Below, piece by piece: positions 1 to 56,194 of a DNA stretch of 56,194 nt. Position 1 is the stretch's first letter. The number at the start of each line of letters is the position of its first letter. Source of the stretch: Terrimicrobiaceae bacterium. Its GTDB lineage: Bacteria > Verrucomicrobiota > Verrucomicrobiia > Chthoniobacterales > Terrimicrobiaceae. The notes beneath the pieces are model-generated. The model made no database searches and was not told the DNA's origin. It saw only the letters and a list, made by a program, of their open reading frames with translations. The stretch is taken from the NCBI GenBank assembly GCA_036525175.1, contig DATDAX010000076.1, positions 1 through 56,194 of the forward strand, in the 5' to 3' direction. The position numbers and the translations under genes are program-made.

Positions 1-141
1 AAATTCGAGCAACTCCAGCAGGTGGACCGCGCCGCCTGGCGCCAGGAAGTCATTGACCACGAAGAACTCTTCCTCGATCTCCACGACCACCTGCCAAAGG
101 AGCTCGTTTACGAACGATCGCTGTTAATCTGCCGGCTTTAA
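1..141 (+). CDS. pckG: 3' end of GTP-dependent phosphoenolpyruvate carboxykinase (partial, continues upstream of the window)
   Basis: Frame 1 is open from base 1 to TAA at 139-141. It reads KFEQLQQVDRAAWRQEVIDHEELFLDLHDHLPKELVYERSLLICRL*, which fits my recollection of the GTP-PEPCK C-terminal tail (W..E....F......LP.EL..E..L..RL). It is absent from the ORF track because it has no start codon in the window. Confidence 0.55.
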   Translation, partial: KFEQLQQVDRAAWRQEVIDHEELFLDLHDHLPKELVYERSLLICRL

Positions 142-469
142 GCGCTTTCTCCGGCGATTTTGTTGGGCTTTGCGGAGCGTGCCTGCCGCCGCAGACGTCA
201 AATATCTTCCTTTTCGTGTTCGGAGACGCGGCGGTTTCCCGCTCGGACCTCTCCCGGTCGAAGGTCCCCCGACCGGCGAGAGGTTCCCTGCGGGAGATTC
301 CCGAGGTGCGGGCGGCTTCACTCCTGCGTTCCGCCGCCATGCACCATCCCATCTAACGATGGAAACCCGTTTTCGCCACGTACCGCGGGGATTGCATCCG
401 GGTCAGGGCCGAGGCCTAGGTCGCACTAAAAGAGATTGCCGCCAGTTTGGAAGCAGGATATCTACGCCG

Positions 470-650
470 CGGCACGATTCGCGTCGAGGCCGGCCCGCGC
501 AAAGAAGGATTGCGAGTGATTCTTGAAATCCATTTTGGCCCGCGCGACGGCGGCGTCGGCGCTGGTCGCTCCAGTGCCCCGGAGCCGCAATCTTTCGTCG
601 GCGGCTGGAGAAGCGAGGGGTTTACCACACTCGCACAAGCGTCCCACTAA
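470..650 (+). pseudogene. Relic of a histidine-kinase 3' end (paralogous to the 3' end of the HK at 20113-21558)
   Basis: The translation GTIRVEAGPRKEGLRVILEI...APEPQSFVGG parallels the HK C-terminus GTIRAEAGPRKGGLRVVFEL...PAEPQSFAGR. The DNA 470-601 aligns by eye with the reverse complement of about 20125-20262. No kinase body lies upstream. Confidence 0.5.
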
Positions 651-920
651 AGGGCCGATCGCACACTGAGCTCGCCGGCGTGAATTTCGGCTTTGGGTTC
701 TGACGCTGCGGCGTCGAGGCCGGGAATGAGCCTGAACGCTTTTTCATCCTGCGTTTAGCTTCGTTTCAGCATCGGGAGCGACGTTTCCACTGTCGTTAAT
801 CCCCTCAAATCAGCAACCTCTCGAAGTAATGATCGAACAATCCTCCCCGGCTGGCTCTATCAACGCCCTCCACCCTCTTGTTTGATATGATCGCGTGCTA
901 ACCATAGGGTAGCGGAAGCA

Positions 921-1988
921 ATGATGACCAAACTCCCGCCTGCAGCACAGTGGTGCATCGTTGCGGCGGCTTCCGCGCTGCTGGCGATGGGATTGCACGC
1001 GGCCAGATTTCCCGCGCCGCTCCTCTTCGGGCCAATGGTGGCGGGTATCCTGATGGGAACTAATGGCGGCACCATCCGCCTGCCACGACCAGCATTCCTG
1101 GCTGCGCAATCGGCCATAGGCTGCCTGATTGCGACGACGATCACGCCCCCGATCGTGGCATCCTTTGTCCGTAGCTGGCCGATCGTTCTCGGTGTTGTAT
1201 TCGCATCCGTTGGTGTGAGCAGCGTGCTCGGATGGCTGCTGACTCGGTGGGGCGGGCTGCCGGGGACGACGGGAGTTTGGGGTTCGTCGCCCGGGGCAGC
1301 ATCCGCGATGGTCGTGATGGCTGAGGCGTTCGGCGCGGATGTGAGACTGGTCGCCTTCATGCAATATCTCCGGGTCGTCTGCGTCGTGCTTGTGGCCTCG
1401 GTGATCGCGCGATTCTGGGTCCCATTTCCGGGCGCGGTGACGCAGGAAATTGTGTGGTTTCCACACGTGCATTGGCCGTCGCTGGCAGGAACTGTTGCGA
1501 TTGCCGGCGTTGGCGCCTTTGCAGGGCGTCTACTGCGGATTCCCGGCGGAGCTTTGTTGGTACCGCTGGTGACGGGGGCCGTCCTGCATTGGTCCGGCGG
1601 CGTCTCGATCGAATTACCCGAATGGCTGCTCGCTGCCGTTTATGCCTCGATCGGCTGGAAAATCGGCCTCGGTTTCACCCTGGAAGTGCTGCAGTATGCT
1701 TCCCGGGCTCTTCCAAAAATTCTCCTGTCGATCGCGGTGTTGATCGCTTTCTGCGGTGGCCTTGCCTTCGTTCTAACGCGGGTGTTCGGCGTCGATCCGC
1801 TGACGGCCTACCTGGCGACGAGCCCGGGAGGCATCGATTCCGTTGCGATCATCGCGGCCTCGAGCAAGGTCGATCTCCCGTTTGTGATGGCGTTCCAGAC
1901 GGTTCGCTTGTTCATCGTGATTCTGATTGGACCGACATTTGCGGGTATCGTTGCGCGACGGATGTTAGGCAAAATCGAGTCTTGCTGA
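921..1988 (+). CDS. AbrB-family (COG3180-type, 'putative ammonia monooxygenase'-like) polytopic membrane protein
   Basis: 355-aa ORF, hydrophobic throughout, with an internally duplicated membrane-domain pattern and a GG..PG..G..S.PGG motif typical of the AbrB membrane family. Confidence 0.65.
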   Translation: MMTKLPPAAQWCIVAAASALLAMGLHAARFPAPLLFGPMVAGILMGTNGGTIRLPRPAFLAAQSAIGCLIATTITPPIVASFVRSWPIVLGVVFASVGVSSVLGWLLTRWGGLPGTTGVWGSSPGAASAMVVMAEAFGADVRLVAFMQYLRVVCVVLVASVIARFWVPFPGAVTQEIVWFPHVHWPSLAGTVAIAGVGAFAGRLLRIPGGALLVPLVTGAVLHWSGGVSIELPEWLLAAVYASIGWKIGLGFTLEVLQYASRALPKILLSIAVLIAFCGGLAFVLTRVFGVDPLTAYLATSPGGIDSVAIIAASSKVDLPFVMAFQTVRLFIVILIGPTFAGIVARRMLGKIESC

Positions 1989-2449
1989 TCAGGGAAGCCG
2001 GACTTCTCTGATTCGCAAAGACGGGTTGCCAGCTTCGTCGACCGCAAGGGCAAACGCCCAGGCCGGCCTCGCAGCCGGTCAAAAGCCGCGCCGAAGACAA
2101 TGCTAGTGACGCTCCGCACGCAGCACGGGCGGGACGCCGTTCGCGCCGGGCGGCTTTTTGACCGAAGCGGAGCCTTCTGGCGCGGTTCCGCGAATCTGAA
2201 CAACATTTAATCTAGTTTTCAGCTTCCGTTTGGCCAGGGGTGCAAGGGTGTTCGGAGACACAACCCTATAAACTCCAAAGCAATGAACTCCTTTCTTTCC
2301 ACTAGAAGCGAAGCGGCAATGCTCGAGAACAGCCGCAGCCGTGGCGCCGAATTCTACTTTAACGGTAATTGCCTTTTAAAGGCGATTACCACCGGGAAAT
2401 TCCGGAAAGTCCCGTTTTTCCTCCGACACCTCTGGAGCGCGCTCGCCGA

Positions 2450-3415
2450 ATGACTGCGCTAGAGCCCGCAAAATCTTTGCCGCCATGGGCTTGGGGCGGT
2501 TTCCTGCTATTCGTTGCTACGATGCTTGCGCTTGACCTGGGCGTGTTCCGCAAGAAGTCAAGCGAGATCAAAATGAAGGAAGCGCTAGTCTGGTGCGGGG
2601 TGTGGTTCTCGCTCGCGATGGGATTCAACGGCTTGGTGTGGCTGTGGCTCGGGAGTCAATCCGCGCTGGAATGGTCCACCTCTTACCTCGTCGAGCTCTG
2701 CCTGAGCGTTGACAATGTTTTTGTCTTCATTCTCATCTTCACCTATTTCAAGGTGCCACCGAAGTATCAGCATAGTGTGCTCTTCTGGGGAATTGTAGGT
2801 GCGACGCTGATGCGCTTTGTCTTCATCCTCGCCGGAGTGAGCCTGCTCGAGCGTTTTCATTGGCTCATCTACGTGTTCGGCGGGTTCCTTGTTTTTACAG
2901 GCATCAAGTTGGTGATGCCAAAAAAGGAAGAGTTTGATCCCGAGAAGAACATCGCAGTACGCTTGTTCCGGAAATTCTACCCTGTCACGTCGGATTACGA
3001 CCAAGGTCGTTTTTTTACGCGCGACAACGGTCGCCGTGCGGCCACGCCGCTGTTCCTTGTGTTGCTGATCATCGAAACGACCGACCTGGCGTTTGCGCTC
3101 GACTCCATTCCGGCCGTGCTTTCCATTACGAGCAACGCCTTCATCGTATTTACATCGAATATCTTCGCAATTCTTGGGCTGCGTTCGCTCTACTTCGCCC
3201 TTAACGGCGTCATGGGCCTCTTCCGTTACTTGGGGCTTGGACTGGCCATCATTCTCGTATTCATCGGCTCAAAAATGCTGCTCACAAGTATTCACGTGCA
3301 TATTCCCATCGGGCTATCGCTCGGCGTTATTGCGGTCGTCCTTTTGGGCTCGGTGTTCGCTTCGCTTGCGATCGGAACCGTATCGAAAGGCGAAGCCGCT
3401 TCCGCAGAGGAATGA
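2450..3415 (+). CDS. TerC/Alx-family integral membrane protein
   Basis: Contains LSVDNVFVFILIF, IETTDLAFALDSIPAV and the repeated-helix pattern characteristic of TerC. I prefer the ATG at 2450 (MTALEP...) over the TTG at 2369 used by the ORF track. Confidence 0.85.
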   Translation: MTALEPAKSLPPWAWGGFLLFVATMLALDLGVFRKKSSEIKMKEALVWCGVWFSLAMGFNGLVWLWLGSQSALEWSTSYLVELCLSVDNVFVFILIFTYFKVPPKYQHSVLFWGIVGATLMRFVFILAGVSLLERFHWLIYVFGGFLVFTGIKLVMPKKEEFDPEKNIAVRLFRKFYPVTSDYDQGRFFTRDNGRRAATPLFLVLLIIETTDLAFALDSIPAVLSITSNAFIVFTSNIFAILGLRSLYFALNGVMGLFRYLGLGLAIILVFIGSKMLLTSIHVHIPIGLSLGVIAVVLLGSVFASLAIGTVSKGEAASAEE

Positions 3416-3596
3416 TGAATATAGATTCCTTGGGAGTCACTTCGATCGACTAACCTGAAAACTTATCGGCATCGTTAGAGCCTGCATCGCGGAATAGCAC
3501 GCTGTCTGTCCTCTCACTGTTCTGCCCTTCGCAGTCTTCGAAGACCCATCGTCCTTCAACCCGTCTCCTAGAACTCAACTCAACTCAAAGCAACTC

Positions 3597-6500
3597 ATGA
3601 TTATGATCGATACATTGCGCACCAATGCACTGCGCACCTTTGATGCCGGCAAAGGCAAGACCGGCTTGTACTATTCCTTGCCAGCCTTGGAAGCGAAAGG
3701 GCTCGGGAAGATTTCCCGACTGCCCGTCAGCATCCGAATCGTCCTCGAATCGGTGCTCCGCAACTGCGATGGGAAGAAAATTACCGAAAGGGACGTCGAA
3801 ACTTTGGCTGCGTGGAACGCCAAGGCGCCCGCCCCGGAGGAAATTCCCTTCGTCGTCGCGCGTATCGTGCTCCAGGACTTCACCGGCGTTCCGCTCCTGG
3901 TGGACCTTGCAGCCATGCGCTCCGCAGTCGCCAACTTGAAGAAAGATCCTACGATCATCGAGCCGCTGGTGCCGGTGGATCTTGTTGTCGATCACTCGGT
4001 GCAGGTGGATTTTTCTGGATCAGCCCAAGCCTTGCGTCTGAATCTTGAAATGGAATTTAAGCGGAATCGCGAGCGCTATAAATTCCTCAAGTGGGGCCAA
4101 CAAGCCTTCAAGACTTTCGGCGTAGTCCCTCCAGGCATTGGCATCGTTCATCAGGTGAATCTGGAATATCTTGCCAAGGGCGTCCTCAGTGCGGAAACGC
4201 CGGAAGGCACTGTCTTTTATCCCGATACCCTTGTCGGTACCGATTCGCACACAACCATGATCAACGGGCTTGGCGTCGTCGGATGGGGTGTTGGCGGCAT
4301 CGAGGCCGAAGCAGGAATGCTCGGTCAGCCCGTGTATTTTCTCGCCCCAGAGGTCTTGGGCGTTCACCTCACCGGTACCCTTAAGGCAGGCGTTACCGCG
4401 ACCGACCTCGTCCTGCGAGTTACCGAAATACTCCGCAAAGAGAAGGTTGTCGGAAAATTTGTCGAGTTCTTTGGTGAAGGCGCAGCCGCGCTTTCCGTCA
4501 CCGACCGCGCCACCATCGCTAACATGGCCCCCGAATACGGGGCTACGGTTGGGTTCTTTGGCGCGGACGAAGAAACTCTCGCCTACCTGCGTGGCACCGG
4601 GCGCAGCGATGAGCTCTGCGAAACCTTTGAGAAATATTACAAGGCCCAAGGTCTCTGGGGGATACCGCGCAAGGGCGACGTGGACTATACCGTAGAAATT
4701 GAACTGGATCTCGGCACCATCGTGCCCGCGGTGGCCGGCCCAAAGCGTCCCCAGGACCGCATTAATCTCCCTGAGCTCAAGCAGACCTTTCGGACTCTCT
4801 TCGAAAGACCTCTGAGTAAAGGCGGTTATGGGAAAATAACCGACGATCTAATGCTCCGAGTGCCGGTAAACACCAATGGTTCTGCTTTCGAAGCGAACAG
4901 CGAGATACCTTCCAGCGACGCAATTGCAAATCATGCAGAAGAGGGTTTGCCGCGGGACGAGTCAGAAATGATCCAAAATCGTCCGACGCCCGACAGATCG
5001 GTTTCTCCGGATTCCACGATTGGGCACGGAAGTGTTCTAATAGCCGCTATCACAAGCTGCACAAATACTAGCAATCCCAGTGTCATGCTAGGCGCGGCGC
5101 TGCTTGCCAAGAAGGCCGTTGGGCTGGGGTTGAGGGTGAATCCCGCCGTCAAGACATCCCTCGGGCCCGGCTCGCGTGTGGTTACCGACTACCTCGAAAA
5201 GGCTGGTCTCCAGCCTTACTTTGACAAGCTCGGCTTTCAAACTGTCGGCTACGGCTGTACCACATGCATTGGAAATTCGGGCCCGCTCCACCCTGCGCTT
5301 GAGGAAGCGATTGCGAAGAATGATCTCGTGGCGGCAAGCGTCCTCTCGGGCAACCGCAACTTTGAAGCCCGAGTGCACCAGAACATCCGCGCCAATTTCC
5401 TAATGTCGCCCCCGCTCGTCGTCGCGTTTGCTCTCGCCGGCACGGTGGACATTGATCTGAGCTCCGAACCGCTTGGAAAGAACAAGGACGGCAAGGACGT
5501 TTATCTCAAGGAAATCTGGCCCACGCTGGAGGAGATCCGCTTGGCAATGATGTCCGCCCTCAAACCAGATGTCTATCGCAAGCTCTACTCCGACTTTGCT
5601 GAGCAAAATCCGAAGTGGAACGAAATTCCCTCCTCCACGGGAGCAGTGTATGAGTGGGACCGCAAGAGTACCTACATCCAAAAACCCCCCTTCTTCGTCG
5701 GATTTGGGATGGAACCCGGTCATATCCAGGAAATTAAGGGCGCGCGTCCGCTTGGCATCTTCGGAGATTCAGTCACCACCGATCATATCAGTCCCGCTGG
5801 CGCAATTACAAAGGCCAGCCCAGCAGGAAAATTCCTTATCGAGAACGGAGTGCCGGTCGCGGATTTCAATAGTTATGGCTCACGCCGCGGCAACGATCGC
5901 GTCATGACGCGCGGCACGTTCGCGAATGTGCGAATCAAGAACCTGATGGTTCCTGGCGTAGAAGGCGGTTACACTCTTTACTTTGGCGAAAGGGAGGTCC
6001 CGGACGAGGACCGGGGCCCGCGCATGCGGCTGCTCGACGGTTACACTCTCTACGCTGGCGAAAGGGAGGTCCCGGGCGACGACCCGGTCCCGCCCACGCG
6101 GCTGCTCGACGGTTACACTCTTTACTTTGGCGAAAAGGAGGTCCCGGAACCACGCAAGGAAATCAAGGCCAAGGATGCAAAATTGACGTTCATCTACGAC
6201 GCCTGCATGGCGTACCAGGCTGACGAAGTTCCACTCATTATCTTCGCCGGTCAGGAGTATGGGACTGGCTCCAGCCGTGATTGGGCAGCCAAGGGCACCC
6301 GTCTTCTGGGCGTGAAAGCCGTCGTGGCCCAAAGCTTCGAGCGCATCCACCGCTCAAACCTCGTTGGAATGGGTGTCCTCCCCCTTCAGTTCCCCGACGG
6401 AGTCAGCGCTCAGACGCTGGGCCTTGACGGCACAGAGGTTTCCGACGTGCTCGGGCTGTCCGATGATATCGTGCCGCGTCAGGAACTGACCTTGCGCATC

Positions 6501-6623
6501 ACGCGTAAGGACGGTTCCGTTATTGAACAATCCGTCAAACTTCGCATCGATACGCCCATTGAGGTGGATTACTACCGTCACGGGGGCATCCTGCCTTTCG
6601 TGCTTCGTCAATTGCTCTGTTAG
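3597..6623 (+). CDS. acnA: Aconitate hydratase A (unusually long, 1008 aa)
   Basis: Aconitase signatures are present: [55 protein letters not shown] and [10 protein letters not shown]...[13 protein letters not shown]. Confidence 0.95.
5967..6148 (+). repeat. In-frame 72-bp tandem repeat (about 2.5 copies) inside acnA
   Basis: Copies start at 5967, 6039 and 6111, each beginning ggttacactct. They encode [48 protein letters not shown] and [13 protein letters not shown]... Confidence 0.9.
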
Positions 6624-6890
6624 CCTCTCCCGCCGTTATTCGCACTGCTAACAGCTATAGAACCGCAGACATAGAAACCTTAGCGATATTTCAGTTGGCA
6701 TTAAGCTTGTCGTCAGTCAGCGACTTTAGCGTCATTGCAATGATTCATTCTGTTAGGCGATCGAGAGCTCTTTCTCAGCCATTTGGAATCTCGTTGACGA
6801 GACCAAGCAAAGCCGAAAAGCGCCTCTCTCCGTAGCGCTCGCTCGCCGAATGCCAGCACAAAAACTCCTTCCTTGTTCCACAACCAGAAA

Positions 6891-7892
6891 ATGAAAACAC
6901 ACATTGTTACCCTGATTCCGGGCGACGGGGTCGGTCCTGAGATCGCCGACGCCGTTATCACAATCTTCAAAGCGGCCGACGCGCCTATCCAGTGGGAGCG
7001 GCAGATCGTCAGCACCGAGTCTGTTAAACCCGGCGGACAGCTCATCTCCGAGGAGGCACTCGCTTCCATCAAAAGGAACGCTGTCGCACTTAAAGGACCT
7101 CTGGCCACGCCGATCGGCACTGGCCACGTTTCCCTCAACCTTACCCTGCGCAAAGCATTTCAGCTCTACGCAAACCTACGGCCTTGCCGGAGCATTCCGG
7201 GATTAAAGACGCGCTACGACAATGTCGATGTCGTCGTGGTTCGCGAAAACACCGAGGGCGAATATTCCGGACTCGAGCACGAAGTAGTGCCCGGCGTTGT
7301 CGAATCACTCAAGGTCATCACGCGCGCTGCTTCGACGCGAATCGCCGAGTCGGCGTTCCATTACGCCGCAACACAGAACCGCCGCAAAGTGTCCGCGATA
7401 CACAAGGCGAATATCATGAAAAGGAGCGACGGGTTGTTCCTGGACTGCTGCCGAGAGGTCGCCAAGAAATATCCGCAAATCCAGTACGAGGAAGTCATCG
7501 TCGATAACTGCTGCATGCAGCTTGTCACAAATCCGCAGCGCTTTGACGTCATGGTGCTCCCCAACCTCTACGGCGACATCGTCAGCGATCTCTGCGCAGG
7601 TTTGATCGGCGGGCTGGGCGTCGCGCCGAGCGGCAATATCGGGGAGAGCGCCGCAATCTTTGAGAGCGTCCACGGCACCGCACCGGACATTGCAGGGCAG
7701 GGCAAGGCCAACCCAACTGCCCTGCTGTTGAGCGCATGCATGATGTTACGCCATCTCGGCGAGATCGAAGTTGCGGGGCGCATCGAGCAAGCTTGCTACG
7801 ATGTCATCGCCAGCAAAAAGCACGTCACCTTTGACGTTGGAGGGACCGCCACGACCTCCGAATTCGCCCAAGCAATTTCTTCTAAACTATGA
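6891..7892 (+). CDS. NAD+-dependent isocitrate dehydrogenase (mitochondrial IDH3-like member of the isocitrate/isopropylmalate dehydrogenase family)
   Basis: Contains [75 protein letters not shown] and [22 protein letters not shown]. The ATG at 6891 (MKTHIV) is preferred. Confidence 0.88.
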
Positions 7893-7930
7893 TGCAAACC
7901 ATACTATCCATAACGAACGAGGGTCCTCGA

Positions 7931-9592
7931 ATGATGAAGGGATCTGATCTTTTAGTCGCAGCCCTGGAGAACGAGGGAGTCGAGCGAATCTTTGGAGTTC
8001 CCGGCGAAGAAAACCTGGACGTTATCGAATCGCTGCACGGCTCGAAGATTGAACTCGTCGTAACGCGGCACGAGCAGGCGGCAGCGTTCATGGCGGCGAC
8101 CTACGGGCGGTTAACAGGTAAGCCCGGTGTCTGCCTGAGTACACTGGGGCCTGGGGCGCTGAATTTCTCCACCGGTGCGGCCTATGCGCATCTCGGTGCC
8201 ATGCCGATGATTATGATCACTGGTCAGAAAGGGATTCTAACCAGTAAACAAGCACGGTTTCAGATCGTGGACGTGGTCTCAAGCATGACGCCACTGACCA
8301 AGATGGCGCGCCAGATCGTCAGCGTAGCAACGATCCCGACGATCGTGCGCGAGGCGTTCAGGGTCGCGCAGCAGGAGCGCCCCGGCCCCGTACATCTGGA
8401 GCTACCCGAGGACCTCGCACGGGAGGAGGTGCCTGAGGTTCCGCTCGTGCCCCCGCATCCGATCGAAATTCCCGTAGCCCATCCAACTGCTCTGGAGCGT
8501 GCAGCATTGATGATCCTCGAGGCCGAGCGGCCCTTGATCATGCTGGGCGCTGCGGCGAGCCGGCCGCGACTTGCGGATGCCCTATCGGATTTCGTTCGCC
8601 GTACGCGCATCCCATTCTTCAATACGCAGATGGGCAAGGGCGCAGTGGCCGGCGGGTCGAACCTATACATGGGAACCGCGGCTCTCTCCGAGCGCGACTA
8701 CGTGCACGAGGCAATAGATCGGGCCGACCTCATCGTTTCCATCGGCCATGACACGATCGAGAAGCCACCCTTCATCATGGGTTCTGAAGGACCCAACGTG
8801 ATCCATGTCGGCTACGTGCCTGCGACGGTAGAGGAGGTCTTTTTTCCACACGCCGAGGTTGTGGGAGATGTCGGACCAAGCCTGGCTCTGCTAGCTGACC
8901 GGTTGGAGGGCAAGCTGAAGAATGCTTCCGCGCTCTTGCCGCTGCGCAAGGAGATCTTTGCACGCCTGACAGACCGGGCCACCGAGAGTCGTTTTCCGCT
9001 GACCCCCCAACGTATTGTCCACGACGTGCGCCAGGTGATGCCCGAGGACGGCATCGTTTGCCTCGACAATGGCATGTACAAGATCTGGTTCGCGCGCAAT
9101 TACCGGACGCGGGTGGCGAACACATTGTTGCTCGACAACGCGCTGGCAACGATGGGCGCGGGGCTGCCTTCGGCGATGATGGCATCCATGCTTTATCCCG
9201 GACGGCGCGTCCTGGCCGTGTGCGGTGACGGCGGTTTCATGATGAACTCGCAGGAGATGGAGACGGCAGTGCGGCTCGGTTTGAACCTTGTCGTGCTGAT
9301 CGTACAGGACAACGCCTATGGTATGATTCGCTGGAAGCAGGGAATCGACGATTTCGCCGATTGGGGACTGACCTTCGGAAATCCGGACTTCGTAAAGTAT
9401 GCGGAGTCCTACGGAGCGAAGGGCTCGCGCGTTGACACGGCGGACGGGTTGGTTCCGACGTTGAAAGCGGCGTTCGAGGGGGGAGGCGTTCATCTGGTCG
9501 TCGTGCCTGTGGATTACTCGGAAAATTCGCGAGTGCTCATAGACGAGTTACGCAACCGCGTGCCAGCGATCACGTTAGCCTCTGCGGCGTAA
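7931..9592 (+). CDS. Thiamine-pyrophosphate enzyme, acetolactate synthase (AlsS)-like
   Basis: Contains GSDLLVAALENEGVERIFGVPGEE, RHEQAAAFMAATYGRLTGKPGVC and the TPP-binding motif GDGGFMMNSQELETAVR-like. The probable start is the ATG at 7931 (MMKGSD). Confidence 0.85.
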   Translation: MMKGSDLLVAALENEGVERIFGVPGEENLDVIESLHGSKIELVVTRHEQAAAFMAATYGRLTGKPGVCLSTLGPGALNFSTGAAYAHLGAMPMIMITGQKGILTSKQARFQIVDVVSSMTPLTKMARQIVSVATIPTIVREAFRVAQQERPGPVHLELPEDLAREEVPEVPLVPPHPIEIPVAHPTALERAALMILEAERPLIMLGAAASRPRLADALSDFVRRTRIPFFNTQMGKGAVAGGSNLYMGTAALSERDYVHEAIDRADLIVSIGHDTIEKPPFIMGSEGPNVIHVGYVPATVEEVFFPHAEVVGDVGPSLALLADRLEGKLKNASALLPLRKEIFARLTDRATESRFPLTPQRIVHDVRQVMPEDGIVCLDNGMYKIWFARNYRTRVANTLLLDNALATMGAGLPSAMMASMLYPGRRVLAVCGDGGFMMNSQEMETAVRLGLNLVVLIVQDNAYGMIRWKQGIDDFADWGLTFGNPDFVKYAESYGAKGSRVDTADGLVPTLKAAFEGGGVHLVVVPVDYSENSRVLIDELRNRVPAITLASAA

Positions 9593-9597
9593 GAGCT

Positions 9598-10980
9598 ATG
9601 CTACAGATCTTACAGGCTTACGATAGGTCCCCGATTGCTGAAGTGGAGACCGAGGACGGCGACGTGCTGGATGCGAAGCTGGATCTGGCTGCGCGCGCCT
9701 TCCGCGATCGCGATCACTGGCTGAAGCCGCACGAGCGCATCGAAATGCTCTATCGGCTTGCTTCCCTGATGGAGCCGATGCGGGAAAAGTTCAGCCAGCT
9801 CATCGCTCAGGAGGGCGGGAAGCCACTTGCGGATGCGATCGTTGAGACCAACCGCGCGATCGACGGCGTCAGAAACGCGGCCGAGGAGCTGCGCAATTTC
9901 GCGGGCCGAGAGATCCCGATGGGGCTGACTGCGGCCAGCGCTAACCGATGGGCCTTCACGACTAAAGAGCCGATCGGTGTTGTCGCCGCAATCTCAGCCT
10001 TCAACCATCCGCTTAATCTGATCGTGCACCAAGTGGTGCCGGCGATCGCCACCGGCTGCCCGGTTATCGTAAAGCCTGCTCCGGCAACTCCGCTCTGCGG
10101 CATAGAATTCGTGAGGCTTGTGCGCGAGGCAGGCCTTGCCGAACCATGGTGCCAAACATTCCTGCCTAGTGAGAACGCGGTCGCGGAGCGGCTGGCAACC
10201 GATCCGCGGGTTGCCTTTCTCAGCTTCATCGGCTCGGCACGGGTAGGATGGTATTTGCACAGCAAGCTGGCACCCGGCGCACGCTGCGCCCTCGAGCATG
10301 GCGGAGCAGCCCCGGCGATCGTCGACCGGAGTGCCGACCTCGACCAGGTAATCGAGCCACTCGTCAAGGGTGGCTACTACCATGCCGGTCAGGTGTGCGT
10401 CTCGACCCAGCGCATCTTCGTACACGCCGACATTCAGGCGGAGTTCGTCGAACGTTTTGTTGCGCGGGTCAAAGCGCTGCGTGTTGGCGACCCCCTCTCT
10501 CTCGAAACCGAGGTGGGCCCGCTGATCCACCCGCGGGAGGCGGACCGGGTCCAATCCTGGATTGAGGAGGCGGCTACTGGAGGCGGGCGCATCGCGGTGG
10601 GCGGCGAGCGCCTTTCGGCAACCACCCTGCGCCCGGCGGTCCTGCTGCAGCCCCCTGCGAGTTCGAAAATCTCACGCGACGAGGTGTTTGGTCCCCTCAC
10701 CTGCATCTACAGCTTCACGAAACTGGACGAGGCGATCAAGGCAGCCAATAGCCTGCCCGTCGCCTTCCAGGCGAGCATTTTCACCCGGGACATCGGTCCT
10801 GCGCTCCGCGCAGCAGAGCGCCTGGATGCCTCGGCAGTGATGGTCAATGACCACACCGCTTTCCGCACCGACTGGATGCCCTTCGCTGGGCGACGGCACT
10901 CGGGCTGTGGCATTGGTGGGATTCCATGGTCGATGCGCGAGATGACCCAAGAGAAGATGATCGTCCTAAGGCAGGCCTGA
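9598..10980 (+). CDS. Aldehyde dehydrogenase family protein
   Basis: ALDH fold motifs are present: FNHPLN, VKPA..TP, LEHGG (Glu region) and the GQVCVSTQR catalytic Cys region. It starts 5 nt after the TPP gene stop. Confidence 0.88.
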   Translation: MLQILQAYDRSPIAEVETEDGDVLDAKLDLAARAFRDRDHWLKPHERIEMLYRLASLMEPMREKFSQLIAQEGGKPLADAIVETNRAIDGVRNAAEELRNFAGREIPMGLTAASANRWAFTTKEPIGVVAAISAFNHPLNLIVHQVVPAIATGCPVIVKPAPATPLCGIEFVRLVREAGLAEPWCQTFLPSENAVAERLATDPRVAFLSFIGSARVGWYLHSKLAPGARCALEHGGAAPAIVDRSADLDQVIEPLVKGGYYHAGQVCVSTQRIFVHADIQAEFVERFVARVKALRVGDPLSLETEVGPLIHPREADRVQSWIEEAATGGGRIAVGGERLSATTLRPAVLLQPPASSKISRDEVFGPLTCIYSFTKLDEAIKAANSLPVAFQASIFTRDIGPALRAAERLDASAVMVNDHTAFRTDWMPFAGRRHSGCGIGGIPWSMREMTQEKMIVLRQA

Positions 10981-11123
10981 AACGTAGTAGTCTCTGCGAC
11001 TCCCTTCCGCGACTACGCTTGGTTGGGCGCCGAAGCATTTTTGCGAGGAGAGTGCCTGGCTCGTCGCCTGAAAAATGGCGACGGCCACCACTCCTTGATT
11101 TCCCGTTCGAAGGAGCGACGTCG

Positions 11124-12641
11124 TCAAAGCGTTGGAGGATTGGCCGTGGCAATCGCAGGCTTGGCGGCAATACGTCGCCAGATAGGCGGGCAAATGAGCA
11201 CCAGCGCCGTAATCGCCAAGATCGTGGCGGAAATCGGCTGCGTGACGAAGATCGACAAATCGCCCTGGCTGATCGCGAGCGCTCTGCGGAACTGCTGTTC
11301 GGCCATCGGCCCGAGGATCATGCCAATGAGAACCGGCGCGACCGGAATGTCAAAGCGCCGCATCAGGAAACCCATCAGCCCGATGGTGAAGAGCAACAGG
11401 AGGTCGAACCAGGAATTGCGTATGCCGTAAGTACCGAGCGTGGCGAAAACCAGAATGCCGGCGTAGAGCAGTGGGCGCGGGATCGACAACAGTTTTACCC
11501 ACACCCCCACCAACGGCAGATTGAGGATTAGCAGTATCACGTTGCCCACATACATGCTGGCAATCAAACCCCAGATGAGTAATGGCTGGGTCTCGAACAG
11601 GAGCGGCCCCGGTTGCAGACCCCATTGCTGGAATGCAGCGAGAATGATCGCCGCAGTGCCAGTGGTGGGCAGTCCCAGGGTGAGCAGAGGCACCAACGTG
11701 CCGCTCGCCGACGCATTGTTGGCGGCTTCCGGCCCGGCGACACCTTCGATAGCACCCTTGCCGAATTCCTCGGGATGATTAGTCAGCTTCTTCTCGATCG
11801 CGTAGGAGAGAAAAGTGGGGATTTCCGCACCACCAGCGGGCAGGGCGCCGAACGGGAAGCCCAATGCCGTGCCACGCAGCCACGGTTTCCAAGAGCGCGC
11901 CCAATCGGACTTGCTCATCCAGATCGAGCCCTTCATTTGTTCGAGCGTGGCTTTCTGGCGGTTGAGGTAAGTCGCAACATAGAGGGTCTCACCCACCGCG
12001 AATAGTCCCACTGCAACCACAACTACATCGATGCCGTCGAAGAGTTCCGGAATTCCCATAGTAAATCGGGCCTGGCCGGTCTGGCTGTCAACGCCGATGA
12101 GCCCGATCACCAGACCGAGAAACAAGCTGGCCAGACCACGTACCGCGGACGCTCCGAGCACAGCGGACACCGTGGTAAACGACAATACCATCACTGCGAA
12201 ATACTCGGCCGGACCAAACTTTAACGCGATTTTCACCACAAACGGCGCCATTACCGTAAGGAGAATCGTCGCAATCGTTCCGGCGACGAAAGAGCCAATG
12301 GCCGAGGTGGACAGGGCCGGGCCGGCGCGGCCACGCTTGGCCATCATGTTGCCTTCCATGGCGGTAACAATGGTTGACGATTCTCCCGGAGTGTTGAGCA
12401 GAATCGACGATGTCGAGCCTCCAAACATGGCACCGTAGTAAATCCCGGCGAACATAATCAGCGCACCGGTCGGATCCAGATTAGAGGTGGCTGGCAGCAG
12501 CAAGGCAATGGTCAATGCCGGACCGATCCCCGGCAGAACGCCCACCGCCGTGCCTAGGGTGACGCCGATGAATCCCCACAGGAGGTTCCTCAGAGTGAGC
12601 GCGACGGCAAAACCCTCCATCAATGCGCTGAAGGTATCCAT
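11124..12641 (-). CDS. tctA: Tripartite tricarboxylate transporter, large permease TctA
   Basis: 505-aa polytopic protein with an N-terminus ([36 protein letters not shown]) typical of TctA. It follows tctB with a 9-nt gap. Confidence 0.9.
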
Positions 12642-12650
12642 GCTACGCCC

Positions 12651-13139
12651 TCAGAAAGGTCCGGCAGGCAGGCTCAAGCCCAACACGCCCGTGAACAGGA
12701 AGAAGGTAACCGTGGATAGCGCTGCCGCTATCCCCAAGTCGCGCCACGGCTTCCGACTGCCGAAGCCACGTGCGACCACCACAAACAGCCCGGTGGAGGC
12801 GATGATGAAGCCCGCCCAGCCGATCAACACCATGTGCAGGATCACGCCCGCGCCGATAACAAAAAATGCCACCCAATCCGGGGCGTCATGCCCTTCCTGG
12901 TCGAGCGGCACGTTGCGCCAGCCACCGGACAGGGCATGCCAGCCCAGAACCGCGCCACACAGGGTAAAGCCGACACCGATGATGTATGGAAAGAGCCGCG
13001 GCCCGACCTGCGCGTAGTCCTGGGTCTCCGCGATGCTCTGGGTGTCATATACAACAAGGGAACCGAGGGCGAAGAGCGCAAGGGATATAAGCAGCTCGCC
13101 TGGACGGATCGGCGATCGTTCTGTATTTCGTTCGGGCAT
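12651..13139 (-). CDS. tctB: Tripartite tricarboxylate transporter small subunit TctB
   Basis: Small four-helix membrane protein between tctC and tctA. The ORF extends to 13292, but the ATG at 13139 (MPERNTERSPIRPGELLISL...) gives a TctB-sized product. The start is uncertain. Confidence 0.7.
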   Translation of the reverse strand: MPERNTERSPIRPGELLISLALFALGSLVVYDTQSIAETQDYAQVGPRLFPYIIGVGFTLCGAVLGWHALSGGWRNVPLDQEGHDAPDWVAFFVIGAGVILHMVLIGWAGFIIASTGLFVVVARGFGSRKPWRDLGIAAALSTVTFFLFTGVLGLSLPAGPF

Positions 13140-13361
13140 CTGAGCCTGGCGGCTGACATCTGGATTGGCAGGCGTCGATTCTTCTGAAACGGGGGCAGTG
13201 GAGGAACCGCGGACGGGGAATCTAGATGTACGCATTTGACGCGGGGGTTGTTCATGAAGATCGCCGAAACCCTGCGTTGCCGCTACCGTCAACGCATGGG
13301 ATCGTGGTTCCGAGTGTTAGACTTGGATCGACTCGCGCTGGTAGCGCCTTGGAGCCTCGCG

Positions 13362-13460
13362 CTGGTAGGGCGCGCTGGCTCAGCGCGCCTTCCCTCTCCT
13401 CTCTCTCTCCTCCTCCTCTCTCTCTCCTCCAAGGCGCGCTGAGCCAGCGCGCCCTACCAG
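13362..13460. repeat. Perfect 30-bp inverted repeat enclosing a 39-nt homopyrimidine (mRNA-sense homopurine) loop, between tctC and tctB
   Basis: The left arm ctggtagggcgcgctggctcagcgcgcctt (13362-13391) is the exact reverse complement of the right arm at 13431-13460. The loop at 13392-13430 contains only C and T. Confidence 0.95.
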
Positions 13461-13468
13461 CAGCGGGA

Positions 13469-14452
13469 CTATTTTTTAGCCAGGCCCAGGTCTTCCATGA
13501 CTTTTCCGATTCGGGCCTGATCGCCATCGAGAAAAGCCTTGAATTGATCTCCCGCCAGGAACAGGTCAGTCCAATTATTCCGTTCCAGCGTCTGCTGCCA
13601 GGATGGCGTCTTGACTGCCTTTTCCACTATGGCGATGAGTTCATGTTTCTGCGCATCGGTAATGCCGGGCGCCGCGAATACGGCGCGCCAGTTGACCATC
13701 TCGACGTCCACCCCTTGTTCCTTGAGCGTGGGAATATCGACGCTGGGAATCCGCTTGTCGCCCGAGACGGCGAGGGCGCGTAGTTTTCCCGACTTGATCT
13801 GGCCGGCGAATTCACCGTAGCCGCTGATGCCTGCCGCCACATGGCCGCCCATGATCGCCGCTTGCGCTTCGCCGCCGCCGGCATAGGCGATGTAGTTGAT
13901 CCTGGTGGGTTCCACGCCCACGGCCCGGGCGATCAACGCCGCCAGGATGTGATCCGATCCACCAGCAGAACCGCCGCCCCACGCCACCCTGCCGGGATTG
14001 GCCTTGAATTGGGCGATCAGTTCCTCCATCGACTGGATCTTTGAGCTGCCTGGCACCACTACGACTTCGTATTCCCCCACCAGGCGCGCGATCGGCGTGA
14101 CATGGGACAGATTGATGGGCGATTTGTGAGAATGGATCGCCCCTACCATGACCATTCCACCAATCATCAGCGCCTTGGGGTTACCCTTGTTGGAGTTGAC
14201 AAACTGGGCAAGCCCGATGGTGCCACCGGCGCCACCTCTATTATCTACGGTGATTTTCTTGACGACGTTGCCGCTTTGGAGAGCGGCCTGCAAGGCGCGC
14301 CCTGTCTGGTCCCAACCTCCACCCGGTGCAGCCGGAACCAGAATCTTCAAGCTGTCGATGGCCAGAGCCTGGTGCGCGATGGAAAGACTCAGCATGAGTG
14401 CCGTAGCTGTGAGTGTTAGGGTACGAATGGATTTCAGGCGCGAGACTTTCAT
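13469..14452 (-). CDS. tctC: Tripartite tricarboxylate transporter substrate-binding protein TctC (Bug family)
   Basis: Has a signal peptide (MKVSRLKSIRTLTLTATALMLSLSIAHQALA) and Bug-family motifs (VDNRGGAGGTIG, INYIAYAGGGEA). Confidence 0.9.
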   Translation of the reverse strand: MKVSRLKSIRTLTLTATALMLSLSIAHQALAIDSLKILVPAAPGGGWDQTGRALQAALQSGNVVKKITVDNRGGAGGTIGLAQFVNSNKGNPKALMIGGMVMVGAIHSHKSPINLSHVTPIARLVGEYEVVVVPGSSKIQSMEELIAQFKANPGRVAWGGGSAGGSDHILAALIARAVGVEPTRINYIAYAGGGEAQAAIMGGHVAAGISGYGEFAGQIKSGKLRALAVSGDKRIPSVDIPTLKEQGVDVEMVNWRAVFAAPGITDAQKHELIAIVEKAVKTPSWQQTLERNNWTDLFLAGDQFKAFLDGDQARIGKVMEDLGLAKK

Positions 14453-14456
14453 ACCT

Positions 14457-14760
14457 TAGAATTTCACGGTGGCATTGAGTGAGAATACATCAACCGCGTT
14501 CATATCGGCTATGGCCGCTCCCTGCGTGGCCTGCCCGCCGACCAGGTTGTCTCGCAGCTTGCCGAGCTTGAACGACACATCGCCCGGAGCGGTATGATCG
14601 CGAGATCTCGAGTTTCACCTGAAACACCCTGCAAATCGGTGAACGGGTTCGAGTTGAGCGCACCGCTCACGTCAGCTGCATTATAGACCATGAATCGCGG
14701 CGCAAGAGTGTTGATGAGGAGCGTCGATCAAGGCGCAAGAGTGAATCCACCAACGTGCAA
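14457..14760 (-). pseudogene. Frameshifted fragment of an outer-membrane beta-barrel (porin-like) gene
   Basis: On the minus strand, two frames read ...FMVYNAADVSGALNSNPFTDLQGVSGE and ...DVSFKLGKLRDNLVGGQATQGAAIADMNAVDVFSLNATVKF*. The second ends with a typical terminal aromatic residue. No intact ORF spans the two. Confidence 0.35.
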
Positions 14761-14867
14761 GGGGCGACATCGTCAGAGTCAAGTTTGACAACAGACCTCG
14801 CTGGGTGTCGCCAGGATAGCCCAACGGTTGTTCAGATTCGCGCGTGTCGCGTCAAGCGGAGCGATCA

Positions 14868-16214
14868 TCAGAAGTTTACACGGAAATGCACGCCCAGGAC
14901 GGTGGCATTGTCCACGACACCGGCGCCGCCGGGCCGGATCACGTATTCAACAAACGGCTGGACGTAGGCCCATTTGTTGAGCTGAATTCGGTAGTCGCAT
15001 TCCAGCAGGGCTTCGTAAGTTTGAACGGGAAGATTGTTCGCTTCCTGGATGGTTTGATTGTCTTCGCTGAAATTGCCGTATGCAAAGGCCACTCCAACTT
15101 GATCCCGGTCGCGGGAGGGAATCAGACCTTTGTAGATCAGCCCCGTGTTGAAATAGAATGGTCTCAGGCCGTTGTAGCTCGGCGCATAGTGGAACCACGA
15201 AAACCAGGTCAGGCCTTGGTCGCTGAGCTTGGGTTTCGTCGCAGCCGCGGTCGCCTTAAAGGATTTCGCGTCTCCGCTTTTCTCCTGCACAGTGGGCGCC
15301 GACGGTTCGCGCCAGAGCATCTGCGCCGCCTGCCAGTAAAAACCGTATTTCCCGGGATTGGTGTCGCCGTTGAACGACTCGTTCTCGATCCCCCAGTAAT
15401 AGCCACCGAAGACGTATTTGCCGGGAAGCTTTGCCGGCCCCAGCTTGGGCGTCACGCCTGTCTCGCCAATGAACCACAAGCCGTTGTGGCCGGGCGAGCC
15501 GTCGAAATCCAGCCCGCGGTTCCCCGTTCCGGTGCCATCGGGAAACGCCATGTACAAGCCTGCCATTGCGTAATACCAGTCCGTCGGTTTGACTTTCACA
15601 TACCCTCCCCACGCCGCATAACTCGACGACCACTCAACATCATTGGCGCTGATTCCCTTATTGTCGATGATGCCGTTGTTGCGGAAAAACTTCGATTCGG
15701 GCTGTTGTGCAAAAATATCGTTGGGATTCTGCCATCCACCCGAGATGGTTAAGAACTCCTTTTTGCCAAATAGCTCCGGTGTCGTGTAGGTCAGATAGAA
15801 GGGCATGAGGCGCCACCCATGGCCACTTCGATAGCTCACCGGACTGAACAGGCTTGTCGTCCCGATGAATGGATTAATGAGCTCGCCGTCACGCCAGCGC
15901 CCGCCGGCGGAAAAGGTGAGACCCTCCAGCGCGTCCCATCCGCTGAGCTTGGCAAAGTCAACGTCGAGCTCGAAAAGGACTTGCTCAACAAAGGTGCCGC
16001 GGTGTTCAAGCCCGCCCGCGACCGCGCCGGCAAATACGCTGGACCAATGCCCGGAAAAATCGATACCCCGGTCCTCGAGCGTCGGGCGGACACCAAACAG
16101 GTCACCCGCGGCCCCTTTTCCCTTCCACCATCCTTCGAGGGACTGGGTTTCGGCCCGCAGCAGAGAGAATGAAAACGTCAGGAAACCAAAAGTAAAACGA
16201 AAGAGCTTGTTCAT
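14868..16214 (-). CDS. Carbohydrate-selective porin, OprB family
   Basis: Has a signal peptide (MNKLFRFTFGFLTFSFSLLRA), the OprB-like N-terminal LFG.RP.L...GI.F motif, alternating beta-strand sequence and a C-terminal ...VHFRVNF. Confidence 0.82.
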   Translation of the reverse strand: MNKLFRFTFGFLTFSFSLLRAETQSLEGWWKGKGAAGDLFGVRPTLEDRGIDFSGHWSSVFAGAVAGGLEHRGTFVEQVLFELDVDFAKLSGWDALEGLTFSAGGRWRDGELINPFIGTTSLFSPVSYRSGHGWRLMPFYLTYTTPELFGKKEFLTISGGWQNPNDIFAQQPESKFFRNNGIIDNKGISANDVEWSSSYAAWGGYVKVKPTDWYYAMAGLYMAFPDGTGTGNRGLDFDGSPGHNGLWFIGETGVTPKLGPAKLPGKYVFGGYYWGIENESFNGDTNPGKYGFYWQAAQMLWREPSAPTVQEKSGDAKSFKATAAATKPKLSDQGLTWFSWFHYAPSYNGLRPFYFNTGLIYKGLIPSRDRDQVGVAFAYGNFSEDNQTIQEANNLPVQTYEALLECDYRIQLNKWAYVQPFVEYVIRPGGAGVVDNATVLGVHFRVNF

Positions 16215-17055
16215 GGAGGTCGTCAGGTTTGTTATTAAGTTATGCTAAGTTTAGTGGCAAGAACGCACCCACTCTGGATGAGGCCGCTTACACGGAGCTT
16301 AATCCGACCTGAAATCTCGTTCAGATTCGCGAACTAACTGGGTCTCATCTGAGAGGCCGGCTGCGACCGAAAGGCTCCTTGCTACGACCCGTTTCTCCGG
16401 ATCTTTCCTGTCACGATGTCATCTGCTAATCCAGGCTATCCTGCAGGAAGCGGAATGCTGGACTGACTGCCTAGCCAGGCGATCCCGAAACAATAAGGAC
16501 GGTCGCCAACGCTTCGACGCGGAGTCCGCTCACGATTTCTACACCGATAAATTTCTCGTTCAACTTTTTGCGGAAGACACCCAGTTCAAATACAAGCATC
16601 GCAGCGGCGAAAACAGGAATGTGGATAGGTCATGTCAGCCAACCTGTCCAATTGGATGAGCTGGCGACCTTCCTGGCGAGCGTCAACTATGCCGTACGCC
16701 TCCGCATGCTGCGAAAACTGAACAACTTTTCATGCACAATTAAGCTTAATTAAGGGAACACGATCCATACTCACCAAAGCTAATTAACCGAACAAGTCGT
16801 CGGTAGCTCGAACATTCCCCCAGTATGGCTCAACCCAATTCCACGTTCCCAGTCGACCTGACTTTCGTCTCCCGAGGCGAAGCCCCCCAGTTTTCGCCAA
16901 GCCGTAGTTAAGGCTCCCCTCAACCCCACTACGAACCCCGATGTTTTCTCGGGCGCACGCGCCCACAGAGACCACCACGTCAATCATTCCAGTCACGCAG
17001 ATCCATGCGCCGGCTACCCTCGGCGCCCAAACAACCCGTTCCGAGACCCATCTAT

Positions 17056-18393
17056 ATGCAAACTAATTTAATAACGATTCTAGCCTTCTCGATGATCATT
17101 GTGTTCATGGCCCTAATCATGACGAAGCGCATGTCCGTACTGACTGCGCTGATCGTGGTGCCGATAGCGTTTGCGCTGCTGGGTGGATTTGGCTTCGCTG
17201 AAATCGGGCCGATGATGCTCACCGGCGTCAAGGCCATTGCCCCCACTGCCGCCATGCTGATGTTTGCCATCCTGTATTTTGGGATCATGATCGATGTGGG
17301 CCTCTTCGATCCCGTGGTCAAGCTGGTTTTGCGTGCAGTGCATGGTGACCCAGTGCGGATCCTAATCGGAACGGCGGTCCTGGCGCTGACTGTCTCCTTG
17401 GACGGCGATGGTTCGACGACCTACCTCATCGTTACCGCTGCGATGCTTCCGCTCTATACGCGGCTCGGCATGAACCGGTTAATGCTCGCCAGCGTCATTA
17501 TGATGGCTGGCGGTGTGATGAACATACTGCCGTGGGGCGGGCCGACAGCTCGTGCGGCGGCAGCTCTCAAGGTCGACCCCGGCCATCTCTTCGTGCCCAT
17601 GATTCCCGCGATGATTGCAGGCTCCGCATGGGTGATTTTCGTGGCATACCTGTTCGGGCGCACGGAGCGTCGGCGGCTGGGCGTAATCGATCCTCAGACC
17701 CTGGGCGAAGTCCATGCAGTGACTGTCGACGAAACGGAAAACGATGCCACGAGCGGCATCCGGCGGCCAAAGCTGTTTTGGATTAATGTGGTTCTGACCG
17801 CGGCGCTGATGGTTGGACTTTTTCTGGGGGTGTTGCCGCTTTCAGTGCTGTTCATGATCGCAGCCGCTCTCGCCCTGATCATCAACTACCCCTCGCTCCA
17901 GGAGCAAAGAGAGCGCATTGAGCACCACGCCGGGAACATCCTCTCCGTTGTGTCGGTTATTCTTGCAGCCGGCGTTCTCACCGGCATTCTATCGGGGACG
18001 AAAATGGTCGATGCGATGGCCAACAGCGTCGTCGCGCTCGTGCCGGATGCCATGGGCCCGTACCTTGCGATCATCACGGCCGTGCTCAGCCTGCCATTCA
18101 CCTTTTTCATTTCGAACGACGCGTTCTATTACGGTGTTGTTCCGATTCTTAGCCACGCTGCGTCGGCCTACGGCATCAGCGCAGCGGAGATCGGGCGGGC
18201 GTCCCTCGTGGGTCAGCCGGTGCATCTCCTCAGCCCGCTCGTGCCTTCCACCTACCTGCTCGTCGCCCTCGCCGGGGTTGACTTCGGCGATCATCAGCGA
18301 TTCACATTGAAGTGGACCCTTATCACGTCGTTCATCCTGTTGGCGATCGGCATGGCCATGGCAATCATCCCACTGGCGGGATGCGCGAAATGA
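17056..18393 (+). CDS. CitMHS-family citrate:metal:H+ symporter
   Basis: The N-terminus ILAFSMIIVFMALIMTKRMSVLTALIVVPIAFALLGGFG closely resembles Bacillus CitM/CitH as I remember them. Polytopic, about 445 aa. The ATG at 17056 is preferred. Confidence 0.88.
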   Translation: MQTNLITILAFSMIIVFMALIMTKRMSVLTALIVVPIAFALLGGFGFAEIGPMMLTGVKAIAPTAAMLMFAILYFGIMIDVGLFDPVVKLVLRAVHGDPVRILIGTAVLALTVSLDGDGSTTYLIVTAAMLPLYTRLGMNRLMLASVIMMAGGVMNILPWGGPTARAAAALKVDPGHLFVPMIPAMIAGSAWVIFVAYLFGRTERRRLGVIDPQTLGEVHAVTVDETENDATSGIRRPKLFWINVVLTAALMVGLFLGVLPLSVLFMIAAALALIINYPSLQEQRERIEHHAGNILSVVSVILAAGVLTGILSGTKMVDAMANSVVALVPDAMGPYLAIITAVLSLPFTFFISNDAFYYGVVPILSHAASAYGISAAEIGRASLVGQPVHLLSPLVPSTYLLVALAGVDFGDHQRFTLKWTLITSFILLAIGMAMAIIPLAGCAK

Positions 18394-18685
18394 CGGACGC
18401 TCCGGGGCGCATCCTTGTCGCGTTTAGGGCTGTCGCTCCACATGGAGTATGCCCCTCACGGCGAATAGAGCGTGCATCCCTTCAATGGATGATACGGAGC
18501 CACGCGGCCCTCTGTCACTCGATGGAAATCGAAACAAGAGGGCCGAGGCGGTGCCGCATTCAGTCGACTGTCGACTTGTCATCCGACTTGGAAATGCCAT
18601 TTTGTTTCGATTTGAACCGCTGCATTCCCGAAAGATACCGACCGAATCTGGAGTTGCAGTAAAGCGATCGCCGCATATCAACCTC

Positions 18686-20101
18686 GTGTTTTCCTCTGTT
18701 GCGAAGCTCTCCTCAATTCGCTGGGCATGGGTCCTCGTACCAGGATTGGTGCTCTATTTCGCACCGATCGGAAGGCTGACCGCCGATCAGCGCCATCTGC
18801 TCGCGTTCTTCACATCCACGATTATCGCTCTCATCGTTCGCCCGATTCCGATGAGCGTTTGCGTGCTGATCTCGATGACACTGCTTGCGCTCACAGGCAC
18901 GATTTCGCCTACAGAAGCCCTCTCGGGCTTTGGCAGCCCCACGGTATGGCTCGTCTTTTCGGCTTTCATCTATGCCTTGGCGGTGATGAAGACCCAACTT
19001 GGGCTCCGGATCGCCTATTTTTTTATCAGCCGTTTTGGCAAAACCTCATTGAGCCTCGGATACTCCCTCGCGCTCTCGAACCTCGCGCTCGCCACCGTCG
19101 TGCCTTCCGACACCGGCCGCGGTGGTGGGATTATGGCGCCGTTGGTTCGCAACATCGCGCACGTTCTCGGTTCCGATCCAGGACCAACAGGGCCGCGCAT
19201 CGGCCTTTACCTGACACTGGTCGCTTTCCACACCAATTACGCGGCTTCGGCAATGTTTTTGACCGGCATGGTGGGCAATCCGCTCATTGCGAAGTACGCG
19301 CACGAAATCGCCGGCGTCGATCTCTCGTGGCCACGTTGGGCTCTGGCCTCGAGCGTCCCGGGCCTGTGCACGTTTGCGCTGGTCCCCTGGCTTATCCATC
19401 ACCTATGCCCGCCGCAGATGAAAGAAACCGAGCACGCCCGTTCATTTGCACAGCTCAAGCTCGTGGAAATGGGGCGGATGACGCGCGCCCAAGGGACCTT
19501 GCTAGTCGTGCTTCTGATGGTCATCACTGGATGGATCACCGCGCCCCTGCACGGCATCAACACTACAGTGATGGCGCTCGCTGGTCTCTGCCTGCTCCTG
19601 ATTTCGGGAGTGTTAGCATGGGACGACGTCATAGGACACACAAAGGCCTGGGACGCAATCACCTGGTTCGCGCCGCTGCTGATGATGGCAGAGCAATTGA
19701 GCAAGCGGGGCGTCATCCGCATCGTTTTCGGCGCCGCCTTTGACCAGTTGCAAGGCTGGCCCTGGGCGTTTGCCCTTGCGGCCTTGGCCGCGAGCTACCT
19801 TTACGCCCACTATGGGTTCGCAAGCATGACTGCTCATGTTTCTGCGCTCTATCCGGGCTTTCTCGGCGCGGCCTTGGTCGCCGGTGCTCCCGGAGCGCTC
19901 GCCGTCTTGATTCTGGCGTTTTTTTCCAGTTTGAACGCTGGGATCACCCACTACGGCACGGGTTCTGCGCTCATCTATTTTGCGCCCGGATACGTTTCAC
20001 AAGACCTATGGTGGCTGGTTGGCTTCCTCGTCTCAGTTCTAAACCTCGCAATCTGGGGAGGGATCGGCCCGGTGTGGTGGGACATTGTGGGACTATGGTG
20101 A
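18686..20101 (+). CDS. DASS/SLC13-family anion (di/tricarboxylate) permease
   Basis: Contains TISPTEALSGFGSPTVWLVFSAF, SDTGRGGGIMAPL and a duplicated hairpin-motif architecture. The start is uncertain: the ORF is open from 18449, and the GTG at 18686 lies just before the first helix. Confidence 0.8.
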   Translation: MFSSVAKLSSIRWAWVLVPGLVLYFAPIGRLTADQRHLLAFFTSTIIALIVRPIPMSVCVLISMTLLALTGTISPTEALSGFGSPTVWLVFSAFIYALAVMKTQLGLRIAYFFISRFGKTSLSLGYSLALSNLALATVVPSDTGRGGGIMAPLVRNIAHVLGSDPGPTGPRIGLYLTLVAFHTNYAASAMFLTGMVGNPLIAKYAHEIAGVDLSWPRWALASSVPGLCTFALVPWLIHHLCPPQMKETEHARSFAQLKLVEMGRMTRAQGTLLVVLLMVITGWITAPLHGINTTVMALAGLCLLLISGVLAWDDVIGHTKAWDAITWFAPLLMMAEQLSKRGVIRIVFGAAFDQLQGWPWAFALAALAASYLYAHYGFASMTAHVSALYPGFLGAALVAGAPGALAVLILAFFSSLNAGITHYGTGSALIYFAPGYVSQDLWWLVGFLVSVLNLAIWGGIGPVWWDIVGLW

Positions 20102-20112
20102 GTCATCTGGGG

Positions 20113-21558
20113 TTATCGATTCATCGAGGAACGACCGGCGAAAGATTGCGGCTCTGCGGGTGTCGGAAGCGACATTGACACCCGTTTCGCGCGGGCCAAA
20201 GGGAGCTCAAAGACCACCCGCAACCCACCTTTGCGCGGACCGGCCTCAGCGCGAATCGTGCCGTCGTGTAGCTGGATAATGACGCGGACGATGGCAAGGC
20301 CAAGCCCGCTTCCTTCAACAACCCGAGTACCAGCGGGAGATGGCAGGCGTACGAAGCGTTCGAAGATTCGCTCGCGTTGGTCGGCAGGCACCCCGGGCCC
20401 CTCGTCTTCAATCGCGACACGCCAGCTGTCCACCGTCAATTCCGAATCGAGAGTGATGAGGCTGCCGTGAGGCGAGACGTTCAACGCGTTGGTCAGCAGG
20501 TTGAGCAGAACCTGCCGGATCCACTTAGGGTCGAAATCGGCCCGCTTACCTCTCGCGATGCGCGCAGCAAATCGAACCCCCCGATGTTCCGCAAGCACCC
20601 GGGCGTCGGGAACAAAGGCCTCCAGGAATTCGCTCGAATCAGAATAACGGATACCCAGAGTAACCGCCTGCGCTTCGGCGCGTGACAAAAAGAGCAGGTC
20701 CTCGATGATCAGTTCCAGGCGGCCAATTTCGTCCATCTGCGCCTGCGCGGCTTCCTGCTGCTGGTCCGGTGTCAGACCTTCGTTCACCAGGAGCTTCTCC
20801 GCTTCCAGCCGCAGCAGGGACAGAGGCGTCTTCAACTCATGCGAAGCCTCTGCGCTGAAGCGCCGAATCTGATTGAACGACGATTCCAAGCGATCGAACA
20901 TCTCATTGAGCAACCGGGCGAGATCGGAAATTTCGTCATGCACGTCCGAGACCGGGATGCGTTGGCTAAGATTGTCCGAGCGAATCCGATTGGCCGTTTC
21001 CTGGATGATTCGCACCGGCCGCAGCGCGACCTGACTGACGACGAGTCCGATCACGACGCTTGCAACCAAGCTCTGCGCCGCCAGCACGAGGCTGATCTGG
21101 GCGTAACCGTCGATGACCTGATCAGCCGCGGCCCTCGACGTCCCGACCAACACTTCGTAATTTTCAAACGGAAAGCGACCGACGCGGAGCCTGCCGATCC
21201 GCGCAAGTTCGGCATCGAAGACCTTGGGATGAGAGTCGTCGATGGGAAGCCGATGGCCACCAAGATTCCTGGAGCTGAAGAGGATCCGCCCATCGGCATC
21301 GCGGATTTCGATATGGAACTGCCGGCTGCTGCGCCCGTCTATCGTCTGCATCCGATTGGCGAGTTCCTCCGCAGTCAGCGTGGCGAGGCCGGAACCGAGG
21401 GCCGACTTCACGTTTTCGAACTCCACTGCGTTCAACAGGTCGAGGCTGTGAATCAAGTGGCGGTTCAGGAGGTAAAACCCAATCGCCACCAGAGATATCA
21501 GCGTGACCGTCGACACGACCGAATACCAGACTGCCAGCCGGGCTCCAAGTGACCTCAT
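20113..21558 (-). CDS. Two-component sensor histidine kinase (2 TM, HAMP, HisKA, HATPase_c)
   Basis: Has the H-box SHELKTPLSLL, the N-box LLNLLTNALNVSP, and G-boxes DEGPGV and GSGLGLAIV. Confidence 0.9.
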   Translation of the reverse strand: MRSLGARLAVWYSVVSTVTLISLVAIGFYLLNRHLIHSLDLLNAVEFENVKSALGSGLATLTAEELANRMQTIDGRSSRQFHIEIRDADGRILFSSRNLGGHRLPIDDSHPKVFDAELARIGRLRVGRFPFENYEVLVGTSRAAADQVIDGYAQISLVLAAQSLVASVVIGLVVSQVALRPVRIIQETANRIRSDNLSQRIPVSDVHDEISDLARLLNEMFDRLESSFNQIRRFSAEASHELKTPLSLLRLEAEKLLVNEGLTPDQQQEAAQAQMDEIGRLELIIEDLLFLSRAEAQAVTLGIRYSDSSEFLEAFVPDARVLAEHRGVRFAARIARGKRADFDPKWIRQVLLNLLTNALNVSPHGSLITLDSELTVDSWRVAIEDEGPGVPADQRERIFERFVRLPSPAGTRVVEGSGLGLAIVRVIIQLHDGTIRAEAGPRKGGLRVVFELPLARAKRVSMSLPTPAEPQSFAGRSSMNR

Positions 21559-21566
21559 AGATACAG

Positions 21567-21852
21567 GTTGTAACTCACTGCCGGAAACGTCGGGACAAAT
21601 GTCTCACGGAGAGCAGTCTCCAGCTTTGTGCGCAATTTGCTCATAGAAAATGAAAACCGCTGTGACGCCTCTCGCGCAGCAGCTGCAGTCTGGCAAACCC
21701 AGGTCAAGGACGATCACGTCGTTCACTGTCTCGGACCCGGCATCCCGGGTCGCTTCGTACGCCTGGACCCACATTGTCGTATCACCATTTTCGGAGAGCC
21801 TTTTTTAGAGAAAGACCCAAGCGCCGCTGATCCAGGGAGTTATCGCAAACAT
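21567..21852 (-). pseudogene. Decayed OmpR-family response regulator (internal deletion of about 365 bp plus an early stop), paralogue of the gene at 24268-24954
   Basis: The minus strand reads MFAITPWISGAWVFL*KRLSENGDTTMWVQAYEATRDA...VIVLDLGLPD, compared with the intact MKILVVEDQRRLGLFLKKNLSENGYTTLWVQTCEAARDA...VIILDLGLPD. The DNA aligns by eye to 24268-24380 and 24745-24954 only. Confidence 0.7.
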
Positions 21853-21885
21853 GATCGCAGTCTTTAAAGTCCACCGCGAGCGAGC

Positions 21886-21963
21886 TCCCCTGAAGGAGCG
21901 AGTCAACCGAGAGCGCCGCCCAAAATTAAAAAAATTTCAGCAGCGCTTCACGTTGAGTTTAGC
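21886..21963 (+). promoter_or_regulatory. 78-bp repeated upstream element, copy 1 (22 nt before the glpX start)
   Basis: tcccctgaaggagcgagtcaaccgagagcgccgcccaaaattaaaaaaatttcagcagcgcttcacgttgagtttagc. It differs from the copy at 23434-23511 at 3 of 78 positions. Confidence 0.6.
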
Positions 21964-21985
21964 TTTCTCATGTAACCAACCTCTT

Positions 21986-23047
21986 ATGGCCATAATTACC
22001 TCAGAAACAAGTGATGTGGAACGGCAAATTGAGCTGGACTTCCTTCGAGCCACCGAATCGGCAGCGTTGAATACGCTCCAATGGCTTGGGAAGGGTCAAA
22101 AGGAAAAGGCCGACGAAGCGGCATGTGATGCCATCCGTGGGATGCTTGACCTAGTGGATATACGCGGCGAAGTCGTAATCGGAGAAGGCATTAAGGACGA
22201 GGCGCCAGGTCTGTTCAAAGGGGAAAAGGTCGGCAGTTGGAAAGCGGAGTCACCCCGATTCGAGATTGCGCTGGATCCCGTCGACGGCACGACCAACGCG
22301 AGCAAGGGGATGCCAAATTCCTTGAGTTGCATCGTCGCGGCCCGGTCGCAGGATGGCGAACCGTGCCTTCAGGATATTCCGGCCTTTTACATGAAGAAGC
22401 TTGCCTACCCTCTTGCGGTTCGCCGCGCGTGGATACAGGATCAGAGCCTTCCAATTCACATCGATGCTCCGATTGAGGATGTCATCGACGTAACCGCGCG
22501 CATCCTTGATAAGCAAGTGCGCGACGTTGTTGTCTGCGTAATGGATCGTCCGCGCAACCAAGACATCGTTGAAGCGGTGCGTCAGAAGGGAGCCACGCTT
22601 CGAATGATTATGGACGGAGACATTTCGGCGGCGATGGCACCGGCAATGCACACCTCGACAATCGATCTATACGCCGGCATCGGCGGCACGCCAGAGGGGA
22701 TACTATCCGCGGCCGGCTTGCGCTGCCTCGGCGGAGGTATGCGCGCCAAGATCTGGCCGCGGGACGAAGCCGAAAAGCAGTCGCTGATCGCCGCAGGGTG
22801 GGGCGACCGCTTGGACAAGGAATACATGTCTCGCGATCTAGCCCGTGGTGAGAGCTTGATCTTCGCCGCTACCGGCATCAGCTCGAGTCCATTGTTGGAC
22901 GGGGTCGAGGTGAATGGCTCAATTGCGACCACGCATTCAGTTCTTATGCGGGCAAAAACCGGTACGGTACGCTTCATAAAGGCGCATCACGATCTTAAGC
23001 GGAAGACTGTCCACCTGCGCTCGACCCACACTGAGCGGCGAGTTTGA
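21986..23047 (+). CDS. glpX: Class II fructose-1,6-bisphosphatase (GlpX type)
   Basis: Contains LDFLRATESAALNT..W.GKG.KE.AD.AA..A.R and DPVDGTT, and is GlpX-like in length and pattern. The ATG at 21986 (MAIITSE) is preferred. The upstream part of the track ORF only reads through the repeat element. Confidence 0.88.
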   Translation: MAIITSETSDVERQIELDFLRATESAALNTLQWLGKGQKEKADEAACDAIRGMLDLVDIRGEVVIGEGIKDEAPGLFKGEKVGSWKAESPRFEIALDPVDGTTNASKGMPNSLSCIVAARSQDGEPCLQDIPAFYMKKLAYPLAVRRAWIQDQSLPIHIDAPIEDVIDVTARILDKQVRDVVVCVMDRPRNQDIVEAVRQKGATLRMIMDGDISAAMAPAMHTSTIDLYAGIGGTPEGILSAAGLRCLGGGMRAKIWPRDEAEKQSLIAAGWGDRLDKEYMSRDLARGESLIFAATGISSSPLLDGVEVNGSIATTHSVLMRAKTGTVRFIKAHHDLKRKTVHLRSTHTERRV

Positions 23048-23433
23048 ACTTCCGGCTTCCTTTCATGTTTCTGCGGAAGGCTTTTTTGAAAATTGTATCT
23101 GAGAGGACGCCACTATCATGAATGGCGACTGACCAAGTTCGGCCGTGCAGCCGTGACTGTGAGCACATTTAAGCCAATAACAGCATGCCGACCTATTGAC
23201 CACGACGCCTTCAATTTGGGCCGGCTGCTTTCGGCTGGAAGCCAGCCGAAAGCGTCTCGCTCATGCCTGCCACAGGAAATCGAGTCATCGTCGCGGTCGC
23301 GGTAAATCCAGCAGTCGGGGCAGCCCTGAGCAATCTTGACGGTCGCGCGGCAGAAACGCAGTCTCGCTCTGCGTTGCCATCCATGTAGGACACGTAACTC
23401 GAGCTGCGGAAGGTTGCGTCGTCGCAAGCGAAG

Positions 23434-23511
23434 TCCCCTGAAGGAGCGAGTCAACCGAGAGCGCCGCCCAAAATTAAAAAAAATTCAGCAGCGATTCACG
23501 TTGCGTTTAGC
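23434..23511 (+). promoter_or_regulatory. 78-bp repeated upstream element, copy 2 (46 nt before the thioesterase start)
   Basis: Near-identical to 21886-21963 (3 mismatches, counted by eye). Confidence 0.6.
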
Positions 23512-23557
23512 CTCCCAATGTAATGTGCAGTTGTTCCGGCAACCGCGCCTCTTAACG

Positions 23558-24133
23558 ATGAACCCTATACAGCACCCAACGACCGAAACAGCGGCGAACC
23601 CCATGCACAACCCCGATGCCGGCGCACATCAGATTGTGTTGCGCTTTCTCGCCGAACCTGGCGACATTAATTTCGGCGGAAAAGTGCACGGAGGCGCCGT
23701 CATGAAATGGATCGACCAGGCCGGCTACGCATGTGCCGCCCAATGGGCTGGCTCCTACTGTGTCACCGTTTACGTTGGCGGCATTCGCTTCTATCGGCCG
23801 ATCCAAATCGGGAACATGGTCGAGGTAGAAGCCCGCCTGATCTACACGGGACGCTCGAGCCTTCACATGGCAATCGACGTCCGAGCCCGGGATCCCAAGA
23901 GCAGCACCTTCACAGAGACGACTCACTGCATCATCATCTTCGTCGCAGTGAACGCCGAAGGCACTCCAATCCCTATCCCTTCCTGGGTGCCGGTCACTGC
24001 GGAACAAGTCGCGTGGCATGAACATGCCGTGAAGCTGATGGAGATGCGCAAGTCGCTCGAGGAGGAACATCTCCGGGTTCATCCCGAGCGTCCCGACAAA
24101 TTTCCTTCCTCACCTCGACCGGCATCCCACTAA
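23558..24133 (+). CDS. Acyl-CoA thioesterase (hotdog fold, YciA/Acot-like)
   Basis: Contains N..G.VHGG.VMKWIDQAGYACA and VGGIRFYRPI.IGNMVEVEARLIYTGRSS. The ATG at 23558 is preferred. Confidence 0.82.
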   Translation: MNPIQHPTTETAANPMHNPDAGAHQIVLRFLAEPGDINFGGKVHGGAVMKWIDQAGYACAAQWAGSYCVTVYVGGIRFYRPIQIGNMVEVEARLIYTGRSSLHMAIDVRARDPKSSTFTETTHCIIIFVAVNAEGTPIPIPSWVPVTAEQVAWHEHAVKLMEMRKSLEEEHLRVHPERPDKFPSSPRPASH

Positions 24134-24267
24134 ATTCGAAGACGCGGATTCGCGATGCAATCTGTTGCGTTCAACAAATCCAAGCTGTGAACCGAGTGAC
24201 GGCTGAGCAGGTAAAATAGCCGCAACCGGGAGGCGAGTCGATGGTCAAGACGAGGCGTACCAGAGCG

Positions 24268-24954
24268 TCAACGGGACTTCACGTGATCTCCTAGCAGCTT
24301 GTAACCCACTCCCCGGAACGTCTTGAACAAGGGCTCGCCGCGAGGGACCTCCAGCTTCGAGCGCAGTTTGCTCATGTAAACGTCAAGCAGGTTTGCGTCG
24401 GCGTCCTGATGGGATTCCCAAATCTTCTGACAGATCGACGTCCGCGTAAGAATTCGGTCCGGGTTCTGCATAAACGTCTCGAGCAGCGAAAATTCGCGAC
24501 TGGTCAGTTCCACCGGTTTTCCGTTCAGATGCGCTGAGCGACTGATCAGATCGAGCTTGATGCCGCGGTGCTCGAGAATTGTTTCTTTCACGGCTGCCTG
24601 CCGCCGGACCAGCGAGCGGATACGGGCCATAAGCTCGGTCATGTTGAACGGTTTCGCGAGATAGTCGTCTGCTCCCAGATCGAGGCCCTCCACACGATCC
24701 TGCACGGCATCCCGCGCACTCAGGATGAGCACCGCTTCCTGAAAGCCATCGTGACGCCACTCGCGCAGCAACTGTAGCCCGCTGCCGTCCGGCAAACCCA
24801 GGTCGAGGATGATGACATCGTAACGGTCCTCGCATAGGGCATCCCGCGCGGCCTCGCATGTCTGGACCCACAAAGTCGTGTAACCATTTTCGGACAAATT
24901 CTTTTTAAGAAACAGCCCCAGGCGACGCTGATCTTCGACGACAAGAATCTTCAT
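24268..24954 (-). CDS. OmpR/PhoB-family response regulator
   Basis: The receiver domain has MKILVVEDQ and DVIILDLGLPDGSG. The winged helix has LT.REF.LLE.F and VYMS.LR.KL...FKTFRGVGY. No kinase gene is adjacent. Confidence 0.9.
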   Translation of the reverse strand: MKILVVEDQRRLGLFLKKNLSENGYTTLWVQTCEAARDALCEDRYDVIILDLGLPDGSGLQLLREWRHDGFQEAVLILSARDAVQDRVEGLDLGADDYLAKPFNMTELMARIRSLVRRQAAVKETILEHRGIKLDLISRSAHLNGKPVELTSREFSLLETFMQNPDRILTRTSICQKIWESHQDADANLLDVYMSKLRSKLEVPRGEPLFKTFRGVGYKLLGDHVKSR

Positions 24955-25499
24955 GGAACCTTACACAATGGCAGACTTTGAAGCCTACAGCAAGGCGCCG
25001 TTCCTGAAGCCAAACGGCCAGACAGTCGTCGAACACACTCAATGAAAATGCGGTTGATTCAGAGGGCGATTCCAGTGCTTTTTTGCGCTCTAATCGGATC
25101 CAGGGAAGCCGATTCTGCGATCACGCAAAAATCTAAAAGCACGGCTTCTTTTGCCGTCGCCGAACGAACATGGGCACTGCCCACGACAAGTTGTTCGATG
25201 ATTTCCCTTGCACGTTGAGGATTTTGATGGAGTCGCCCTGAGCTGACTGGCTGACCACCGTCGTCAATATATTCGTCGTTCTGTCAGACATGGCGTTAGG
25301 TGCTCGCATAGCCCTCCGGGAGCAATTACAACTGCCGTTCATGCCCACACTTGATCGTATTCGGGTGACGATCTCCAGCCGCTGCAACGCACGGTTTCTG
25401 GATGGCCCCGGCGGCATGACAAAGTTTCCTGCGGCAGCACGGACGCGCCCGTTGGGGCAACGCATTTCCGAGTCCTGAGCAACCCCCACATCCAAACCC

Positions 25500-26624
25500 A
25501 TGAGTATCCAAAGAAAACTCGACAAAGCACCCCCCTACAAGCTGCTCGCCTGCGACGGCGGCGGAATCCGCGGAACCATCTCCATCGAAATCCTCGCGAA
25601 AATCGAAGACGAGCTCCGTGCCAGCAGCGGAAAGCCCAGTCTCGTGCTCGCCGATTACTTCGATTATGTGGCTGGTACAAGCACCGGCGCTATTATTGCC
25701 ACGCTGGTGGCGCTCGGTTACGACGTCGCCACGATCCGCGACTTTTACCTAAAAAGCGGCGCGGAAATGTTCGAGCCTGCCGCACTTTGGGAACGTCTGC
25801 ACACCAAGTTCGACTCGGACAATCTGTCCCGGATGCTTAAGGAAATCATCGGCGAGCACGAAACCCTCGGCTCGGACAAATTCAAGACACTCCTGATGGT
25901 CGTGCTGCGCAACGCCACCACCGATTCGCCATGGCCGATTTCCAACAATCCCAAGGCCAAATACAACGACCGGGAGACGCGCCGCGACGATAGCAACCTC
26001 AACCTGCCGCTTTGGCAACTCGTCCGCGCTAGCACCGCCGCGCCGACGTTCTTCCCGCCGGAAACAATCCAGGTCGGCACCCAACGCTTCGTCTTCGTCG
26101 ATGGCGGCGTGACGATGTATAACGACCCTGCGTTCCAGCTCTTCCTCATGGCAACGACGGAGCCTTACAAGCTCTGCTGGGAAACGGGCCGCGAAAAGAT
26201 GCTCCTCGTGTCGGTCGGGACCGGTGCGAGCGCCGACGCAAATTCCAAGCTCACGCCGCGAGAGATGAGCCTGCTTTACAATGCGAGCCACATCCCCTCG
26301 GCGCTAATGGCCGCAGCGCTTCACGAGCAGGATTTCTTGTGTCGCACGTTTGGTGACTGCCTGGCCGGTGGCCCGCTGGACCGCGAAATCGGCGACATGA
26401 TCGGCAGAGGCATCCCGGGGCTCGAAAAGCTTTTCACTTACGTTCGCTACAACGCGGATCTTTCGCGCGGAGGGCTCGATGCACTCGGCCTGCAGGGCAT
26501 CAATCCTGAGCATGTCCAACAGATGGATTCTGTGGATCACATCGGCGAGATGCAGCAGGTCGGCCGCGCCGCCGCCGAGCGTTACGTCCATACAAAACTC
26601 CACTTCGCCGCCTTCCCAGCCTAA
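25500..26624 (+). CDS. Patatin-like phospholipase
   Basis: Has the oxyanion motif CDGGGIRG, the nucleophile elbow GTSTG (Ser codon 25680-25682) and the catalytic-dyad Asp in FVDGGVTMYNDP. Confidence 0.9.
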   Translation: MSIQRKLDKAPPYKLLACDGGGIRGTISIEILAKIEDELRASSGKPSLVLADYFDYVAGTSTGAIIATLVALGYDVATIRDFYLKSGAEMFEPAALWERLHTKFDSDNLSRMLKEIIGEHETLGSDKFKTLLMVVLRNATTDSPWPISNNPKAKYNDRETRRDDSNLNLPLWQLVRASTAAPTFFPPETIQVGTQRFVFVDGGVTMYNDPAFQLFLMATTEPYKLCWETGREKMLLVSVGTGASADANSKLTPREMSLLYNASHIPSALMAAALHEQDFLCRTFGDCLAGGPLDREIGDMIGRGIPGLEKLFTYVRYNADLSRGGLDALGLQGINPEHVQQMDSVDHIGEMQQVGRAAAERYVHTKLHFAAFPA

Positions 26625-26631
26625 CTTAGCC

Positions 26632-28707
26632 ATGCCTGCCACAAACACCCTCTGCCGCGCCTTCGTCGTGATGCCATTCGGAAAAAAGGAGGTACCGAAG
26701 GATCTGTTGAAACAGCCAAAGGTCGAAGTGACCTCCGAAGCACTCGCCTTGCAGGAGGCGCTGAAAGTCGATTTCGATGTCCTCTACGAGAAGCTCCTCG
26801 GGCCCGCGCTGCGCGAGGCGGGGTGCGAGCCTTTCCGCGCGACGGACGAGCAAGGCGCGGGCGACATCCGCAAGGACATGTTCTTCGAGCTGGTAACCGC
26901 CGACCTGGTGCTCGCCGACATTTCAATCCTCAATGCCAACGTTTTCTACGAGTTGGGCGTGCGGCATGCCGTCGGTCCACGCGGCGTGATCAGCGTGCAC
27001 GGCGGCTGGGCGAGCCGACCTTTCGACGTGGCACCGGATCGCACCTTCAACTACGACGGGCAACTCTTCATCGCCGACCTCACTCGCGACGCAGCGTGGG
27101 AAGTGCGTGTCTCGAAAGAAGTGAGCAAACTCGGTGCTGTCTTGCGCAGCGCCATTGCCAATGATGAACAGGAGATCGGCAGCCCCGTTTACAGCCTTGT
27201 GGAAGGACTAAAACCCGTCGACTGGAGCGGGATCAGCACTGCGCGGGCAAAATATTTCCAGAGTATCTCCGAAGAATGGCGTCAGCGTGTGAAGGTGGCA
27301 CGCAAAGAGCGCCATCCGGGCGACATCCTCACGCTCGCCGGCGACATGCCTACCCGGCTGCACCGTAAGCAACTGCTCTGGCAATGCGCTCGCGCGCTCG
27401 TCGAGATCCATCGCTTCGAGGCGGCGCGCGGCGTCCTCGATGATCTTCTGGAAATGGACCGCGACAACTTCGAGACGAAATCTCTGTTAGCACTGGTTGA
27501 TAACCGGACCGGCCGTTCAGCCCATGCGGAGGAAAGCCTCGATGCATTCGTCAACGCGCGGCCCGGCGACGGTGAAGCGCAAGGAATGCTCGGGCGCGTT
27601 TACAAAGACCTCTGGCGGGTCGCATGGAAGGACCAACCGACCCTGGAAGAGCGGCAGACGGCGGCGATGGAAAACGCCGTTATCGCCGCCAAAGCGATCG
27701 CCACCTATGAGCGCGCGCTGCGCCATAACTTGAGCAACTACTACAACGGCATCAACGTCGTTACCCTCCAGTCGCTGCTCGATTTCCTTGCCGAAAAGAC
27801 TGGCACGTTTCCCGCCGAGACTGGCATCACCGATCTGCCTGAACTGGTCTCCGTGGTTAGCGTCGCCACGCGGCAAGCGCTGAAAAATCCGGGCGAAGTC
27901 GCCTGGGCCGCGCCGACGCTTGGTGAGCTTGAACTCGTCCGCGGCAACGGTCCCGAATCCTTGCGACGCTATCAACAAGCGGCCAATGCGCCCGGTGTTC
28001 CATATTTCGAGATTGATTCCATGCTCGGTCAGCTCCGGCTGTTCGAGGGGCTTGGCTTCCGGGCAGAGGCTGTGGCACCGGTGATCAAGCTGCTCGAGAA
28101 GAAGCTCGCCCAGCTGGGAAATCCCCTGCCCACCTTCGGCAAAGTGGTCGTATGCAGCGGACACATGATCGACGCGCCCAGCCGCGAGAATCCCCGCTTC
28201 CCAACAAGCAAGGAAAGGCCCGTGCGCGAGAGGATCGCGGCGCAGCTGGCCGCTTGGGGCGTCGGCAAGGGCGACCTCGCCATCTGCGGCGGAGCATGCG
28301 GCAGCGATATCCTCTTCGCCGAGGAATGCCAGCGCCTCGGCGCTTCCGTACGCCTCCTGCTCGCCCTGCCGCGCGCTGAGTTCGTGGCAAAGTCGATCGC
28401 CTTTGCCGGTTACGAGTGGGTACAGCGGTTCGATCAACTTGCCAAAACCTGCGAAGTGGCCGAGCAGACCAGCCGGCTCGGGAATCCACCTGCGGGACTT
28501 GATGTCTTCAGCCGCTGCAATCTCTGGATCCTCAACTCGGCGCGTGTCGAGATTGGGCCCGCCAGTCAGTTATATTCCGTTCTTATCTGGGACGAAAAGC
28601 CGACCGGCGACGGCCCCGGCGGGACCTCCGACTTCGCGACGCGCGTCCGGGAACTCGGCGGAGTCGTTGAGGTCATCAACCCGATGAAATTTCCGGAGCC
28701 GGATTGA
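26632..28707 (+). CDS. Three-domain protein: N-terminal nucleoside-2-deoxyribosyltransferase/TIR-like Rossmann domain, central TPR (DUF4071/ASK1-like) region, C-terminal SLOG/LOG-like Rossmann domain
   Basis: The N-terminus has FVVMPFGKK...DLVLADISILNANVFYELGVRHA. The middle has GMLGRVYKDLW and NYYNGINVVTL. The C-terminus has VVVCSGHMID...LAICGGACGSDILFAEEC...VRLLLALP. The ATG at 26632 lies 7 nt after the patatin stop. Domain names are from memory, not a search. Confidence 0.6.
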   Translation: MPATNTLCRAFVVMPFGKKEVPKDLLKQPKVEVTSEALALQEALKVDFDVLYEKLLGPALREAGCEPFRATDEQGAGDIRKDMFFELVTADLVLADISILNANVFYELGVRHAVGPRGVISVHGGWASRPFDVAPDRTFNYDGQLFIADLTRDAAWEVRVSKEVSKLGAVLRSAIANDEQEIGSPVYSLVEGLKPVDWSGISTARAKYFQSISEEWRQRVKVARKERHPGDILTLAGDMPTRLHRKQLLWQCARALVEIHRFEAARGVLDDLLEMDRDNFETKSLLALVDNRTGRSAHAEESLDAFVNARPGDGEAQGMLGRVYKDLWRVAWKDQPTLEERQTAAMENAVIAAKAIATYERALRHNLSNYYNGINVVTLQSLLDFLAEKTGTFPAETGITDLPELVSVVSVATRQALKNPGEVAWAAPTLGELELVRGNGPESLRRYQQAANAPGVPYFEIDSMLGQLRLFEGLGFRAEAVAPVIKLLEKKLAQLGNPLPTFGKVVVCSGHMIDAPSRENPRFPTSKERPVRERIAAQLAAWGVGKGDLAICGGACGSDILFAEECQRLGASVRLLLALPRAEFVAKSIAFAGYEWVQRFDQLAKTCEVAEQTSRLGNPPAGLDVFSRCNLWILNSARVEIGPASQLYSVLIWDEKPTGDGPGGTSDFATRVRELGGVVEVINPMKFPEPD

Positions 28708-28786
28708 TAGGGACACGGCGTCAAAGGTCTTCAGAGGGCGATGTATTATGTGTTCCATCGATCGACGCGATTGACTCGCAAACCAA

Positions 28787-31597
28787 TCAATCGTCCGATA
28801 CGCCTTCGCCGGGAGGAAGCTCTGCGAATGTGCGCCGGTAGGGGAGTGTTCCGAAGAAGCGTTTCCATTCGGCGAGTGAGAGATTTCGATTCGCCCGGCG
28901 GGCCGCCCGCCGCTGCCACGTGTCGAGACTGGCATCAAGCAAGAAAAGCCCGGGAGGATTATTGAGACCCACAGCCAGCGTTTTCCCATCCGGGCTGAAG
29001 GCGATCGCATTTACCGTGAAATATTCTCCTTCGGTGAAGGCTGAGACACCCAAGGGTTGACGGCTTTCGGCATCGACGAAGCGCAATGTGCCCCCGAATC
29101 CCGCCATCACGAGAGTCTTGCCGTCGGGGCTAAACGAGAGTCCGGAGACCCTGTTGACAAAGCTCCGGGGTAGTTCGCCACGAGGGCGATGGCTTGCAAC
29201 GTCCCAGAGCAACACGCCGCCTGCGTCATCGCCGGTGCATAGCACCTTACCCGTGGGATCGAAGGTAGCGCTCCAGACAGCGGCGAGATGCCCCGGAAGT
29301 GGAGAGCCCTGAGGCCGGCGGGTGCGCGGATCCCAGAGTCGGACGTTTTTATCATCCCCACCGGAGGCCAGCACCGTTCCGTCGGAGCTGAAGGCGACGC
29401 AGTAAACGCCGCCTTTATGCCCCTCCAATGATTCACCGAGGGGTGACCGCGCTTGTGCGTCCCAGAAACGCAGGGTGCCGTCGCTGCCACCAGAGGCGAG
29501 GAGCTTGCCATCCGGGCTGGAAGCGATGCTCCAGATGTAACTCCCGGCCAGGTGGCCCACGAGAGGTGCGCCGATCGGCTGGCGCGTCACCGCATTCCAA
29601 AGCCGTACCGTGCCGTCCTGGCAGCCCATCGCGAGCACCTTGCTCGCTCCAACGAAAGCGAGGCTTTGGACTCCATCCCAATACTCGAGTGTTCCGAGCT
29701 TTTTGCGCGCCCTCGCATCGAAAATCTCAACGTGTTCGCCGGAGACGGCGAGCAAGGTCCCATCTTTGCTAAAGGCCAAGTGGGAAGTCCGCCCACCAAT
29801 TTGTTCACCCAAGAGAGGGGCAGGTTCGACTTCCCAAAGCCGAATGGTCCCGTCTTTGGCTCCGACGGCGATCTGCCGGCTATCCGGGCTCACCGTGAAG
29901 CTGGCCATCTCACCGACGAAGATCGGCTGCCCGATGAAGGTGGCATGCTCCCAATCGTAGCGATGAATGGCTCCGTCCAGGCCTCCCCAGGAGAGGATCT
30001 TGCCATCGGCGCTAAAAGCGAGATGCAACACCCACCCGGAGCGGCCGACAATAGGCTCGCCGATGGGCTGGCGACGAACAACGTCCCAAAGACGCACAAC
30101 TCCCGTACGATCGCCGGACGCAATGACTTTCCCATCAGGACTGAAGGCGAGCTGCGTGATCCATTCAGTATGCCCAGTAAGTTTCCCAAGTGGTTGGCGC
30201 GTGGCGATTTCCCAGAGCCAAAGTTCCTCGCGAACGTCGAGCGCCAGCAACTTGCCATCCCGACTAAAAGCGACACACGCGGGCTCGCCCGCCCCGAACT
30301 GCGGCTGCCAGGCCGCCCCTAGCCCCAGGATCGGCTCGCCAATGCGTTCTCCAGTAGCGGCATTGCGCAGGGAAAGGTCTACCACATTGCTGACAGCGAG
30401 GGATTTGCTGTCAGGGCTGAAGACGACGGAGGTGACCGTGCCGCCGAAGCGAACGGCCTCCCCACGGAGCCTGCGCGCCGAAACATCCCAGATGCAAAAG
30501 TCGCCGTCCTGAGTGCCCGCAGCCACGCTCGCACCATCCGGACTGAAGCTGAGGCAGCGGACTTCGTTTGAACTGCCCGAATGGCGTTGCTCGAAAACGT
30601 GAAGTGGTGCAGCGACTTGACGCCGTTGCTTCCAGTCCCATAAGCGCACGCTTCCATCGAAACCGCCAGAGACCAGAGTGGACCCATCGGGGCTGAACGC
30701 AATTGAGGTCACCGGCCCCCGATGCCCGTGCAGGAAGGTGGAGAGTCCCGGCTCCATTTGGAGCGCGGAAAGGAGCGTATTCCGCGCCTCGGCGGTATCG
30801 GCAGCACGACACGCCTCGACGCCGAGGAGCAGTGCGAGCGGAAGCTGATCGCGTAGATAGGAGAGGCCAAAGCCAGCCAGCCGTCCGGCGCCTGCGATTC
30901 GCGCCTGCGACTGGGCCTCGTTGCGCTGCGACCAGGCGAGCACCGCCAAAATCAGCGAGACGACCAGGCCCGCCGACACCGCTCCGAGAGTGATCCGCTG
31001 TCTATTAGCAGCAGCTTTGCGGCTGGCGATAATATATCCGGTCTGAAGCGCAGTAGGCTGCCGTTCCTTGTCCGTGCCGGCCTGCGCGAGCCATTGCTCG
31101 GCATCGCGCAGATCGTCTCCACGAAGGACAAAGCTGTTGTTTTTGCCTTTGGCTTCCCATTCGATCGCGCGCGTGAGCAGACGGGTGTGCGCGTGAACCC
31201 ATGCGAGGTCGATATCGAGCGCAGTGATCAGCGTCTCGATCGCCTTGGCGAAATCGTCGGTCTCGCGGCAAAAAATCCAGTTCAGCTTCGCGAGCGCCTC
31301 CGGCACATCAGCGGCATTCACGTCGCGAGCGACGACCGGCACCATCCGCTTGTTGTGCGCCGCGGCGTGCGCGATCTCACGCCCGCAGACAACTGACGCG
31401 ATCGAATCCGGCGTCAGCACAAAAACAAATGTATCAGCCGCTTCGATCGCGCCGTAAATCGCTCTCATGAACTCCTCGGTGGGCCGGATGCCTTCCCAGT
31501 CCACCCATGCCTCGCGACCGCGACGTTTCAGCGCCTCATCCAACTGTTGGACGAACTCCTTGTCCTTGCGCGAGTAGGAAATGAAAACGTCAGCCAC
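28787..31597 (-). CDS. TIR domain - single TM helix - WD40 beta-propeller protein (paralogue A)
   Basis: GTG start. The TIR domain has DVFISYSRKD...FVFVLTPDS..S..CGREI (Glu74 codon 31376-31378). A hydrophobic helix ITLGAVSAGLVVSLILAVLAW lies at about 30932-30994. More than 12 canonical WD40 units follow (GH.G.V.S.AFSPDG..L.SG..DG..RLWD). Confidence 0.9.
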   Translation of the reverse strand: MADVFISYSRKDKEFVQQLDEALKRRGREAWVDWEGIRPTEEFMRAIYGAIEAADTFVFVLTPDSIASVVCGREIAHAAAHNKRMVPVVARDVNAADVPEALAKLNWIFCRETDDFAKAIETLITALDIDLAWVHAHTRLLTRAIEWEAKGKNNSFVLRGDDLRDAEQWLAQAGTDKERQPTALQTGYIIASRKAAANRQRITLGAVSAGLVVSLILAVLAWSQRNEAQSQARIAGAGRLAGFGLSYLRDQLPLALLLGVEACRAADTAEARNTLLSALQMEPGLSTFLHGHRGPVTSIAFSPDGSTLVSGGFDGSVRLWDWKQRRQVAAPLHVFEQRHSGSSNEVRCLSFSPDGASVAAGTQDGDFCIWDVSARRLRGEAVRFGGTVTSVVFSPDSKSLAVSNVVDLSLRNAATGERIGEPILGLGAAWQPQFGAGEPACVAFSRDGKLLALDVREELWLWEIATRQPLGKLTGHTEWITQLAFSPDGKVIASGDRTGVVRLWDVVRRQPIGEPIVGRSGWVLHLAFSADGKILSWGGLDGAIHRYDWEHATFIGQPIFVGEMASFTVSPDSRQIAVGAKDGTIRLWEVEPAPLLGEQIGGRTSHLAFSKDGTLLAVSGEHVEIFDARARKKLGTLEYWDGVQSLAFVGASKVLAMGCQDGTVRLWNAVTRQPIGAPLVGHLAGSYIWSIASSPDGKLLASGGSDGTLRFWDAQARSPLGESLEGHKGGVYCVAFSSDGTVLASGGDDKNVRLWDPRTRRPQGSPLPGHLAAVWSATFDPTGKVLCTGDDAGGVLLWDVASHRPRGELPRSFVNRVSGLSFSPDGKTLVMAGFGGTLRFVDAESRQPLGVSAFTEGEYFTVNAIAFSPDGKTLAVGLNNPPGLFLLDASLDTWQRRAARRANRNLSLAEWKRFFGTLPYRRTFAELPPGEGVSDD

Positions 31598-31760
31598 GGC
31601 ACTGGATGCTGTTTGCCACTAAGTTCCGTCGTTGGCAGCCCAGAGCATTTGGACACGCCTCAGTGCGCGCCCTACCAGCGCCAGTCCGAAAGTCCCCGCC
31701 TTTCATGGCGGCGATTACATGCCCCATTTTCGCTGAGCGCAACGGCAAATCTCGCCGCCG
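30930..31760. repeat. Duplicated segment, copy A (5' leader + TIR + linker + TM of the TIR genes)
   Basis: Aligns by eye along its length with 35093-35925 at high nucleotide identity, including about 165 nt upstream of the GTG start. Confidence 0.85.
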
Positions 31761-32011
31761 TGCGGACCGGTTAGGAGCCGTCGTGGCGGTTGGAAAGGTC
31801 TGTCTCAGCCCGAGAACTTCGGGATCGTGCTGCTCGATATGGGACATTTAACGGAAGAGTCGACCTTTCTTGATTTCTACAAGAGGAAGGCATCAAAGGC
31901 GGGTCAGGAGTAAACAGAGACTCTACCGAAGTATTCGCTCCTGCTGTGCAGTAATTGCTCGCCATTGCTCTTGCTGATTAAAGACGTTGTTCCCACGAGA
32001 ATTCGTTATTT

Positions 32012-32692
32012 ATGTTCAGCCACGCTTCCAAACTTCCTGCAGTCCTGATCGCGTGCTGTGTGGCCGTCACCCTCGGTGCAGCCGGCGCGTGTGATGGCCC
32101 GCGCAAGGTGCGCGAGGCGACCGTCGCGAAGATCAAGGCATTCATCAACGACCAGCAAATGACAGTGCTGACCTTCGCCGGCTATTCAGGGGCAGAGTAT
32201 GAGGACCCGCAGACGATGTTGGCGCACGCTTCACGCGTCCTCGACGGGCTGGACCCGGCGAAAACATTAATCAATATCGGTGCCACGGAGGTGGGAATCG
32301 GCGCCGTTTACGAGCTCTCAAAGCGAAAGGGATTCACAACCATGGGCATCGTCTCCACCCTTGCCCGCGATGAGCGTGTTCCACTCTCGACGTGCGTCGA
32401 TTATGTGTTCTACGTCAAAGACAGTCACTGGGGCGGAAAGGTTCCCGGAACCGATCATCTTTCGCCCACCTCGGCCGCACTGGTCGAGTGCAGCACGTCT
32501 TTCGTTGCCATTGGCGGAGGCGAAGCCGCCAGGGACGAGATGCTCGCAGCACGTAAGGCTGGCAAGCCTGTTGCCTTCATTCCTGCCGACATGAATCACC
32601 GGATCGCTCGAGAGAAGGCACAGAAAAAAGGCCAGCCCGAACCGACCGACTTTCGAGGTGCCGCACATGGTTCGCTCGCTAAAGGCATCTAG
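32012..32692 (+). CDS. Exported (probable lipoprotein) SLOG/LOG-like Rossmann-fold protein
   Basis: The N-terminus MFSHASKLPAVLIACCVAVTLGAAGAC looks like a signal or lipoprotein leader. The body has LTFAGYSGAEY..., GATEVGIGAVYELSKRKGFTTMGIVS and FVAIGGGEAARDEMLAARKAGKPVAFI, reminiscent of the LOG/TIGR00725 layout. The function call is tentative. Confidence 0.5.
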   Translation: MFSHASKLPAVLIACCVAVTLGAAGACDGPRKVREATVAKIKAFINDQQMTVLTFAGYSGAEYEDPQTMLAHASRVLDGLDPAKTLINIGATEVGIGAVYELSKRKGFTTMGIVSTLARDERVPLSTCVDYVFYVKDSHWGGKVPGTDHLSPTSAALVECSTSFVAIGGGEAARDEMLAARKAGKPVAFIPADMNHRIAREKAQKKGQPEPTDFRGAAHGSLAKGI

Positions 32693-32907
32693 CACTGGCC
32701 CAACTGGCTCGAGCCGACCCGCACGAAGCCCGAGATGAAGTGTTATGCTTCGAGTGAATGCTGCCGTGCAATCGCCGGAACGCGGCTCGCCCCTTGGGGC
32801 CTCGGCAAAGGCGATCTCGCTAGCTCGGCAACCGCGGCGGAGCGTGCCGCAGCGCCGCCGTCCTGTCCGGACTTCGGAACGGAGGATAAATGCCACCGTG
32901 ACAGGGA

Positions 32908-35760
32908 TTATTTCTGCAGGCGGGTCTTTTGCGGCATCGTACCTGGACCGTAACGACTCCATTCGTCAGATGTCAGATCGCTCGCCACTTTGGCAGAGGT
33001 CTCGCGGAGGACACCATCAAGAGTGATTGGATGAAGGGTGGGCTCGGGAAAACCGTTCTGCCACCTGTAAGTCAGAATATACCTTCCATCCAGGCTGAAA
33101 CCCGCGAAACGATCACCCCGCGCGACTGGAACTTTGAAGTTTACTCCGAGCGTGTTCGCGTCATAGACGTAGATGACGCTGGGGAATGCGGCAGCTAGGA
33201 GCGTTCCGTCCGGACTAAAACTCAAGAAGTCGTCACGGTCGCCCTCCATGAATCCGCCAAAACCCAGCGGTTCCGATCGGACCGTTGGATTCTTTGCGCC
33301 GATTTTCCAAATCCCAATCATGTTCTCCTGGAGCACCGCGCATCGCCCTTTGTCAGGACTAATCGCGAAGTTCGATCCTTCTGGAATGTCTGACACGGAT
33401 TCGGTCCTCCAATCGAACAGCACGGACTTAAGCGGGACCCCATCCTGGATTTGCTCGGCGATGACGAAGTTGGACCCGGACAGGAACCACAATCGGTTGA
33501 AAGGCTTTACGTTGGGGATCAGCTGCGGGGGTGCCTTATGATCCAGTCGATAGATCTGGGACGAAACCAGCACCCGATTTTCGTCCGGCCCAAACGCCAG
33601 GGGCCCGCCGCCGGGAATCGTGATGTTTCGTTTGGTGGCCATTTCCGTTATTACCCATCCCTTGCGTTGTAAAAGCCGCGCTACAAAGCGGCCGCTCGGT
33701 GACACCACAAGCGCTCCGGCGCCTTCCCCTTTTTCCTCAGCCTGCCACAGGCGTGTTCCACCCGCATCATAGACATTCATCGAGCCGTCTGCTCCATCCA
33801 CCACAACGACACGCGCGTCCACTGGCAGGACCGCAAACTTGCTGGGCAACGTCCAACGGCTCGCCGGGGTAATGGGGACCCATCGTTCCGGGGCGAGCGA
33901 CACAACCTGAATCTTGGCGGGAAGCCGATCCCTGGTCTGGGCTGGGACACGCGAGCTCACGGCCAGGAATCGACCATCGGCACTGAAAGCGGCGCCATTC
34001 ACCGACTGCCTTTTATCGAGTGTGAAGTGGAACACCAAGGCGCTCCGAGTCAGGTCGAAGACCGAAAAGGTCTCCGGGTTTACCGCGGAGTATCCCGCAA
34101 CATACCGGCCAGTTGGACTCACGGCAGGGAGAAGCTGAAAGGTCTCGCCTTGCTTCGATGCGAACGGCAGGTCGAACGAATCCCCACCGGATGTCTTGCG
34201 TAGCTGAGCGCCCCTGACGTACACATCGCCGCCCGCGATGACGCGAGAAGGGTTGGACAAGCTCTCGACAGGCGTGGTGTTAAGCAGGCTGCCATCAGCA
34301 GCGCTTAGAATCGAATGCTGACGAGAACTGATGGCGATCACACACTTGCCATCTCCGCTGAACAAGGCTTCCTCATAATTATCGCTCGCCGGATGCCGAA
34401 CACGCCAGCGAACCGAGCCGTCCGCGACGTTGAAAGCTGTTAAGCCTTCATCGGTTTTCGCGACGACCGTCGCAGCGTCTGGACTGAGCACGACGACGCC
34501 CGCCTCCGACGGGAACATGATGCGCGACCGAACCGTGCCGGCTGTCGGATCGACCGTCCAGATCCCAGCTCGCGAAACCACGAGCAAGTTCCCCTTCAAA
34601 TCGAACGCTGCGATATCGAGATCCTCCGGAAGCGGGACGATTTGTTTGTTTCCGCTCTCGATGTCTAGAACTTCGATCGCAGATCCACCTTTTTGGTAGA
34701 CGACGACACGGTCGCCGGTTGGGCTCATAGCGAGTGTGAAGGCGGATTGATCCGCCTGGACCTCGTGGAGCTGTCGGAGATCGGGCGCTGAAAACACATG
34801 GACATGGCGATCACCGCAGAGCGTAACCAGTCTCCGTGCATCTGGAGTGAACACGATGGCAACTGCGACAGAATCCGTTGCGACATCCGTCAAAATCCTC
34901 GGCATCTGACTGACGGCTGTGTGCCAGGCTGTGTATCCAGCTTCAGTCCACGTCTCTCTGAGCGATTCAGCCGCAAGCAGGCTTCCAATTCGGAGGCCCC
35001 GACTGGGCTCCATGTCTGCGGCCTTGACAGCCTGTCCGGCCAGGAAGCGCGCCGCGGACATCTTGCCTTGCTTGATAGCATCCTGACGCGCAAACCAAGC
35101 GACTACTGATAAAATGACAGCAACGACCAGGCCGAAGCTGAGTGCTCCGAGCGTGATCAACTGCCTTTTAGCGGCGGCCTTGCGGCTGGCGATGATGTAT
35201 TCGGTCTGAAGCGCCGTGGGCTGACGTTCCTTGTCCGTGCCGGCCTCTGCGAGCCATTGCTCGGCATCACGCAGATCGTCTCCGCGAAGGACAAAGCTGT
35301 TGTTTTTGGCTTTGGCCTCCCACTCGACGGCACGCGTGAGGAGGCGCGTGTGAGCCCGGACCCAGTCGATGTCCGTGTCGAGGGCGCTGATCAGCGTCTC
35401 GGTCGCCATTTGAAAATCGTCTGATTCACGAAAAAAGATCCAGTTCAGCTTCGCCAGCGCTTCGGGGACGGCCCCGGCGTTCACCTCGCGTGCAACGATA
35501 GGAATCATCCGTTTGTTCTGCGCCAGGGCATGCGCGATTTCCTTCATGCAAACGACCGATGAGACGGAGTCAGGAGAGAGCACAAAGAGGAACGTGTCTG
35601 TTCCTTCGATCGCGCTGTAAATCGCTCTCATGAACTCCTCGGTCGGCAGAATGCCTTCCCAGTCCACCCAGGCCTCGCGACCGCGGCGTTTCAGCGCCTC
35701 ATCCAACCGTTGGACGAACTCCTTGTCCTTGCGCGAGTAGGAAATGAAAACGTCAGCCAC
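32908..35760 (-). CDS. TIR domain - single TM helix - divergent beta-propeller protein (paralogue B)
   Basis: The first ~220 aa are near-identical to paralogue A (Glu74 codon 35539-35541). The C-terminal ~720 aa have only degenerate propeller blades (FSGDGKCVIA, FSADGRFLAVSS, FSPDGTLLAAA, FSLDGRYILT) and do not align with A. Confidence 0.85.
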   Translation of the reverse strand: MADVFISYSRKDKEFVQRLDEALKRRGREAWVDWEGILPTEEFMRAIYSAIEGTDTFLFVLSPDSVSSVVCMKEIAHALAQNKRMIPIVAREVNAGAVPEALAKLNWIFFRESDDFQMATETLISALDTDIDWVRAHTRLLTRAVEWEAKAKNNSFVLRGDDLRDAEQWLAEAGTDKERQPTALQTEYIIASRKAAAKRQLITLGALSFGLVVAVILSVVAWFARQDAIKQGKMSAARFLAGQAVKAADMEPSRGLRIGSLLAAESLRETWTEAGYTAWHTAVSQMPRILTDVATDSVAVAIVFTPDARRLVTLCGDRHVHVFSAPDLRQLHEVQADQSAFTLAMSPTGDRVVVYQKGGSAIEVLDIESGNKQIVPLPEDLDIAAFDLKGNLLVVSRAGIWTVDPTAGTVRSRIMFPSEAGVVVLSPDAATVVAKTDEGLTAFNVADGSVRWRVRHPASDNYEEALFSGDGKCVIAISSRQHSILSAADGSLLNTTPVESLSNPSRVIAGGDVYVRGAQLRKTSGGDSFDLPFASKQGETFQLLPAVSPTGRYVAGYSAVNPETFSVFDLTRSALVFHFTLDKRQSVNGAAFSADGRFLAVSSRVPAQTRDRLPAKIQVVSLAPERWVPITPASRWTLPSKFAVLPVDARVVVVDGADGSMNVYDAGGTRLWQAEEKGEGAGALVVSPSGRFVARLLQRKGWVITEMATKRNITIPGGGPLAFGPDENRVLVSSQIYRLDHKAPPQLIPNVKPFNRLWFLSGSNFVIAEQIQDGVPLKSVLFDWRTESVSDIPEGSNFAISPDKGRCAVLQENMIGIWKIGAKNPTVRSEPLGFGGFMEGDRDDFLSFSPDGTLLAAAFPSVIYVYDANTLGVNFKVPVARGDRFAGFSLDGRYILTYRWQNGFPEPTLHPITLDGVLRETSAKVASDLTSDEWSRYGPGTMPQKTRLQK

Positions 35761-35925
35761 GGCACCGGATGCTGTTTGCCTCTAAGTGCCGTCGTTGGCA
35801 GCCCAGAGCATTTGGACATGCCTCAGTGCCCACGCTACCGGTGCCAGTCTGAAAGTCCCCCCTTGCATGGCAGCGATTACACGTCCCCTTTGCACTGAGC
35901 GCAACAAATTACGTAGGAATAGGCA
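35093..35925. repeat. Duplicated segment, copy B
   Basis: See copy A at 30930-31760. Confidence 0.85.
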
Positions 35926-36164
35926 TCGAGGGTTGTTCTGGCGGCGGCAGAAAAGGCGGCGAGACCTGCCCCAGCAAGCACTTTGGACTCATGCGTTTCT
36001 AGTTACCTTCAGGGCTCTCAGTTTTAGTTTCGGCTTTAGCGCTGGGTGGACTGCCCTGGTGCTCGTGCGCGATGGTAACTGCCAAGACCTAGGAAATGAA
36101 CCTAACCACTTTGCACGAAGGATCGCGTCAAAATTCGCGCCGGACGCTCGGCCTCAGGTCATAT

Positions 36165-36956
36165 TTACGCAGCAGCTCCCCGAATGAGGCGTTCCAACCT
36201 TGCCGTGAGTTTCTCAAAATGTGTTCCAGACCAGTAAATCCGACCGCAGCCGCAGCACCGGCGGAAATTATCGTAAAAGCGCAAAGTGAGCGGTTCGCCA
36301 GAAAGCCGGGTGAGCACTTCTGACTTCGGCACGGATAGCAGCAATGAGTTGCAGCGGAGACATCGCTGATAGGGCGCAAGGTCGCCGGACTCGGGAGCGA
36401 GGCCGAAACGTCGGAGCACCTCGCGCGCTTGTTCCTCCGCATCCACGCTGCGAGGGCTGTAACCGTGCCGGACGATGGAATGCATCAGCAGGCGGCGATC
36501 GCGAGTCAGCAGCGCGCGATCTTCCGCGACCATGATTTCGAGTAACCGACGATCGTCGGCGTCGCGCTCATAGGCAGTATCAATCCCAAGCAGCCGTAGG
36601 TTGCGCGCGAGTTTGCCGAGGTGACCATCGGCCACGAACCGACACCAATGCTTCGTCTGCAACCTCGGTGCCCGCGGCAGAACCTCTGCTGGTGCAGGAA
36701 CGGCGAAGACTTCCACCCGCCCAGGAGCCTGCACCTGCCAGGCAAAGGTGACCGCTGTCCGCTCGCCGGTGCAAAGATCCGTCGCAACGATCAGATCCAC
36801 CTCCGGGTGCGGCACCCCACACGCCTCAATCACATCCTTGATCGCCGTCTTTTCCCACAACGCACGCAAGAGGCAATTCTCGCTGCGCAAGCCCCGCACC
36901 CCACGACGTAGGAAAAACCCGAGTTCAGCGGAAAAGCTGAGTTCCACCTCAAACAT
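36165..36956 (-). CDS. Mut7-C RNase domain protein (PIN-like nuclease with N-terminal ubiquitin-like domain and C-terminal zinc ribbon)
   Basis: Contains RFVADGHLGKLARNLRLLGIDT...LLTRDRRLL and a terminal C.RCN...CCGCGRIYW.G.H, which matches the PF01927-type layout as I recall it. Confidence 0.75.
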   Translation of the reverse strand: MFEVELSFSAELGFFLRRGVRGLRSENCLLRALWEKTAIKDVIEACGVPHPEVDLIVATDLCTGERTAVTFAWQVQAPGRVEVFAVPAPAEVLPRAPRLQTKHWCRFVADGHLGKLARNLRLLGIDTAYERDADDRRLLEIMVAEDRALLTRDRRLLMHSIVRHGYSPRSVDAEEQAREVLRRFGLAPESGDLAPYQRCLRCNSLLLSVPKSEVLTRLSGEPLTLRFYDNFRRCCGCGRIYWSGTHFEKLTARLERLIRGAAA

Positions 36957-37126
36957 AACGAAAGATACACCTTTGATCTCACATCAAACGCGGCCGTGTT
37001 TCTCGGCCCAAGGTGCTCAAGTGAAAGTGTCCGGCACTTCCCTTTGTCCCAACGAGCGAACAGATCAGGGTCAGTGATAATCAGGGGATCATTTCCATGC
37101 GCAATGATGCGGCCGGACTCGATCGA

Positions 37127-38302
37127 TCAATATGAGAAACTTTCTTGCGGAATTCCCATCCCCCACAGCGAATACGGATCGGCCAGCTCGTTCACGCCCT
37201 CGCCCGCGGCTGAACAGCCCGGCGCGAGGTGTGCCACCGCGCAGGCTCCGAGCGCGGTCACGTAGAGGCCCTGGCGGGTGGCCAGGACGCGATGGGTCAT
37301 GCTGTTTTGTGATGGCAACGCGATGGTCTGTTGCGACTCGATCTGCGCATAACCCCCGCTAAATCCGATCTCGAAGACCGCGTTGAGTGCCATCATCGCG
37401 GCCATTGACGAGCCGAGCAGGTAGATGCGCTCGGGCGCACCTGGCTGGTCGGCGTCGGGTCCAAACGCGAGGTGGATCAGCCCGGACCCCATCGCGGCGC
37501 CGCGATCGAGGTTGAATCGCGAGATCCGGCCCGAGTCGTCGATTCGCCCGAAGCCCCCGTTGCCGCCGCCGGAGCCTCCGAGCGCCGTGAACCACACGTT
37601 TTTATCGGGTCCGGCAATCAGGCCCACTGGCGTTTTGCCGAGACTTTCGGGCAGGGGGAGGATGCTCGTTGTGCCGTCTGGCCGCAGCTGCAAGATCGCA
37701 CTCGACTGGTCGAGGCTGGCATAGACATCGTCGCTTAGCGGGTGAACGGCGACGAAGATTGGACGCGGCGGGCACGGGTGGACAGCGAACTCATGCGGCT
37801 CCTCGATTCCGACTCGGACCACGTGGTGGCTGTCCTTACAAGTCGTCCACACGTGCTCACCATGCTCAATGATTCCATGGGGACCGCGGGCGGGGGCCGG
37901 CAACGCGATGCGCTCGACGATTCGCGGCGGCGCATCGAGATTCCCGGCTACCGGATCGATCCGCAGAAGTTCGGAGGTGAATTGTAGCGTCACCCAAACG
38001 TGCCCCGGGTGGCGACGCGAGACGCACAACCCGTGGAGCCCGTCGTACGCGCTGTTGACGATGTGCCGAGCGACCGCGAGCGGCCGACCGCTGACTGGAT
38101 CCACTCGAATCTTGACGAGCGCGCCGCTCGGTTGCTGAGACACGAGCAGCAACTCCTCGGCCACCTGGACGATCTCGTGAGTCTGCGAGCTGGCGGGAAG
38201 CGGATATTCAATCGCGGATTTGAGTGAGAAGGAGGGGGCGGTCGGGTTCATGGGGCAGGCTATGGGGCCGCGATTCCGCGTGTCAAACCACTCCATGTGC
38301 AA
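37127..38302 (-). CDS. Beta-propeller protein, virginiamycin B lyase (Vgb)/SMP-30-like
   Basis: Has repeated blades such as GPHGIIEHGEHVWTT and LIAGPDKNVWFTALGG...GRIDDSGRISRF. The start may be the internal ATG at 38251. Confidence 0.55.
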   Translation of the reverse strand: MHMEWFDTRNRGPIACPMNPTAPSFSLKSAIEYPLPASSQTHEIVQVAEELLLVSQQPSGALVKIRVDPVSGRPLAVARHIVNSAYDGLHGLCVSRRHPGHVWVTLQFTSELLRIDPVAGNLDAPPRIVERIALPAPARGPHGIIEHGEHVWTTCKDSHHVVRVGIEEPHEFAVHPCPPRPIFVAVHPLSDDVYASLDQSSAILQLRPDGTTSILPLPESLGKTPVGLIAGPDKNVWFTALGGSGGGNGGFGRIDDSGRISRFNLDRGAAMGSGLIHLAFGPDADQPGAPERIYLLGSSMAAMMALNAVFEIGFSGGYAQIESQQTIALPSQNSMTHRVLATRQGLYVTALGACAVAHLAPGCSAAGEGVNELADPYSLWGMGIPQESFSY

Positions 38303-38823
38303 TTGCAGAATCTCTACTCAGCTGTCCGAGGCCAAGTCGAAGGTCGGCTCAGTCGGGGTCGATTCAATGGCCAGCGCGCTGCCGAGGCCGTCAAGCTCCG
38401 ACTTCAAGCTCGTCCGCCGTGCTTGCGCTGAACCGTTCGTGGATGCCGCCAGCGAATTGACGTCGACGGTGAAACAATACACGGCCGGCGCCAGCGGGCT
38501 GACCTTGACCCTACGACAGCGTAAGTCACTGCGGCGACGAGCCGATCAAAAATGTGTCAGCGTCCGGGGACCGCCCGCAACACGTAAGGTATAAACAGCG
38601 CGCTTGATAGAAACTTACTTCCATGGGGGCATTGATAGACTATCAACACGCATTTGTTTGAACCCCCTCCGACCCCAGCGCCGCTCGATCCGTTGACGCG
38701 GACCCTGAAAAAGCAATTTCCTATCAGGAACAACCGATTAGGTGCAAAGAGCAAGATCGCTGTTGCAATCGACGAACCTTCCGCTGAACAATGCGTTGAA
38801 AGCTCTACTTACAGGAGGGCAAT

Positions 38824-40476
38824 ATGACCGAATATCGCGACACCGCCGGGGGCACTTCGCCCACGTGGGAAAACTGGAGCGGCAATATCAAGCACCTGCC
38901 GCCGACCAATGGCGAGAACTACTACTTTACCCCAACAGACCTGAACGAGCTGAAAGCCGTGGTCGCGATGGCCGAGAAAAAGGGCGTGACGGTGCGGGTC
39001 TCGGGTCAGCGGCATTCCCAGCCGCCGCTGGTGACCGAAGACAACCGGGCGGACCCATCGGCGCAGCCCAAGGCCTTTCTCGTCGACATGTCCTGCTACG
39101 TAGATATCGGGACGAATGGAATCGCGCTCGGGCCCGGTGAGAACCAGGTCACGGTGAACCCCGGCGTGCGCGAGGACGATGTCGACGCGTTCCTCACCAA
39201 GAACAACTTGATGATGCGCACGGTCACCGCCGGCGGGTTCTTCAGTCTCGGCGGCATGACCGCGGTAGACGTGCACGGCGCCACGGTCGACGCGCCGATC
39301 TTCGCCGAGACCGCTTCGGCCTTCACGATCCTCGGCGCGGACGGAAGCGTCACGACGATCGATGCGCAGACGCCGGCGGTGAACGGCTGGTCGCCGTTGC
39401 AGTTCGCGCGCGTATCGCTAGGTGGGCTGGGTATCGTGACCCGGGTCACCCTCGACGTGCTGCCGCGCCCTTGGGCGACGACACTGCAGGGCAGTGCGAG
39501 GCAATACCTGCTCAAAGACAAGAAGGCCTTCATTGCGCAATTCGCCCAGCTGCTGGCCGGGCCGTCGAAACATGATCGGATCGAGACCTTCTACACCCCC
39601 TACGCCGCCGCGCCGAACCTACCGTTCCCCGTTCGTCTGGACAATTTCCTCGTGCTTGGCTGGGACGTCGTCAAAAACCCGCAACCCCAGACGCCGAACG
39701 CGGCCCCCGATCCCAAGACGGCCTGCACCCTGGCCGGCGAAGACGAATACGGCGCTCCGTTCCTCGACGGCATCGGGCAGTACGCTTCGAGATACGTGCG
39801 TGAGTCGCAGTATTATTACAATCCCTACGACCCGTTTCACTTTCCTGTCCCGGTGCCTCCCTCGGGCTTCGCTGCCATCGCCATCGACGTAATCAAGTCG
39901 CAAGTCCAGGCCGCGAACAAGATCCATTCAGACCTGTGGCTCGCGAAGGCGGCTCAGGTCATGTTCATGTCCTATTTCATCGAACTGCCCGACCTCGACA
40001 GCGCCGGGCTCGGCAAGGTGTGGGACGGGCTCGATGTGGTGGCGAAGAGGGTCATCCAGGATGGCGCCTTCCATATCGCAGCGCCGATGGAGTTCCGCTT
40101 CATCAAGGCGGGCAATACAGCGATGGCCGGGACGTATTCCGACAAAGCGGGGGCAACCTTCGTCAACCTTGACCTGATCGCCTTTATCGAGCCGACACCC
40201 TCGAGCGAATATCCCGCCAAGCTGCTGCAGTTCTTTGCCGATGTGGAACGCGATTGGGTCGCGATGGGCGGCTTCCCGCATAACGGCAAGATGTACGGCT
40301 TTTATGATCCGAGTCAGCCGACCGGCACGCACACGACAGCCTTCAACGCGAATTTTCTGGCCGAACTGCGCAAGCGCCGGGGAGACCGCCTGAACGCGTT
40401 CAGCGCCTATCGCAAGGCGCAGGACCCGACCGGCCTGTTCTACAACGCTTATCTGCGCCAGCTTCTCGAAAGCTAG
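38824..40476 (+). CDS. FAD-linked oxidase (PCMH/VAO type; cholesterol oxidase / D-arabinono-1,4-lactone oxidase-like)
   Basis: Contains NWSGN......P....EL...V......VRVSGQRHS, and GGMTAVDVHG in the FAD_binding_4 region. A GGAGGG Shine-Dalgarno sequence precedes the ATG. Confidence 0.78.
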   Translation: MTEYRDTAGGTSPTWENWSGNIKHLPPTNGENYYFTPTDLNELKAVVAMAEKKGVTVRVSGQRHSQPPLVTEDNRADPSAQPKAFLVDMSCYVDIGTNGIALGPGENQVTVNPGVREDDVDAFLTKNNLMMRTVTAGGFFSLGGMTAVDVHGATVDAPIFAETASAFTILGADGSVTTIDAQTPAVNGWSPLQFARVSLGGLGIVTRVTLDVLPRPWATTLQGSARQYLLKDKKAFIAQFAQLLAGPSKHDRIETFYTPYAAAPNLPFPVRLDNFLVLGWDVVKNPQPQTPNAAPDPKTACTLAGEDEYGAPFLDGIGQYASRYVRESQYYYNPYDPFHFPVPVPPSGFAAIAIDVIKSQVQAANKIHSDLWLAKAAQVMFMSYFIELPDLDSAGLGKVWDGLDVVAKRVIQDGAFHIAAPMEFRFIKAGNTAMAGTYSDKAGATFVNLDLIAFIEPTPSSEYPAKLLQFFADVERDWVAMGGFPHNGKMYGFYDPSQPTGTHTTAFNANFLAELRKRRGDRLNAFSAYRKAQDPTGLFYNAYLRQLLES

Positions 40477-40513
40477 GCCGGCGCGCCAATCGCCCACCTG
40501 GCCTTGAGGGCAA

Positions 40514-41275
40514 CTAGTTAACCGGCCAATACCCCGGCCTTCCGTAATAGTCGAAAAGTCGCTGTTCGAACTCGCGTGAGATGGGTTCCGCGTGGTTCCA
40601 TTCCGGCGCGTTCTCTATTGTCTCGCGGGAAAGCGCCACAAAAACCTCCTTTGCCTCGAAGCTCATTCTTTCGATCCATTCCGACGAAAGAATGACCTTT
40701 TTTCCAGGCCACCAGCTCCGCAAAATCACGATATAACGCATGCGCCAAGCCTCATCATCGACGATGAAATCATCGACGTGGCCAATCTTCCCATCGGACG
40801 CGTGGATCGAATAGCCGATGATTTCACTTGTACTACGCAGATGCGGATCACCCCGCTCTTGGACGGACTCAACCTTTCGCGCCTCCTCCACGTCCTGTTC
40901 CTGCATCGCAACGGCTGCCGGCCCGGTCCCAAATGAAACCGCTTCAGCTCCGACCCAGTACGCAGGGTGCTTGTAGTAGCGATACCACTTCTCTTCAAAC
41001 TGTCGCGATACCGGCTTGTCCGTTTCAATGGACGGGCTGTGTTCAATTTGCTCTTTGGTAAGATGGACGGCGATGTGTCTACTCTCCTCAGAAATCGTCC
41101 CCAACGAGCGTGGCAAGAGGAGCACCTTGCGCCCCGGGAGCCAGCCACCCGTGTCCACCACGACATAGCGCACAATCCAACTCCGGTCGTCGAAATAGAA
41201 TTCTTTGACCTTGCCAATGTCGCCATCTTCCGCGGCAAGTCGGAAATTTTTGATGTCATGAAAGGCTCGCAGCAT
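40514..41275 (-). CDS. Tandem PRC-barrel domain protein
   Basis: Two copies of D..IG.V..F.FDD..W..RY.V.D......GKKV..P are present. Confidence 0.78.
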   Translation of the reverse strand: MLRAFHDIKNFRLAAEDGDIGKVKEFYFDDRSWIVRYVVVDTGGWLPGRKVLLLPRSLGTISEESRHIAVHLTKEQIEHSPSIETDKPVSRQFEEKWYRYYKHPAYWVGAEAVSFGTGPAAVAMQEQDVEEARKVESVQERGDPHLRSTSEIIGYSIHASDGKIGHVDDFIVDDEAWRMRYIVILRSWWPGKKVILSSEWIERMSFEAKEVFVALSRETIENAPEWNHAEPISREFEQRLFDYYGRPGYWPVN

Positions 41276-41535
41276 GACGGTTCCAAATCCGTAAGATAAT
41301 TCGCAGAGCGCCGGCCGTACGGTCGCAAAAACAAGTGTGAAAATCGAAACGGAAAGACTCCGGCCGATCGTTCAAGGGCGTAACCCACTACGGGAGAATG
41401 CTACCGGAACCACTCCCTCCCACCCTTTCTCACTCGCTATGGGATGGCTGTGGAGCGTTTTGAGCAGCAAACTCTCCGGGGACATGCGTGGATTACCTGT
41501 CTTTTTCCCGGGCGCCGGATGGAATATCGTCGCTC

Positions 41536-42255
41536 ATGCCGCTTGCCTTTCAATTGTTCGGTCCGGCTCATCTCGCGGCGCTCGCATTGATTGTGATTTT
41601 GCCCCTTGCGCTGGCTTTGGCTGTACGCCGTTGGCCCAGTTCCGGGCTTGACCGTGGCGTCGCCAACACCGCTGCCGCGGTGCTCATCCTGAACAAAATC
41701 GCCGTCCTGATCCTCTCGCACAAACAGGGTGCCCTCGATCTGCAAAACGCGCTTCCCATGCACCTCTGCGACTGGGCGACCATCGCAACGATTCTCGCGC
41801 TAGTCGGCCGCTGGCAGCTCCCGTACGAGATGGCTTACTTCTGGGGACTGGCGGGCACGCTGCAAGCGATTCTGACGCCCGACATCGAGGGCGATTTTTC
41901 CGATCTCGCCGTAATGCTGTTTTTCGTCGCGCACGGGGGCGTGATTGCATCCGTCCTCTACCTCACCCTCGGCCTGCGGATGCGGCCAAGACGCGGATCG
42001 GTCCTACGCATCTTCGCCTGGACACTCGTTTATGCCGTGGCGACCGGCGCGGTAAACGCGCTCGTTGGCGCCAACTACGGTTACCTCCGCGCAAAACCGG
42101 AACATCCGTCGCTCCTCGATCATCTTGGGCCATGGCCGATATACATTGCCAGTATGATGGTCCTTGCTTGCGCGCTCTTCTCTGTGCTCTACGGGCCGTT
42201 TCTCGTTGCGGATAAGATCAGGAAGCCGGGCGCTGGCGCTGCACCTTCCCCGTAG
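41536..42255 (+). CDS. YwaF/TIGR02206-family integral membrane protein
   Basis: Contains F.LFGP.HL, LPMHLCDWA and FWGL.GT.QAILTPD. The ATG at 41536 is preferred. Confidence 0.68.
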   Translation: MPLAFQLFGPAHLAALALIVILPLALALAVRRWPSSGLDRGVANTAAAVLILNKIAVLILSHKQGALDLQNALPMHLCDWATIATILALVGRWQLPYEMAYFWGLAGTLQAILTPDIEGDFSDLAVMLFFVAHGGVIASVLYLTLGLRMRPRRGSVLRIFAWTLVYAVATGAVNALVGANYGYLRAKPEHPSLLDHLGPWPIYIASMMVLACALFSVLYGPFLVADKIRKPGAGAAPSP

Positions 42256-42291
42256 GATCTGCGTAGACCGTGATTTTTTCGCCCTTGTACG

Positions 42292-43149
42292 ATGACGATG
42301 AAGCCTGCCAACCCCCTGTTGCGAATGTCGTGCATGGCACTGTTGGTTTACATTGGATTCGCCATTCTGCTCACCGTGCTTCAAGACCAATTCATTTACT
42401 TCCCCTCGCGAGCCTCGGAAAAACGGCTTTTGCACGAGGCTTCATCGACTGGCCTTGAACCTTGGCGCGATGCCGACGGTGCAATCATCGGCTGGAAAGG
42501 CGCCCAGCGGGGGGCACCGGCAGCAAATCGCATGATCGTATTTCACGGCAATGCAGGCTACGCGGTTCATCGGTCCTATTTCGTCAAAGGCTTCGAATCC
42601 ATCGACGCGGGCAAAACCTGGGAAGTCCATCTCTTTGAATATCCCGGATACGGGGCACGTGCGGGGAAGCCGGGCGAGGCAGTTTTCAAGGACGCAGCGA
42701 ATGCGGCGCTTCGCAACCTGCTTGGCGCGGGCAGACAGCCGGTTTTTCTCCTTGGCGAATCGATCGGGACGGGCGTGGCATGCCATGTCGCGAGCGAATT
42801 TCCGAACGAAGTGGCCGGGCTGGTCCTGGTGACGCCGTTCACCTCCCTACCCGACGTGGCCGCCCATCACTACCCGTTTCTCCCGGTTCGCATGCTGTTA
42901 AGTGAACGTTATGACAATGTCGCGGCACTCAAGAAGTATCACCGACCGATTGCCTTTCTGCTCGCCGGAAGGGATGAGGTGATTCCTGCAAAGTTCGGCC
43001 GCAGCCTCTACGACAGCTACGCAGGAGCGAAGCGTCTCTGGACTCAGGAGGACGCCACGCATAATGACCTCGACTATGATCCCCGTGCCGCGTGGTGGCG
43101 CGACGTGTCGGACTTTCTGCTCACTCGCGGCGCAGCCGCACCGGATTGA
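42292..43149 (+). CDS. Alpha/beta hydrolase (N-terminal membrane anchor)
   Basis: Has HGNAG, the nucleophile elbow GESIGTG and a C-terminal H in ATHND. Confidence 0.82.
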   Translation: MTMKPANPLLRMSCMALLVYIGFAILLTVLQDQFIYFPSRASEKRLLHEASSTGLEPWRDADGAIIGWKGAQRGAPAANRMIVFHGNAGYAVHRSYFVKGFESIDAGKTWEVHLFEYPGYGARAGKPGEAVFKDAANAALRNLLGAGRQPVFLLGESIGTGVACHVASEFPNEVAGLVLVTPFTSLPDVAAHHYPFLPVRMLLSERYDNVAALKKYHRPIAFLLAGRDEVIPAKFGRSLYDSYAGAKRLWTQEDATHNDLDYDPRAAWWRDVSDFLLTRGAAAPD

Positions 43150-43596
43150 GGTGAATCGTAAATGGCAGAGGCGCACGGGCCTTCATTCACCATTCACAGC
43201 CCCTTTGGTTGTGGCTGCGCCGCGCGGACGCTGGGAATGTGCCAGTTCGCCGGATATTCTCCCCTACCCCCTATTTCGGCGCCCTTGCACTTCGCCTGTG
43301 CGTCTGGCGAACCTTTTGAAGTGGAATCGCTTCGAAATTAAGCGACCTCACCGCAACCTATTGTTCTGGCGGCGGCAAAGGCGGCGAAACCTGCCCTCAG
43401 AGCAGGTTCGGCTCTCGGCGCCTTTGCTGTGAACGACTCCACGGGCGAAGGCCGGGGAGTTATTCAAGCCGCCGGAAACAACCCGGGTCGAATCACTGAA
43501 AAGCTTTCACACCACAAACCAAAACTACTAACTTTAGCTAAAAGCCCAATCCGCATTTTCGAAGAAAGATTTACTAGTTTCGGGATAGAAACGAGG

Positions 43597-43815
43597 CTAA
43601 AGCGAAGCTGCTTTACTCTTGGTGCCTGTATCAGAGTCGGGCGCGGCCCCACTTGCCTTAGCCAATTCTTCTTCCAGAACCTGGATCGCGCCGCTGATGC
43701 GCAGCATGGTGCTGCGCAGATTATTGGCTTGGCCTTCAATCTCAGCCAACTTCTTCTGCCCGGCCTCGAATTCCGCTTTCAAATCCTGCAATCTGTTCGT
43801 CAGTTGTTCCTGCAT
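43597..43815 (-). CDS. Small (72 aa) coiled-coil protein, unknown function
   Basis: Heptad-like sequence (LQDLKAEFEAGQKKLAEIEGQANNLRSTMLRISGAIQVLEEEL). An AGGGA lies about 6 nt before the ATG. No family assignment. Confidence 0.45.
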   Translation of the reverse strand: MQEQLTNRLQDLKAEFEAGQKKLAEIEGQANNLRSTMLRISGAIQVLEEELAKASGAAPDSDTGTKSKAASL

Positions 43816-44746
43816 ATCATCCCTAAAAATTAGTGAAGCAACACCAACACCGTCCTGCCCTTGCCTTTATCAAGTGATCCCATAGCCGTGCCGATGATGG
43901 TTGACGAGCGCCCCGGTTCTCCTCCTCGGGTGATATCCGGGTAATTTCTTTAGCGATTCGTTCCATATTCCGACTCATAGACGTGCACGAATTTGGCACT
44001 ACTCGGGGTTACCTCGCGATCGCACCATACTGTCGGAGGAGCGTGGCGACCATGGGAATTTTAGTTTTCTTGCCGCGAGGAATAACGAGGATAGTCGGTT
44101 TGGAGGGCGGCCAGCGTGCGAGCAGGCCTCGGGACAGCGTTGCGCGCTGGACCGAGGGCTTTTCGGGCACATTTGGGCTACCATGCTCGGAGGACGATTC
44201 AGGGGGATGGTCGTTTTTCAACATCTCAAGCGTACCGTATGGAGTTGCATATAGACTTGCCGGAACAGCTCCTGTAGGAACTTCAGGATACTGCCTCACA
44301 CGCTGGCGTGCCTCCCACTGTTCGCGATGAGTACGTAGCGATCCGTGGCCGAGTAGATTCTGTATAGAGCCACCTCGTGATCAAGTACGAGCGCGCAGGC
44401 GATCCAGCGCGTGAAGAGTTCCGAAGCCGGTTATTTTCCGGAGAAAAAGCAAGAGGGGCGACGCCATTGCGAGCGCAACCCGAGGAACAACCGGCCGCTA
44501 TTAGAATCGGCGGCGGGTGAGCTACGGCAAGCCATCTAACCGGCGACAACGTCGTATTCTTTTCTTTGACACGGACCCCACCCTTTCGATAAACAAAGCC
44601 CCTGACTACTCTGAGATTCGGGGTGGGCATTGTTCTTTGCCGCAGCTGAAAAAATCAGAATATGAGTAGTTACACCCCCCACAAACTGGACAGTCTGACT
44701 CTACGTTCCGGACCGTTATTCCTCTGCCCCCTTCTAAGCAGCGACC

Positions 44747-47700
44747 ATGAGTAACGTCCTTCTGGTTCCGATGCACCTGGATGCCCTCTGTCTCAAAACT
44801 GATCTGTCCGTTGTCGAGGCAAAGGTCGATTTTTCCCGGATGCCCTACTGGGATGGGACACGCGAAATCAACCACGATGTCGCCAACATCAGTGAAGAAC
44901 TCCTCGCTCGCCCCTTTGAAGACCGTGGGCTGCAGCTCAAGGCGGGTGTTCACCTCCATTGGGCGCTGCCGGATGCCCTAACCAAAGGCGTGATTGCGGA
45001 AAACTGCACGAGCTTCTCGGCTGTCCCCAACCGCTGGCTGGTCACCAGAAGCAGGCTAGATGAAGATGGGAAGGAGCGTCTGGAGCGCCAGTGGATTGTT
45101 GAGAGCGATTATCTCTATCCTGATGACGTAGGCGCGCTGTCAGGCAGTATCGCGATTCCTTTTCCTGCCGAGAAAGACCACCCGCCGTTCCGCTACCTGG
45201 GGCGCAAAATGTCTTTCAACGCCTGGACAGAAGCCACCGCAGAGGGCGCGACAGGGAAATATCTCGGCGCGTTGGGGTATCAACTGACGGCCCTTGGATA
45301 TCAGCATAAAGCACTGCATACCATGGCGACGGCGCCAGGTCGCGGCTATGCTGAGCCCACTTTTGCGGCCTTTTACCCCAATTGTCAGAGTGTCTTCGGC
45401 TTTCATGATGCCGATCCCCCGGCAACGTTACGGGGCGTACAGTACGACGTCATGGGTTGGTACAGCGATCCCACCCAAGACTGTCTGCGAGCCATAGAAA
45501 CTCTGATACAGGAGCGCGCAAAGATCACGAAGGAAGCCCTCACCCTCAAGGCAGCCCTCCAGGAAGTCTATCAATGGGACATGACGGCGGACGCCCAAGC
45601 GCATATCATTCCGGACTCAACGGTGTGTTATGCCCGCCTCACCATCGAGACGGGCACCCCGCCCTCTTGTGTACGTCAGGACAAACCCGTGACGATTGCG
45701 GTAGGGAATACGAGCACCCAGGCGCTGTCAGCCTATATGGCCCATACGCTGGCCCCAGCGCTGAAGATGAGCCCGTCACGTCTCGAGGAACAGTTGGAAG
45801 CGCTCCATCTCGCCTCGCGGTTAGGCGCCAGGAAATTGGACATCGGACCAAAATTCGAGGAAGCGCGACACGAACGAGGGTTTACGGCGGTGCCGGCCGG
45901 CACCCTATGGACCATTCGTCAGGTAAGCGCCAGCCCCCACCCCCCCGATGCCACCGGAGACACCCCGCAAGAAACGCTTCCCGACGAGCTGGCACACTCG
46001 CTGAACGCCCTGAATCTTGTGCAGATGGCCTATGACCAGGCCGGCCACGATCTGGAGTCGATGCAGAAGCAACTCTTTGCCGACTGGTATAAATACATGC
46101 TGTGTGCCTATCCTCCCGATGACACCAGGGATGATTATCCGGACATTGATGAGGTGCGCTATTTCATCGAAAAAAATGATCTCGTGCCGATCACGCGCCA
46201 ACAGGGGAAACGCCAGGTGTTGCGATCGCAATGCCGGCGACTGCATGCACAGGTCGCGGCAAAGGTCCAAGAGTATCAGGAGCGGACGAAGAAACCCTAT
46301 GCATTGCAACCACGCCCGGCACCCCGCTACTGGCGACCGCATGAACCCGTGCTGCTTATCGTGGATGAGGAGATACCGCCGACCACACGCCATGGGCAGG
46401 ACGGGCGCTTGCATCCGGAGGGCTTGCTCACATGTCACGTGCAGTCCGTCAACGCCGCTGACATCAAAACACAGCTTGCTGCTCTCCGGGAGACCATAGG
46501 CACACTCCCGCTGAAGTTGGGAGAGGATGCCATCGGCTGGCACACCTGGACGGAGCAACCCTGGCATCCCTTTATCCTGGAATGGCGTGTGGAGCTAAGT
46601 CCCCTGGACGAGAAGAACAACCTGGACGCAAAGAAGCGAGCGTATGCCCCGGACTTCATTACCAGCAGTTATCAGTTGGAGGAAGACGCCGTCGACCTCG
46701 TTCTCAAGCCGGGCAAGGCGGCCGTCGAAAAGGCCGCGAGTACGTTCACCGGCAGCAGCCTGCTCACGCCACATGCCAAATTCCAGTTACAGAAGCAAAT
46801 CAAAGCGTTTTTGGCCCGAACAGGACGACAGGATGATGACCCGGTCACGCAAGCGATCCAGAAAGTGTCCCAAAAGCTCGACAGCCCCAGCTTCCACGCG
46901 GTCGCGCAATCACTGAATGGCTTCAACGAAGCCCTGCTGATGCACAAGCAAACCTTGCAATTGCCCATTGCCGACCCCTTGGGGTTTGAGGAGGCGCAGG
47001 ATTTTACCAAGGCAGTACACGATGCTGTAGGGCCAAGCAATCGCAGCGCCCCCCAACCGCAAAACGATTTCCACCCGATCCGCACCGGAGTCCTGAAGAT
47101 TCATGCGCTACGTGTAGTCGATACCTTCGGCCGCGTGCAAAATCTGACCTTGCACGACGACAAGGTGATGGCCACCGAGATCATGACCACCCCCGCGAAT
47201 CCGCATTTGGTCTTGTTGCCACCGCGTCTGGCGCAACCGGCTCGCCTCAACTTCCGCTGGCTGGCGGCAGACCGCGGGGCTACCTCAGCCGACGATGAGC
47301 CGGAGATGAATGCCCATCCGGCGACCACCCCAGTGTGTGGCTGGTTGCTGCCGAACAATCTCGACAACAGCCTGATGGTGTACGACAACACCGGTCAGGC
47401 ATTAGGTTCCATAAGCGCGCGCGAGCGCAGATGGATACCGGCGCCGGGGACGTCGATCCTGCCGAATGCGCAGTGGAACGTGCACCTTAGGACGCTCGTC
47501 ACCCATGTGCTCCGCATGCCCGACCCATTTTTAGAGGATTTTCTGACCGGCATCGAGGTCGCGCTCGAACGCATCGACCCGGAAAACTTCGCTCAACACG
47601 AGGCCCTGGCGCTGCTCATGGGCCGGCCGATGGCGGTCGTCCGCGCGGTGGTCAACCTGGAATTGCGCGGCCAACCAGCCATTAATCAGCACTGGAACGT

Positions 47701-48526
47701 GTTTCGGACCGATATGGAGCGCGATCTGCAAGGCGAACTGACACAGCCTGGCGGCGGGCGGAACCAACCGGCCCAACGAGAAACCGATGCTGTCGGCGGG
47801 GTACGCTTTCCCATCCGCCTCGGCGACGATCGGCAGTTAAATGATGGGCTGGTCGGTTATTGGAAAGAGCAGTGGTCCAAAGATAGTGAGACGTACTCGT
47901 ATGAGAAGAACCGCTTCTATGTGCATGCGTGCGACAGTGCCGAGGTGTGCAAGATGGACCTCAGCAAACTGCCGCTAACCGCCAAGCAGAAGGACGATGT
48001 TGCTGATTTGTTGCGCCACGGACCGATGGTCAAGAAACACGACTTCGTGGCACGCCTTGCCGAGGGGGAGAGCATATGGACCTTGCTTTGTGAGAAGAAT
48101 GTGATCCGCGAAGTCGAGCGCAACCGGTACATCCACTACGCCGCGGATACGCCCGACCTCGCCCAGGCCATTGCCGACCCGCCGCAAAAGCTCACGATGC
48201 TGGTGGACCCGCGCGGTGTCGTGCATGCGACATGTGGCATTCTGCCCACGAAAGCGCTTGGCATTCCGCCCGATCAATATGCCAAGGCTTTACAGACCCT
48301 AGCCATCACCTTTCTCTCCGCTCCCATCCTCACTGGCGTGGGGGATAAGGTGCGCCTGCCGGTGCCGACGGAACCGGGTTATGTCTGGTCCTGGCTTGAA
48401 AAGCAACAGGGCGCCTGGTCCGAAAGCGCGCCCATCGGGCCGATGCCACTGGAGGCCACGTTTGCCGAAGCCCAGGCGATACGGGAAGGCTGGTTGAAAT
48501 TGACCAAAACACGGGAGGAAATATGA
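44747..48526 (+). CDS. 1259-aa orphan protein (no family recognised)
   Basis: Long uninterrupted ORF with protein-like composition and no signal peptide. Its stop overlaps the next gene's start (ATATGA at 48521-48526). Confidence 0.85.
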   Translation: MSNVLLVPMHLDALCLKTDLSVVEAKVDFSRMPYWDGTREINHDVANISEELLARPFEDRGLQLKAGVHLHWALPDALTKGVIAENCTSFSAVPNRWLVTRSRLDEDGKERLERQWIVESDYLYPDDVGALSGSIAIPFPAEKDHPPFRYLGRKMSFNAWTEATAEGATGKYLGALGYQLTALGYQHKALHTMATAPGRGYAEPTFAAFYPNCQSVFGFHDADPPATLRGVQYDVMGWYSDPTQDCLRAIETLIQERAKITKEALTLKAALQEVYQWDMTADAQAHIIPDSTVCYARLTIETGTPPSCVRQDKPVTIAVGNTSTQALSAYMAHTLAPALKMSPSRLEEQLEALHLASRLGARKLDIGPKFEEARHERGFTAVPAGTLWTIRQVSASPHPPDATGDTPQETLPDELAHSLNALNLVQMAYDQAGHDLESMQKQLFADWYKYMLCAYPPDDTRDDYPDIDEVRYFIEKNDLVPITRQQGKRQVLRSQCRRLHAQVAAKVQEYQERTKKPYALQPRPAPRYWRPHEPVLLIVDEEIPPTTRHGQDGRLHPEGLLTCHVQSVNAADIKTQLAALRETIGTLPLKLGEDAIGWHTWTEQPWHPFILEWRVELSPLDEKNNLDAKKRAYAPDFITSSYQLEEDAVDLVLKPGKAAVEKAASTFTGSSLLTPHAKFQLQKQIKAFLARTGRQDDDPVTQAIQKVSQKLDSPSFHAVAQSLNGFNEALLMHKQTLQLPIADPLGFEEAQDFTKAVHDAVGPSNRSAPQPQNDFHPIRTGVLKIHALRVVDTFGRVQNLTLHDDKVMATEIMTTPANPHLVLLPPRLAQPARLNFRWLAADRGATSADDEPEMNAHPATTPVCGWLLPNNLDNSLMVYDNTGQALGSISARERRWIPAPGTSILPNAQWNVHLRTLVTHVLRMPDPFLEDFLTGIEVALERIDPENFAQHEALALLMGRPMAVVRAVVNLELRGQPAINQHWNVFRTDMERDLQGELTQPGGGRNQPAQRETDAVGGVRFPIRLGDDRQLNDGLVGYWKEQWSKDSETYSYEKNRFYVHACDSAEVCKMDLSKLPLTAKQKDDVADLLRHGPMVKKHDFVARLAEGESIWTLLCEKNVIREVERNRYIHYAADTPDLAQAIADPPQKLTMLVDPRGVVHATCGILPTKALGIPPDQYAKALQTLAITFLSAPILTGVGDKVRLPVPTEPGYVWSWLEKQQGAWSESAPIGPMPLEATFAEAQAIREGWLKLTKTREEI

Positions 48527-51500
48527 GTACTGAGTTAGTACTTCACCTGGAACTCAATGGCTTCGAAGTCATAGACAAGGAGGAAATCGTCAAGGATGTG
48601 TCTCGCAAGCACCACGTAGGGACAGTGCACGGGCGTGTTGATATCGTTGCGGATGATACGTTCGGTGCGTGTGCCAGCTTTGATGGGAACGCCAGTAATC
48701 ATATAAGCATTCCCTCTGACAACTCCTTGAAGAACTCTGGCGATGTCACCGTTGAAGCGTGGGTGTACGTGAGCCAGGAGGCGTCTGGCTACTTCAGGGT
48801 CGTTGGCCGTGGGGGCTATCCGCAAGATTATAGCTTGTGGTGCGTCCAAGGCGGCGGGTGGTTATTTCAACGGTACGCGAGCATTCCACCTGGCAGTCCT
48901 CCTCCACCCACTGCTTCCGCTGCTGAGTGGCTTAACTGGACCATGAATCCTCAAGTCGTCAATGCGTCCTGCCAAATGGATTCGCCAACAAGGGCTTTGA
49001 ATACCTGGTACCACCTGGCAGGTGTGATTGAAGGGACGAAGGGCTCGCTCTACCTTCACGACCTGCAGGGAAAATGCATTGGATACAAAGAAGTACACGA
49101 TATGCCTTCGGGCCCGGCATTCGACACCGACGGGCCTCTCACGATCGGATATGGCCCCGGCCTGGACTTTCCTGCGCATACCGGCAGAATAGCCCACATC
49201 CGTGTCTATAACGGCGCCCGCTCCCAGGCGGAGATCGAACAGGGTATTGCCAGGGACCGCCTGGCGTTGGTGCCGTTCCGCAAAAGTCATCCGATTGATT
49301 TCCATCTGTACGACGATGACGACCAGGCGGTGCTGTACATCAGTGACGATCCGGCCGGGCACAACCTGCACCTGGAACTGCACAATACCTCGGCGCAGGT
49401 CATTCAATTGCACAACGGCCACGGCGCAGTAGCTTCGGAGGCCAATCACCATTTCGCCGTGCGCTTCCGTCCGGGCACGTTGTCCGACAGCACGCTCAAG
49501 GCGCTGGTCAACCCCCAGGAGCGGGGAAAAATCCTACAGCAGACCGAGCAATGGGAGGTATACTTCCCGCCCACACTGCCGGCAGCGAATGAGGCCGCCG
49601 CGCTGTACTTGCTCTATAAAGGACCGGCGAAAACCATCCAACCGGACGAGCGCCGCACGTTGACGCTGCAGCGAATGAGCGCCGCCCCGGGAAGCGGCGC
49701 GCGCGGCACGCAGGTGGAACTCCTGCCACATCAATTGACCGCTGCTGGCGGTGATGCCACACCGATTACCGGCAGCCGGACGCAATACGTACACATCACG
49801 AATCAACGCGGCCACAAGAACATCCCGTTGCATGTCTGGTTCGAGGGCGGCAACACTGTAGTGAATGATGGCGTCTCATCCACGCCCCTCACCTTGTGTA
49901 TCGGAAATGCTTCCGCCGATAGGGACATCACCCTGGACGCGACATCGCAATTCCTGATCTCATTTGATGTGGGGGACGGAGCAGATGCAGCGTGGACAAT
50001 GACACCGCATGAAAGCGAAGTGCACGTCAGGTATGAGCAGACAGAGCTACCATCAAAGCTTGCCGGGCAGGGCATAAGTAGACAATGGTCATTGAAGTTT
50101 CCTCTGGGGAAGGTCCTTCCGAAACGTGGTAGTGCAGGCACAGGACCTCTGAAAATTACGATAGAAGGCATTCGAACCTCCCCGCAGGCGTCCGGCCATG
50201 CGAATCTTTACGTGCAGTATGACCACATCCCTGGCTATCAGGACGGGCGGTTTATTCTGACGGTCGAAAAGAGCCCGCTCGTGTATGACAAAAAGGGAAA
50301 CGTGGCCATTGGCAAGCCCATCCAGAAGGTGGACATCCCAAAGGTCGATGTCGCCGGTACCGTCGTTGCCGACAGGCTTTCCGTCTCCCGGGATAACGCA
50401 CACCGCGGCGGGTTGTTTTTCGCCGGAGCGGGCGATTTCAATCATGCCCTCTACAACAATCACTCCAATCTGGATGGAGAAGGAACCTGGGATGGGGCGA
50501 AGTGGAATACATTCAAGGGGTTGAACATCCGGGTTGGAAATCGAAATGACAAACCATCAACCCTGCGATCGGCGCTTCTTATTGATGCCACAGGTCATGT
50601 CGGCATCGGGACGCCGACCCCCAAAAGCACCCTCTCCGTCGCCGGAGGGCTCGCGGTGGGGGCTACCTATGCTGAAACGAATGCCGCCCCAGCGAACAGC
50701 CTCATTGTGCAGGGTACCCTCGGCATCGGGACGCCGCAGCCGCAGGCAAAGCTGGAGATCGCCGGGGAGGCCACGGGGAACACCCCCTTGTTGATAGTCA
50801 GAAAAGGCGCGGCCAACTACCTGACCATATCCAATGATGGCAACGTCGGCATCGGGACGACAGACCCGAAGGCGGCTCTACAGATTGGGAATTTTGAGTC
50901 CGAGGATACATATCTCAAGGTTGCTGCTGGGCGCCTCCATCGAGCAGGCATCCAGTTCGAGTGCGGGCAACACAATGAATACTTCATTGAGTTTGAATCC
51001 GGGGGGCCATTCCGACCCGGGCTGCAATTCACCAAACATCGGCCCGACTACCCCAATGTGCCCAGGGTCGATTTTTTTCTGGATGGCGAGACCGGCAACG
51101 TCGGAATCGGGACACCACTGCCTGAGAAGAGGTTGGAGGTCCTCGCGGGCGAACTACGAGTGACGGCAAGACACAACAATCCAACCGCGGATATTGGAGC
51201 GTTTTACGACCCGCGTAAAGCCCGAGGGATCGGCATTGGCTATAACCAGATTGCATCGATTGGCAGTGATCTCAGTCAAGACATTCTCATGGTGCCGAAA
51301 GGACAAGGCATAGTACGTATAAAGGGACCTTTGGAGGTAAACGGAACTTTTCGGGTAAACGGCTTGCCAATATTCGACTATGGCAAGCGAATGAACCAGG
51401 ATGAACAAAAAAAATACGCGCGAATGTTAAAGGAGCCAACTTACCAACCGGGCACCTTCATTTTGTTCGTCCGGGACGACAAAAGCGATGACATTTGCTG

Positions 51501-51570
51501 CCTGGTGAAGAAATCGCACAATGAAGTGCGTCTCCTAAGCTTTTACTGCTCCGGCAACGATAATATATGA
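48523..51570 (+). CDS. LamG (concanavalin-A-like lectin) domain protein with C-terminal fibre-like G-x-[VL]-G-I-G-T repeats
   Basis: The N-terminus has FDG....I.IP......GDVTVEAWV...WYHLAGV..G..GSLYLHD...GRIAHIRVYNGARSQAEIEQ (Laminin_G_3 pattern). The C-terminal half has GHVGIGTPTPKSTLSV, GTLGIGTPQPQAKLEI, GNVGIGTTDPKAALQI and GNVGIGTPLPEKRLEV. Confidence 0.82.
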   Translation: MSTELVLHLELNGFEVIDKEEIVKDVSRKHHVGTVHGRVDIVADDTFGACASFDGNASNHISIPSDNSLKNSGDVTVEAWVYVSQEASGYFRVVGRGGYPQDYSLWCVQGGGWLFQRYASIPPGSPPPPTASAAEWLNWTMNPQVVNASCQMDSPTRALNTWYHLAGVIEGTKGSLYLHDLQGKCIGYKEVHDMPSGPAFDTDGPLTIGYGPGLDFPAHTGRIAHIRVYNGARSQAEIEQGIARDRLALVPFRKSHPIDFHLYDDDDQAVLYISDDPAGHNLHLELHNTSAQVIQLHNGHGAVASEANHHFAVRFRPGTLSDSTLKALVNPQERGKILQQTEQWEVYFPPTLPAANEAAALYLLYKGPAKTIQPDERRTLTLQRMSAAPGSGARGTQVELLPHQLTAAGGDATPITGSRTQYVHITNQRGHKNIPLHVWFEGGNTVVNDGVSSTPLTLCIGNASADRDITLDATSQFLISFDVGDGADAAWTMTPHESEVHVRYEQTELPSKLAGQGISRQWSLKFPLGKVLPKRGSAGTGPLKITIEGIRTSPQASGHANLYVQYDHIPGYQDGRFILTVEKSPLVYDKKGNVAIGKPIQKVDIPKVDVAGTVVADRLSVSRDNAHRGGLFFAGAGDFNHALYNNHSNLDGEGTWDGAKWNTFKGLNIRVGNRNDKPSTLRSALLIDATGHVGIGTPTPKSTLSVAGGLAVGATYAETNAAPANSLIVQGTLGIGTPQPQAKLEIAGEATGNTPLLIVRKGAANYLTISNDGNVGIGTTDPKAALQIGNFESEDTYLKVAAGRLHRAGIQFECGQHNEYFIEFESGGPFRPGLQFTKHRPDYPNVPRVDFFLDGETGNVGIGTPLPEKRLEVLAGELRVTARHNNPTADIGAFYDPRKARGIGIGYNQIASIGSDLSQDILMVPKGQGIVRIKGPLEVNGTFRVNGLPIFDYGKRMNQDEQKKYARMLKEPTYQPGTFILFVRDDKSDDICCLVKKSHNEVRLLSFYCSGNDNI

Positions 51571-51628
51571 TTAGGGATCGAGCACAGGCAATGAAGTCAG
51601 GGCCAAAGCGGCGCTCAGCGCCTGACCC

Positions 51629-51710
51629 GAATGGCGCTAAGATAAGCGAGCTTTGGGAGGAAATTCCTCAGTGTGACGGATCGAAAACGGCCCTTATCTT
51701 AGCGCCATTC
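51629..51710. repeat. 18-bp perfect inverted repeat (46-nt spacer) bracketed by an 11-bp direct repeat
   Basis: gaatggcgctaagataag (51629-51646) is the reverse complement of cttatcttagcgccattc (51693-51710). gcgcctgaccc occurs at 51618-51628 and again at 51711-51721. Confidence 0.9.
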
Positions 51711-51766
51711 GCGCCTGACCCCATTGTGGTGAGGCACCTGTGTTATCTCAACGATAAGGATTAACT

Positions 51767-53428
51767 ATGTACCACCCATTGGTCCATCTTTTAGATCTAT
51801 GCACTTTCTCCTATCAATTGCATAGCCAGACGCTGATCTGGCCTATGGATCCTTATTATGATCAGTTGTCAGGAGAATCAGATAGTCTCCGAAACAGTTT
51901 CATGGCCAAGGTGCACCAGGTGGCTACTCCGTCCAACTACCCTGGATTGCGTGGTCCTAATAGCCTCAATAGTTCGCCGACATCGAACCGAGAACTGGAT
52001 CCGATCATTTCCGATTATTCCCAAATCAACCCATGGCGCCCAAGTCTTACAAGACCTAACAGGGAAGTAGAAGGGTGGATTTTGTACAATACGCCTCGAG
52101 AGATTACTGACCGGATTAATAAAGTCTCTATGGTTCGCTATGATCCCGCATGGAACCCCTTACTCTACGAAATACAAGCTCCACGACCAGCATCAGTACC
52201 AGCAGGGAGAGACTTGTTGTACTGCTTTGAGGGAGGAACCGGAGGTATTCTACGAAACGATAAGGCACCAGCATGGAGCATGATGGGGTTGGTGTTAGCG
52301 AGGGAGGATGACACCGCCCCAGTCCCGCCTGCCCACCGCCCGTATGACTTATACATTGTATTTCGGGGAAGTCGCAGTGGTGACCCAAGGGCAATAACAG
52401 CATTGAGGACAGAACGCGGCAATCCCGACTGGGTAACGGACATGGACTTCGGATTCGGCAGTGGCATGGTCACAAATATTCCGGAAATTAGCGCGATAGG
52501 TAGTGTTAGTCCCGGGTTTGCGGCCAGCGTGCATACAATGCTGCCCACCATCATGGAATGTCTAGAGGGTATTCAGGCGGAAAAAAAGTACGCACCTAGG
52601 ACGATTTATGTCACCGGGCATAGTCTGGGAGCGGCACTGGCGGTGCATTTTACCAGTTCAGTACTGCTGGGCACGACGTATGGTCATAATAGCATTCCAA
52701 CGAGCATGCCAGCGAGTATCCAAAAGTGGCCATGGAGTACCATACAGTTGGTTCCGTTTGCCTTGCCTGTTGTTGGAGGCAAGACCTTTCAGCAGGCTTT
52801 TGACATAACGCTAGCAAGTCGCCGAGTCTATCTTACGGGGGACCCTGTCACGCAAACCACGAGACTGTATCCAGTGGGTATTGAGTATGAAATTATCCCG
52901 GAAGATTTCATGGATGTCTCAAGAAGAGGTCTAGCCGTTAGTGCTCTTCGTCATGAACCTTATAACATACGTTATTATTTAATCAAAGACTTACAGAAAC
53001 TAGGATTTCTGCCTAAGCATTTGCCCGCCGGGCCTCTTACTCAGGAGCCCTGGAAAATCTTTAAAACTTTCAAGGATGTGTTAGCGGAACCATGGGATGG
53101 GAATGCGAATGGTCAGGTCAGTCAGATCCTTGGAATGAAGTTCAATGACCGACTTATACAATATTTAGACGTTCTTGAGGTCATTGGGAAGCGCGATAGC
53201 CAGAGACAATACATAAGCAAGCTGCGTATGGCGATCTTGAACGCCAACATCCAAGGGTTTGATCCGTCGATTCATCCTTTATATTACGAACCTAAGCAAC
53301 TGTTCACATCTGAGCTCGCTCAATTTTTCGGTTTGTGCCTTTTTTTAACTCAGGCCACAAAGGAGACGTATGCAAAAATGGTTAAATTATTGACGATAAT
53401 GCCATACAATGGCCTTCCATTGCAATAA
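51767..53428 (+). CDS. Class-3 lipase family (alpha/beta hydrolase) protein
   Basis: Contains LYIVFRGSRS and YVTGHSLGAALAV (Ser codon 52622-52624). Has no signal peptide and is markedly more AT-rich than the surrounding genes. Confidence 0.82.
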   Translation: MYHPLVHLLDLCTFSYQLHSQTLIWPMDPYYDQLSGESDSLRNSFMAKVHQVATPSNYPGLRGPNSLNSSPTSNRELDPIISDYSQINPWRPSLTRPNREVEGWILYNTPREITDRINKVSMVRYDPAWNPLLYEIQAPRPASVPAGRDLLYCFEGGTGGILRNDKAPAWSMMGLVLAREDDTAPVPPAHRPYDLYIVFRGSRSGDPRAITALRTERGNPDWVTDMDFGFGSGMVTNIPEISAIGSVSPGFAASVHTMLPTIMECLEGIQAEKKYAPRTIYVTGHSLGAALAVHFTSSVLLGTTYGHNSIPTSMPASIQKWPWSTIQLVPFALPVVGGKTFQQAFDITLASRRVYLTGDPVTQTTRLYPVGIEYEIIPEDFMDVSRRGLAVSALRHEPYNIRYYLIKDLQKLGFLPKHLPAGPLTQEPWKIFKTFKDVLAEPWDGNANGQVSQILGMKFNDRLIQYLDVLEVIGKRDSQRQYISKLRMAILNANIQGFDPSIHPLYYEPKQLFTSELAQFFGLCLFLTQATKETYAKMVKLLTIMPYNGLPLQ

Positions 53429-53600
53429 TGAGAACAAAGAAACTACAGTTCAAGCGTGCTATTGTTCTGTACCTATGGGTAAACATCCAGTTTGAGCACG
53501 ATTCCTGGGAGCTGGTGCATGGATAGCGCGCATAACCATGTGGCGTACCAGTACGTGTGCAGGTGCGCATGAAGGACATCTCCTGCCAAAAGGCTACGCA

Positions 53601-56194: not shown

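Follow-up and report, generated by a model that had tools for sequence, protein, structure and literature searches.

We analysed a 56,194-nucleotide stretch of DNA (hereafter the window) from a Terrimicrobiaceae bacterium (GCA_036525175.1). On its plus strand, a gene for a patatin-like phospholipase is followed by a second gene whose three-domain product we call the hub, and two genes for TIR-TM-WD40 proteins lie immediately downstream on the opposite strand:

25500–26624, plus strand: gene for the patatin-like phospholipase (374 aa), an ORF with its TAA stop at 26622–26624
25680–25682 and 26100–26102, plus strand: codons of the patatin catalytic residues Ser61 and Asp201, respectively
26625–26631, plus strand: 7-nt spacer (cttagcc) between the patatin stop and the hub ATG, as read off the sequence
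26632–28707, plus strand: hub ORF (691 aa), with ATG at 26632 and TGA at 28705–28707
26632–27231, plus strand: hub residues 1–200, putative Rossmann-like N-glycosidase domain of the TIR-DrHyd class (DNPH1/MilB-like)
27241–28116, plus strand: hub residues ~204–495, TPR-S sensor/scaffold region of the ASK1 MAP3K_TRAF_bd type
28123–28707, plus strand: hub residues 498–691 and the stop codon, SLOG-fold domain, YpsA-like
28787–31597, minus strand: TIR-TM-WD40 protein 1 (936 aa), convergent with the hub (Pfam TIR_2 1.6e-25, WD40 6.8e-90)
32012–32692, plus strand: ORF226, with a signal-peptide/lipoprotein-like N-terminus and a possible SLOG-like domain
32908–35760, minus strand: TIR-TM-beta-propeller protein 2 (950 aa; Pfam TIR_2 2.3e-26)

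Both genes of the patatin-hub pair are intact, and their 7-nt spacing implies co-transcription. A longer hub form (742 aa, starting at 26479) was rejected because homologues are about 690 aa long and the alignments start at residue 7–9. A scan of 24.9–32.1 kb for promoters and terminators gave the same counts as shuffled controls. The locus shows no GC anomaly and is flanked by housekeeping genes (glpX, a thioesterase and a two-component system, with aconitase and IDH further off). A Mut7-C RNase, a conflict-type gene, is encoded nearby. Neither a SLATT nor an LSDAT_prok gene was found in the window, and the locus was not recognised as a named defence system by PADLOC or NCBIfam.

The 374-aa protein matches the Pfam family Patatin (E = 3.4e-27, 96.3 bits, cut-off 27.7). 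An initial annotation of this DNA had described an intact patatin with a GGGxRG motif, a GTSTG serine and a DGG aspartate, ending 7 nt before a 691-aa ORF. The sequence bears out each of these points: GGGIRG occupies residues 20–25, G-T-S61-T-G residues 59–63 and D201-G-G residues 201–203, and the catalytic dyad is intact. Sequence matches in the PDB were potato patatin (3e-20) and CapV-type lipases (3e-17). The PADLOC model of the CBASS phospholipase effector (PDLC00758) matched with 5.9e-43, while NCBIfam CBASS_lipase (NF041079) scored 115.8 bits, under its 200-bit cut-off. Because the PADLOC effector models match and the NF041079 score stays below the cut-off, the patatin is, judged by its sequence, a related but distinct subfamily relative to the CBASS cGAMP-activated phospholipase equivalog. 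No Pfam family matched its C-terminal 160 residues. We predict that the protein is a membrane-lytic effector.

The hub consists of an N-glycosidase-type domain, a TPR-S region and a SLOG domain. The motifs quoted in the initial annotation (FVVMPFG, ADISILNANVFYELG, GRVYKDLW, YYNGIN and CGGACGSDILFAEE) are all present in its translation and fall on invariant or near-invariant columns of a 37-sequence hub family alignment. No housekeeping family matched the protein. More than 2,000 full-length homologues were found, as were 331 clusters at 50% identity with E < 1e-30. In contigs restricted to one genome per species, 592 relatives were confirmed, and 9,883 cluster representatives were obtained at E < 1e-3. 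Fusion of all three domains predominates, being seen in 104 of the 150 best cluster representatives, and in some relatives an effector or sensor domain (SLATT_1, TIR+AAA_35, nSTAND1 or ParA-like) is fused directly to the hub. Its distribution over distant phyla is patchy, and conjugative plasmids carry copies with the order hub-DUF4231-TIR; hub relatives are also associated with TIR, STAND NTPase and toxin-antitoxin genes. In phage genomes, just short matches resembling the N-terminal domain were seen. PDB sequence and profile searches with the whole hub, a C-domain profile and an N-domain profile returned nothing meaningful, and a fold search of the PDB with the full-length hub retrieved generic TPR proteins alone (OGT, SPY, IFIT). 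This fold search was uninformative on the terminal domains, and the C-terminal domain was therefore modelled separately.

With this AlphaFold2 model (pLDDT 94.9), the top Foldseek match in the PDB was YpsA (2nx2, E 7.9e-5, TM 0.62/0.67), and the further matches DprA, Moco carrier, TM1055, ShosA and LOG are likewise all SLOG proteins (top matches at probability 1.0), in agreement with the SLOG-like C-terminus proposed earlier. Among 35 hub members, weak Pfam matches were to YAcAr, a YpsA-related SLOG family, in 5 and to DprA in 2. GGAxGxD and GDGPGGT motifs are conserved. We predict that the domain binds or processes a nucleotide or an ADPR derivative.

The suggestion that the central region is a DUF4071/ASK1-type TPR also held. 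Pfam TPR-S (PF20308) matched hub residues 262–379 (27415–27768) with 2.5e-15 and 57.3 bits (gathering cut-off 27.6), and this domain is annotated in all 120 hub homologues listed. MAP3K_TRAF_bd (formerly DUF4071) stayed sub-threshold for the window hub (0.0038) and reached 2.3e-41 with a short-form homologue; homologues on plasmids carry the NCBI name 'TRAFs-binding domain-containing protein'. Residues 204–495 are helical in the hub model (pLDDT > 90), for which Foldseek found TPR proteins.

The proposal of an NDT/TIR-like N-terminal domain was likewise borne out. Residues N101, N103 and E107 (codon 26950–26952) form an NxN...E motif that is invariant in the family and has the same spacing as N80/N82/E86 of BcTpr, a relative from Bacillus cereus. 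All 28 family members tested matched the PADLOC CBASS 'TIR' effector model PDLC00733 (best E = 8e-11), and hhalign against the single sequence of human DNPH1 (probability 40%, E 2.9e-4) aligned E107 with the catalytic Glu (replaced by Gln in PDB 8qhq). The model has an alternating beta/alpha pattern. Pfam gave weak matches to Nuc_deoxyrib_tr and TIR_2, the latter marginal and in 2 of the 28 members only. In hhalign, the domain matched neither a TIR_2 profile of 19 domains (18 from hub-neighbour loci and the window's own; probability 0.4%) nor Lactobacillus NDT nor the hub's own SLOG domain. With the TIR_2 and NDT comparisons null, a classical TIR and a type-II NDT were rejected in favour of a DNPH1/MilB-like domain, and moderate sequence evidence places the domain in the DrHyd class.

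The initial annotation regarded the locus as a two-gene module and the pair as devoid of a signal generator. It missed the two TIR-TM-WD40 genes immediately downstream, orthologues of which are operonic with the hub in other genomes, and the N-glycosidase domain of the relative BcTpr has been reported to make a cADPR isomer. Protein 1 comprises a TIR_2 domain (residues 4–124), a single TM helix (202–220) and subsequent WD40 propellers, and in an alignment its E74 corresponds to the Glu of the TLR motif WCxYEL. It is a probable threat sensor and generator or regulator of an NAD+-derived signal. Protein 2, with its TM helix also at residues 202–220, is a paralogue (BLASTP 6e-127, identities mostly within the first ~240 residues): the N-terminal ~240 residues are nearly identical in both proteins and the propellers have diverged. 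Orthologues of protein 1, matching across TIR, linker and TM with E 1e-59 to 1e-116, were found within three genes of the hub at loci L002, L015, L017, L030, L033, L044, L047, L048, L050, L054, L055, L057, L063 and L068, and further from it at L037. At L002, L015 and L017 they share an operon with hub, SLATT and patatin, and L017 has two tandem copies. In the window, the TIR-WD40 genes are on the strand opposite the hub, and such genes occur at about one quarter of the hub loci only. Whether ORF226 belongs to the system is uncertain. It has a hydrophobic segment (residues 8–26) and weak Pfam SLOG matches (LDcluster4, 0.011; LSDAT_prok, 0.015), and a strong orthologue (7.6e-70) was found at L022, two genes away from the hub.

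In the synteny survey, a patatin gene was located within three genes of the hub in 19 of the 69 genomic hub loci and further away in 2. SLATT 2TM genes were present at 27 of these loci, TIR genes at 17 and LSDAT genes at 3. The hub-adjacent patatins form one subfamily, 39–77% identical to the window patatin, in which GGGxRG, GTSTG and DGG are kept in nearly all members. In the reverse direction, a hub homologue was found at 27 of the 30 informative metagenome loci of this subfamily (those flanked by 1.5 kb or more on each side). That is, the linkage is specific in both directions, and patatin and hub are syntenic across at least five phyla, which answers the question of co-occurrence raised by the initial annotation. 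At L103, an LSDAT_prok gene of its own encodes the SLOG and is situated between the patatin gene and that of a short hub. The triad of hub, SLOG and patatin is therefore maintained with a free-standing as well as with a fused SLOG. Alternatively, the hub pairs with SLATT 2TM effectors of the pore type in place of the patatin, often together with a TIR-TM-WD40 orthologue. The hub can also stand alone, since 27 of the 69 loci, including the closest relatives (P0002, P0009 and P0010, 75–83% identity), had no patatin, SLATT or TIR gene. Solo hubs sit among housekeeping genes, for example gyrase. Given the solo hubs, the patatin may be an accessory rather than the target of the signal.

We favour the reading, at a probability of roughly 60%, that the locus is a chromosomal anti-invader module of the abortive-infection type, centred on TPR-S and using NAD+-derived signals rather than CD-NTase products. 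The two single-pass TIR-TM-WD40 proteins would be its sensors, with near-identical cytoplasmic TIR domains and linkers and with diverged, probably extracytoplasmic propellers. Upon stimulation, the TIR domains would switch on the hub via an ADPR-derived signal or by direct contact, and the SLOG and/or TPR-S parts of the hub would read this signal. The hub N-glycosidase (E107) would cleave NAD+, resulting in NAD+ depletion and/or a cADPR-type isomer, as reported for the BcTpr domain. The CapV-like patatin, activated by the small molecule so formed or through its release from the TPR-S scaffold, would then degrade membrane phospholipids, and the infected cell would be killed or arrested. The sole experimental precedent for the TPR-S class is an unreviewed 2023 preprint on the shorter, TIR-paired BcTpr.

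A less probable account, which nevertheless deserves consideration, takes the hub as a self-contained sensor-effector that kills by NAD+ depletion. Patatin or SLATT would then be a parallel effector engaged through TPR-S contact, no diffusible messenger would be needed, and the TIR proteins would only regulate the hub, as proposed for BcTir. The solo arrangement is indeed the commonest (27 of the 69 loci here, 29 of the 78 assemblies in the preprint survey, bioRxiv 10.1101/2023.05.26.542521), NAD+ depletion is achieved by BcTpr alone, BcTir being inactive yet required, TPR arrays typically bind proteins, and effectors are sometimes fused straight to the hub. However, the window patatin resembles nucleotide-gated CapV lipases, the window TIR domains keep the conserved Glu, and SLATT, by name SMODS- and SLOG-associating, is typically messenger-gated.

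Somewhat more doubtful is a cyclase-free relay, in which membrane TIR receptors with extracytoplasmic WD40 propellers would sense a cue outside the cytoplasm and pass an ADPR-derived signal to the hub; the hub would convert or amplify it, and the product would directly gate the CapV-like patatin. If true, this would be the first case of a patatin effector governed by an NAD+-derived messenger, and the first transmembrane TIR receptor pathway in bacteria. The receptor topology would be Toll-like-receptor-like, inverted.

It is quite improbable that the locus is instead a non-immune stress or membrane-remodelling module, whose nucleotide-sensing hub controls a lipase in normal physiology by analogy with the cell-division role of YpsA and the stress-signalling role of ASK1. 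The housekeeping flanks, the inconspicuous GC content and the solo hubs next to genes such as gyrase are in line with such a role, but the patchy spread over distant phyla and conjugative plasmids, the interchangeable lethal effectors (patatin, SLATT), the association with TIR, STAND NTPase and toxin-antitoxin genes, the diversified sensor propellers of the paralogues and the experimental anti-phage precedent of BcTir/BcTpr argue against it. That patatin, hub and TIR-WD40 are independent genes in a small defence island is strongly disfavoured: the TIR genes run convergently to the patatin-hub pair or lie apart from it and the Mut7-C gene is nearby, but the 7-nt spacer, the reciprocal, subfamily-specific synteny in at least five phyla and the TIR-TM-WD40 orthologues of other genomes, which run in the same direction as hub, SLATT and patatin, speak against coincidence.

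Under the preferred reading of an anti-invader module, signalling probably proceeds by NAD-derived molecules rather than cyclic oligonucleotides. TPR-S systems are widespread, yet sparsely studied and without a named system in PADLOC and NCBIfam. The version in the window is compact and looks complete, combining a lipase with a three-domain hub and two probable TIR sensors. Three leads emerge from the survey, namely a dedicated patatin subfamily travelling with the hub, the interchangeability of patatin and SLATT effectors, and a SLOG module that is fused or separately encoded. These make messenger identity and lipase gating directly testable questions.

TPR-S-centred systems with NAD+-derived signals were predicted by Burroughs & Aravind (J Bacteriol 2020), the source of Pfam TPR-S PF20308, and the class, including patatin-linked assemblies, has already been described computationally, according to the preprint (bioRxiv 10.1101/2023.05.26.542521). 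Like the window, these systems combine an N-terminal glycosidase and a TPR-S core with variable TIR, YpsA/LSDAT SLOG, patatin and TM (SLATT) components; in the window, the patatin gene precedes that of the hub by 7 nt, the YpsA-like SLOG is part of the hub itself, and two TIR genes follow downstream. The same preprint lists 78 Tpr assemblies, among them four patatin-Tpr, five YpsA-Tpr and 29 solo cores, and reports that BcTir/BcTpr of Bacillus cereus protects E. coli against T phages, that the MilB-like N-domain of BcTpr (N82, E86) depletes NAD+ and makes a cADPR isomer, and that BcTpr alone depletes NAD+ whereas BcTir is catalytically inactive yet required (bioRxiv 10.1101/2023.05.26.542521). 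BcTir/BcTpr and the window share a hub N-domain with VMPF and NxN...E followed by TPR-S, and adjacent TIR partner genes. In contrast to the window hub, BcTpr has 415 aa, no SLOG domain and no lipase partner. BcTir is small and soluble with a Lys in place of the catalytic Glu, whereas the window TIR proteins are 936–950 aa long, membrane-anchored, equipped with WD40 propellers and retain the Glu.

Thoeris follows the same logic of a TIR, a YpsA-like SLOG protein and an NAD+-consuming or membrane effector: the ThsB TIR makes a cADPR isomer, which is sensed by the SLOG of ThsA, activating the NADase or TM effector; the Thoeris isomer sensors are YpsA-like SLOG domains (PMC9503650). The window differs in that its SLOG shares one polypeptide with TPR-S and a DrHyd-class domain and in having no SIR2 or Macro ThsA. 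Its TIR matched Thoeris ThsB/ThcB models weakly (2e-9; ThcB4 36.8 bits versus a cut-off of 220), and Thoeris was rejected for want of ThsA and with the TIR far under the cut-off. Of CBASS with CapV, the window shares a patatin most similar to the CBASS phospholipase effector models and CapV structures, and a hub N-domain homologous to the CBASS 'TIR' effector model. Pfam searches of all larger ORFs in 18.4–40.5 kb, and of most larger ORFs in the window as a whole, revealed no CD-NTase/SMODS cyclase and no Cap2/Cap3. With no cyclase seen in the ORFs scanned and the lipase under the equivalog cut-off, CBASS was rejected, as the initial annotation had already concluded for a standard CBASS. The animal ASK1 (MAP3K5) signalosome has the TPR/MAP3K_TRAF_bd family in common with the central region of the hub, which differs from ASK1 by the lack of a kinase and by flanking domains of the bacterial nucleotide-processing type. 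The central domain of the hub is the bacterial counterpart of the ASK1 TPR and bears on how stress and immune signalling in animals originated among prokaryotes.

The initial annotation described a patatin phospholipase gene coupled to a 691-aa partner ORF, and the coordinates and spacing of both ORFs, and the patatin motifs, were confirmed in the sequence. Its proposal of a two-gene module holds for the pair itself, but missed two downstream genes that encode a TIR domain, a transmembrane (TM) helix and WD40 propellers. We refer to the partner as the hub. The genes are arranged as follows:

25500-26624, forward strand: patatin gene, 374 aa, stop codon TAA
26632 (ATG)-28707, forward strand: hub gene, 691-aa ORF
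28787-31597, reverse strand: TIR-TM-WD40 protein 1, 936 aa, convergent with the hub gene and 79 nt away from it
32012-32692, forward strand: ORF226, 226 aa, between the two TIR genes
32908-35760, reverse strand: TIR-TM-beta-propeller protein 2, a paralogue of protein 1

Seven bases (cttagcc) separate the patatin stop codon from the hub ATG. An upstream-extended hub start yielding 742 aa is disfavoured, since homologues have lengths of ~690 aa and their alignments start at residue 7-9. In the patatin, GGGIRG (residues 20-25), G-T-S61-T-G and D201-G-G are all present, and the protein passes the Pfam Patatin threshold with 96 bits. All motifs previously quoted for the partner were found in its translation; in an alignment of 37 members, they occupy columns that are invariant or almost so.

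Pfam matches are confined to the middle of the hub, namely TPR-S (PF20308, residues 262-379, 57 bits versus a cut-off of 27.6) and a sub-threshold match to the ASK1-type MAP3K_TRAF_bd. A shorter hub homologue matches MAP3K_TRAF_bd at 2.3e-41, and homologues on plasmids carry the NCBI name "TRAFs-binding domain-containing protein". In an AlphaFold2 model of the full-length hub (pLDDT 84.7), an all-helical region (204-495) separates an alpha/beta N-domain (~1-200) from an alpha/beta C-domain (~505-685). Modelled alone, the C-domain reached a pLDDT of 94.9, and its best fold matches in the PDB all belong to the SLOG superfamily, led by YpsA (E 7.9e-5, TM 0.62/0.67) and including DprA, the Moco-carrier protein, TM1055, ShosA and LOGs. 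Weak Pfam matches to YAcAr, a YpsA-related SLOG family, occur in 5 of 35 hub-family members.

For the N-domain, all 28 hub-family members tested matched PDLC00733, a PADLOC model for CBASS effectors that bears the label TIR (best E = 8e-11). Profile comparison with human DNPH1, whose sequence was checked against PDB 4p5e, gave a probability of 40% and an E value of 2.9e-4 over the segment ADLVLADISILNANVFYELG / ADVVVAEVTQPSLGVGYELG. The DNPH1 residue aligned with the invariant hub E107 is the Glu replaced by Gln in entry 8qhq. The N-domain showed no resemblance to a TIR_2 profile or to Lactobacillus NDT. The hub spacing N101-x-N103-x3-E107 equals N80-P-N82-x3-E86 of BcTpr, the Tpr partner in an anti-phage TIR-Tpr pair of Bacillus cereus. 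In a published model the BcTpr N-domain is MilB-like, and the substitutions N82A and E86A each abolished NADase activity and defence (bioRxiv 10.1101/2023.05.26.542521). Since evidence for the N-domain (PDLC00733, DNPH1), the TPR region (TPR-S, MAP3K_TRAF_bd) and the C-domain (YpsA-type folds) combines, the original description of the partner as "NDT/TIR-like - TPR(DUF4071) - SLOG-like" is correct.

The hub belongs to a large family. A word-indexed search returned more than 2,000 matches, cluster representatives numbered 9,883 at E < 1e-3 and 331 at E < 1e-30, and 592 relatives were confirmed in a one-genome-per-species collection. All three domains are present in 104 of the best 150 representatives. 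Within the genome collection, the closest relative comes from a Terrimicrobiaceae (Verrucomicrobiota) MAG (84% identity), and the family extends to Acidobacteriota, Chloroflexota, Cyanobacteriota, Nitrospirota and beta-, gamma- and deltaproteobacteria. Plasmids bear short hub forms, and fusions to SLATT_1, TIR+AAA_35, nSTAND1, ParA-like and FHA domains were seen.

We fetched 80 genome loci and called their genes crudely; the hub gene was callable in 69, and its neighbours were then classified. The hub has a patatin no more than three genes away in 19 of the 69 loci (and further off in two more), and a SLATT_1/DUF4231 2TM effector is adjacent to or fused with the hub in 27. TIR proteins and LSDAT_prok SLOG proteins occur within three genes in 17 and 3 loci, respectively, while 27 loci have none of the four near the hub. 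The neighbouring patatins form a single subfamily with 39-77% identity to the window patatin (E 1e-61 to 1e-193), with all three catalytic motifs intact in almost every case. A reverse test started from 80 fetched metagenome loci of the patatin subfamily; of the 30 that extend 1.5 kb or more to each side, 27 contain a hub homologue. Many patatin-subfamily loci encode a short hub (N-domain and TPR-S) and a separate LSDAT_prok SLOG gene between hub and patatin; the triad of hub, SLOG and patatin is therefore kept, be the SLOG part of the hub, as it is in the window, or a protein of its own. Locus L103 (L numbers denote loci fetched from other genomes, metagenomes or plasmids) has the order nSTAND1-TPR, ORF324, hub (470 aa), LSDAT (245 aa) and patatin (376 aa), spanning 1799-9125. 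Close relatives of the window hub (75-83% identity) are often solo; others have a patatin nearby on the opposite strand.

Related arrangements were also observed. In L002, L010, L015 and L017 the patatin is 76-77% identical to that of the window and the hub about 50-53%, a gap that hints at unequal constraint or exchange between lineages. Loci of Anaerolineales and related Chloroflexota possess a four-gene set of a Peptidase_C39-like/SH3 protein, a TIR-TM-WD40 protein, a SLATT_1+DUF4231 protein (~445 aa) and a hub, conserved in L045, L047, L048, L050, L055, L057, L063 and L068; it is the SLATT-type counterpart of the patatin-type locus in the window. The Rhizobium plasmid pCC511_4 (L167, 4986-8115) carries a variant of the same system in which a short hub is combined with DUF4231 and TIR; additional TIR genes, a 7-cyano-7-deazaguanine synthase and an HhH-GPD glycosylase lie on its flanks.

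TIR-TM-WD40 protein 1 begins with a TIR_2 domain (residues 4-124); next come one strongly hydrophobic helix (202-220), with basic residues ahead of it, and the WD40 propellers. The first ~240 residues of both paralogues, comprising TIR, linker and TM helix 202-220, are near-identical and the propellers strongly diverged, a pattern of sensor diversification; the predicted topology is like that of Toll-like receptors (TLRs), but inverted. Orthologues of the TIR-linker-TM part (E 1e-59 to 1e-116), with a conserved TM helix position, were found in 15 hub loci, in 14 of them at most three genes from the hub. L002, L015 and L017 share the one-strand order hub-SLATT-patatin-TIR-WD40, and L017 has a tandem pair of TIR-TM-WD40 copies, as in the window. 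In alignment, E74 of the window TIR falls on the WCxYEL Glu of TLR TIR domains, the presumed NADase catalytic position. ORF226 has a signal-peptide- or lipobox-like N-terminus and weakly matches two SLOG families, LDcluster4 and LSDAT_prok. It is a candidate exported SLOG-like component, and L022 has a strong orthologue (12775-13461) at a distance of two genes from the hub.

Elsewhere, the window carries ordinary chromosomal genes (aconitase, IDH, TctA, glpX, a two-component system). Just past the second TIR gene, 36165-36956 (reverse strand) encodes a Mut7-C (PIN-like) RNase with an N-terminal ubiquitin-like Ub-Mut7C domain, another conflict-type gene; no homologue was seen in other hub loci. 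A direct repeat of ~100 nt (21875-21975 and 23423-23523, forward strand; 90% identical with a 48-nt core identical in both copies) has one copy just upstream of the glpX-type fructose-bisphosphatase and the other just upstream of the 4HBT thioesterase coding region. The window contains no further copy, and Rfam gave no match. The repeat inflates the ORF starts as listed and may serve both genes as a leader or regulatory element. GC content falls to 0.48-0.51 at 51000-54000, versus about 0.58 elsewhere in the window; this stretch, which may be horizontally acquired, holds a 553-aa class-3 lipase ORF (51767-53428). Two large ORFs come before this stretch, 44747-48526 (1,259 aa, without Pfam match) and 48523-51570 (Laminin_G_3).

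The analysis demonstrates the domain composition of the hub, its invariant catalytic-type residues, its tight reciprocal synteny with a dedicated patatin subfamily, interchangeable membrane effectors predicted to be lethal, and recurrent TIR-TM-WD40 partners. In the proposed mechanism, the TIR-TM-WD40 proteins would detect a cue via their diversified, probably extracytoplasmic, propellers and activate the hub through an ADPR-derived product or by contact. The signal would be read by the SLOG and/or TPR-S parts of the hub; in Thoeris, cADPR-isomer sensors are YpsA-clade SLOG domains (PMC9503650). The putative E107 glycosidase might then consume NAD+ and/or produce a cADPR-type isomer, as reported for BcTpr, and the CapV-like patatin, once turned on, would destroy the membrane. 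The main rival is a hub that is itself a self-sufficient NADase effector and whose TPR scaffold recruits the lipase with no diffusible messenger involved; the frequency of solo hubs speaks for it. That the locus is non-immune is unlikely, and so is a coincidental clustering of its genes. Locus and synteny data open the identity of the messenger, the roles of the hub domains and lipase gating to testing.

The finding of the initial annotation is real and its reading correct, including that this is not a standard CBASS. The locus has a lipase of CBASS type and shares with Thoeris the working logic TIR to SLOG to effector. It is neither, since the defining tests of both fail: no CD-NTase cyclase was found in a Pfam scan of most larger ORFs of the window, including all of those at 18.4-40.5 kb, and the lipase reaches 115.8 bits where 200 are required; ThsA is missing and the TIR scores 36.8 bits against 220. 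SLATT and LSDAT_prok genes are likewise absent from the window. The locus has the testable features of TPR-S-centred systems, predicted by Burroughs and Aravind 2020 as relayed in the 2023 BcTir/Tpr preprint (bioRxiv 10.1101/2023.05.26.542521). The same preprint lists 78 "core Tpr" operons (29 solo, 28 Tir-Tpr, 5 YpsA-Tpr, 4 Patatin-Tpr) and also LSDAT and calcineurin versions; our literature search found no experimental work on patatin-linked or SLOG-fused versions. The architecture is recognisable to a specialist. The window locus is no new kind of system, but a fairly complete new example of a predicted, barely tested class.

Follow-up and report, generated by a model that had tools for sequence, protein, structure and literature searches.

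Six consecutive open reading frames lie between positions 25500 and 36956 of a 56,194-nucleotide stretch of DNA from a Terrimicrobiaceae bacterium (the window, i.e. the whole stretch analysed), and the question that they raise is whether they serve one pathway, several independent systems, or no common function at all. A previous sequence-only reading of the locus had left the choice open between a single pathway and co-localised systems. The analysis confirms all six genes with their main domains, and the block is laid out as follows:

25500..26624, + strand: patatin-like phospholipase, 374 aa, candidate effector (Pfam Patatin, PADLOC, NCBIfam, motifs)
26632..28707, + strand: protein 2, 691 aa, with N-terminal Rossmann-like region, TPR-S and C-terminal Rossmann-like region (Pfam TPR-S, homologue starts)
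28787..31597, - strand: TIR-A, 936 aa, with TIR_2, helical linker, one TM helix and two WD40 propellers (Pfam, hydropathy)
31598..31743, - strand: TIR-A leader, 146 nt (about 90% identical to the TIR-B leader)
32012..32692, + strand: protein 4, 226 aa, predicted exported LSDAT/LOG-like SLOG protein (signal peptide, fold, profile comparison)
32908..35760, - strand: TIR-B, 950 aa, with TIR_2, linker, one TM helix and a divergent PQQ/WD40-like beta-propeller region (Pfam, hydropathy)
35761..35905, - strand: TIR-B leader, paralogous to the TIR-A leader (sequence comparison)
36165..36956, - strand: Ub-Mut7C + Mut7-C (PIN-like RNase) protein (Pfam)

The flanks are ordinary, as had been described, with metabolic, regulatory and transport genes on both sides: a response regulator, a thioesterase, GlpX, a histidine kinase and transporters on the left, and a Vgb-lyase-like propeller, an FAD oxidase, PRC and TMEM164 on the right. 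The reported lack of mobility genes also stands, with no integrase or transposase domain among the ORFs scanned and no tRNA in the window; furthermore, the window holds no island-bounding repeats and the GC content of the block does not shift from that of its flanks. The comparison with PADLOC that had been suggested recognised no known defence system, since none of the six genes reaches the curated thresholds of PADLOC or NCBIfam, including those for Thoeris and CBASS.

We compared loci of homologues (given here by L numbers), among them 80 species-level loci with protein 4 as anchor and 71 with the TIR module. Unrelated genomes bring these families together repeatedly, so that the clustering exceeds chance. 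Of the 80 protein-4 loci, 16 contain TIR genes, and in 8 a TIR gene lies no more than 1 kb away (9 TIR ORFs in all), the density within 1 kb being 4.3-fold that at 1-10 kb (binomial P 0.0004-0.0016); the enrichment reaches 10 kb, and thus part of this signal is a general island effect. In the window protein 4 is divergent from TIR-A and convergent with TIR-B, and the divergent TIR/protein-4 layout is seen again in L016 and L041. A TIR-TM-propeller gene is paired with a patatin and/or an ASK-N-like TPR-S protein in 11 of the 71 TIR-anchored loci (about 8 non-redundant arrangements), and in 8 of the 33 loci whose flank reaches 4 kb or more. In five TIR-anchored loci the gene after the TPR-S gene is a separate one for an LSDAT_prok SLOG protein, and three loci carry LSDAT_prok-SLATT fusions upstream of the TIR gene. 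Within 16 kb, a gammaproteobacterial MAG (L080) holds a pYEATS-TPR-S-patatin, a TPR-S-trypsin, protein 4, a protein-2-like gene and a TIR-TM-WD40, while in L036 a patatin, a protein-2-like gene and protein 4 are consecutive on one strand. Full-architecture relatives of protein 2 directly adjoin protein-4 homologues in L036, L062, L070 and L080; patatin orthologues (74% identity) adjoin protein-2 orthologues in L001 and L002, and patatin relatives of 47-72% identity adjoin TIR-TM-propeller genes in 8 metagenome loci. The association of the five genes is facultative, not obligatory: about 80% of the protein-4 loci have neither a TIR nor a TPR-S neighbour, none of the 71 TIR-anchored loci contains protein 4 (though many of their contigs are short), neither partner accompanies about three quarters of the TIR-TM-propeller relatives whose flank is 4 kb or longer, and protein-2 orthologues are solitary among housekeeping genes in three of five loci (L003-L005).

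The sixth gene appears to be a mere neighbour, outside the cluster. Its Ub-Mut7C and Mut7-C domains are clear (Pfam scores of 134.7 and 38.5 bits, respectively) and it has no PADLOC match. Since it is missing from every one of the 163 loci for which protein 2, protein 4 or the TIR module served as anchor, and since its own relatives (69-72% identity) sit among metabolic genes, we drop it from the model, and with it the earlier idea of an RNase as effector of the pathway.

The patatin scores 96 bits in Pfam (cut-off 27.7) and its best match among the PADLOC phospholipase-effector models has E=6e-43; the GGGIRG, GTSTG and DGG motifs, which include the GxSxG and DGG catalytic motifs, are kept in the translation. 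Protein 2 most likely starts at 26632, corresponding to M52 of the long ORF, because its homologues and an identical database protein begin there. This start lies 7 nt from the patatin stop codon, and both genes probably form an operon. The central TPR-S, a domain reportedly defined in an earlier paper, is recognised by Pfam at aa 262-379 (57 bits against a cut-off of 27.6), together with a weak MAP3K_TRAF_bd match. The protein has more than 2,138 homologues, in which the length of about 690 aa is conserved, and its predicted model (pLDDT 84) shows Rossmann-like secondary structure. The labels 'NDT' and 'SLOG' previously given to its two ends are confirmed by no profile: neither terminal domain matched in any profile comparison, Rcl/DNPH1 gave only E=1.4, and Foldseek returned weak DprA-like and CMP-hydrolase matches. 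NDT/LOG-like motifs can be read by eye, and they offer hints only, by motif, of an NDT/DRHyd-like N-terminus and of a LOG/SLOG-like C-terminus.

Both TIR proteins carry a TIR_2 domain at the N-terminus (aa 4-124, nt 31226-31588, in TIR-A; aa 4-123 in TIR-B), followed at around aa 200-225 by a single strongly hydrophobic helix which the sequence-only reading had not remarked on. This helix spans aa 200-224 in TIR-A (nt 30926-31000; mean hydropathy 2.48 over 19 aa) and aa 199-229 in TIR-B (nt 35074-35166), and its position is kept in 54 of 59 relatives. As one TM helix follows the TIR, the TIR is predicted to be cytoplasmic and the propellers extracytoplasmic, in a Toll-like-receptor topology based on hydropathy and motif reading only. 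In an alignment with a TLR structure, the conserved Glu74 of TIR-A falls on the Glu of the TLR's TIR, and the window TIR probably acts as an enzyme rather than as an adaptor. By sequence, the TIR domain finds its best PDB matches in a Toll-receptor-related protein and in the TIR domains of vertebrate TLRs, and the PADLOC ThsB models and Pfam ThsB_TIR match both TIR domains weakly. The two proteins are 81% identical over the first 228 codons versus about 25-35% beyond, the shared module showing a dN/dS of 0.15 at a dS of 0.79; among relatives the median identity is 76% in the TIR-linker-TM module versus 27% in the propellers. We count these diversified propellers behind a conserved N-terminal module as support for a receptor-like evolution. 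The TIR-A leader has no Rfam match and no significant fold, and related loci did not show it. In one related locus (L015) the neighbour of a TIR gene encodes a WD40 protein equipped with a signal peptide of its own.

Protein 4 gave nothing above threshold in Pfam, PADLOC or NCBIfam. Its AlphaFold model (pLDDT 87) finds its best structural matches in the SLOG folds of LOG, Moco-carrier and TRPM-MHR1/2 proteins, superposing on TRPM2/TRPM8 MHR1/2 (LSDAT) and LOG phosphoribohydrolases with Foldseek E=5e-5 to 1e-3 and TM of about 0.45-0.5, although identity is 11-21% and protein 4 is stand-alone and predicted to be exported. Sub-threshold LDcluster4/LSDAT_prok matches occur in 30-33 of 41 homologues, and profile comparison with bona fide LSDAT_prok proteins gave 83% probability (E=9e-6). 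The LOG motif is PGGxGTxEE, and at its place a GGG...RDE motif can be read by eye. Protein 4 begins with a signal peptide, of the ordinary or the lipoprotein type, and its AxA motif is followed by an almost invariant Cys (82 of 87 homologues); this predicts export. The earlier label of 'exported SLOG-like' thus holds for this protein, on account of the signal peptide and of the fold and profile evidence. The family is 50-85% identical and patchy across phyla, and a homologue is present in phages, which points to phage-host conflict.

Several known systems resemble the locus in part. In Thoeris, ThsB is a TIR protein, and ThsA combines SIR2 with a SLOG domain or is TM-Macro in type II. The window shares with this system, which is made up of ThsA and ThsB (PMC7272460), the combination of a TIR, a SLOG-type sensor and a cell-killing effector. 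However, SIR2 and Macro domains are missing from all six genes, the window TIRs are predicted to be membrane-anchored and are fused to propellers, of the two SLOG-like candidates one is predicted to be exported and the other is joined to TPR-S, a patatin lipase is the candidate for the effector, and with the NCBIfam Thoeris models the scores of 36.8 and 29.1 bits stay far below the cut-off of 220. In CBASS with a CapV-type patatin effector the likeness lies in the patatin, which matches PADLOC as given above and scores 115.8 bits with NCBIfam CBASS_lipase, but falls below the equivalog cut-off of 200; a CD-NTase cyclase and a SAVED/STING sensor are found in none of the six genes. The domain vocabulary is also that of the nucleotide-centric TIR/SLOG/SLATT conflict systems and ASK-signalosome-like TPR-S proteins predicted by the Aravind group, in which TIR, DRHyd and SLOG are related nucleotide-processing and sensing folds (PMC7159879) and the ASK signalosome originates in bacterial conflict systems (PMC8195603). 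Loci of the window's relatives likewise contain LSDAT_prok-SLATT, SLATT_1, TPR-S fused to trypsin, patatin or CHAT, and MAP3K_TRAF_bd at E=4e-37. In the literature searched we found no description of an exported SLOG partner or of a TIR-TM-propeller topology. Toll-like receptors and PknD-type kinase-TM-beta-propeller receptors share the predicted plan of extracytoplasmic repeat sensor, single TM and cytoplasmic signalling domain; unlike in Toll-like receptors, the order is reversed with the TIR N-terminal, the sensor is WD40/PQQ-like and not LRR, and the TIR keeps a catalytic-type Glu. The resemblance is one of analogy, not orthology.

A possible interpretation, though one that we regard with some doubt, is that independent conflict systems have merely come to lie next to one another, in the manner of classical defence islands, with no signalling between them; patatin and TPR-S protein would then form one self-contained system, every TIR-TM-propeller would sense and kill by itself as an NADase, and the exported SLOG protein would be something apart. 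The solitary occurrences of protein 2, of protein 4 and of the TIR-TM-propeller in most long TIR-anchored loci agree with this, as do the abundance of nSTAND1-WD40, NACHT, CHAT, SLATT, SIR2-TIR and eCIS genes in related loci and the high TIR density up to 10 kb from protein 4. Moreover, an exported SLOG protein cannot meet the product of a cytoplasmic TIR, which counts against a connected model. To that extent the earlier proposal of co-localised systems survives, but the recurrence favours a connected network over an accidental pile-up: specific subfamilies (the window-type patatin at 47-74% identity, the ASK-N-like TPR-S, the TIR-linker-TM module) rejoin in varied order, orientation and phyla, and the adjacency to protein 4 is 4.3-fold above what the local island background gives. 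Split and fused forms further tie TPR-S to SLOG and to patatin, as in the TPR-S gene followed by a separate LSDAT SLOG gene, which resembles the fused protein 2, and in the pYEATS-TPR-S-patatin of L080. Because the five genes recur, rearranged, across phyla, a connected TIR / SLOG-TPR-S / lipase network is favoured; of the single pathway first proposed, these five members are retained, with facultative links and with Mut7-C excluded.

We consider it unlikely that the locus is not anti-phage and senses the envelope or neighbouring cells for kin discrimination, contact-dependent conflict or stress-induced dormancy, with propellers and exported SLOG protein monitoring the periplasm or environment and the TIR as a signalling or NAD-regulating output. 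The predicted location of both outside the cytoplasm fits this, and so do the lack of mobile-element marks in the window, the Gly/Pro-rich peptidoglycan-binding protein that is the commonest neighbour of the TIR-TM relatives (13 loci), the GH108/PG_binding proteins in proteobacterial clusters, and the periplasmic sensors predicted in conflict systems of multicellular bacteria (PMC10907252). However, the partners patatin, SLATT, trypsin, CHAT, SIR2 and NACHT are typical immune suicide effectors, and phages carry a protein-4 homologue. The reading that unrelated genes, some of them housekeeping, merely happen to adjoin in a part of the core genome, in keeping with the GC content, the missing tRNA, integrase and bounding repeats and the strong sequence conservation of the Mut7-C and protein-4 families, is very improbable given the cross-phylum recurrence of the five genes; the flanking genes are never near homologues of the island genes in the 163 loci, even for homologues at 83-85% identity.

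We propose, with moderate confidence, that 25.5-35.9 kb is a composite NAD/nucleotide-signalling conflict cluster of the immune or programmed-death type, made of two recurrently associated modules, whose TIR, SLOG, TPR-S and patatin parts are probably interconnected. The first module would be the two-gene operon of the patatin phospholipase and a cytosolic sensor-adaptor, protein 2, composed of an ASK-N-like Rossmann domain, TPR-S repeats and a C-terminal SLOG-like Rossmann domain; the second would be the paralogous TIR-linker-single TM-beta-propeller pair flanking the exported LSDAT/LOG-like SLOG protein. We infer all enzymatic activities, the ligand, the order of events and the anti-phage role. 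In this mechanism the propellers, possibly with the exported SLOG protein, would sense an extracytoplasmic cue, and their clustering would switch on the cytoplasmic TIR NADase, with depletion of NAD+ and/or formation of an ADP-ribose-derived signal. Protein 2 may read this signal or perturbation through its TPR-S/SLOG-like architecture and release the patatin lipase, which would degrade membrane lipids so that the cell stops or dies. The patatin, the TPR-S protein, TIR-A, TIR-B and protein 4 would probably represent a joint, as yet uncharacterised, immune-type cell-suicide system.

The ORF list and Pfam bear out the earlier statement, made from the DNA alone, that six neighbouring genes with domains of the conflict-system type lie between ordinary flanks. 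Positions 25500-36956 hold six consecutive ORFs:

25500-26624, plus strand, patatin (Pfam)
26479-28707, plus strand, long ORF of the TPR-S protein, here protein 2, likely start 26632 (Pfam TPR-S)
28787-31597, minus strand, TIR-A, TIR_2 with two WD40 propellers (Pfam)
32012-32692, plus strand, protein 4, 226 aa, without a profile match at threshold
32908-35760, minus strand, TIR-B, TIR_2 with a PQQ/WD40-like propeller (Pfam)
36165-36956, minus strand, Ub-Mut7C/Mut7-C protein (Pfam)

On the left the block is flanked by transporters, a histidine kinase, GlpX, a thioesterase and a response regulator, and on the right by a Vgb-lyase-like propeller, an FAD oxidase, a PRC protein and TMEM164; aconitase, TPP and aldehyde dehydrogenases, TctA and a porin are found farther out in the window. 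The claimed absence of integrase, transposase and tRNA genes at the edges stood, none occurring among the scanned ORFs and no tRNA being present; a GC shift and bounding direct repeats are absent too, and the block thus lacks the mobile-element and compositional hallmarks of a defence island. The repeat search for island borders returned only the periodicity of the WD40 repeats and the repeats shared by the TIR paralogues, and scans for promoters and terminators gave counts not above those of shuffled sequence. The closest homologues are annotated in MAGs of Chthoniobacterales or Terrimicrobiaceae (Verrucomicrobiota), and the homologues of protein 2, protein 4 and Mut7-C at 75-85% identity all lie in different contexts. 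Across 163 loci from other genomes and metagenomes, anchored on homologues of protein 2, protein 4 or the TIR module, the flanking glpX, thioesterase, response regulator, Vgb-like, FAD oxidase, PRC and TMEM164 genes are near no homologue of an island gene, and the collection scans, made with island genes, brought up no relative with the same flanks. Elsewhere in the window, the stretch 44747-53428 contains two very large ORFs of 1,259 aa (no Pfam match) and 1,015 aa (Laminin_G_3), followed by a Lipase_3 protein (51767-53428), with GC falling from ~0.58 to 0.48-0.51 at 51-54 kb; this could be a second insert, foreign in composition. In locus L001, too, a Lipase_3 gene is found close to a protein 2 orthologue.

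The TIR_2 domains (PF13676) of the paralogues TIR-A and TIR-B score 90.4 and 93.1 bits against a threshold of 28. The glutamate at the catalytic position, Glu74 (REI in A, KEI in B), aligns with the YEL glutamate of TLR15 and TLR2, and by profile and glutamate both proteins are candidate enzymatic TIRs. After the TIR domain and a linker of ~70 aa there is a single strongly hydrophobic helix (aa 200-224 in A and 199-229 in B, hydropathy peaks 2.48 and 2.55), which is retained in 54 of 59 relatives. This helix, with positive charges ahead of it, predicts a cytoplasmic TIR domain and extracytoplasmic propellers, that is, on hydropathy, a single-pass topology like that of TLRs. Between A and B the TIR-linker-TM module is 81% identical in amino acids (dS 0.79, dN/dS 0.15) and the propeller regions are ~25-35% identical; the median identity of 30 full-length relatives to TIR-A is 76% for the module and 27% for the propellers. 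Such a combination of a constant, putative signalling part with a diversified, putative sensor is a receptor-like pattern. The 146-nt leaders of the two genes (31598-31743 and 35761-35905, both minus strand) are ~90% identical, and leaders and first ~110 nt of coding sequence are ~90-97% identical even though dS is ~0.8 in the rest of the shared module, which points to a tract of recent gene conversion or else to a regulatory element that is conserved. A riboswitch or other structured RNA was rejected for this leader, as Rfam gave no match, neither fold stands out (z-scores -1.25 and -1.31), the structures predicted for the two leaders disagree, and no such leader was found upstream of related TIR genes.

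Protein 4 begins with a signal peptide in which AxA is followed by a near-invariant Cys and by Asp/Glu in 82 of 87 homologues. The positive charges that precede the hydrophobic segment and the AxA-Cys that follows it argue for a predicted export of the protein, and a membrane-anchored cytoplasmic effector of the Thoeris-II type was rejected on the same grounds. The fold search with its predicted model (pLDDT 87) gave 40 PDB matches at E<=1e-3, essentially all of them LOG, MCP (Moco-carrier), YgdH or TRPM MHR1/2 proteins, and the modelled fold places protein 4 in the SLOG superfamily (Rossmann-like LOG/DprA/LSDAT fold). The LSDAT_prok (PF18171) and LDcluster4 (PF18306) profiles score 15-16 bits on the window protein against thresholds of 25-26, with sub-threshold matches in 30-33 of 41 homologues; in hhalign, protein 4 and the LSDAT_prok proteins of related loci are aligned with 83% probability (E=9e-6). 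Domains like protein 4, sometimes in two or three copies, are also located at the C-terminus of proteins of 800-1,500 aa (P0361-P0502, e.g. P0363, P0368, P0419 and P0420) that carry calcineurin-like phosphoesterase, cytidylyltransferase-like (NMNAT-type), Zeta-toxin kinase and LSDAT/YAcAr SLOG domains. By their domains these large proteins look like multi-enzyme nucleotide processors, and the presence of protein 4-like domains in proteins of this type supports a predicted nucleotide-related role. A 209-aa homologue without signal peptide (49% identity) was observed in three IMG/VR phage contigs (L167:1072-1566, L168:7911-8540, L169:667-1161), where its gene lies between those for the head-tail adaptor and the connector, within the head-tail morphogenesis module and near the major head and major tail genes. 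This phage copy may be a moron, or may counter defence as a decoy or sponge.

The patatin belongs to PF01734 (96.3 bits against a gathering threshold of 27.7), and its translation contains DGGGIRG (oxyanion GGGxRG), GTSTG (GxSxG) and VDGG (DG[GA]). The listed ORF of protein 2 (26479) begins 146 nt inside the patatin gene, with 51 extra codons (26479-26631) that are unconserved in homologues. All homologues, and a database protein identical to protein 2 (691 aa), begin at 26632, 7 nt past the patatin stop and ~10 residues before the conserved FVVMPFGKK; this is almost certainly the real start, and the extra codons are probably untranslated. The TPR-S domain (PF20308) scores 57 bits against 27.6, matches 34 of 34 homologues and, in the predicted model, lies between two domains with a Rossmann-like beta-alpha pattern, neither of which is named by any profile. 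At the N-terminus there is a weak match to Rcl/DNPH1 (E=1.4) and a motif, ADxxLADIS..N.NVFYELG, that is NDT-like by eye, and hhalign found no relation to TIR; for the C-terminus, Pfam gave nothing at E<=1 and hhalign no relation to protein 4 or LSDAT. Profile searches of the two isolated domains against the PDB returned nothing significant. Foldseek of the whole model against PDB and BFVD was dominated by TPR matches, beside a weak match to a phage CMP hydrolase (E=0.02) and one to a DprA-like phage protein (TMt 0.70, E=0.03) in which the matched domain is ambiguous. The NDT and SLOG labels of protein 2 are thus hinted at by motifs and weak matches.

TIR-SLOG signalling in Thoeris and patatin effectors in CBASS are established themes, and both systems are understood as wholly cytoplasmic. 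Like Thoeris, the block joins a TIR, a putative SLOG sensor and a candidate effector, and like CBASS it carries a lipase of the CBASS type; unlike them it has neither a SIR2 or Macro ThsA nor a CD-NTase, and the curated scores fall below their cut-offs. PADLOC, which the sequence-only reading had suggested, assigned the patatin to the phospholipase effectors (E=6e-43) and gave weak, partial ThsB matches for the TIRs, and no NCBIfam equivalog cut-off was reached. CBASS_lipase (NF041079) scores 115.8 bits on the patatin, under its cut-off of 200, so that the protein does not qualify as a CapV-equivalent cGAMP-activated phospholipase; Thoeris_type3_ThcB4 scores 36.8 and 29.1 bits on the TIRs against a cut-off of 220, too low for ThsB, and Pfam ThsB_TIR reaches 20.1 against 21.2 on TIR-B. 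No SIR2 or Macro domain, as would be expected of a ThsA partner (SIR2-SLOG or TM-Macro), was found by Pfam in the six proteins, and no nucleotidyltransferase domain for a CD-NTase cyclase by Pfam or PADLOC in the six genes. By these tests the block belongs to neither system.

The case for a connection between the genes comes from their homologues. The protein 2 family (>2,138 matches) is conserved in length at ~690 aa, and five orthologous loci (75-83% identity) all differ in context: in two a 74%-identical patatin adjoins, together with nSTAND1-WD40, MORN and eCIS genes, and in three protein 2 is alone beside housekeeping or toxin-antitoxin genes. Protein 4 was used as anchor for 80 loci of GTDB representatives, one genome per species. 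Its family is 50-85% identical yet phylogenetically scattered (Verrucomicrobiota, Methylomirabilota/Rokubacteria, Nitrospirota, Acidobacteriota, Gamma- and Betaproteobacteria, Desulfobacterota, Cyanobium, Mesorhizobium), and neither the window's flank genes nor Mut7-C occur in any of the 80. TIR genes, detected with a purpose-built HMM and confirmed by Pfam where scanned, are present in 16 of these loci, nine TIR ORFs in 8 loci being within 1 kb of protein 4. The density is 5.9 TIR genes per 100 kb within 1 kb versus 1.4 at 1-10 kb, a rate ratio of 4.3 (P=0.0016 per ORF, 0.0004 per locus). Several of these TIRs have the form TIR-TM-X, in which X is WD40 (L056, L080), an FGE-sulfatase (L053 by sequence motif, L011 by Pfam) or a region without a named domain (L090). 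L016 and L041 repeat the divergent TIR/protein 4 arrangement seen in the window, and L041 also shares with the window the TIR genes on both sides of protein 4. Protein 2-like genes with all three regions directly adjoin protein 4 in L036, L062, L070 and L080, and in L080 a patatin, TPR-S, protein 4, a protein 2-like gene and TIR-TM-WD40 all lie within 16 kb. Other TPR-S proteins in the proteobacterial loci are TPR-S-trypsin (7 loci), pYEATS-TPR-S-patatin and CHAT-TPR-S.

Further genes accompany protein 4 in these loci. The proteobacterial clusters with TPR-S-trypsin and protein 4 (L036, L062, L070, L080, L090) share recurring conserved proteins of ~554, 320 and 610 aa (examples at L062:8157-9821, L036:3051-3992 and L036:11182-13014), none with a Pfam match, and a GH108/PG_binding_3 protein of ~670-730 aa. 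In a Chthoniobacter MAG (L015, the same as L008-L010; 3114-9228) the genes upstream of the protein 4 homologue are a stand-alone TIR, a small ORF, a WD40 protein (1,162 aa) that has a signal peptide of its own, and a PLDc_2 protein. By domain content this looks like a split version of the TIR/exported-propeller theme with phospholipase D replacing the patatin.

Anchoring on the TIR-linker-TM module yielded 71 soil-metagenome loci, none of which has protein 4. A patatin of the window type (47-72% identity) was found in 8 of the 71, and so was a ~470-aa TPR-S protein of the ASK-N-like kind (MAP3K_TRAF_bd, E=4e-37); one or both are present in 11 loci, i.e. ~8 non-redundant arrangements, and in 8 of the 33 loci whose flanks reach 4 kb or more. 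In 5 loci a separate LSDAT_prok SLOG gene comes after the ASK-N-like TPR-S gene, and the pair looks like the split counterpart of the putative fusion in protein 2. LSDAT_prok-SLATT fusions, SLATT_1, SIR2_2-TIR and TIR-nSTAND1 recur as well. The commonest neighbour of TIR-TM-propeller genes is a Gly/Pro-rich low-complexity protein ending in PG_binding_1 (13 loci: L097, L101, L106-L108, L113, L114, L122, L124, L125, L127, L137, L149; e.g. L106:2161-3531, minus strand), its gene always divergent and ~0.3-0.5 kb upstream of the TIR relative; the window has no counterpart.

The sequence-only reading had counted Mut7-C among the possible effectors, and this part of it falls. Mut7-C occurs in none of the 163 anchored loci and has no PADLOC match, and its relatives (69-72% identity) have metabolic genes around them and no other block family nearby. 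An exact-sequence look-up of the window protein returned nothing on record. We rejected it as a pathway effector for its lack of co-occurrence with the other genes.

The two alternatives of that reading, a single pathway and co-located systems, are each partly right. Five of the genes are linked by recurrent, rearranged pairings across phyla, and Mut7-C is not. The best reading, to which we give about an even chance, is a conflict cluster of TIR, SLOG-TPR-S and patatin parts, composite but interconnected. The main rival, independent systems that merely share one island, draws on the facts that the pairings are facultative and that a general island effect is part of the signal; set against the cross-phylum recurrence of the pairings, we consider it possible but somewhat unlikely. 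A role in sensing the envelope or kin rather than phage is rather improbable, and a chance or housekeeping block very improbable indeed.

For the interconnected cluster, we infer activities and an order of events from the observed domain content, predicted topology, motif retention and co-occurrence. The TIR-TM-propeller receptors would detect something extracytoplasmic, perhaps jointly with the exported SLOG protein, and their TIR domain would use up or convert NAD+; the cytosolic TPR-S/SLOG-like protein would link the TIR output to the patatin executioner. A more specific version, which we hold to be rather improbable, is a pathway in the style of Toll-like receptors leading from the TIR-TM-propellers and the exported LSDAT-like SLOG protein into an ASK-like TPR-S/SLOG adaptor and the patatin. 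An extracytoplasmic nucleotide-derived or envelope 'danger' cue would be sensed, with the periplasmic SLOG protein binding or processing the ligand and presenting it to the hypervariable propellers; these would activate the cytoplasmic TIR NADase, feeding the adaptor and then the executioner, and the cytosolic SLOG copy carried by phages would act as decoy or sponge.

The domain vocabulary of the block agrees with that of conflict systems, nucleotide-centric and ASK-like, which comparative genomics has predicted (PMC7159879, PMC8195603), and periplasmic sensors in conflict systems have been proposed earlier (PMC10907252). In the searchable literature we found neither TPR-S named together with SLOG and TIR, nor a description of the TIR-TM-propeller topology with these partners or of the exported SLOG family. 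Two elements are new: a TIR family with a predicted outside-in single-pass receptor topology, in which a conserved signalling module is joined to hypervariable propeller sensors, and a SLOG protein, predicted to be exported, that is strongly conserved, horizontally scattered, repeatedly beside TIR and TPR-S genes and carried in one version by phages. They supply testable candidates in the ligand of the SLOG protein, the product of the TIR and the trigger of the lipase. If the parts cooperate, they would form a bacterial immune or death pathway that senses extracytoplasmic events, with an architecture parallel to that of animal Toll-like receptors and ASK-type adaptors, and this, if true, would have consequences for how the innate-immune modules of eukaryotes arose.

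What the first reader, a model, noticed from the sequence alone, without database searches (positions are those of the whole stretch)
28787..31597. TIR - TM - WD40 protein with Toll-like-receptor topology and no NTPase
The protein has an N-terminal TIR domain (aa 1 to about 130) with the conserved catalytic-position Glu74 in CGREI. After a helical linker comes a single hydrophobic helix at aa ~202-222, preceded by basic residues (SRKAAANRQR). A ~700-aa canonical WD40 array follows. With no signal peptide and positive charge on the N-side, the predicted topology places the TIR domain in the cytoplasm and the propeller outside the membrane. That is the same logic as animal TLRs. It differs from cytosolic TIR-STAND (Avs/bNACHT) or Thoeris arrangements. 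An extracytoplasmic sensor driving an NADase or signal-generating TIR would be an unusual bacterial immune or signalling design.
Basis: partly seen in the sequence, partly recalled or inferred. Interest (0 to 1): 0.8.

Follow-up and report, generated by a model that had tools for sequence, protein, structure and literature searches.

The report
Membrane-spanning TIR sensor in Thoeris-like system
A soil bacterium encodes a TIR immune-signalling domain joined by one membrane helix to a double WD40 propeller that probably faces the periplasm; its neighbour genes resemble Thoeris anti-phage effectors, so it looks like an outside-in variant of a known defence, not a new kind of system.

Summary
Window 28787-31597 (minus strand) encodes a 936-aa protein. 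It has a TIR domain (aa 4-124, catalytic-position Glu74 conserved), a conserved linker, one strongly hydrophobic helix (aa 202-222) and 14 WD40 repeats. It has no NTPase.

A paralog 1.3 kb away (32908-35760) has the same TIR-linker-TM cassette but a different propeller. The adjacent genes also matter: a patatin phospholipase and a [DNPH1-like glycosidase]-[TPR-S]-[YpsA-like SLOG] protein. These recur beside homologous TIR-TM-repeat genes in other Verrucomicrobiota, often with a SLATT pore protein. Such partners match the effectors of the recently described Thoeris types VII and VIII.

The family is very large (4,349 representative clusters at E<1e-30), and most members have one TM after the last TIR. 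N-in/C-out topology is supported indirectly:
- K/R bias across the TM
- CHASE2 and FGE-sulfatase domains after the TM in relatives
- a terminal Cys pair in many relatives
- the published kinase-TM-WD40 precedent

Topology is not proven, and the window's own proteins lack the Cys pair.

Verdict: a Thoeris-like TIR signalling system with a membrane-spanning sensor. It is a new variant of a known kind, interesting and testable.

The parts
28787..31597 (-). Gene A: TIR - linker - TM - 14x WD40 - C-terminal tail protein, 936 aa (the finding)
   Evidence: ORF; Pfam TIR_2 and WD40; homologs with the same layout
31226..31588 (-). TIR domain, aa 4-124. The catalytic-position Glu74 codon is at 31376-31378
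   Evidence: Pfam TIR_2 E 1.6e-25; AF2 model plus Foldseek hits to SARM1, SPARTA, AbTir and TLR TIRs; E74 invariant and aligned to the conserved Glu of TLR and Thoeris TIRs
31052..31225 (-). Conserved linker, aa 125-182 (motifs D130, HTRLL 137-141, W147, LRG 158-160, DL..AE..L). It has no Pfam family and low AF2 confidence, and it repeats together with the TIR in multi-TIR relatives
   Evidence: Invariant columns; pLDDT<50; tandem TIR+linker units in relatives
30860..31051 (-). One continuous predicted helix, aa 183-246: basic juxtamembrane stretch, TM segment and post-TM helix
   Evidence: AF2 H183-246, with pLDDT >90 over aa ~200-280
30932..30994 (-). Transmembrane segment, aa 202-222 (ITLGAVSAGLVVSLILAVLAW), with conserved small residues G205 and G210
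   Evidence: KD19 2.48, the only such segment; conserved position in homologs; G205, G210, L217 and A221 at least 90% conserved
30731..30859 (-). Post-TM helical cap, aa 247-289 (LPLALLLGVEA...ARNTLLSALQ), leading into the propellers
   Evidence: AF2 helices 252-265, 269-281 and 283-289
28892..30718 (-). 14 WD40 repeats, aa 294-902, consistent with two 7-bladed propellers. This is the predicted extracytoplasmic sensor
   Evidence: Iterated self-profile finds 14 repeats; Pfam propeller families
28790..28891 (-). C-terminal tail with the RNLSLAEW...PYRR motif. Many relatives have a Cys pair flanking this motif, and both Cys are missing here
   Evidence: Tail comparison
32908..35760 (-). Gene B: paralog, 950 aa. 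It has the same TIR-linker-TM cassette (TM aa 201-221 = 35098-35160) followed by a divergent PQQ/WD40-like beta-propeller region
   Evidence: ORF; TIR_2 E 2.3e-26 and PQQ_2 E 1.1e-10; BLASTP alignment nearly identical over aa 1-235 and divergent afterwards; KD19 2.55
30931..31743 (-). Duplicated cassette (copy A): 146-nt leader plus TIR, linker and TM, 82% DNA identity to 35094-35905. Homology ends at the C-terminal end of the TM helix
   Evidence: blastn of the two regions; leader alignment
25500..26624 (+). Patatin-like phospholipase, 374 aa, with intact GGGIRG, GTSTG and DGG motifs. Candidate membrane-degrading effector
   Evidence: Pfam Patatin E 3.4e-27; PADLOC phospholipase effector E 5.9e-43; NCBIfam CBASS_lipase E 2.4e-33, below cut-off; motifs; conserved beside TIR-TM-repeat homologs in 6 loci
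26632..28707 (+). Partner protein, 691 aa (probable start at 26632; the ORF opens at 26479). Domains: DNPH1/CMP-hydrolase-like N-glycosidase (aa ~10-210), TPR-S (aa ~262-379) and YpsA-like SLOG (aa 494-691). It is ThsI-like
   Evidence: PF20308 TPR-S E 2.9e-15; profile hits to DNPH1/Rcl on the YELG motif, E 0.1-0.3; AF2 plus Foldseek to YpsA 2nx2, E 1.5e-4; conserved beside homologs in 8 loci

Best explanation
Gene A and its paralog B are the TIR (ThsB-like) sensor and signal-generating components of a Thoeris-like anti-phage or conflict system. They are built as single-pass type II membrane receptors.

Shown:
- An N-terminal TIR with the catalytic-position Glu.
- One TM helix.
- 14 WD40 repeats.
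- A tandem paralog with a swapped propeller.
- Conserved neighbourhood with a [CMP-hydrolase/DNPH1-like]-[TPR-S]-[SLOG] protein, a patatin and, in relatives, a SLATT protein.

Inferred mechanism:
1. The TIR and linker sit in the cytoplasm, and the double propeller sits in the periplasm.
2. Binding of an envelope-side ligand to the propellers changes the association of the TM and juxtamembrane helices. The ligand could be a phage part or an infection-induced envelope product. G205 and G210 in the TM are conserved small residues.
3. The TIR domains are brought together, which is the general requirement for TIR NADase activity.
4. The assembled TIRs convert NAD+ into an ADPR-derived messenger, with cADPR or an isomer the most likely.
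5. The messenger is read by the TPR-S and/or SLOG domains of the partner protein.
6. This turns on nucleotide hydrolysis by the partner's glycosidase domain and membrane attack by the patatin (by SLATT in relatives), stopping the infected cell.

The two paralogs would widen the range of ligands sensed while feeding one effector set.

Step probabilities (my estimates):
- TM with N-in/C-out topology: about 0.75
- catalytically active TIR: about 0.75
- functional coupling to the neighbours: about 0.75
- immune role: about 0.65
For: - Architecture.
- Catalytic Glu conserved and aligned to known TIRs.
- Sensor swap at the TM boundary between paralogs. Across homologs the post-TM region varies (WD40, PQQ-like, TPR, FGE-sulfatase, CHASE2).
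- Synteny in genome loci: the TPR-S family occurs in 8 loci, patatin in 6 and DUF4231/SLATT in 8. An LSDAT(SLOG)-SLATT fusion sits directly upstream in L001. In L003 and L010 the order is TPR-S, SLATT, patatin, TIR-TM-WD40 on one strand with near-abutting genes. The window keeps the association despite a different gene order.
- Reciprocal scan: the TPR-S/SLOG plus patatin core recurs, and other TIR genes sit immediately upstream of it.
- Partner domains.
- Published systems: Thoeris VIII effector ThsI = CMP hydrolase + TPR, sensing cADPR. Thoeris VII effector = SLATT. Rare operons carry both. BcTir/Tpr 'core Tpr' assemblies include TIR, YspA and patatin genes.
- Topology. Precedent for periplasmic WD40/TPR/FGE arrays behind one TM in PVC-superphylum kinases.
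- The host has an outer-membrane porin gene, so it has a periplasm.
Against: - No experiment bears on topology, NADase activity, signalling or defence for any member of this family.
- The C-flank of the TM still carries about 3 K/R per 15 residues across the family.
- The window's own proteins have odd Cys counts and lack the terminal Cys pair. The closest clade shows no even-Cys bias.
- Several homologs (L005, L015) have only housekeeping neighbours, so the protein can also stand alone.
- Most TPR-S/patatin loci from metagenomes have no TIR-TM-repeat gene next to them.
- The window's TIR resembles the TIRs of SLOG-effector systems (type III TIR1, 4TM-SLOG) more than the sampled type VII/VIII TIRs. 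The messenger and the exact Thoeris type therefore cannot be assigned.
- In the window the TIR genes are convergent with the patatin/TPR-S pair, not co-transcribed with it.
- PADLOC 2.0 has no model for the full protein or for the partner.
Confidence: 0.5

Rival explanations
1. Self-contained membrane sensor-effector. The protein senses through its propellers and kills or arrests the cell simply by depleting NAD+ through its own TIR (as in SARM1, SPARTA or TIR-STING), without signalling to the neighbours. On this view the neighbouring patatin/TPR-S genes form a separate defence system that happens to share the island.
For: Homologs with only housekeeping neighbours exist (L005, L015). Most TPR-S/patatin loci lack a TIR-TM-repeat gene. 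Structurally the TIR is close to the NAD-depleting TIRs of SARM1 and SPARTA. In the window the genes are convergent, not in one operon. Multi-TIR relatives with 3-8 tandem TIRs would suit bulk NADase activity.
Against: At least 11 of about 17 Verrucomicrobiota-type loci have a TPR-S, SLOG, SLATT or patatin gene next to the TIR-TM-repeat gene. In L003 and L010 they are in one near-abutting gene string. The association survives rearrangement in the window. These neighbour types are the ones shown or predicted to read TIR-made messengers.
Confidence: 0.2
2. Membrane-tethered but cytoplasm-facing sensor, or not a membrane protein at all. The hydrophobic helix would be a monotopic or re-entrant anchor, or a buried oligomerisation helix. 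Both the TIR and the WD40 propellers would be cytosolic, and the propellers would recognise intracellular phage proteins as in STAND/Avs-type sensors.
For: All characterised bacterial immune WD40 and TPR sensors act in the cytoplasm. The window's proteins have odd Cys counts and no terminal Cys pair. The C-flank has 2-3 K/R. Exporting about 700 aa of propeller behind an internal signal-anchor is demanding. No topology predictor or experiment was available.
Against: The segment is 21-23 uninterrupted apolar residues, scores KD19 2.5, is flanked by charges on both sides and lies within one continuous 64-residue helix, which is a classic bitopic span. Its position and hydrophobicity are conserved in 112 of 150 representatives. 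K/R bias is N>C in 104 of 129. Relatives place CHASE2 and FGE-sulfatase domains after it. In relatives a terminal Cys pair is about 20-fold over shuffle expectation. Kinase-TM-WD40/TPR/FGE proteins of the same superphylum are predicted to have periplasmic arrays.
Confidence: 0.17
3. Non-immune envelope or cell-cell signalling receptor. It would be a housekeeping-type outside-in receptor, like the Ser/Thr kinase-TM-WD40 receptors of PVC bacteria. The TIR would act as a protein-interaction scaffold or regulatory NAD+ or nucleotide hydrolase for physiology, kin recognition or predation, not for phage defence.
For: The same TM-WD40/TPR/FGE chassis serves hundreds of kinases in PVC bacteria with no known immune role. 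The family is concentrated in soil, filamentous or social lineages (Verrucomicrobiota, cyanobacteria, Chloroflexi). A response regulator and a histidine kinase lie nearby in the window.
Against: The recurrent neighbours are cell-killing effector types (patatin, SLATT) and messenger-sensor types (TPR-S, SLOG) typical of abortive-infection systems. Sensor-cassette swapping between tandem paralogs is typical of conflict systems. GmrSD and additional TIR genes are nearby in L004. The two-component genes are not conserved next to homologs.
Confidence: 0.13

Closest known systems
Thoeris anti-phage systems, especially type VIII (TIR + ThsI: CMP hydrolase-TPR), type VII (TIR + SLATT ThsH) and type III (several TIRs + SLOG effector); Yirmiya et al. 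preprint 10.64898/2025.12.03.692087
   Same: A TIR protein with the catalytic Glu is encoded beside a protein with a CMP-hydrolase/DNPH1-like domain plus the TPR-S repeat, and beside SLATT or SLOG proteins. There are several TIR genes per locus. The window's TIR profile best matches type III TIR1 (E 1e-12) and the TIRs of 4TM-SLOG systems.
   Different: Described ThsB proteins are small soluble proteins. Here the TIR is fused through a TM helix to about 700 aa of propeller that is predicted to be periplasmic. The partner carries an extra YpsA-like SLOG domain, and a patatin is added. The paper mentions neither WD40 nor TM segments on the TIR side. No activity data exist for this clade.
TPR-S / 'core Tpr' assemblies (Burroughs & Aravind 2020, J Bacteriol, not held; BcTir/Tpr preprint 10.1101/2023.05.26.542521)
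   Same: An N-terminal NAD/nucleotide glycosidase-like domain plus TPR-S protein, accompanied by TIR, YspA-type SLOG and patatin genes. The window has all four.
   Different: In the window the YpsA-like SLOG is fused to the Tpr protein, and the TIR partner is a TM-WD40 receptor. [quoted passage not shown] I could not check the 2020 paper.
Animal Toll-like receptors
   Same: A single-pass membrane protein with a repeat-built ectodomain and a cytoplasmic TIR. Signalling presumably works through ligand-driven association. Structurally the TIR is close to the TLR1, TLR6, TLR10 and TLR15 TIRs.
   Different: The orientation is opposite: the TIR is N-terminal, there is no signal peptide, and the protein is type II. 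The ectodomain is WD40 propellers, not an LRR solenoid. The TIR keeps the catalytic Glu and most likely acts as an enzyme that makes a small messenger, not as a scaffold for adaptor TIRs. This is analogy, not homology of the whole protein.
Bacterial receptor Ser/Thr kinases with Pkinase-TM-WD40/TPR/FGE-sulfatase (PVC superphylum, PMC11032199). M. tuberculosis PknD with an extracellular beta-propeller is cited from my own knowledge
   Same: The same chassis: an N-terminal cytoplasmic catalytic domain, one TM, and a long C-terminal WD40, TPR or FGE-sulfatase array predicted to be periplasmic. The same three C-terminal domain types are found in this TIR family.
   Different: The output domain is a TIR instead of a kinase. 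The neighbours are cell-killing effectors.
STAND-type bacterial pattern-recognition receptors (Avs, bNACHT) with TIR effectors and WD40/TPR sensors
   Same: The TIR is at the N-terminus and repeat sensors are at the C-terminus. The sensors are diversified.
   Different: There is no NTPase module at all. A TM helix occupies the position of the switch.

Membership tests
TIR domain superfamily (enzymatic TIRs) | TIR fold (flavodoxin-like beta-alpha) | tested here: met
   Pfam TIR_2 E 1.6e-25. The AF2 model matches SARM1, SPARTA, AbTir and TLR TIR structures at E about 1e-6.
TIR domain superfamily (enzymatic TIRs) | Conserved catalytic Glu in helix alphaC | tested here: met
   E74 aligns with the conserved Glu of TLR 'YEL' and Thoeris III TIR1 'WEI'. 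It is invariant or at least 90% conserved in homolog alignments.
TIR domain superfamily (enzymatic TIRs) | NAD+ cleavage or messenger production | not testable with these tools
   Needs a biochemical assay (wild type against E74A).
Thoeris-type TIR signalling system | TIR gene encoded next to an effector gene that carries a messenger-binding domain (SLOG, Macro, TPR, SLATT and others) | tested here: met
   In the window a TPR-S/SLOG protein and a patatin are adjacent. The same families plus SLATT sit next to homologs in at least 11 loci, and in L003 and L010 they form a single gene string.
Thoeris-type TIR signalling system | ThsI-type effector: CMP-hydrolase-like domain + TPR (type VIII) | tested here: inconclusive
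   TPR-S is solid (PF20308, E 2.9e-15). The N-domain matches DNPH1/Rcl only at E 0.1-0.3, although all top hits agree on the YELG motif. No ThsI sequence was available for direct comparison.
Thoeris-type TIR signalling system | TIR belongs to the clade of a defined Thoeris type | tested here: inconclusive
   Best match among 24 sampled TIRs is type III TIR1 (1e-12), then 4TM-SLOG TIRs. The sampled type VII and VIII TIRs score E 0.001-0.9. NCBIfam ThcB4 is far below its cut-off.
Thoeris-type TIR signalling system | Phage-triggered messenger and a defence phenotype | not testable with these tools
   Experimental.
Toll-like receptors | Signal peptide, N-terminal LRR ectodomain, TM, C-terminal TIR (type I) | tested here: not met
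   No signal peptide, the TIR is N-terminal, and the ectodomain is WD40. It is not a TLR family member. The resemblance is topological only.
STAND NTPase receptors (Avs / bNACHT / NLR-like) | Central P-loop STAND NTPase module | tested here: not met
   No NTPase Pfam family and no Walker A motif.
Single-pass N-in/C-out (type II) membrane receptor | One hydrophobic span of about 20 residues and no other | tested here: met
   KD19 2.48 at aa 202-222, the only such segment. It is conserved in homologs and lies inside one continuous AF2 helix.
Single-pass N-in/C-out (type II) membrane receptor | Positive-inside charge bias | tested here: met
   Window protein: 4 against 2 K/R. Family: 4.87 against 3.02, with N>C in 104 of 129. 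The sequences are related, so the statistic is inflated.
Single-pass N-in/C-out (type II) membrane receptor | C-terminal region shows extracytoplasmic hallmarks | tested here: inconclusive
   Family level: CHASE2 and FGE-sulfatase domains after the TM, a terminal Cys pair in 28 of 79 against 1.4 expected, and 61 even against 28 odd Cys counts. The window's proteins have 7 and 3 Cys and no pair, and the nearest clade shows no bias.
Single-pass N-in/C-out (type II) membrane receptor | Experimentally determined topology | not testable with these tools
   Needs PhoA/LacZ fusions or accessibility mapping. No DeepTMHMM or Phobius was available.

The most novel reading that the evidence does not exclude
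This would be the first example of a bacterial TIR immune receptor that senses outside the cytoplasm. Periplasmic WD40 propellers would detect phage or envelope-derived ligands. They would transmit across the inner membrane through a conserved TM and juxtamembrane helix, assemble cytoplasmic TIR domains, and launch a cADPR-type messenger to ThsI-like, patatin or SLATT effectors. That is a transmembrane Thoeris. The sensor would be exchanged as a cassette at the TM boundary to diversify recognition. The family would then be a very large, unexplored class of bacterial surface-facing pattern-recognition receptors, convergent with TLR logic.
Probability: 0.35. Interest if true: 0.85.

Novelty: new variant of a known kind. 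Interest (0 to 1): 0.6.

Why it matters
Known bacterial TIR signalling (Thoeris, CBASS-TIR, SPARTA, Avs-TIR) starts from recognition inside the cytoplasm, after phage DNA or proteins have entered. A TIR whose sensor faces the periplasm would allow detection at the envelope stage. It would also show that the 'repeat ectodomain - one TM - cytoplasmic TIR' logic of animal TLRs arose independently in bacteria, here coupled to small-molecule messengers.

The family is large (thousands of 50%-identity clusters, many with 3-8 tandem TIRs), and nothing I could find describes it. Its partners (ThsI-like, SLATT, patatin) now have experimentally characterised relatives. The hypothesis is therefore directly testable with standard topology reporters, NADase/LC-MS assays and phage challenge.

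The finding also flags three uncharacterised pieces: a conserved linker domain that always travels with this TIR, a YpsA-like SLOG family with 931 hits and no Pfam model, and a Cys-stapled C-terminal cap on bacterial WD40 arrays.

Tried and rejected
- The search for homologous proteins with the N-terminal 290 or 235 aa timed out twice. With the TM module alone it returned only short fragments, so I could not show which other N-terminal domains share the TM-cap-WD40 cassette.
- The exact protein is not on record in the assembly index, so the source genome was not identified.
- Burroughs & Aravind 2020 (J Bacteriol), which defined TPR-S, is not held. My statement of its content rests on citing papers and on memory.
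- A profile search of the partner's C-domain against PDB sequences found nothing. The domain was resolved by AF2 plus Foldseek instead.
- Cys-parity test: positive family-wide, but not in the nearest clade or in the window proteins, so I treat it as suggestive only.
- The 146-nt conserved leader upstream of both paralogs is not found in any other locus, does not fold better than shuffles (z -0.98) and has no Rfam hit. I rejected it as a regulatory RNA.
- There are no tRNA genes in the window to mark island borders.
- The 252-aa ORF next to a WD40 gene in L051 is a spurious Arg-rich frame, not a split TIR.
- The lipoprotein-like 226-aa gene, the Mut7-C RNase, the Vgb-like gene and the response regulator are not conserved next to homologs, so I did not count them as parts of the system.
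- PADLOC has no full-length model for this protein. The 'HEAT-ARM_XIII' hit is only a WD40 repeat match.

Full report
1. What is there

The finding's coordinates delimit a real ORF on the minus strand: 28787-31597, 936 aa, GTG start.

- Pfam places a TIR_2 domain at aa 4-124 (E 1.6e-25) and a long WD40 array after about aa 290. No NTPase family is found, and there is no Walker A motif.
- A Kyte-Doolittle scan finds one hydrophobic segment, ITLGAVSAGLVVSLILAVLAW (aa 202-222, KD19 2.48). It has four K/R in the 15 residues before it and two after it.
- An iterated self-profile resolves exactly 14 WD40 repeats (aa 294-902), which fits two seven-bladed propellers.
- An AlphaFold2 model of aa 1-290, built on 18 homologs (mean pLDDT 79.5), gives a confident TIR fold and a low-confidence linker (aa 131-180).
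- The model then has one continuous helix, aa 183-246, that runs through the hydrophobic segment (pLDDT >90 from about aa 200), followed by a small helical cap.
- Foldseek places the TIR next to Hydra TRR-2, SARM1, SPARTA, AbTir and TLR TIR structures.
- Glu74 aligns with the conserved Glu of TLR and Thoeris TIRs and is invariant among close homologs.

(a) A paralog lies 1.3 kb away (32908-35760, minus strand, 950 aa).
- Its first ~235 residues (TIR, linker, TM) are nearly identical to gene A.
- The rest is a divergent PQQ/WD40-like propeller region.
- At DNA level the duplicated block runs from 146 nt upstream of the start codon to the C-terminal end of the TM helix (82% identity) and stops there. 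The sensor has therefore been exchanged as a cassette at the membrane boundary.

(b) The genes on the other side are a patatin phospholipase and a 691-aa partner protein.
- The patatin (25500-26624) has intact GGGIRG, GTSTG and DGG motifs.
- The partner (probable start 26632, end 28707) has a TPR-S domain (PF20308, E 2.9e-15).
- Its N-terminal domain gives weak but uniform profile hits to DNPH1/Rcl N-glycosidases on the catalytic YELG motif.
- Its C-terminal domain has no Pfam family but 931 homologs, mostly stand-alone proteins of ~194 aa. It folds like B. subtilis YpsA and other SLOG/LOG proteins.

The rest of the window is ordinary chromosomal metabolism and includes an OprB outer-membrane porin gene, so the host is a diderm with a periplasm.

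3. Relatives

A scan of one genome per species found 23 loci. Most are from soil Verrucomicrobiota (Chthoniobacterales, Udaeobacter, Terrimicrobiaceae), with a few from cyanobacteria and Chloroflexi.
- All full-length homologs keep the hydrophobic segment at the same place.
- What follows the TM varies: WD40, PQQ-like propellers, TPR, or regions without a Pfam match.

The exhaustive search of 1.84 billion representatives gave 25,275 hits, 4,349 of them at E<1e-30.
- Many of the best hits are 1,000-2,300-aa proteins with 3-8 tandem TIR+linker units.
- Of the top 150, 112 have exactly one TM, placed right after the last TIR+linker unit.
- In 100 hits with at least 150 residues after the TM, 79 are WD40-type. 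The others include TPR, FGE-sulfatase, CHASE2 and WG-repeat domains.

The architecture is therefore widespread, not a rarity.

4. Topology

No topology predictor was available, so I gathered indirect evidence.

For N-in/C-out:
- The segment has the length, hydrophobicity and charged borders of a bitopic span, and it is embedded in a single long helix.
- In 129 single-TM relatives the N-flank has 4.87 K/R and the C-flank 3.02, with N>C in 104 cases. The sequences are related, so the p-value is inflated.
- The post-TM domain repertoire includes CHASE2, an extracytoplasmic sensor by definition, and FGE-sulfatase.
- A published analysis of PVC-superphylum Ser/Thr kinases predicts the same three C-terminal domain types (WD40, TPR, FGE-sulfatase) to be periplasmic behind a single TM (PMC11032199).
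- 28 of 79 WD40-type relatives end with two Cys 17-32 residues apart in a conserved tail, against 1.4 expected from shuffles. In 17 of them these are the only Cys after the TM. This explains an even-Cys bias of 61 to 28 that the N-terminal parts do not show and suggests a disulfide staple.
- G205 and G210 in the TM are conserved. This hints that the helix does more than anchor the protein.

Against:
- The window's own proteins have 7 and 3 Cys after the TM and have lost the tail pair.
- The closest clade shows no parity bias.
- The C-flank is not free of positive charge.

I put N-in/C-out at about 0.75.

5. Gene neighbourhood and the link to Thoeris

Clustering all ORFs around the 23 homologs, without a prior, recovers three recurrent neighbour families:
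- the TPR-S protein, in 8 loci
- the patatin, in 6 loci
- a ~150-aa DUF4231/SLATT two-TM protein, in 8 loci

Further details:
- In L003 and L010 the order is TPR-S protein, SLATT, patatin, TIR-TM-WD40 (then a second TIR-TM gene in L003), on one strand with near-abutting genes.
- In L001 an LSDAT(SLOG)-SLATT fusion sits directly upstream.
- In several loci the partner is split into a glycosidase+TPR-S gene and a separate SLOG gene.
- The window keeps the patatin and the fused partner but in convergent orientation, and it lacks SLATT.
- In the reciprocal scan starting from the partner protein, TPR-S/SLOG plus patatin is the stable core. Other TIR genes (TIR-TPR-like, TIR-FGE-sulfatase) sit immediately upstream in L035, L036, L038, L040, L043 and L048. 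TIR-TM-repeat genes are not adjacent there.
- Some TIR-TM-repeat genes stand alone among housekeeping genes (L005, L015). L004 has a GmrSD nuclease and an extra small TIR nearby.

Literature:
- The Sorek-lab preprint 10.64898/2025.12.03.692087 defines Thoeris type VII (TIR + SLATT effector ThsH) and type VIII (TIR + ThsI, a CMP-hydrolase domain plus the TPR predicted by Aravind). Both respond to canonical cADPR.
- It notes rare operons with both effectors and lists 'SLOG Patatin' candidates.
- The BcTir/Tpr preprint describes 'core Tpr' assemblies with TIR, YspA and patatin genes.
- Neither text mentions WD40 or a TM on the TIR protein, although the BcTir/Tpr figure legend lists 'TM'.
- Among 24 typed TIR domains from the Sorek table, the window's TIR profile is closest to type III TIR1 (E 1e-12) and to TIRs of 4TM-SLOG systems. 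It is not close to the sampled type VII/VIII TIRs.

I therefore call the locus Thoeris-like and do not assign a type.

6. Mechanism

Best-supported reading: genes A and B are ThsB-like sensor and signal generators built as type II membrane receptors.
1. A ligand binds the periplasmic propellers.
2. The TM and juxtamembrane helices re-associate.
3. The cytoplasmic TIRs assemble and convert NAD+ into an ADPR-derived messenger.
4. The TPR-S and/or SLOG domains of the partner read the messenger.
5. The partner's glycosidase and the patatin (SLATT in relatives) arrest or kill the cell.

Shown: the domains, the conservation, the sensor swapping and the synteny. Inferred: the topology, the catalysis, the messenger, the coupling and the immune role.

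Rivals:
- a self-contained NAD+-depleting sensor-effector (0.2)
- a cytoplasm-facing or non-membrane protein (0.17)
- a non-immune envelope receptor (0.13)

7. Comparison and novelty

- It is a member of the TIR superfamily.
- It meets the genomic criteria of a Thoeris-type system.
- It is not a TLR: the orientation is opposite, the ectodomain is WD40, and the TIR is probably enzymatic.
- It is not a STAND receptor, because it has no NTPase.
- It shares its chassis with the kinase-TM-WD40 receptors of PVC bacteria.

I found no description of a TM-propeller-fused ThsB-like protein in seven full-text searches. However, I could not read the 2020 paper that defined TPR-S.

I rate it a new variant of a known kind, interest 0.6. 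The architecture is common and unstudied. The outside-in idea would be surprising for bacterial TIR immunity and is easy to test. At present everything beyond the anatomy and the synteny is inference.

Noticed in passing
window 32012-32692 (+): A 226-aa ORF lies between the two TIR-TM-propeller genes, on the opposite strand. It has an N-terminal signal-peptide-like segment (MFSHASKLPAVLIACCVAVTLGAAGAC...) and only sub-threshold SLOG hits (LDcluster4 E 0.011, LSDAT_prok E 0.015). A secreted SLOG-like protein would be odd. It is not conserved next to homologs.
   Followed up: partly
window 36165-36956 (-): A Ub-Mut7C + Mut7-C (PIN-like) RNase protein sits immediately beyond paralog B, and a Vgb-lyase-like beta-propeller protein lies at 37127-38302. 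They may belong to the same defence islet, but they are not conserved beside homologs.
   Followed up: partly
window 31598-31743 and 35761-35905 (-): The ~146-nt leaders upstream of the two paralogs are more alike (about 93% over the last 100 nt) than the coding cassette (82%). There is no Rfam hit, the fold is no better than shuffles (z -0.98), and the leader is absent from other loci. Local gene conversion or a shared promoter/5'UTR is likely.
   Followed up: yes
proteins P0001-P0007, P0010-P0014 and others: Many relatives (1,000-2,300 aa) carry 3-8 tandem copies of the TIR+linker unit before the single TM and the repeat array. These are built-in TIR oligomers on a membrane receptor.
   Followed up: partly
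window 31052-31225 (-), aa 125-182 of gene A: A strongly conserved ~60-residue linker (HTRLL, W147, LRG, DL..AE..L, P181) always accompanies this TIR, including in the tandem-TIR relatives. It has no Pfam family, and AF2 confidence is below 50. It may be an unrecognised regulatory or oligomerisation element.
   Followed up: partly
Each has a Cys pair about 21-28 residues apart, a candidate disulfide staple. The window proteins keep the motif (RNLSLAEW / DLTSDEW) without the Cys.
   Followed up: partly
window 28111-28704 (+); family of P0185-P0304: The C-terminal domain of the partner protein defines a family of at least 931 mostly stand-alone ~194-aa 'hypothetical proteins' with no Pfam model. 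It has invariant SGHMID, GG.CG.D and WDE.PTGDGPGGT motifs and a YpsA-like SLOG fold.
   Followed up: yes
L001:5888-7714 (+); L004:3496-4875 (-) and L004:10807-11418 (+); L035:6068-7300 (+): Other partners sit beside TIR-TM-repeat or related TIR genes: an LSDAT(SLOG)-SLATT-SLATT fusion (L001), a GmrSD nuclease plus a small extra TIR protein (L004), and a TIR-FGE-sulfatase protein next to the stand-alone SLOG gene (L035).
   Followed up: partly
window 26479-26631 (+): The long ORF of the partner gene opens at 26479 and overlaps the patatin gene's 3' end by 146 nt. The conserved protein starts at the ATG at 26632, 8 nt after the patatin stop codon, so patatin and partner probably form one transcription unit.
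   Followed up: partly
window 44747-48526 (+): A 1,259-aa ORF has no Pfam match at E<1e-5. It is followed by a 1,015-aa Laminin_G_3 protein and a class-3 lipase in a lower-GC stretch (0.49-0.54 at 50-54 kb). I did not examine these further.
   Followed up: no

What the first reader, a model, noticed from the sequence alone, without database searches (positions are those of the whole stretch)
30930..35925. Duplicated TIR head plus leader with completely different sensor halves (cassette-like diversification)
About 830 bp are shared at high nucleotide identity between 30930-31760 and 35093-35925. The shared unit comprises about 165 nt of 5' leader, the GTG start, the TIR domain, the linker and the TM helix. 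Immediately after the TM helix the two proteins stop aligning. Paralogue A continues as a regular WD40 array and B as a degenerate, unrelated propeller. A conserved signalling head with divergent receptor modules is the hallmark of immune-receptor families. The sharp identity boundary suggests recent duplication or gene conversion limited to the head. The leader is conserved at nucleotide level but not as a reading frame, which points to a shared regulatory RNA or promoter.
Basis: seen in the sequence. Interest (0 to 1): 0.7.

Follow-up and report, generated by a model that had tools for sequence, protein, structure and literature searches.

The report
Swappable TIR heads on membrane propeller receptors
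Two neighbouring genes encode membrane proteins with a near-identical inner NAD-cleaving "TIR" head and very different outer propeller sensors; comparison with relatives shows heads and sensors have been recombined like cassettes, as in immune-receptor families.

Summary
The shared block is real: window 30931-31743 matches 35094-35905 at 82% identity over 815 nt on the minus strand. It covers about 146 nt of leader, a GTG start, the TIR domain, a 75-aa linker and one TM helix.

- The tails are not unrelated. Both are tandem WD40-type propellers, colinear at 25% identity (hhalign 98%). B's tail has conserved orthologues under purifying selection.
- The head as a whole is not recently duplicated. 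Codons 53-140 are saturated at silent sites, and A and B are no closer there than heads from other species. Only the leader plus codons 1-52 look recently homogenised.
- The leader is not a conserved RNA element. It is absent from 79 related loci, has no Rfam hit and no significant fold.

The cassette idea does hold.
- B-tail orthologues elsewhere carry a different TIR head, joined at the outer end of the TM helix.
- One close relative (L081) is an A-head/B-tail recombinant (p=7e-26).
- Some relatives carry 3-7 heads in tandem.

The family spans several phyla. The predicted topology is Toll-like: TIR inside the cell, propellers outside. The function has not been tested.

The parts
28787..31597 (-). 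Gene A: TIR - linker - TM - tandem canonical WD40 propellers (936 aa, GTG start)
   Evidence: ORF. Pfam TIR_2 90.4 bits at aa 4-124; WD40 292 bits, 8 or more repeats at aa ~290-880. Independent Logan contigs L098 and L099 reproduce 26189-31575 and 26322-31517 at 99.8-99.9% identity.
32908..35760 (-). Gene B: TIR - linker - TM - tandem divergent WD40-type propellers (950 aa, GTG start)
   Evidence: ORF. Pfam TIR_2 93.1 bits; PQQ_2 42 bits (above cutoff); WD40 below cutoff. AF2 model shows two all-beta propeller regions, aa 288-525 (pLDDT 80-90) and ~550-905. Foldseek top hits are double WD40 propellers. Syntenic orthologue in L080 at 90% nt identity.
30931..31743 (-). Shared block, copy A (leader + TIR + linker + TM)
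   Evidence: BLASTN 82.2% over 815 columns against 35094-35905.
35094..35905 (-). Shared block, copy B
31442..31743 (-). Recently homogenised 5' tract in A: leader (31598-31743) plus codons 1-52
   Evidence: Codons 1-50: dS 0.13, 95% nt identity. Max-chi2 breakpoint on third positions at codon 52, p=0.0002 (8% mismatch before, 47% after). Proximal leader -50..-1 is 94% identical A-B, against 62-68% for every other pair including the B/L080 orthologues.
35605..35905 (-). Recently homogenised 5' tract in B: leader (35761-35905) plus codons 1-52
   Evidence: As above.
31226..31588 (-). TIR domain of A (aa 4-124), with putative catalytic Glu74 in the motif S..vC..E
   Evidence: Pfam. E74 is invariant in 64 of 64 family members. 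The catalytic role is inferred from knowledge of TIR NADases.
35392..35751 (-). TIR domain of B (aa 4-123)
30998..31222 (-). Conserved 75-aa helical juxtamembrane linker of A (aa 126-200; motif HTRLL.RA.EW...LLRG.dL..Ae.WL). It has no Pfam family and always follows this type of TIR.
   Evidence: No Pfam hit. 4,803 50%-identity clusters at E<=1e-3, always following a TIR, in 1 to 7 TIR+linker units per protein. The crossover in L081 lies here.
35161..35385 (-). Linker of B (aa 126-200)
30938..30994 (-). TM helix of A (aa ~202-220); the head/tail module junction lies at its outer end
   Evidence: KD-19 peak of 2.48. B-vs-A identity collapses over aa 205-225 while B-vs-L082/L083 identity rises over aa 210-235.
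35101..35157 (-). TM helix of B (aa ~202-220)
   Evidence: KD-19 peak of 2.55; junction. BLASTN similarity of B to L082 and L083 starts at window 35088 and 35102.
26629..28707 (+). Candidate partner: 691-aa TPR-S protein, convergent with A (N-terminal alpha/beta domain, TPR-S solenoid, C-terminal alpha/beta domain)
   Evidence: Pfam TPR-S PF20308. Homologue within 5 kb of a family gene in 14 of 83 loci across phyla, and convergent immediately downstream of B-type genes in L082 and L083. More than 2,700 homologues at 50-83% identity. AF2 mean pLDDT 83.
25500..26624 (+). CapV-like patatin phospholipase, possible effector
   Evidence: Pfam Patatin. NCBIfam CBASS_lipase E=2.4e-33 (below cutoff); PADLOC CBASS phospholipase effector E=5.9e-43. 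Syntenic (76% aa) directly upstream of the TIR gene in L002 and L008.

Best explanation
What A and B are. A and B are old paralogues of a large, multi-phylum family of single-pass membrane proteins. Each has four parts:
- an N-terminal cytoplasmic TIR domain of the NADase type, with the putative catalytic Glu invariant;
- a conserved 75-aa helical juxtamembrane linker;
- one TM helix;
- two extracytoplasmic WD40-type beta-propellers.

How they evolve. The head (TIR + linker + TM) and the tail (propellers) evolve as separable modules.
- Heads are held at about 70-84% identity across a whole bacterial order by purifying selection.
- Because heads stay so similar, homologous recombination or gene conversion repeatedly swaps them between family members.
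- Tails belong to many deeply diverged lineages (about 25% identity), and each lineage is itself under purifying selection.

What the shared block records. The 815-nt block shared by A and B has three sources:
- family-wide conservation of the head;
- an older replacement of the B lineage's original, different TIR head by a head of this family, joined at the outer end of the TM helix;
- a recent homogenisation of about 300 bp within this genome, covering the leader and codons 1-52.
The leader similarity is a hitch-hiker of that last event. It is not a conserved riboregulator.

Function (inferred, not shown). The propellers bind an extracytoplasmic ligand, for example a phage or envelope-derived molecule. 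Ligand-driven clustering brings the TIR heads together. The TIR heads then cleave NAD+ or produce an NAD-derived signal. That signal may act on the frequently linked TPR-S protein and the CapV-like patatin.
For: Shown here:
- Block and mosaic. BLASTN 82.2% over 815 nt. dS is 0.13 in codons 1-50, 1.68 in codons 51-125 and 0.73 in codons 126-200; head dN/dS is 0.14.
- Old paralogy. In codons 51-140, A-B is 0.71 nt / 0.44 third-position identity, below A against heads of other species (up to 0.78 / 0.59). In codons 4-50, A-B is 0.95 / 0.91 against a best outside value of 0.82 / 0.66.
- Recent 5' tract. Max-chi2 breakpoint at codon 52, p=0.0002. The proximal leader is 94% identical A-B, against 62-68% for all other pairs including the B/L080 orthologues.
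- Head replacement. L082/L083 (P0123, P0124) have tails 70-75% identical to B's but TIR heads only 26% identical. Identity switches at aa ~210-235, mirroring the A-B drop at aa 205-225. All distant B-tail orthologues (40-75% tail identity) carry that other head; only B, P0121 and P0122 carry the A-family head.
- Recombinant relative. In L081, nt 156-520 has 58 A-like and 19 B-like informative sites, and nt 591-900 has 10 A-like and 132 B-like (Fisher p=7e-26). L080 is B-like throughout.
- Tails are homologous and conserved. hhalign 98.1%, E=9e-14, 560 columns. Foldseek matches to double WD40 propellers. B tail dN/dS is 0.18-0.23.
- Family-wide modularity. Tail identity is about 26-32% whatever the head identity. 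At the syntenic patatin/TPR-S locus, heads are 79-82% identical but tails 26-32% and of different lengths. Proteins with 3-7 tandem TIR+linker units exist. 5' tracts are also shared between paralogues in other genomes (L047, 91% over -66..447).
- Topology. All 64 full-length members have one TM peak. K+R is higher on the N-flank in 58 members and never on the C-flank.
- TIR competence. TIR_2 scores 90-93 bits, and E74 is invariant in 64/64.
- Context. TPR-S homologue in 14 of 83 loci; CapV-like patatin; BREX genes next to L083.
Against: - All functional steps (ligand sensing, NADase or signalling activity, the partner link) are inferred. No PADLOC or NCBIfam defence model is met at its threshold.
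- The TPR-S partner is absent from 69 of 83 loci, and the patatin from all but two, so neither is obligatory.
- Codons 1-52 are 90-96% identical among A, B, L080 and L081 alike. For the coding part of the 5' tract, nucleotide-level constraint or an older conversion therefore cannot be separated from a recent event. The case for recent conversion rests mainly on the leader.
- The donor of B's head was not the present gene A, because the core TIR is saturated. The source paralogue is unidentified.
- No close orthologue of A's tail was found, so A's own history could not be cross-checked.
- The AF2 model of B has only moderate confidence (mean pLDDT 64).
- Topology rests on hydropathy and the positive-inside rule, not on a dedicated predictor or an experiment.
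Confidence: 0.72

Rival explanations
1. A recent duplication or gene conversion covered the whole head (leader to TM), and the conserved leader is a shared regulatory RNA or promoter.
For: The block ends near the TM helix in both copies and includes 146 nt of non-coding DNA at 88% identity. A short motif, GCAAACAG.A.CC, just 5' of the start codon is invariant in A, B, L080 and L081, so a small translation-initiation or promoter-proximal element is possible.
Against: Silent sites are saturated in codons 51-125 (dS 1.68), and A-B identity there is lower than A against other species. No leader match exists in 79 related loci, where similarity starts at the start codon. There is no Rfam hit. Fold z-scores are -1.25 and -1.31 with different MFE structures, and there is no sigma-70 consensus. 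The leader carries a 58-nt deletion in the 90%-identical orthologue L080 and is ~60-68% identical in L081.
Confidence: 0.08
2. Plain tandem whole-gene duplication followed by fast divergence of the propellers, with the head kept by purifying selection alone. No module exchange occurred.
For: The tails are colinear homologues of nearly equal length, including the C-terminal tail motif. Head dN/dS is 0.14. The high identity of codons 141-190 is family-wide (A-B 0.89 against a best outside value of 0.87).
Against: The B-tail lineage carries a different TIR head in all of its more distant members. L081 is a statistically clear A/B recombinant. B's tail evolves slowly between orthologues (dN/dS ~0.2), so rapid divergence is not its mode. 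The 94% identical proximal leader cannot be explained by protein-level selection.
Confidence: 0.12
3. Assembly artefact. The shared 5' tract or leader arose by mis-joining or copy collapse in a metagenome-assembled contig.
For: The independent short-read contigs L098 and L099 stop inside the shared tract, at 31575 and 31517. A's leader and its link to the 32012-32692 gene are therefore not independently confirmed. Many database hits to the head are truncated fragments.
Against: The two copies differ at 17 positions plus one indel in the leader and at 7 positions in codons 1-50, so they are not a collapsed repeat. A mis-join within the tract would swap flanks, not create similarity. The body of B and its flanks are reproduced in the syntenic L080, and the body of A in L098 and L099.
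Confidence: 0.03
4. The family is not immune-related. It would be a general transmembrane signalling or adhesion family (for example envelope or cell-cell sensing), with the TIR acting as a scaffold or a metabolic NAD hydrolase.
For: The window is ordinary chromosome (aconitase, TctA, TPP enzyme, two-component system, glpX). No known defence system is recognised at threshold. Tails are under purifying selection between orthologues. The family is enriched in soil, filamentous or complex bacteria.
Against: Several features are typical of conflict systems: multi-copy paralogy with head/tail shuffling; a catalytic-type Glu invariant in 64/64; linkage to a CapV-like phospholipase and a TPR-S 'sensor' protein; and BREX genes adjacent in L083.
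Confidence: 0.25

Closest known systems
Thoeris ThsB and other bacterial TIR-domain defence proteins (TIR-STING, TIR-SAVED, SPARTA TIR-APAZ, TIR-STAND/Avs)
   Same: N-terminal TIR of the TIR_2 / ThsB_TIR type with a conserved catalytic-type Glu. Weak hits to ThsB, SAVED-TIR and Thoeris type III ThcB4 models. The expected chemistry is NAD+ cleavage or NAD-derived signalling.
   Different: No ThsA (SIR2 or Macro with SLOG), SAVED, STING, Argonaute or STAND NTPase partner or fusion. All defence-model hits are partial and below family cutoffs. The TIR is tethered to a TM helix and to about 700 aa of predicted extracytoplasmic propeller, whereas the characterised bacterial TIR sensors I know of are cytoplasmic (my knowledge).
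Animal Toll-like receptors and IL-1 receptors
   Same: Single-pass receptor logic: an extracellular repeat-built ligand-binding domain, one TM helix and a cytoplasmic TIR. They also form multigene families with a conserved TIR and a diversified ectodomain.
   Different: Opposite polarity (type II: TIR at the N-terminus). The ectodomain is a WD40 propeller, not LRR or Ig. The TIR keeps the enzymatic Glu, whereas TLR TIRs are scaffolds. There is no evidence of common descent of the architecture.
Fungal and bacterial NLR-like STAND proteins with WD40 sensors (HET-E/NWD family, Apaf-1) and plant TNL clusters
   Same: An N-terminal effector domain plus a C-terminal repeat sensor. Paralogue families in which effector-encoding 5' parts are homogenised or shuffled while sensors differ. 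Apaf-1's double WD40 propeller is among the best structural matches to B's tail.
   Different: No NACHT or NB-ARC NTPase domain. A TM helix is present. There are no DNA-level tandem repeats or repeat instability in the WD40 arrays here, unlike HET-E/NWD.
Receptor Ser/Thr kinases of the PknD type (cytoplasmic enzyme - TM - extracellular beta-propeller)
   Same: The same type II topology and the same kind of ectodomain, giving the logic of a one-component transmembrane sensor (from my knowledge of M. tuberculosis PknD).
   Different: The output domain is a TIR rather than a kinase. The ectodomain is a tandem WD40-type propeller rather than a six-bladed NHL propeller.
CBASS with a CapV patatin effector
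   Same: The neighbouring patatin (25500-26624) resembles cGAMP-activated CapV (NCBIfam E=2.4e-33; PADLOC E=5.9e-43).
   Different: It scores below the NCBIfam cutoff (115.8 against 200 bits). No CD-NTase was found among the cluster genes scanned. It is linked to the TIR gene in only 2 of 83 other loci.

Membership tests
TIR domain (Pfam PF13676 TIR_2), NADase-competent type | Profile match above the curated cutoff | tested here: met
   A scores 90.4 bits and B 93.1 bits against a cutoff of 28.
TIR domain (Pfam PF13676 TIR_2), NADase-competent type | Conserved catalytic glutamate | tested here: met
   E74, in the motif S..vC..E, is invariant in 64/64 family heads. Its assignment as the catalytic residue rests on knowledge of other TIR NADases.
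TIR domain (Pfam PF13676 TIR_2), NADase-competent type | NAD+ cleavage or signal production | not testable with these tools
   Needs biochemistry.
WD40 beta-propeller | WD40 repeat profile above cutoff (gene A) | tested here: met
   PF00400 scores 292 bits with 8 stretches.
WD40 beta-propeller | WD40-type propeller in gene B | tested here: met
   Pfam WD40 alone is below cutoff (21 against 27 bits). However, hhalign to A's tail gives 98.1%, the homologue search reaches canonical WD40 proteins at 1e-13 to 1e-6, and Foldseek gives E=6e-27 to 2YMU and Apaf-1.
Thoeris | ThsB-type TIR protein | tested here: inconclusive
   PF08937 scores 20.1 bits against a cutoff of 21.2 for B. PADLOC ThsB hits are partial (E=2e-9 to 1e-3). 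NCBIfam ThcB4 scores 36.8 against a cutoff of 220.
Thoeris | Adjacent ThsA (SIR2 or Macro/TM effector with a SLOG sensor) | tested here: not met
   No neighbour gives a ThsA, SIR2 or Macro hit. The 226-aa neighbour has only sub-threshold SLOG hits (E=0.011 and 0.015).
CBASS | CD-NTase cyclase next to the effector | tested here: not met
   No CD-NTase hit in the cluster genes scanned with Pfam, PADLOC and NCBIfam. The patatin scores below the NCBIfam CBASS_lipase cutoff.
STAND / NLR-like receptors | Central NACHT or NB-ARC P-loop NTPase | tested here: not met
   No NTPase family among the Pfam hits of A or B. Residues 125-285 are linker, TM and helical stalk.
Toll-like receptor family | LRR ectodomain, type I topology, C-terminal TIR | tested here: not met
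   The ectodomain is a WD40 propeller, the TIR is N-terminal and the predicted orientation is N-in. The resemblance is in logic only.
Structured cis-regulatory leader RNA (riboswitch, attenuator or similar) | Match to a known RNA family, or a significantly stable conserved fold | tested here: not met
   No Rfam hit at E<=1. z-scores are -1.25 and -1.31, and the two copies give different structures.
Structured cis-regulatory leader RNA (riboswitch, attenuator or similar) | Conservation and covariation in related genomes | tested here: not met
   No leader match in 79 loci. In L080 it carries a deletion and a diverged proximal part, and in L081 it is ~60-68% identical. Too few homologous leaders exist for a covariation test.
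Gene-conversion tract between paralogues | A run of silent-site identity far above the rest of the alignment, with a statistically supported breakpoint | tested here: met
   Max-chi2 p=0.0002 at codon 52. dS is 0.13 before the breakpoint and 1.68 after it.
Gene-conversion tract between paralogues | Paralogues in one genome closer to each other than orthologues are, within the tract | tested here: met
   Proximal leader: A-B 0.94 against B-L080 0.63. This is not resolved for codons 1-52, where all four genes are 0.90-0.96 identical.

The most novel reading that the evidence does not exclude
These genes would represent a widespread, uncharacterised class of bacterial 'Toll-like' receptors. An extracytoplasmic double-propeller ectodomain detects a phage, competitor or envelope-derived ligand outside the cytoplasm. 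It switches on a cytoplasmic TIR NADase or signal synthase. Downstream targets would be the TPR-S protein and, in some genomes, a CapV-like phospholipase used without a CD-NTase. The repertoire would be built by cassette-like recombination of a conserved TIR+linker+TM head onto diverse propeller lineages, including genes with 3-7 heads in tandem.
Probability: 0.25. Interest if true: 0.8.

Novelty: new variant of a known kind. Interest (0 to 1): 0.55.

Why it matters
Almost all characterised bacterial immune sensors, including every studied TIR system I know of, detect invaders inside the cytoplasm. This is a large family that spans Verrucomicrobiota, Chloroflexota, Cyanobacteria, Acidobacteriota, Actinomycetota and Burkholderiales. 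Its cytoplasmic catalytic-type TIR is wired through one TM helix to an outside propeller. If it is an immune or recognition family, it would extend TIR signalling to surveillance of the cell exterior and give a bacterial analogue of Toll-like receptor logic.

Independently of function, the locus documents modular evolution in bacteria: head replacement at a fixed junction, an inter-paralogue recombinant in a sister strain, short conversion tracts, and multi-head arrays. This is the pattern known from plant, animal and fungal immune-receptor clusters.

There is also a practical point. The conserved heads break short-read assemblies, so this family is likely to be under-represented and truncated in metagenome catalogues.

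Tried and rejected
- a global alignment with free end gaps gave a degenerate result. I replaced it with BLASTN plus a fixed-register profile.
- Rfam, folding and promoter scans of the leader found nothing significant.
- Tandem Repeats Finder on both genes found no DNA-level repeat arrays, so a HET-E-like WD-repeat instability mechanism is rejected.
- a metagenome scan for orthologues of A's tail returned only generic WD40 relatives (25-44% identity). A's lineage could not be cross-checked.
- an exact look-up of protein A is not on record.
- I tried to assign the N- and C-terminal alpha/beta domains of the TPR-S partner and the 226-aa neighbour by PDB sequence search, profile search and whole-chain Foldseek. 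The results were only TPR matches or non-significant hits (Rcl/DNPH1 at E~1; SLOG families at E~0.01). My motif-based guess (an NDT/TIR-like N-domain and a LOG/SLOG-like C-domain) therefore stays a guess and is not used as evidence.
- literature searches found no paper describing a TIR-TM-WD40 family or head swapping in bacterial TIR genes. The library is incomplete, so this is absence of evidence only.
- Considered and rejected: codons 141-190 as a second conversion tract. A-B identity there (0.89 / 0.76) hardly exceeds the best outside value (0.87 / 0.68), so it reflects family-wide constraint.

Full report
**1. The observation**

The window holds two minus-strand genes. A is 28787..31597 (936 aa) and B is 32908..35760 (950 aa).
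- One BLASTN HSP joins 30931-31743 to 35094-35905 at 82.2% identity over 815 columns. The repeat finder sees the 300-nt core. No third copy of the head or leader exists in the window.
- Both genes start at GTG, with an in-frame TAG 24 nt upstream. About 146 nt of upstream DNA are 87.7% identical (17 mismatches and one indel), and beyond that the sequences are unrelated.
- Pfam gives TIR_2 at aa 4-124 in both proteins. A has a strong canonical WD40 array. B has only weak WD40-like and PQQ_2 hits.
- Each protein has a single strong hydrophobic segment at aa ~202-220.

**2. Where the description fails**

The tails are not unrelated.
- BLASTP finds weak colinear HSPs that reach the C-terminal tail motif, LSLAEWKRF in A and LTSDEWSRY in B.
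- hhalign of A's tail against a profile of the B lineage gives 98.1% probability and E=9e-14. The 560 aligned columns run from just after the TM helix to the C-terminus at 25% identity.
- An AlphaFold model of B (mean pLDDT 64; first propeller 80-90) shows two all-beta propeller regions. Its best PDB matches are tandem WD40 propellers: 2YMU at E=6e-27, Apaf-1, Pwp2/Utp and COPI.

B's tail is not degenerate.
- It has full-length orthologues at 39-90% identity.
- It evolves under purifying selection, with dN/dS of 0.18-0.23 against L080, L081 and L082.

The boundary is not razor-sharp. Amino-acid identity goes from 0.87 at aa 190 through 0.73, 0.60, 0.47 and 0.33 to <=0.3 after aa 225.

**3. The head is a mosaic, and mostly old**
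- By the Nei-Gojobori method, dS is 0.13 in codons 1-50, 1.68 (saturated) in codons 51-125, 0.73 in the linker and 1.18 in the TM segment. Head dN/dS is 0.14.
- I compared A and B with 20 heads from other Verrucomicrobiota. In codons 51-140 they are less alike (0.71 nt, 0.44 third position) than A is to heads from other species (up to 0.78 / 0.59).
- In codons 4-50 they are far more alike (0.95 / 0.91, against a best outside value of 0.82 / 0.66).
- Codons 141-190 are high in every comparison (0.89 against 0.87 outside), which indicates family-wide constraint.
- A max-chi2 test on third positions places one breakpoint at codon 52 (8% mismatch before, 47% after; permutation p=0.0002).

A and B are therefore old paralogues. 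Only the 5' end looks young.

**4. The leader**
- There is no Rfam match at E<=1. Folding z-scores are -1.25 and -1.31, with different MFE structures in the two copies. There is no sigma-70 consensus.
- None of the 79 related loci from species-representative genomes has any leader match. In all of them, nucleotide similarity to A begins at the start codon.
- In L080, a syntenic B orthologue at 90% nt identity, the leader has a ~58-nt deletion and a diverged proximal part. In L081 it is ~60-68% identical.
- In the proximal 50 nt, A-B identity is 0.94, while every other pair is 0.62-0.68, including the B/L080 orthologues.

Fast divergence between strains combined with near-identity between paralogues inside one genome is the signature of gene conversion, not of a constrained RNA. 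Only a short box just 5' of the start codon, GCAAACAG.A.CC, is invariant in all four genes.

One caveat applies. Codons 1-52 are 0.90-0.96 identical among A, B, L080 and L081 alike. For the coding part of the tract I cannot separate a recent event from an older one, or from constraint at the nucleotide level.

**5. Heads really are exchanged**

Head replacement in the B lineage.
- L082 and L083 encode proteins whose tails are 75% and 70% identical to B's. Their N-terminal TIR is a different type (26% identity to B, no HTRLL linker).
- B-vs-L082/L083 identity rises from <=0.3 to 0.5-0.9 across aa 210-235. This is the mirror image of the B-vs-A drop across aa 205-225. Both comparisons therefore place the module junction at the outer end of the TM helix. 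At the DNA level, similarity between B and L082 begins at window 35088.
- All more distant B-tail orthologues (P0123, P0124, P0126, P0127, P0129, P0130; tails 40-75% identical to B) carry that other head, and those heads are 69-89% identical to the P0123 head. Only B, P0121 (L080) and P0122 (L081) carry the A-family head.
- The B lineage therefore had its head replaced.

A recombinant in a sister strain.
- L081's gene has a tail 87% identical to B's. Where A and B differ, L081 has 58 A-like and 19 B-like sites in nt 156-520, and 10 A-like and 132 B-like sites in nt 591-900 (Fisher p=7e-26).
- L080 is B-like throughout.
- The crossover lies in the conserved linker.

Counting the 5' tract in this window, that makes three separate exchange events in one small clade.

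**6. The family**
- The head has 875 database hits at E<=1e-10. It has genomic loci in Ca. Udaeobacter and other Chthoniobacterales (67-82% identity), and in Chloroflexota, Cyanobacteria, Acidobacteriota, Actinomycetota, Burkholderiales and others (41-59%). The N-terminus MADVFISYSRKD is nearly universal.
- Tandem or nearby copies recur (L002, L007, L010, L017, L047, L056, L063). Some pairs also share a 5' tract that runs into the leader: L047 at 91% over -66..447, and L010 over -180..654.
- All 64 full-length members have one TM peak near aa 200-220. The N-flank carries more K+R than the C-flank in 58 members and never the reverse. This predicts a cytoplasmic TIR and extracytoplasmic propellers.
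- Tail identity stays at about 26-32% whatever the head identity. At the syntenic patatin/TPR-S locus of the window, L002 and L008, heads are 79-82% identical. The tails there are 26-32% identical and 716, 945 and 848 aa long.
- The putative catalytic Glu74 is invariant in 64/64.
- The 75-aa linker has no Pfam family. It hits 4,803 50%-identity clusters, always behind a TIR.
- Many large proteins carry 3-7 tandem TIR+linker units, then one TM helix, then WD40. Examples are P0261 with seven TIR_2 domains and P0299 from the cyanobacterium Scytolyngbya.
- The head is therefore a duplicable cassette, both within and between genes.

**7. Context**
- The window is a complete 56,194-bp NCBI contig that otherwise carries housekeeping genes.
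- The local cluster runs: patatin (25500-26624), TPR-S protein (26629-28707, convergent with A), A, a 226-aa lipoprotein-like ORF (convergent with B), B, and a Mut7-C RNase.
- A TPR-S homologue lies within 5 kb of a family gene in 14 of 83 loci across three phyla. It is the convergent downstream neighbour of B-type genes in L082 and L083. In L002 and L008 the order is TPR-S, patatin, TIR gene, all on one strand.
- The TPR-S protein belongs to a very conserved ~690-aa family with more than 2,700 hits. Its terminal alpha/beta domains could not be assigned.
- The patatin is CapV-like but below NCBI's cutoff, and no CD-NTase was seen.
- L083 lies next to BrxL and PglZ.
- Two independent Logan contigs reproduce A and its partner at 99.8-99.9% identity. 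Both stop inside the shared 5' tract. This supports the sequence and shows that the repeat breaks assemblies.

**8. Mechanism**

Shown here: the anatomy, the predicted topology, the conservation of the catalytic-type residue, the modular evolution and the gene linkage.

Inferred: the propellers bind an extracytoplasmic ligand, clustering activates the TIR heads, and NAD+ is depleted or converted to a signal that may act on the TPR-S protein or the patatin. I give this functional reading roughly 40% and the evolutionary reading roughly 80-85%.

**9. Comparison and novelty**
- The genes are TIR and WD40 family members by test.
- They are not Thoeris (no ThsA), not CBASS (no CD-NTase), not STAND/NLR (no NTPase) and not TLRs (no LRR, opposite polarity).
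- They resemble TLRs and PknD-type receptor kinases in logic. They resemble plant, fungal and animal immune-receptor clusters in their mode of evolution.
- I found no description of this architecture or of head swapping in it in the searchable literature. Databases already annotate members generically.

Verdict: this is a new variant of a known kind.

Noticed in passing
P0261, P0262, P0273, P0299, P0270 (database proteins; found with window 30998-31222 as query): Some proteins carry 3-7 tandem TIR+linker units, followed by one TM helix and WD40 propellers. P0261 (2,208 aa) has seven TIR_2 domains, and three of its head units recovered by motif are 52-70% identical to one another. P0299 is from the cyanobacterium Scytolyngbya sp. 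HA4215-MV1. I know of no described poly-TIR receptor architecture.
   Followed up: partly
window 26629-28707 (+); also L002, L004, L007, L008, L015, L017, L018, L032, L059, L065, L066, L079, L082, L083: A very conserved ~690-aa TPR-S protein (more than 2,700 homologues at 50-83% identity) lies beside family genes in 14 of 83 loci across phyla. Its N-terminal (aa 1-180) and C-terminal (aa 500-692) alpha/beta domains match nothing significantly. Its motifs look like NDT/TIR-like and LOG/SLOG-like signatures, but this is unproven.
   Followed up: partly
window 25500-26624 (+); L002 3833-4945; L008 3833-4945: A CapV-like patatin phospholipase (PADLOC CBASS effector E=6e-43; NCBIfam CBASS_lipase below cutoff) with no CD-NTase seen nearby. 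In L002 and L008 it sits about 50 nt upstream of the TIR gene on the same strand. This hints at a TIR-driven rather than cyclase-driven phospholipase.
   Followed up: partly
window 32012-32692 (+); L080 3485-3958: A 226-aa ORF convergent with B has a lipoprotein-like signal (…LGAAGAC) and only sub-threshold SLOG hits (PF18306 E=0.011; PF18171 E=0.015). It is 92% conserved and syntenic in L080.
   Followed up: partly
window 36165-36956 (-); L080 3-383: A Mut7-C (PIN-like) RNase with an N-terminal ubiquitin-like domain lies directly upstream of B on the same strand. It is syntenic in L080 (94% aa).
   Followed up: no
L083 14230-18796: The B-type TIR gene and its TPR-S neighbour in L083 lie beside BREX genes (BrxL, PglZ) and an HNH gene, which marks a defence-island context.
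   Followed up: no
L098 and L099 (= window 26189-31575 and 26322-31517); hit list: Independent short-read contigs end inside the A/B shared 5' tract, and most database hits to the head are 200-400-aa fragments. The conserved head probably fragments metagenome assemblies, so the family is likely undercounted.
   Followed up: partly
window 31598-31622 and 35761-35785 (-); L080 and L081 upstream regions: The motif GCAAACAG.A.CC immediately 5' of the start codon is invariant in A, B, L080 and L081 although the rest of the leader diverges. No Shine-Dalgarno-like sequence is evident. It may be a translation-initiation or promoter-proximal element.
   Followed up: no
window 44747-48526 (+) and 48523-51570 (+), 51767-53428 (+): A 1,259-aa ORF has no Pfam family at E<=1e-5. 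It overlaps by 4 nt a 1,015-aa Laminin_G_3 (concanavalin-like lectin) protein, which is followed by a class-3 lipase. This pair of large proteins is uncharacterised.
   Followed up: no
window 30925-30950 / 35088-35115; L082 ~7640-7660: The short motif AW.(Q/A)R(Q/N)(D/E)A at the outer end of the TM helix is shared by both head types (A, B and the L082 type), exactly where the head/tail junction maps. It may provide the in-frame homology for recombination.
   Followed up: no
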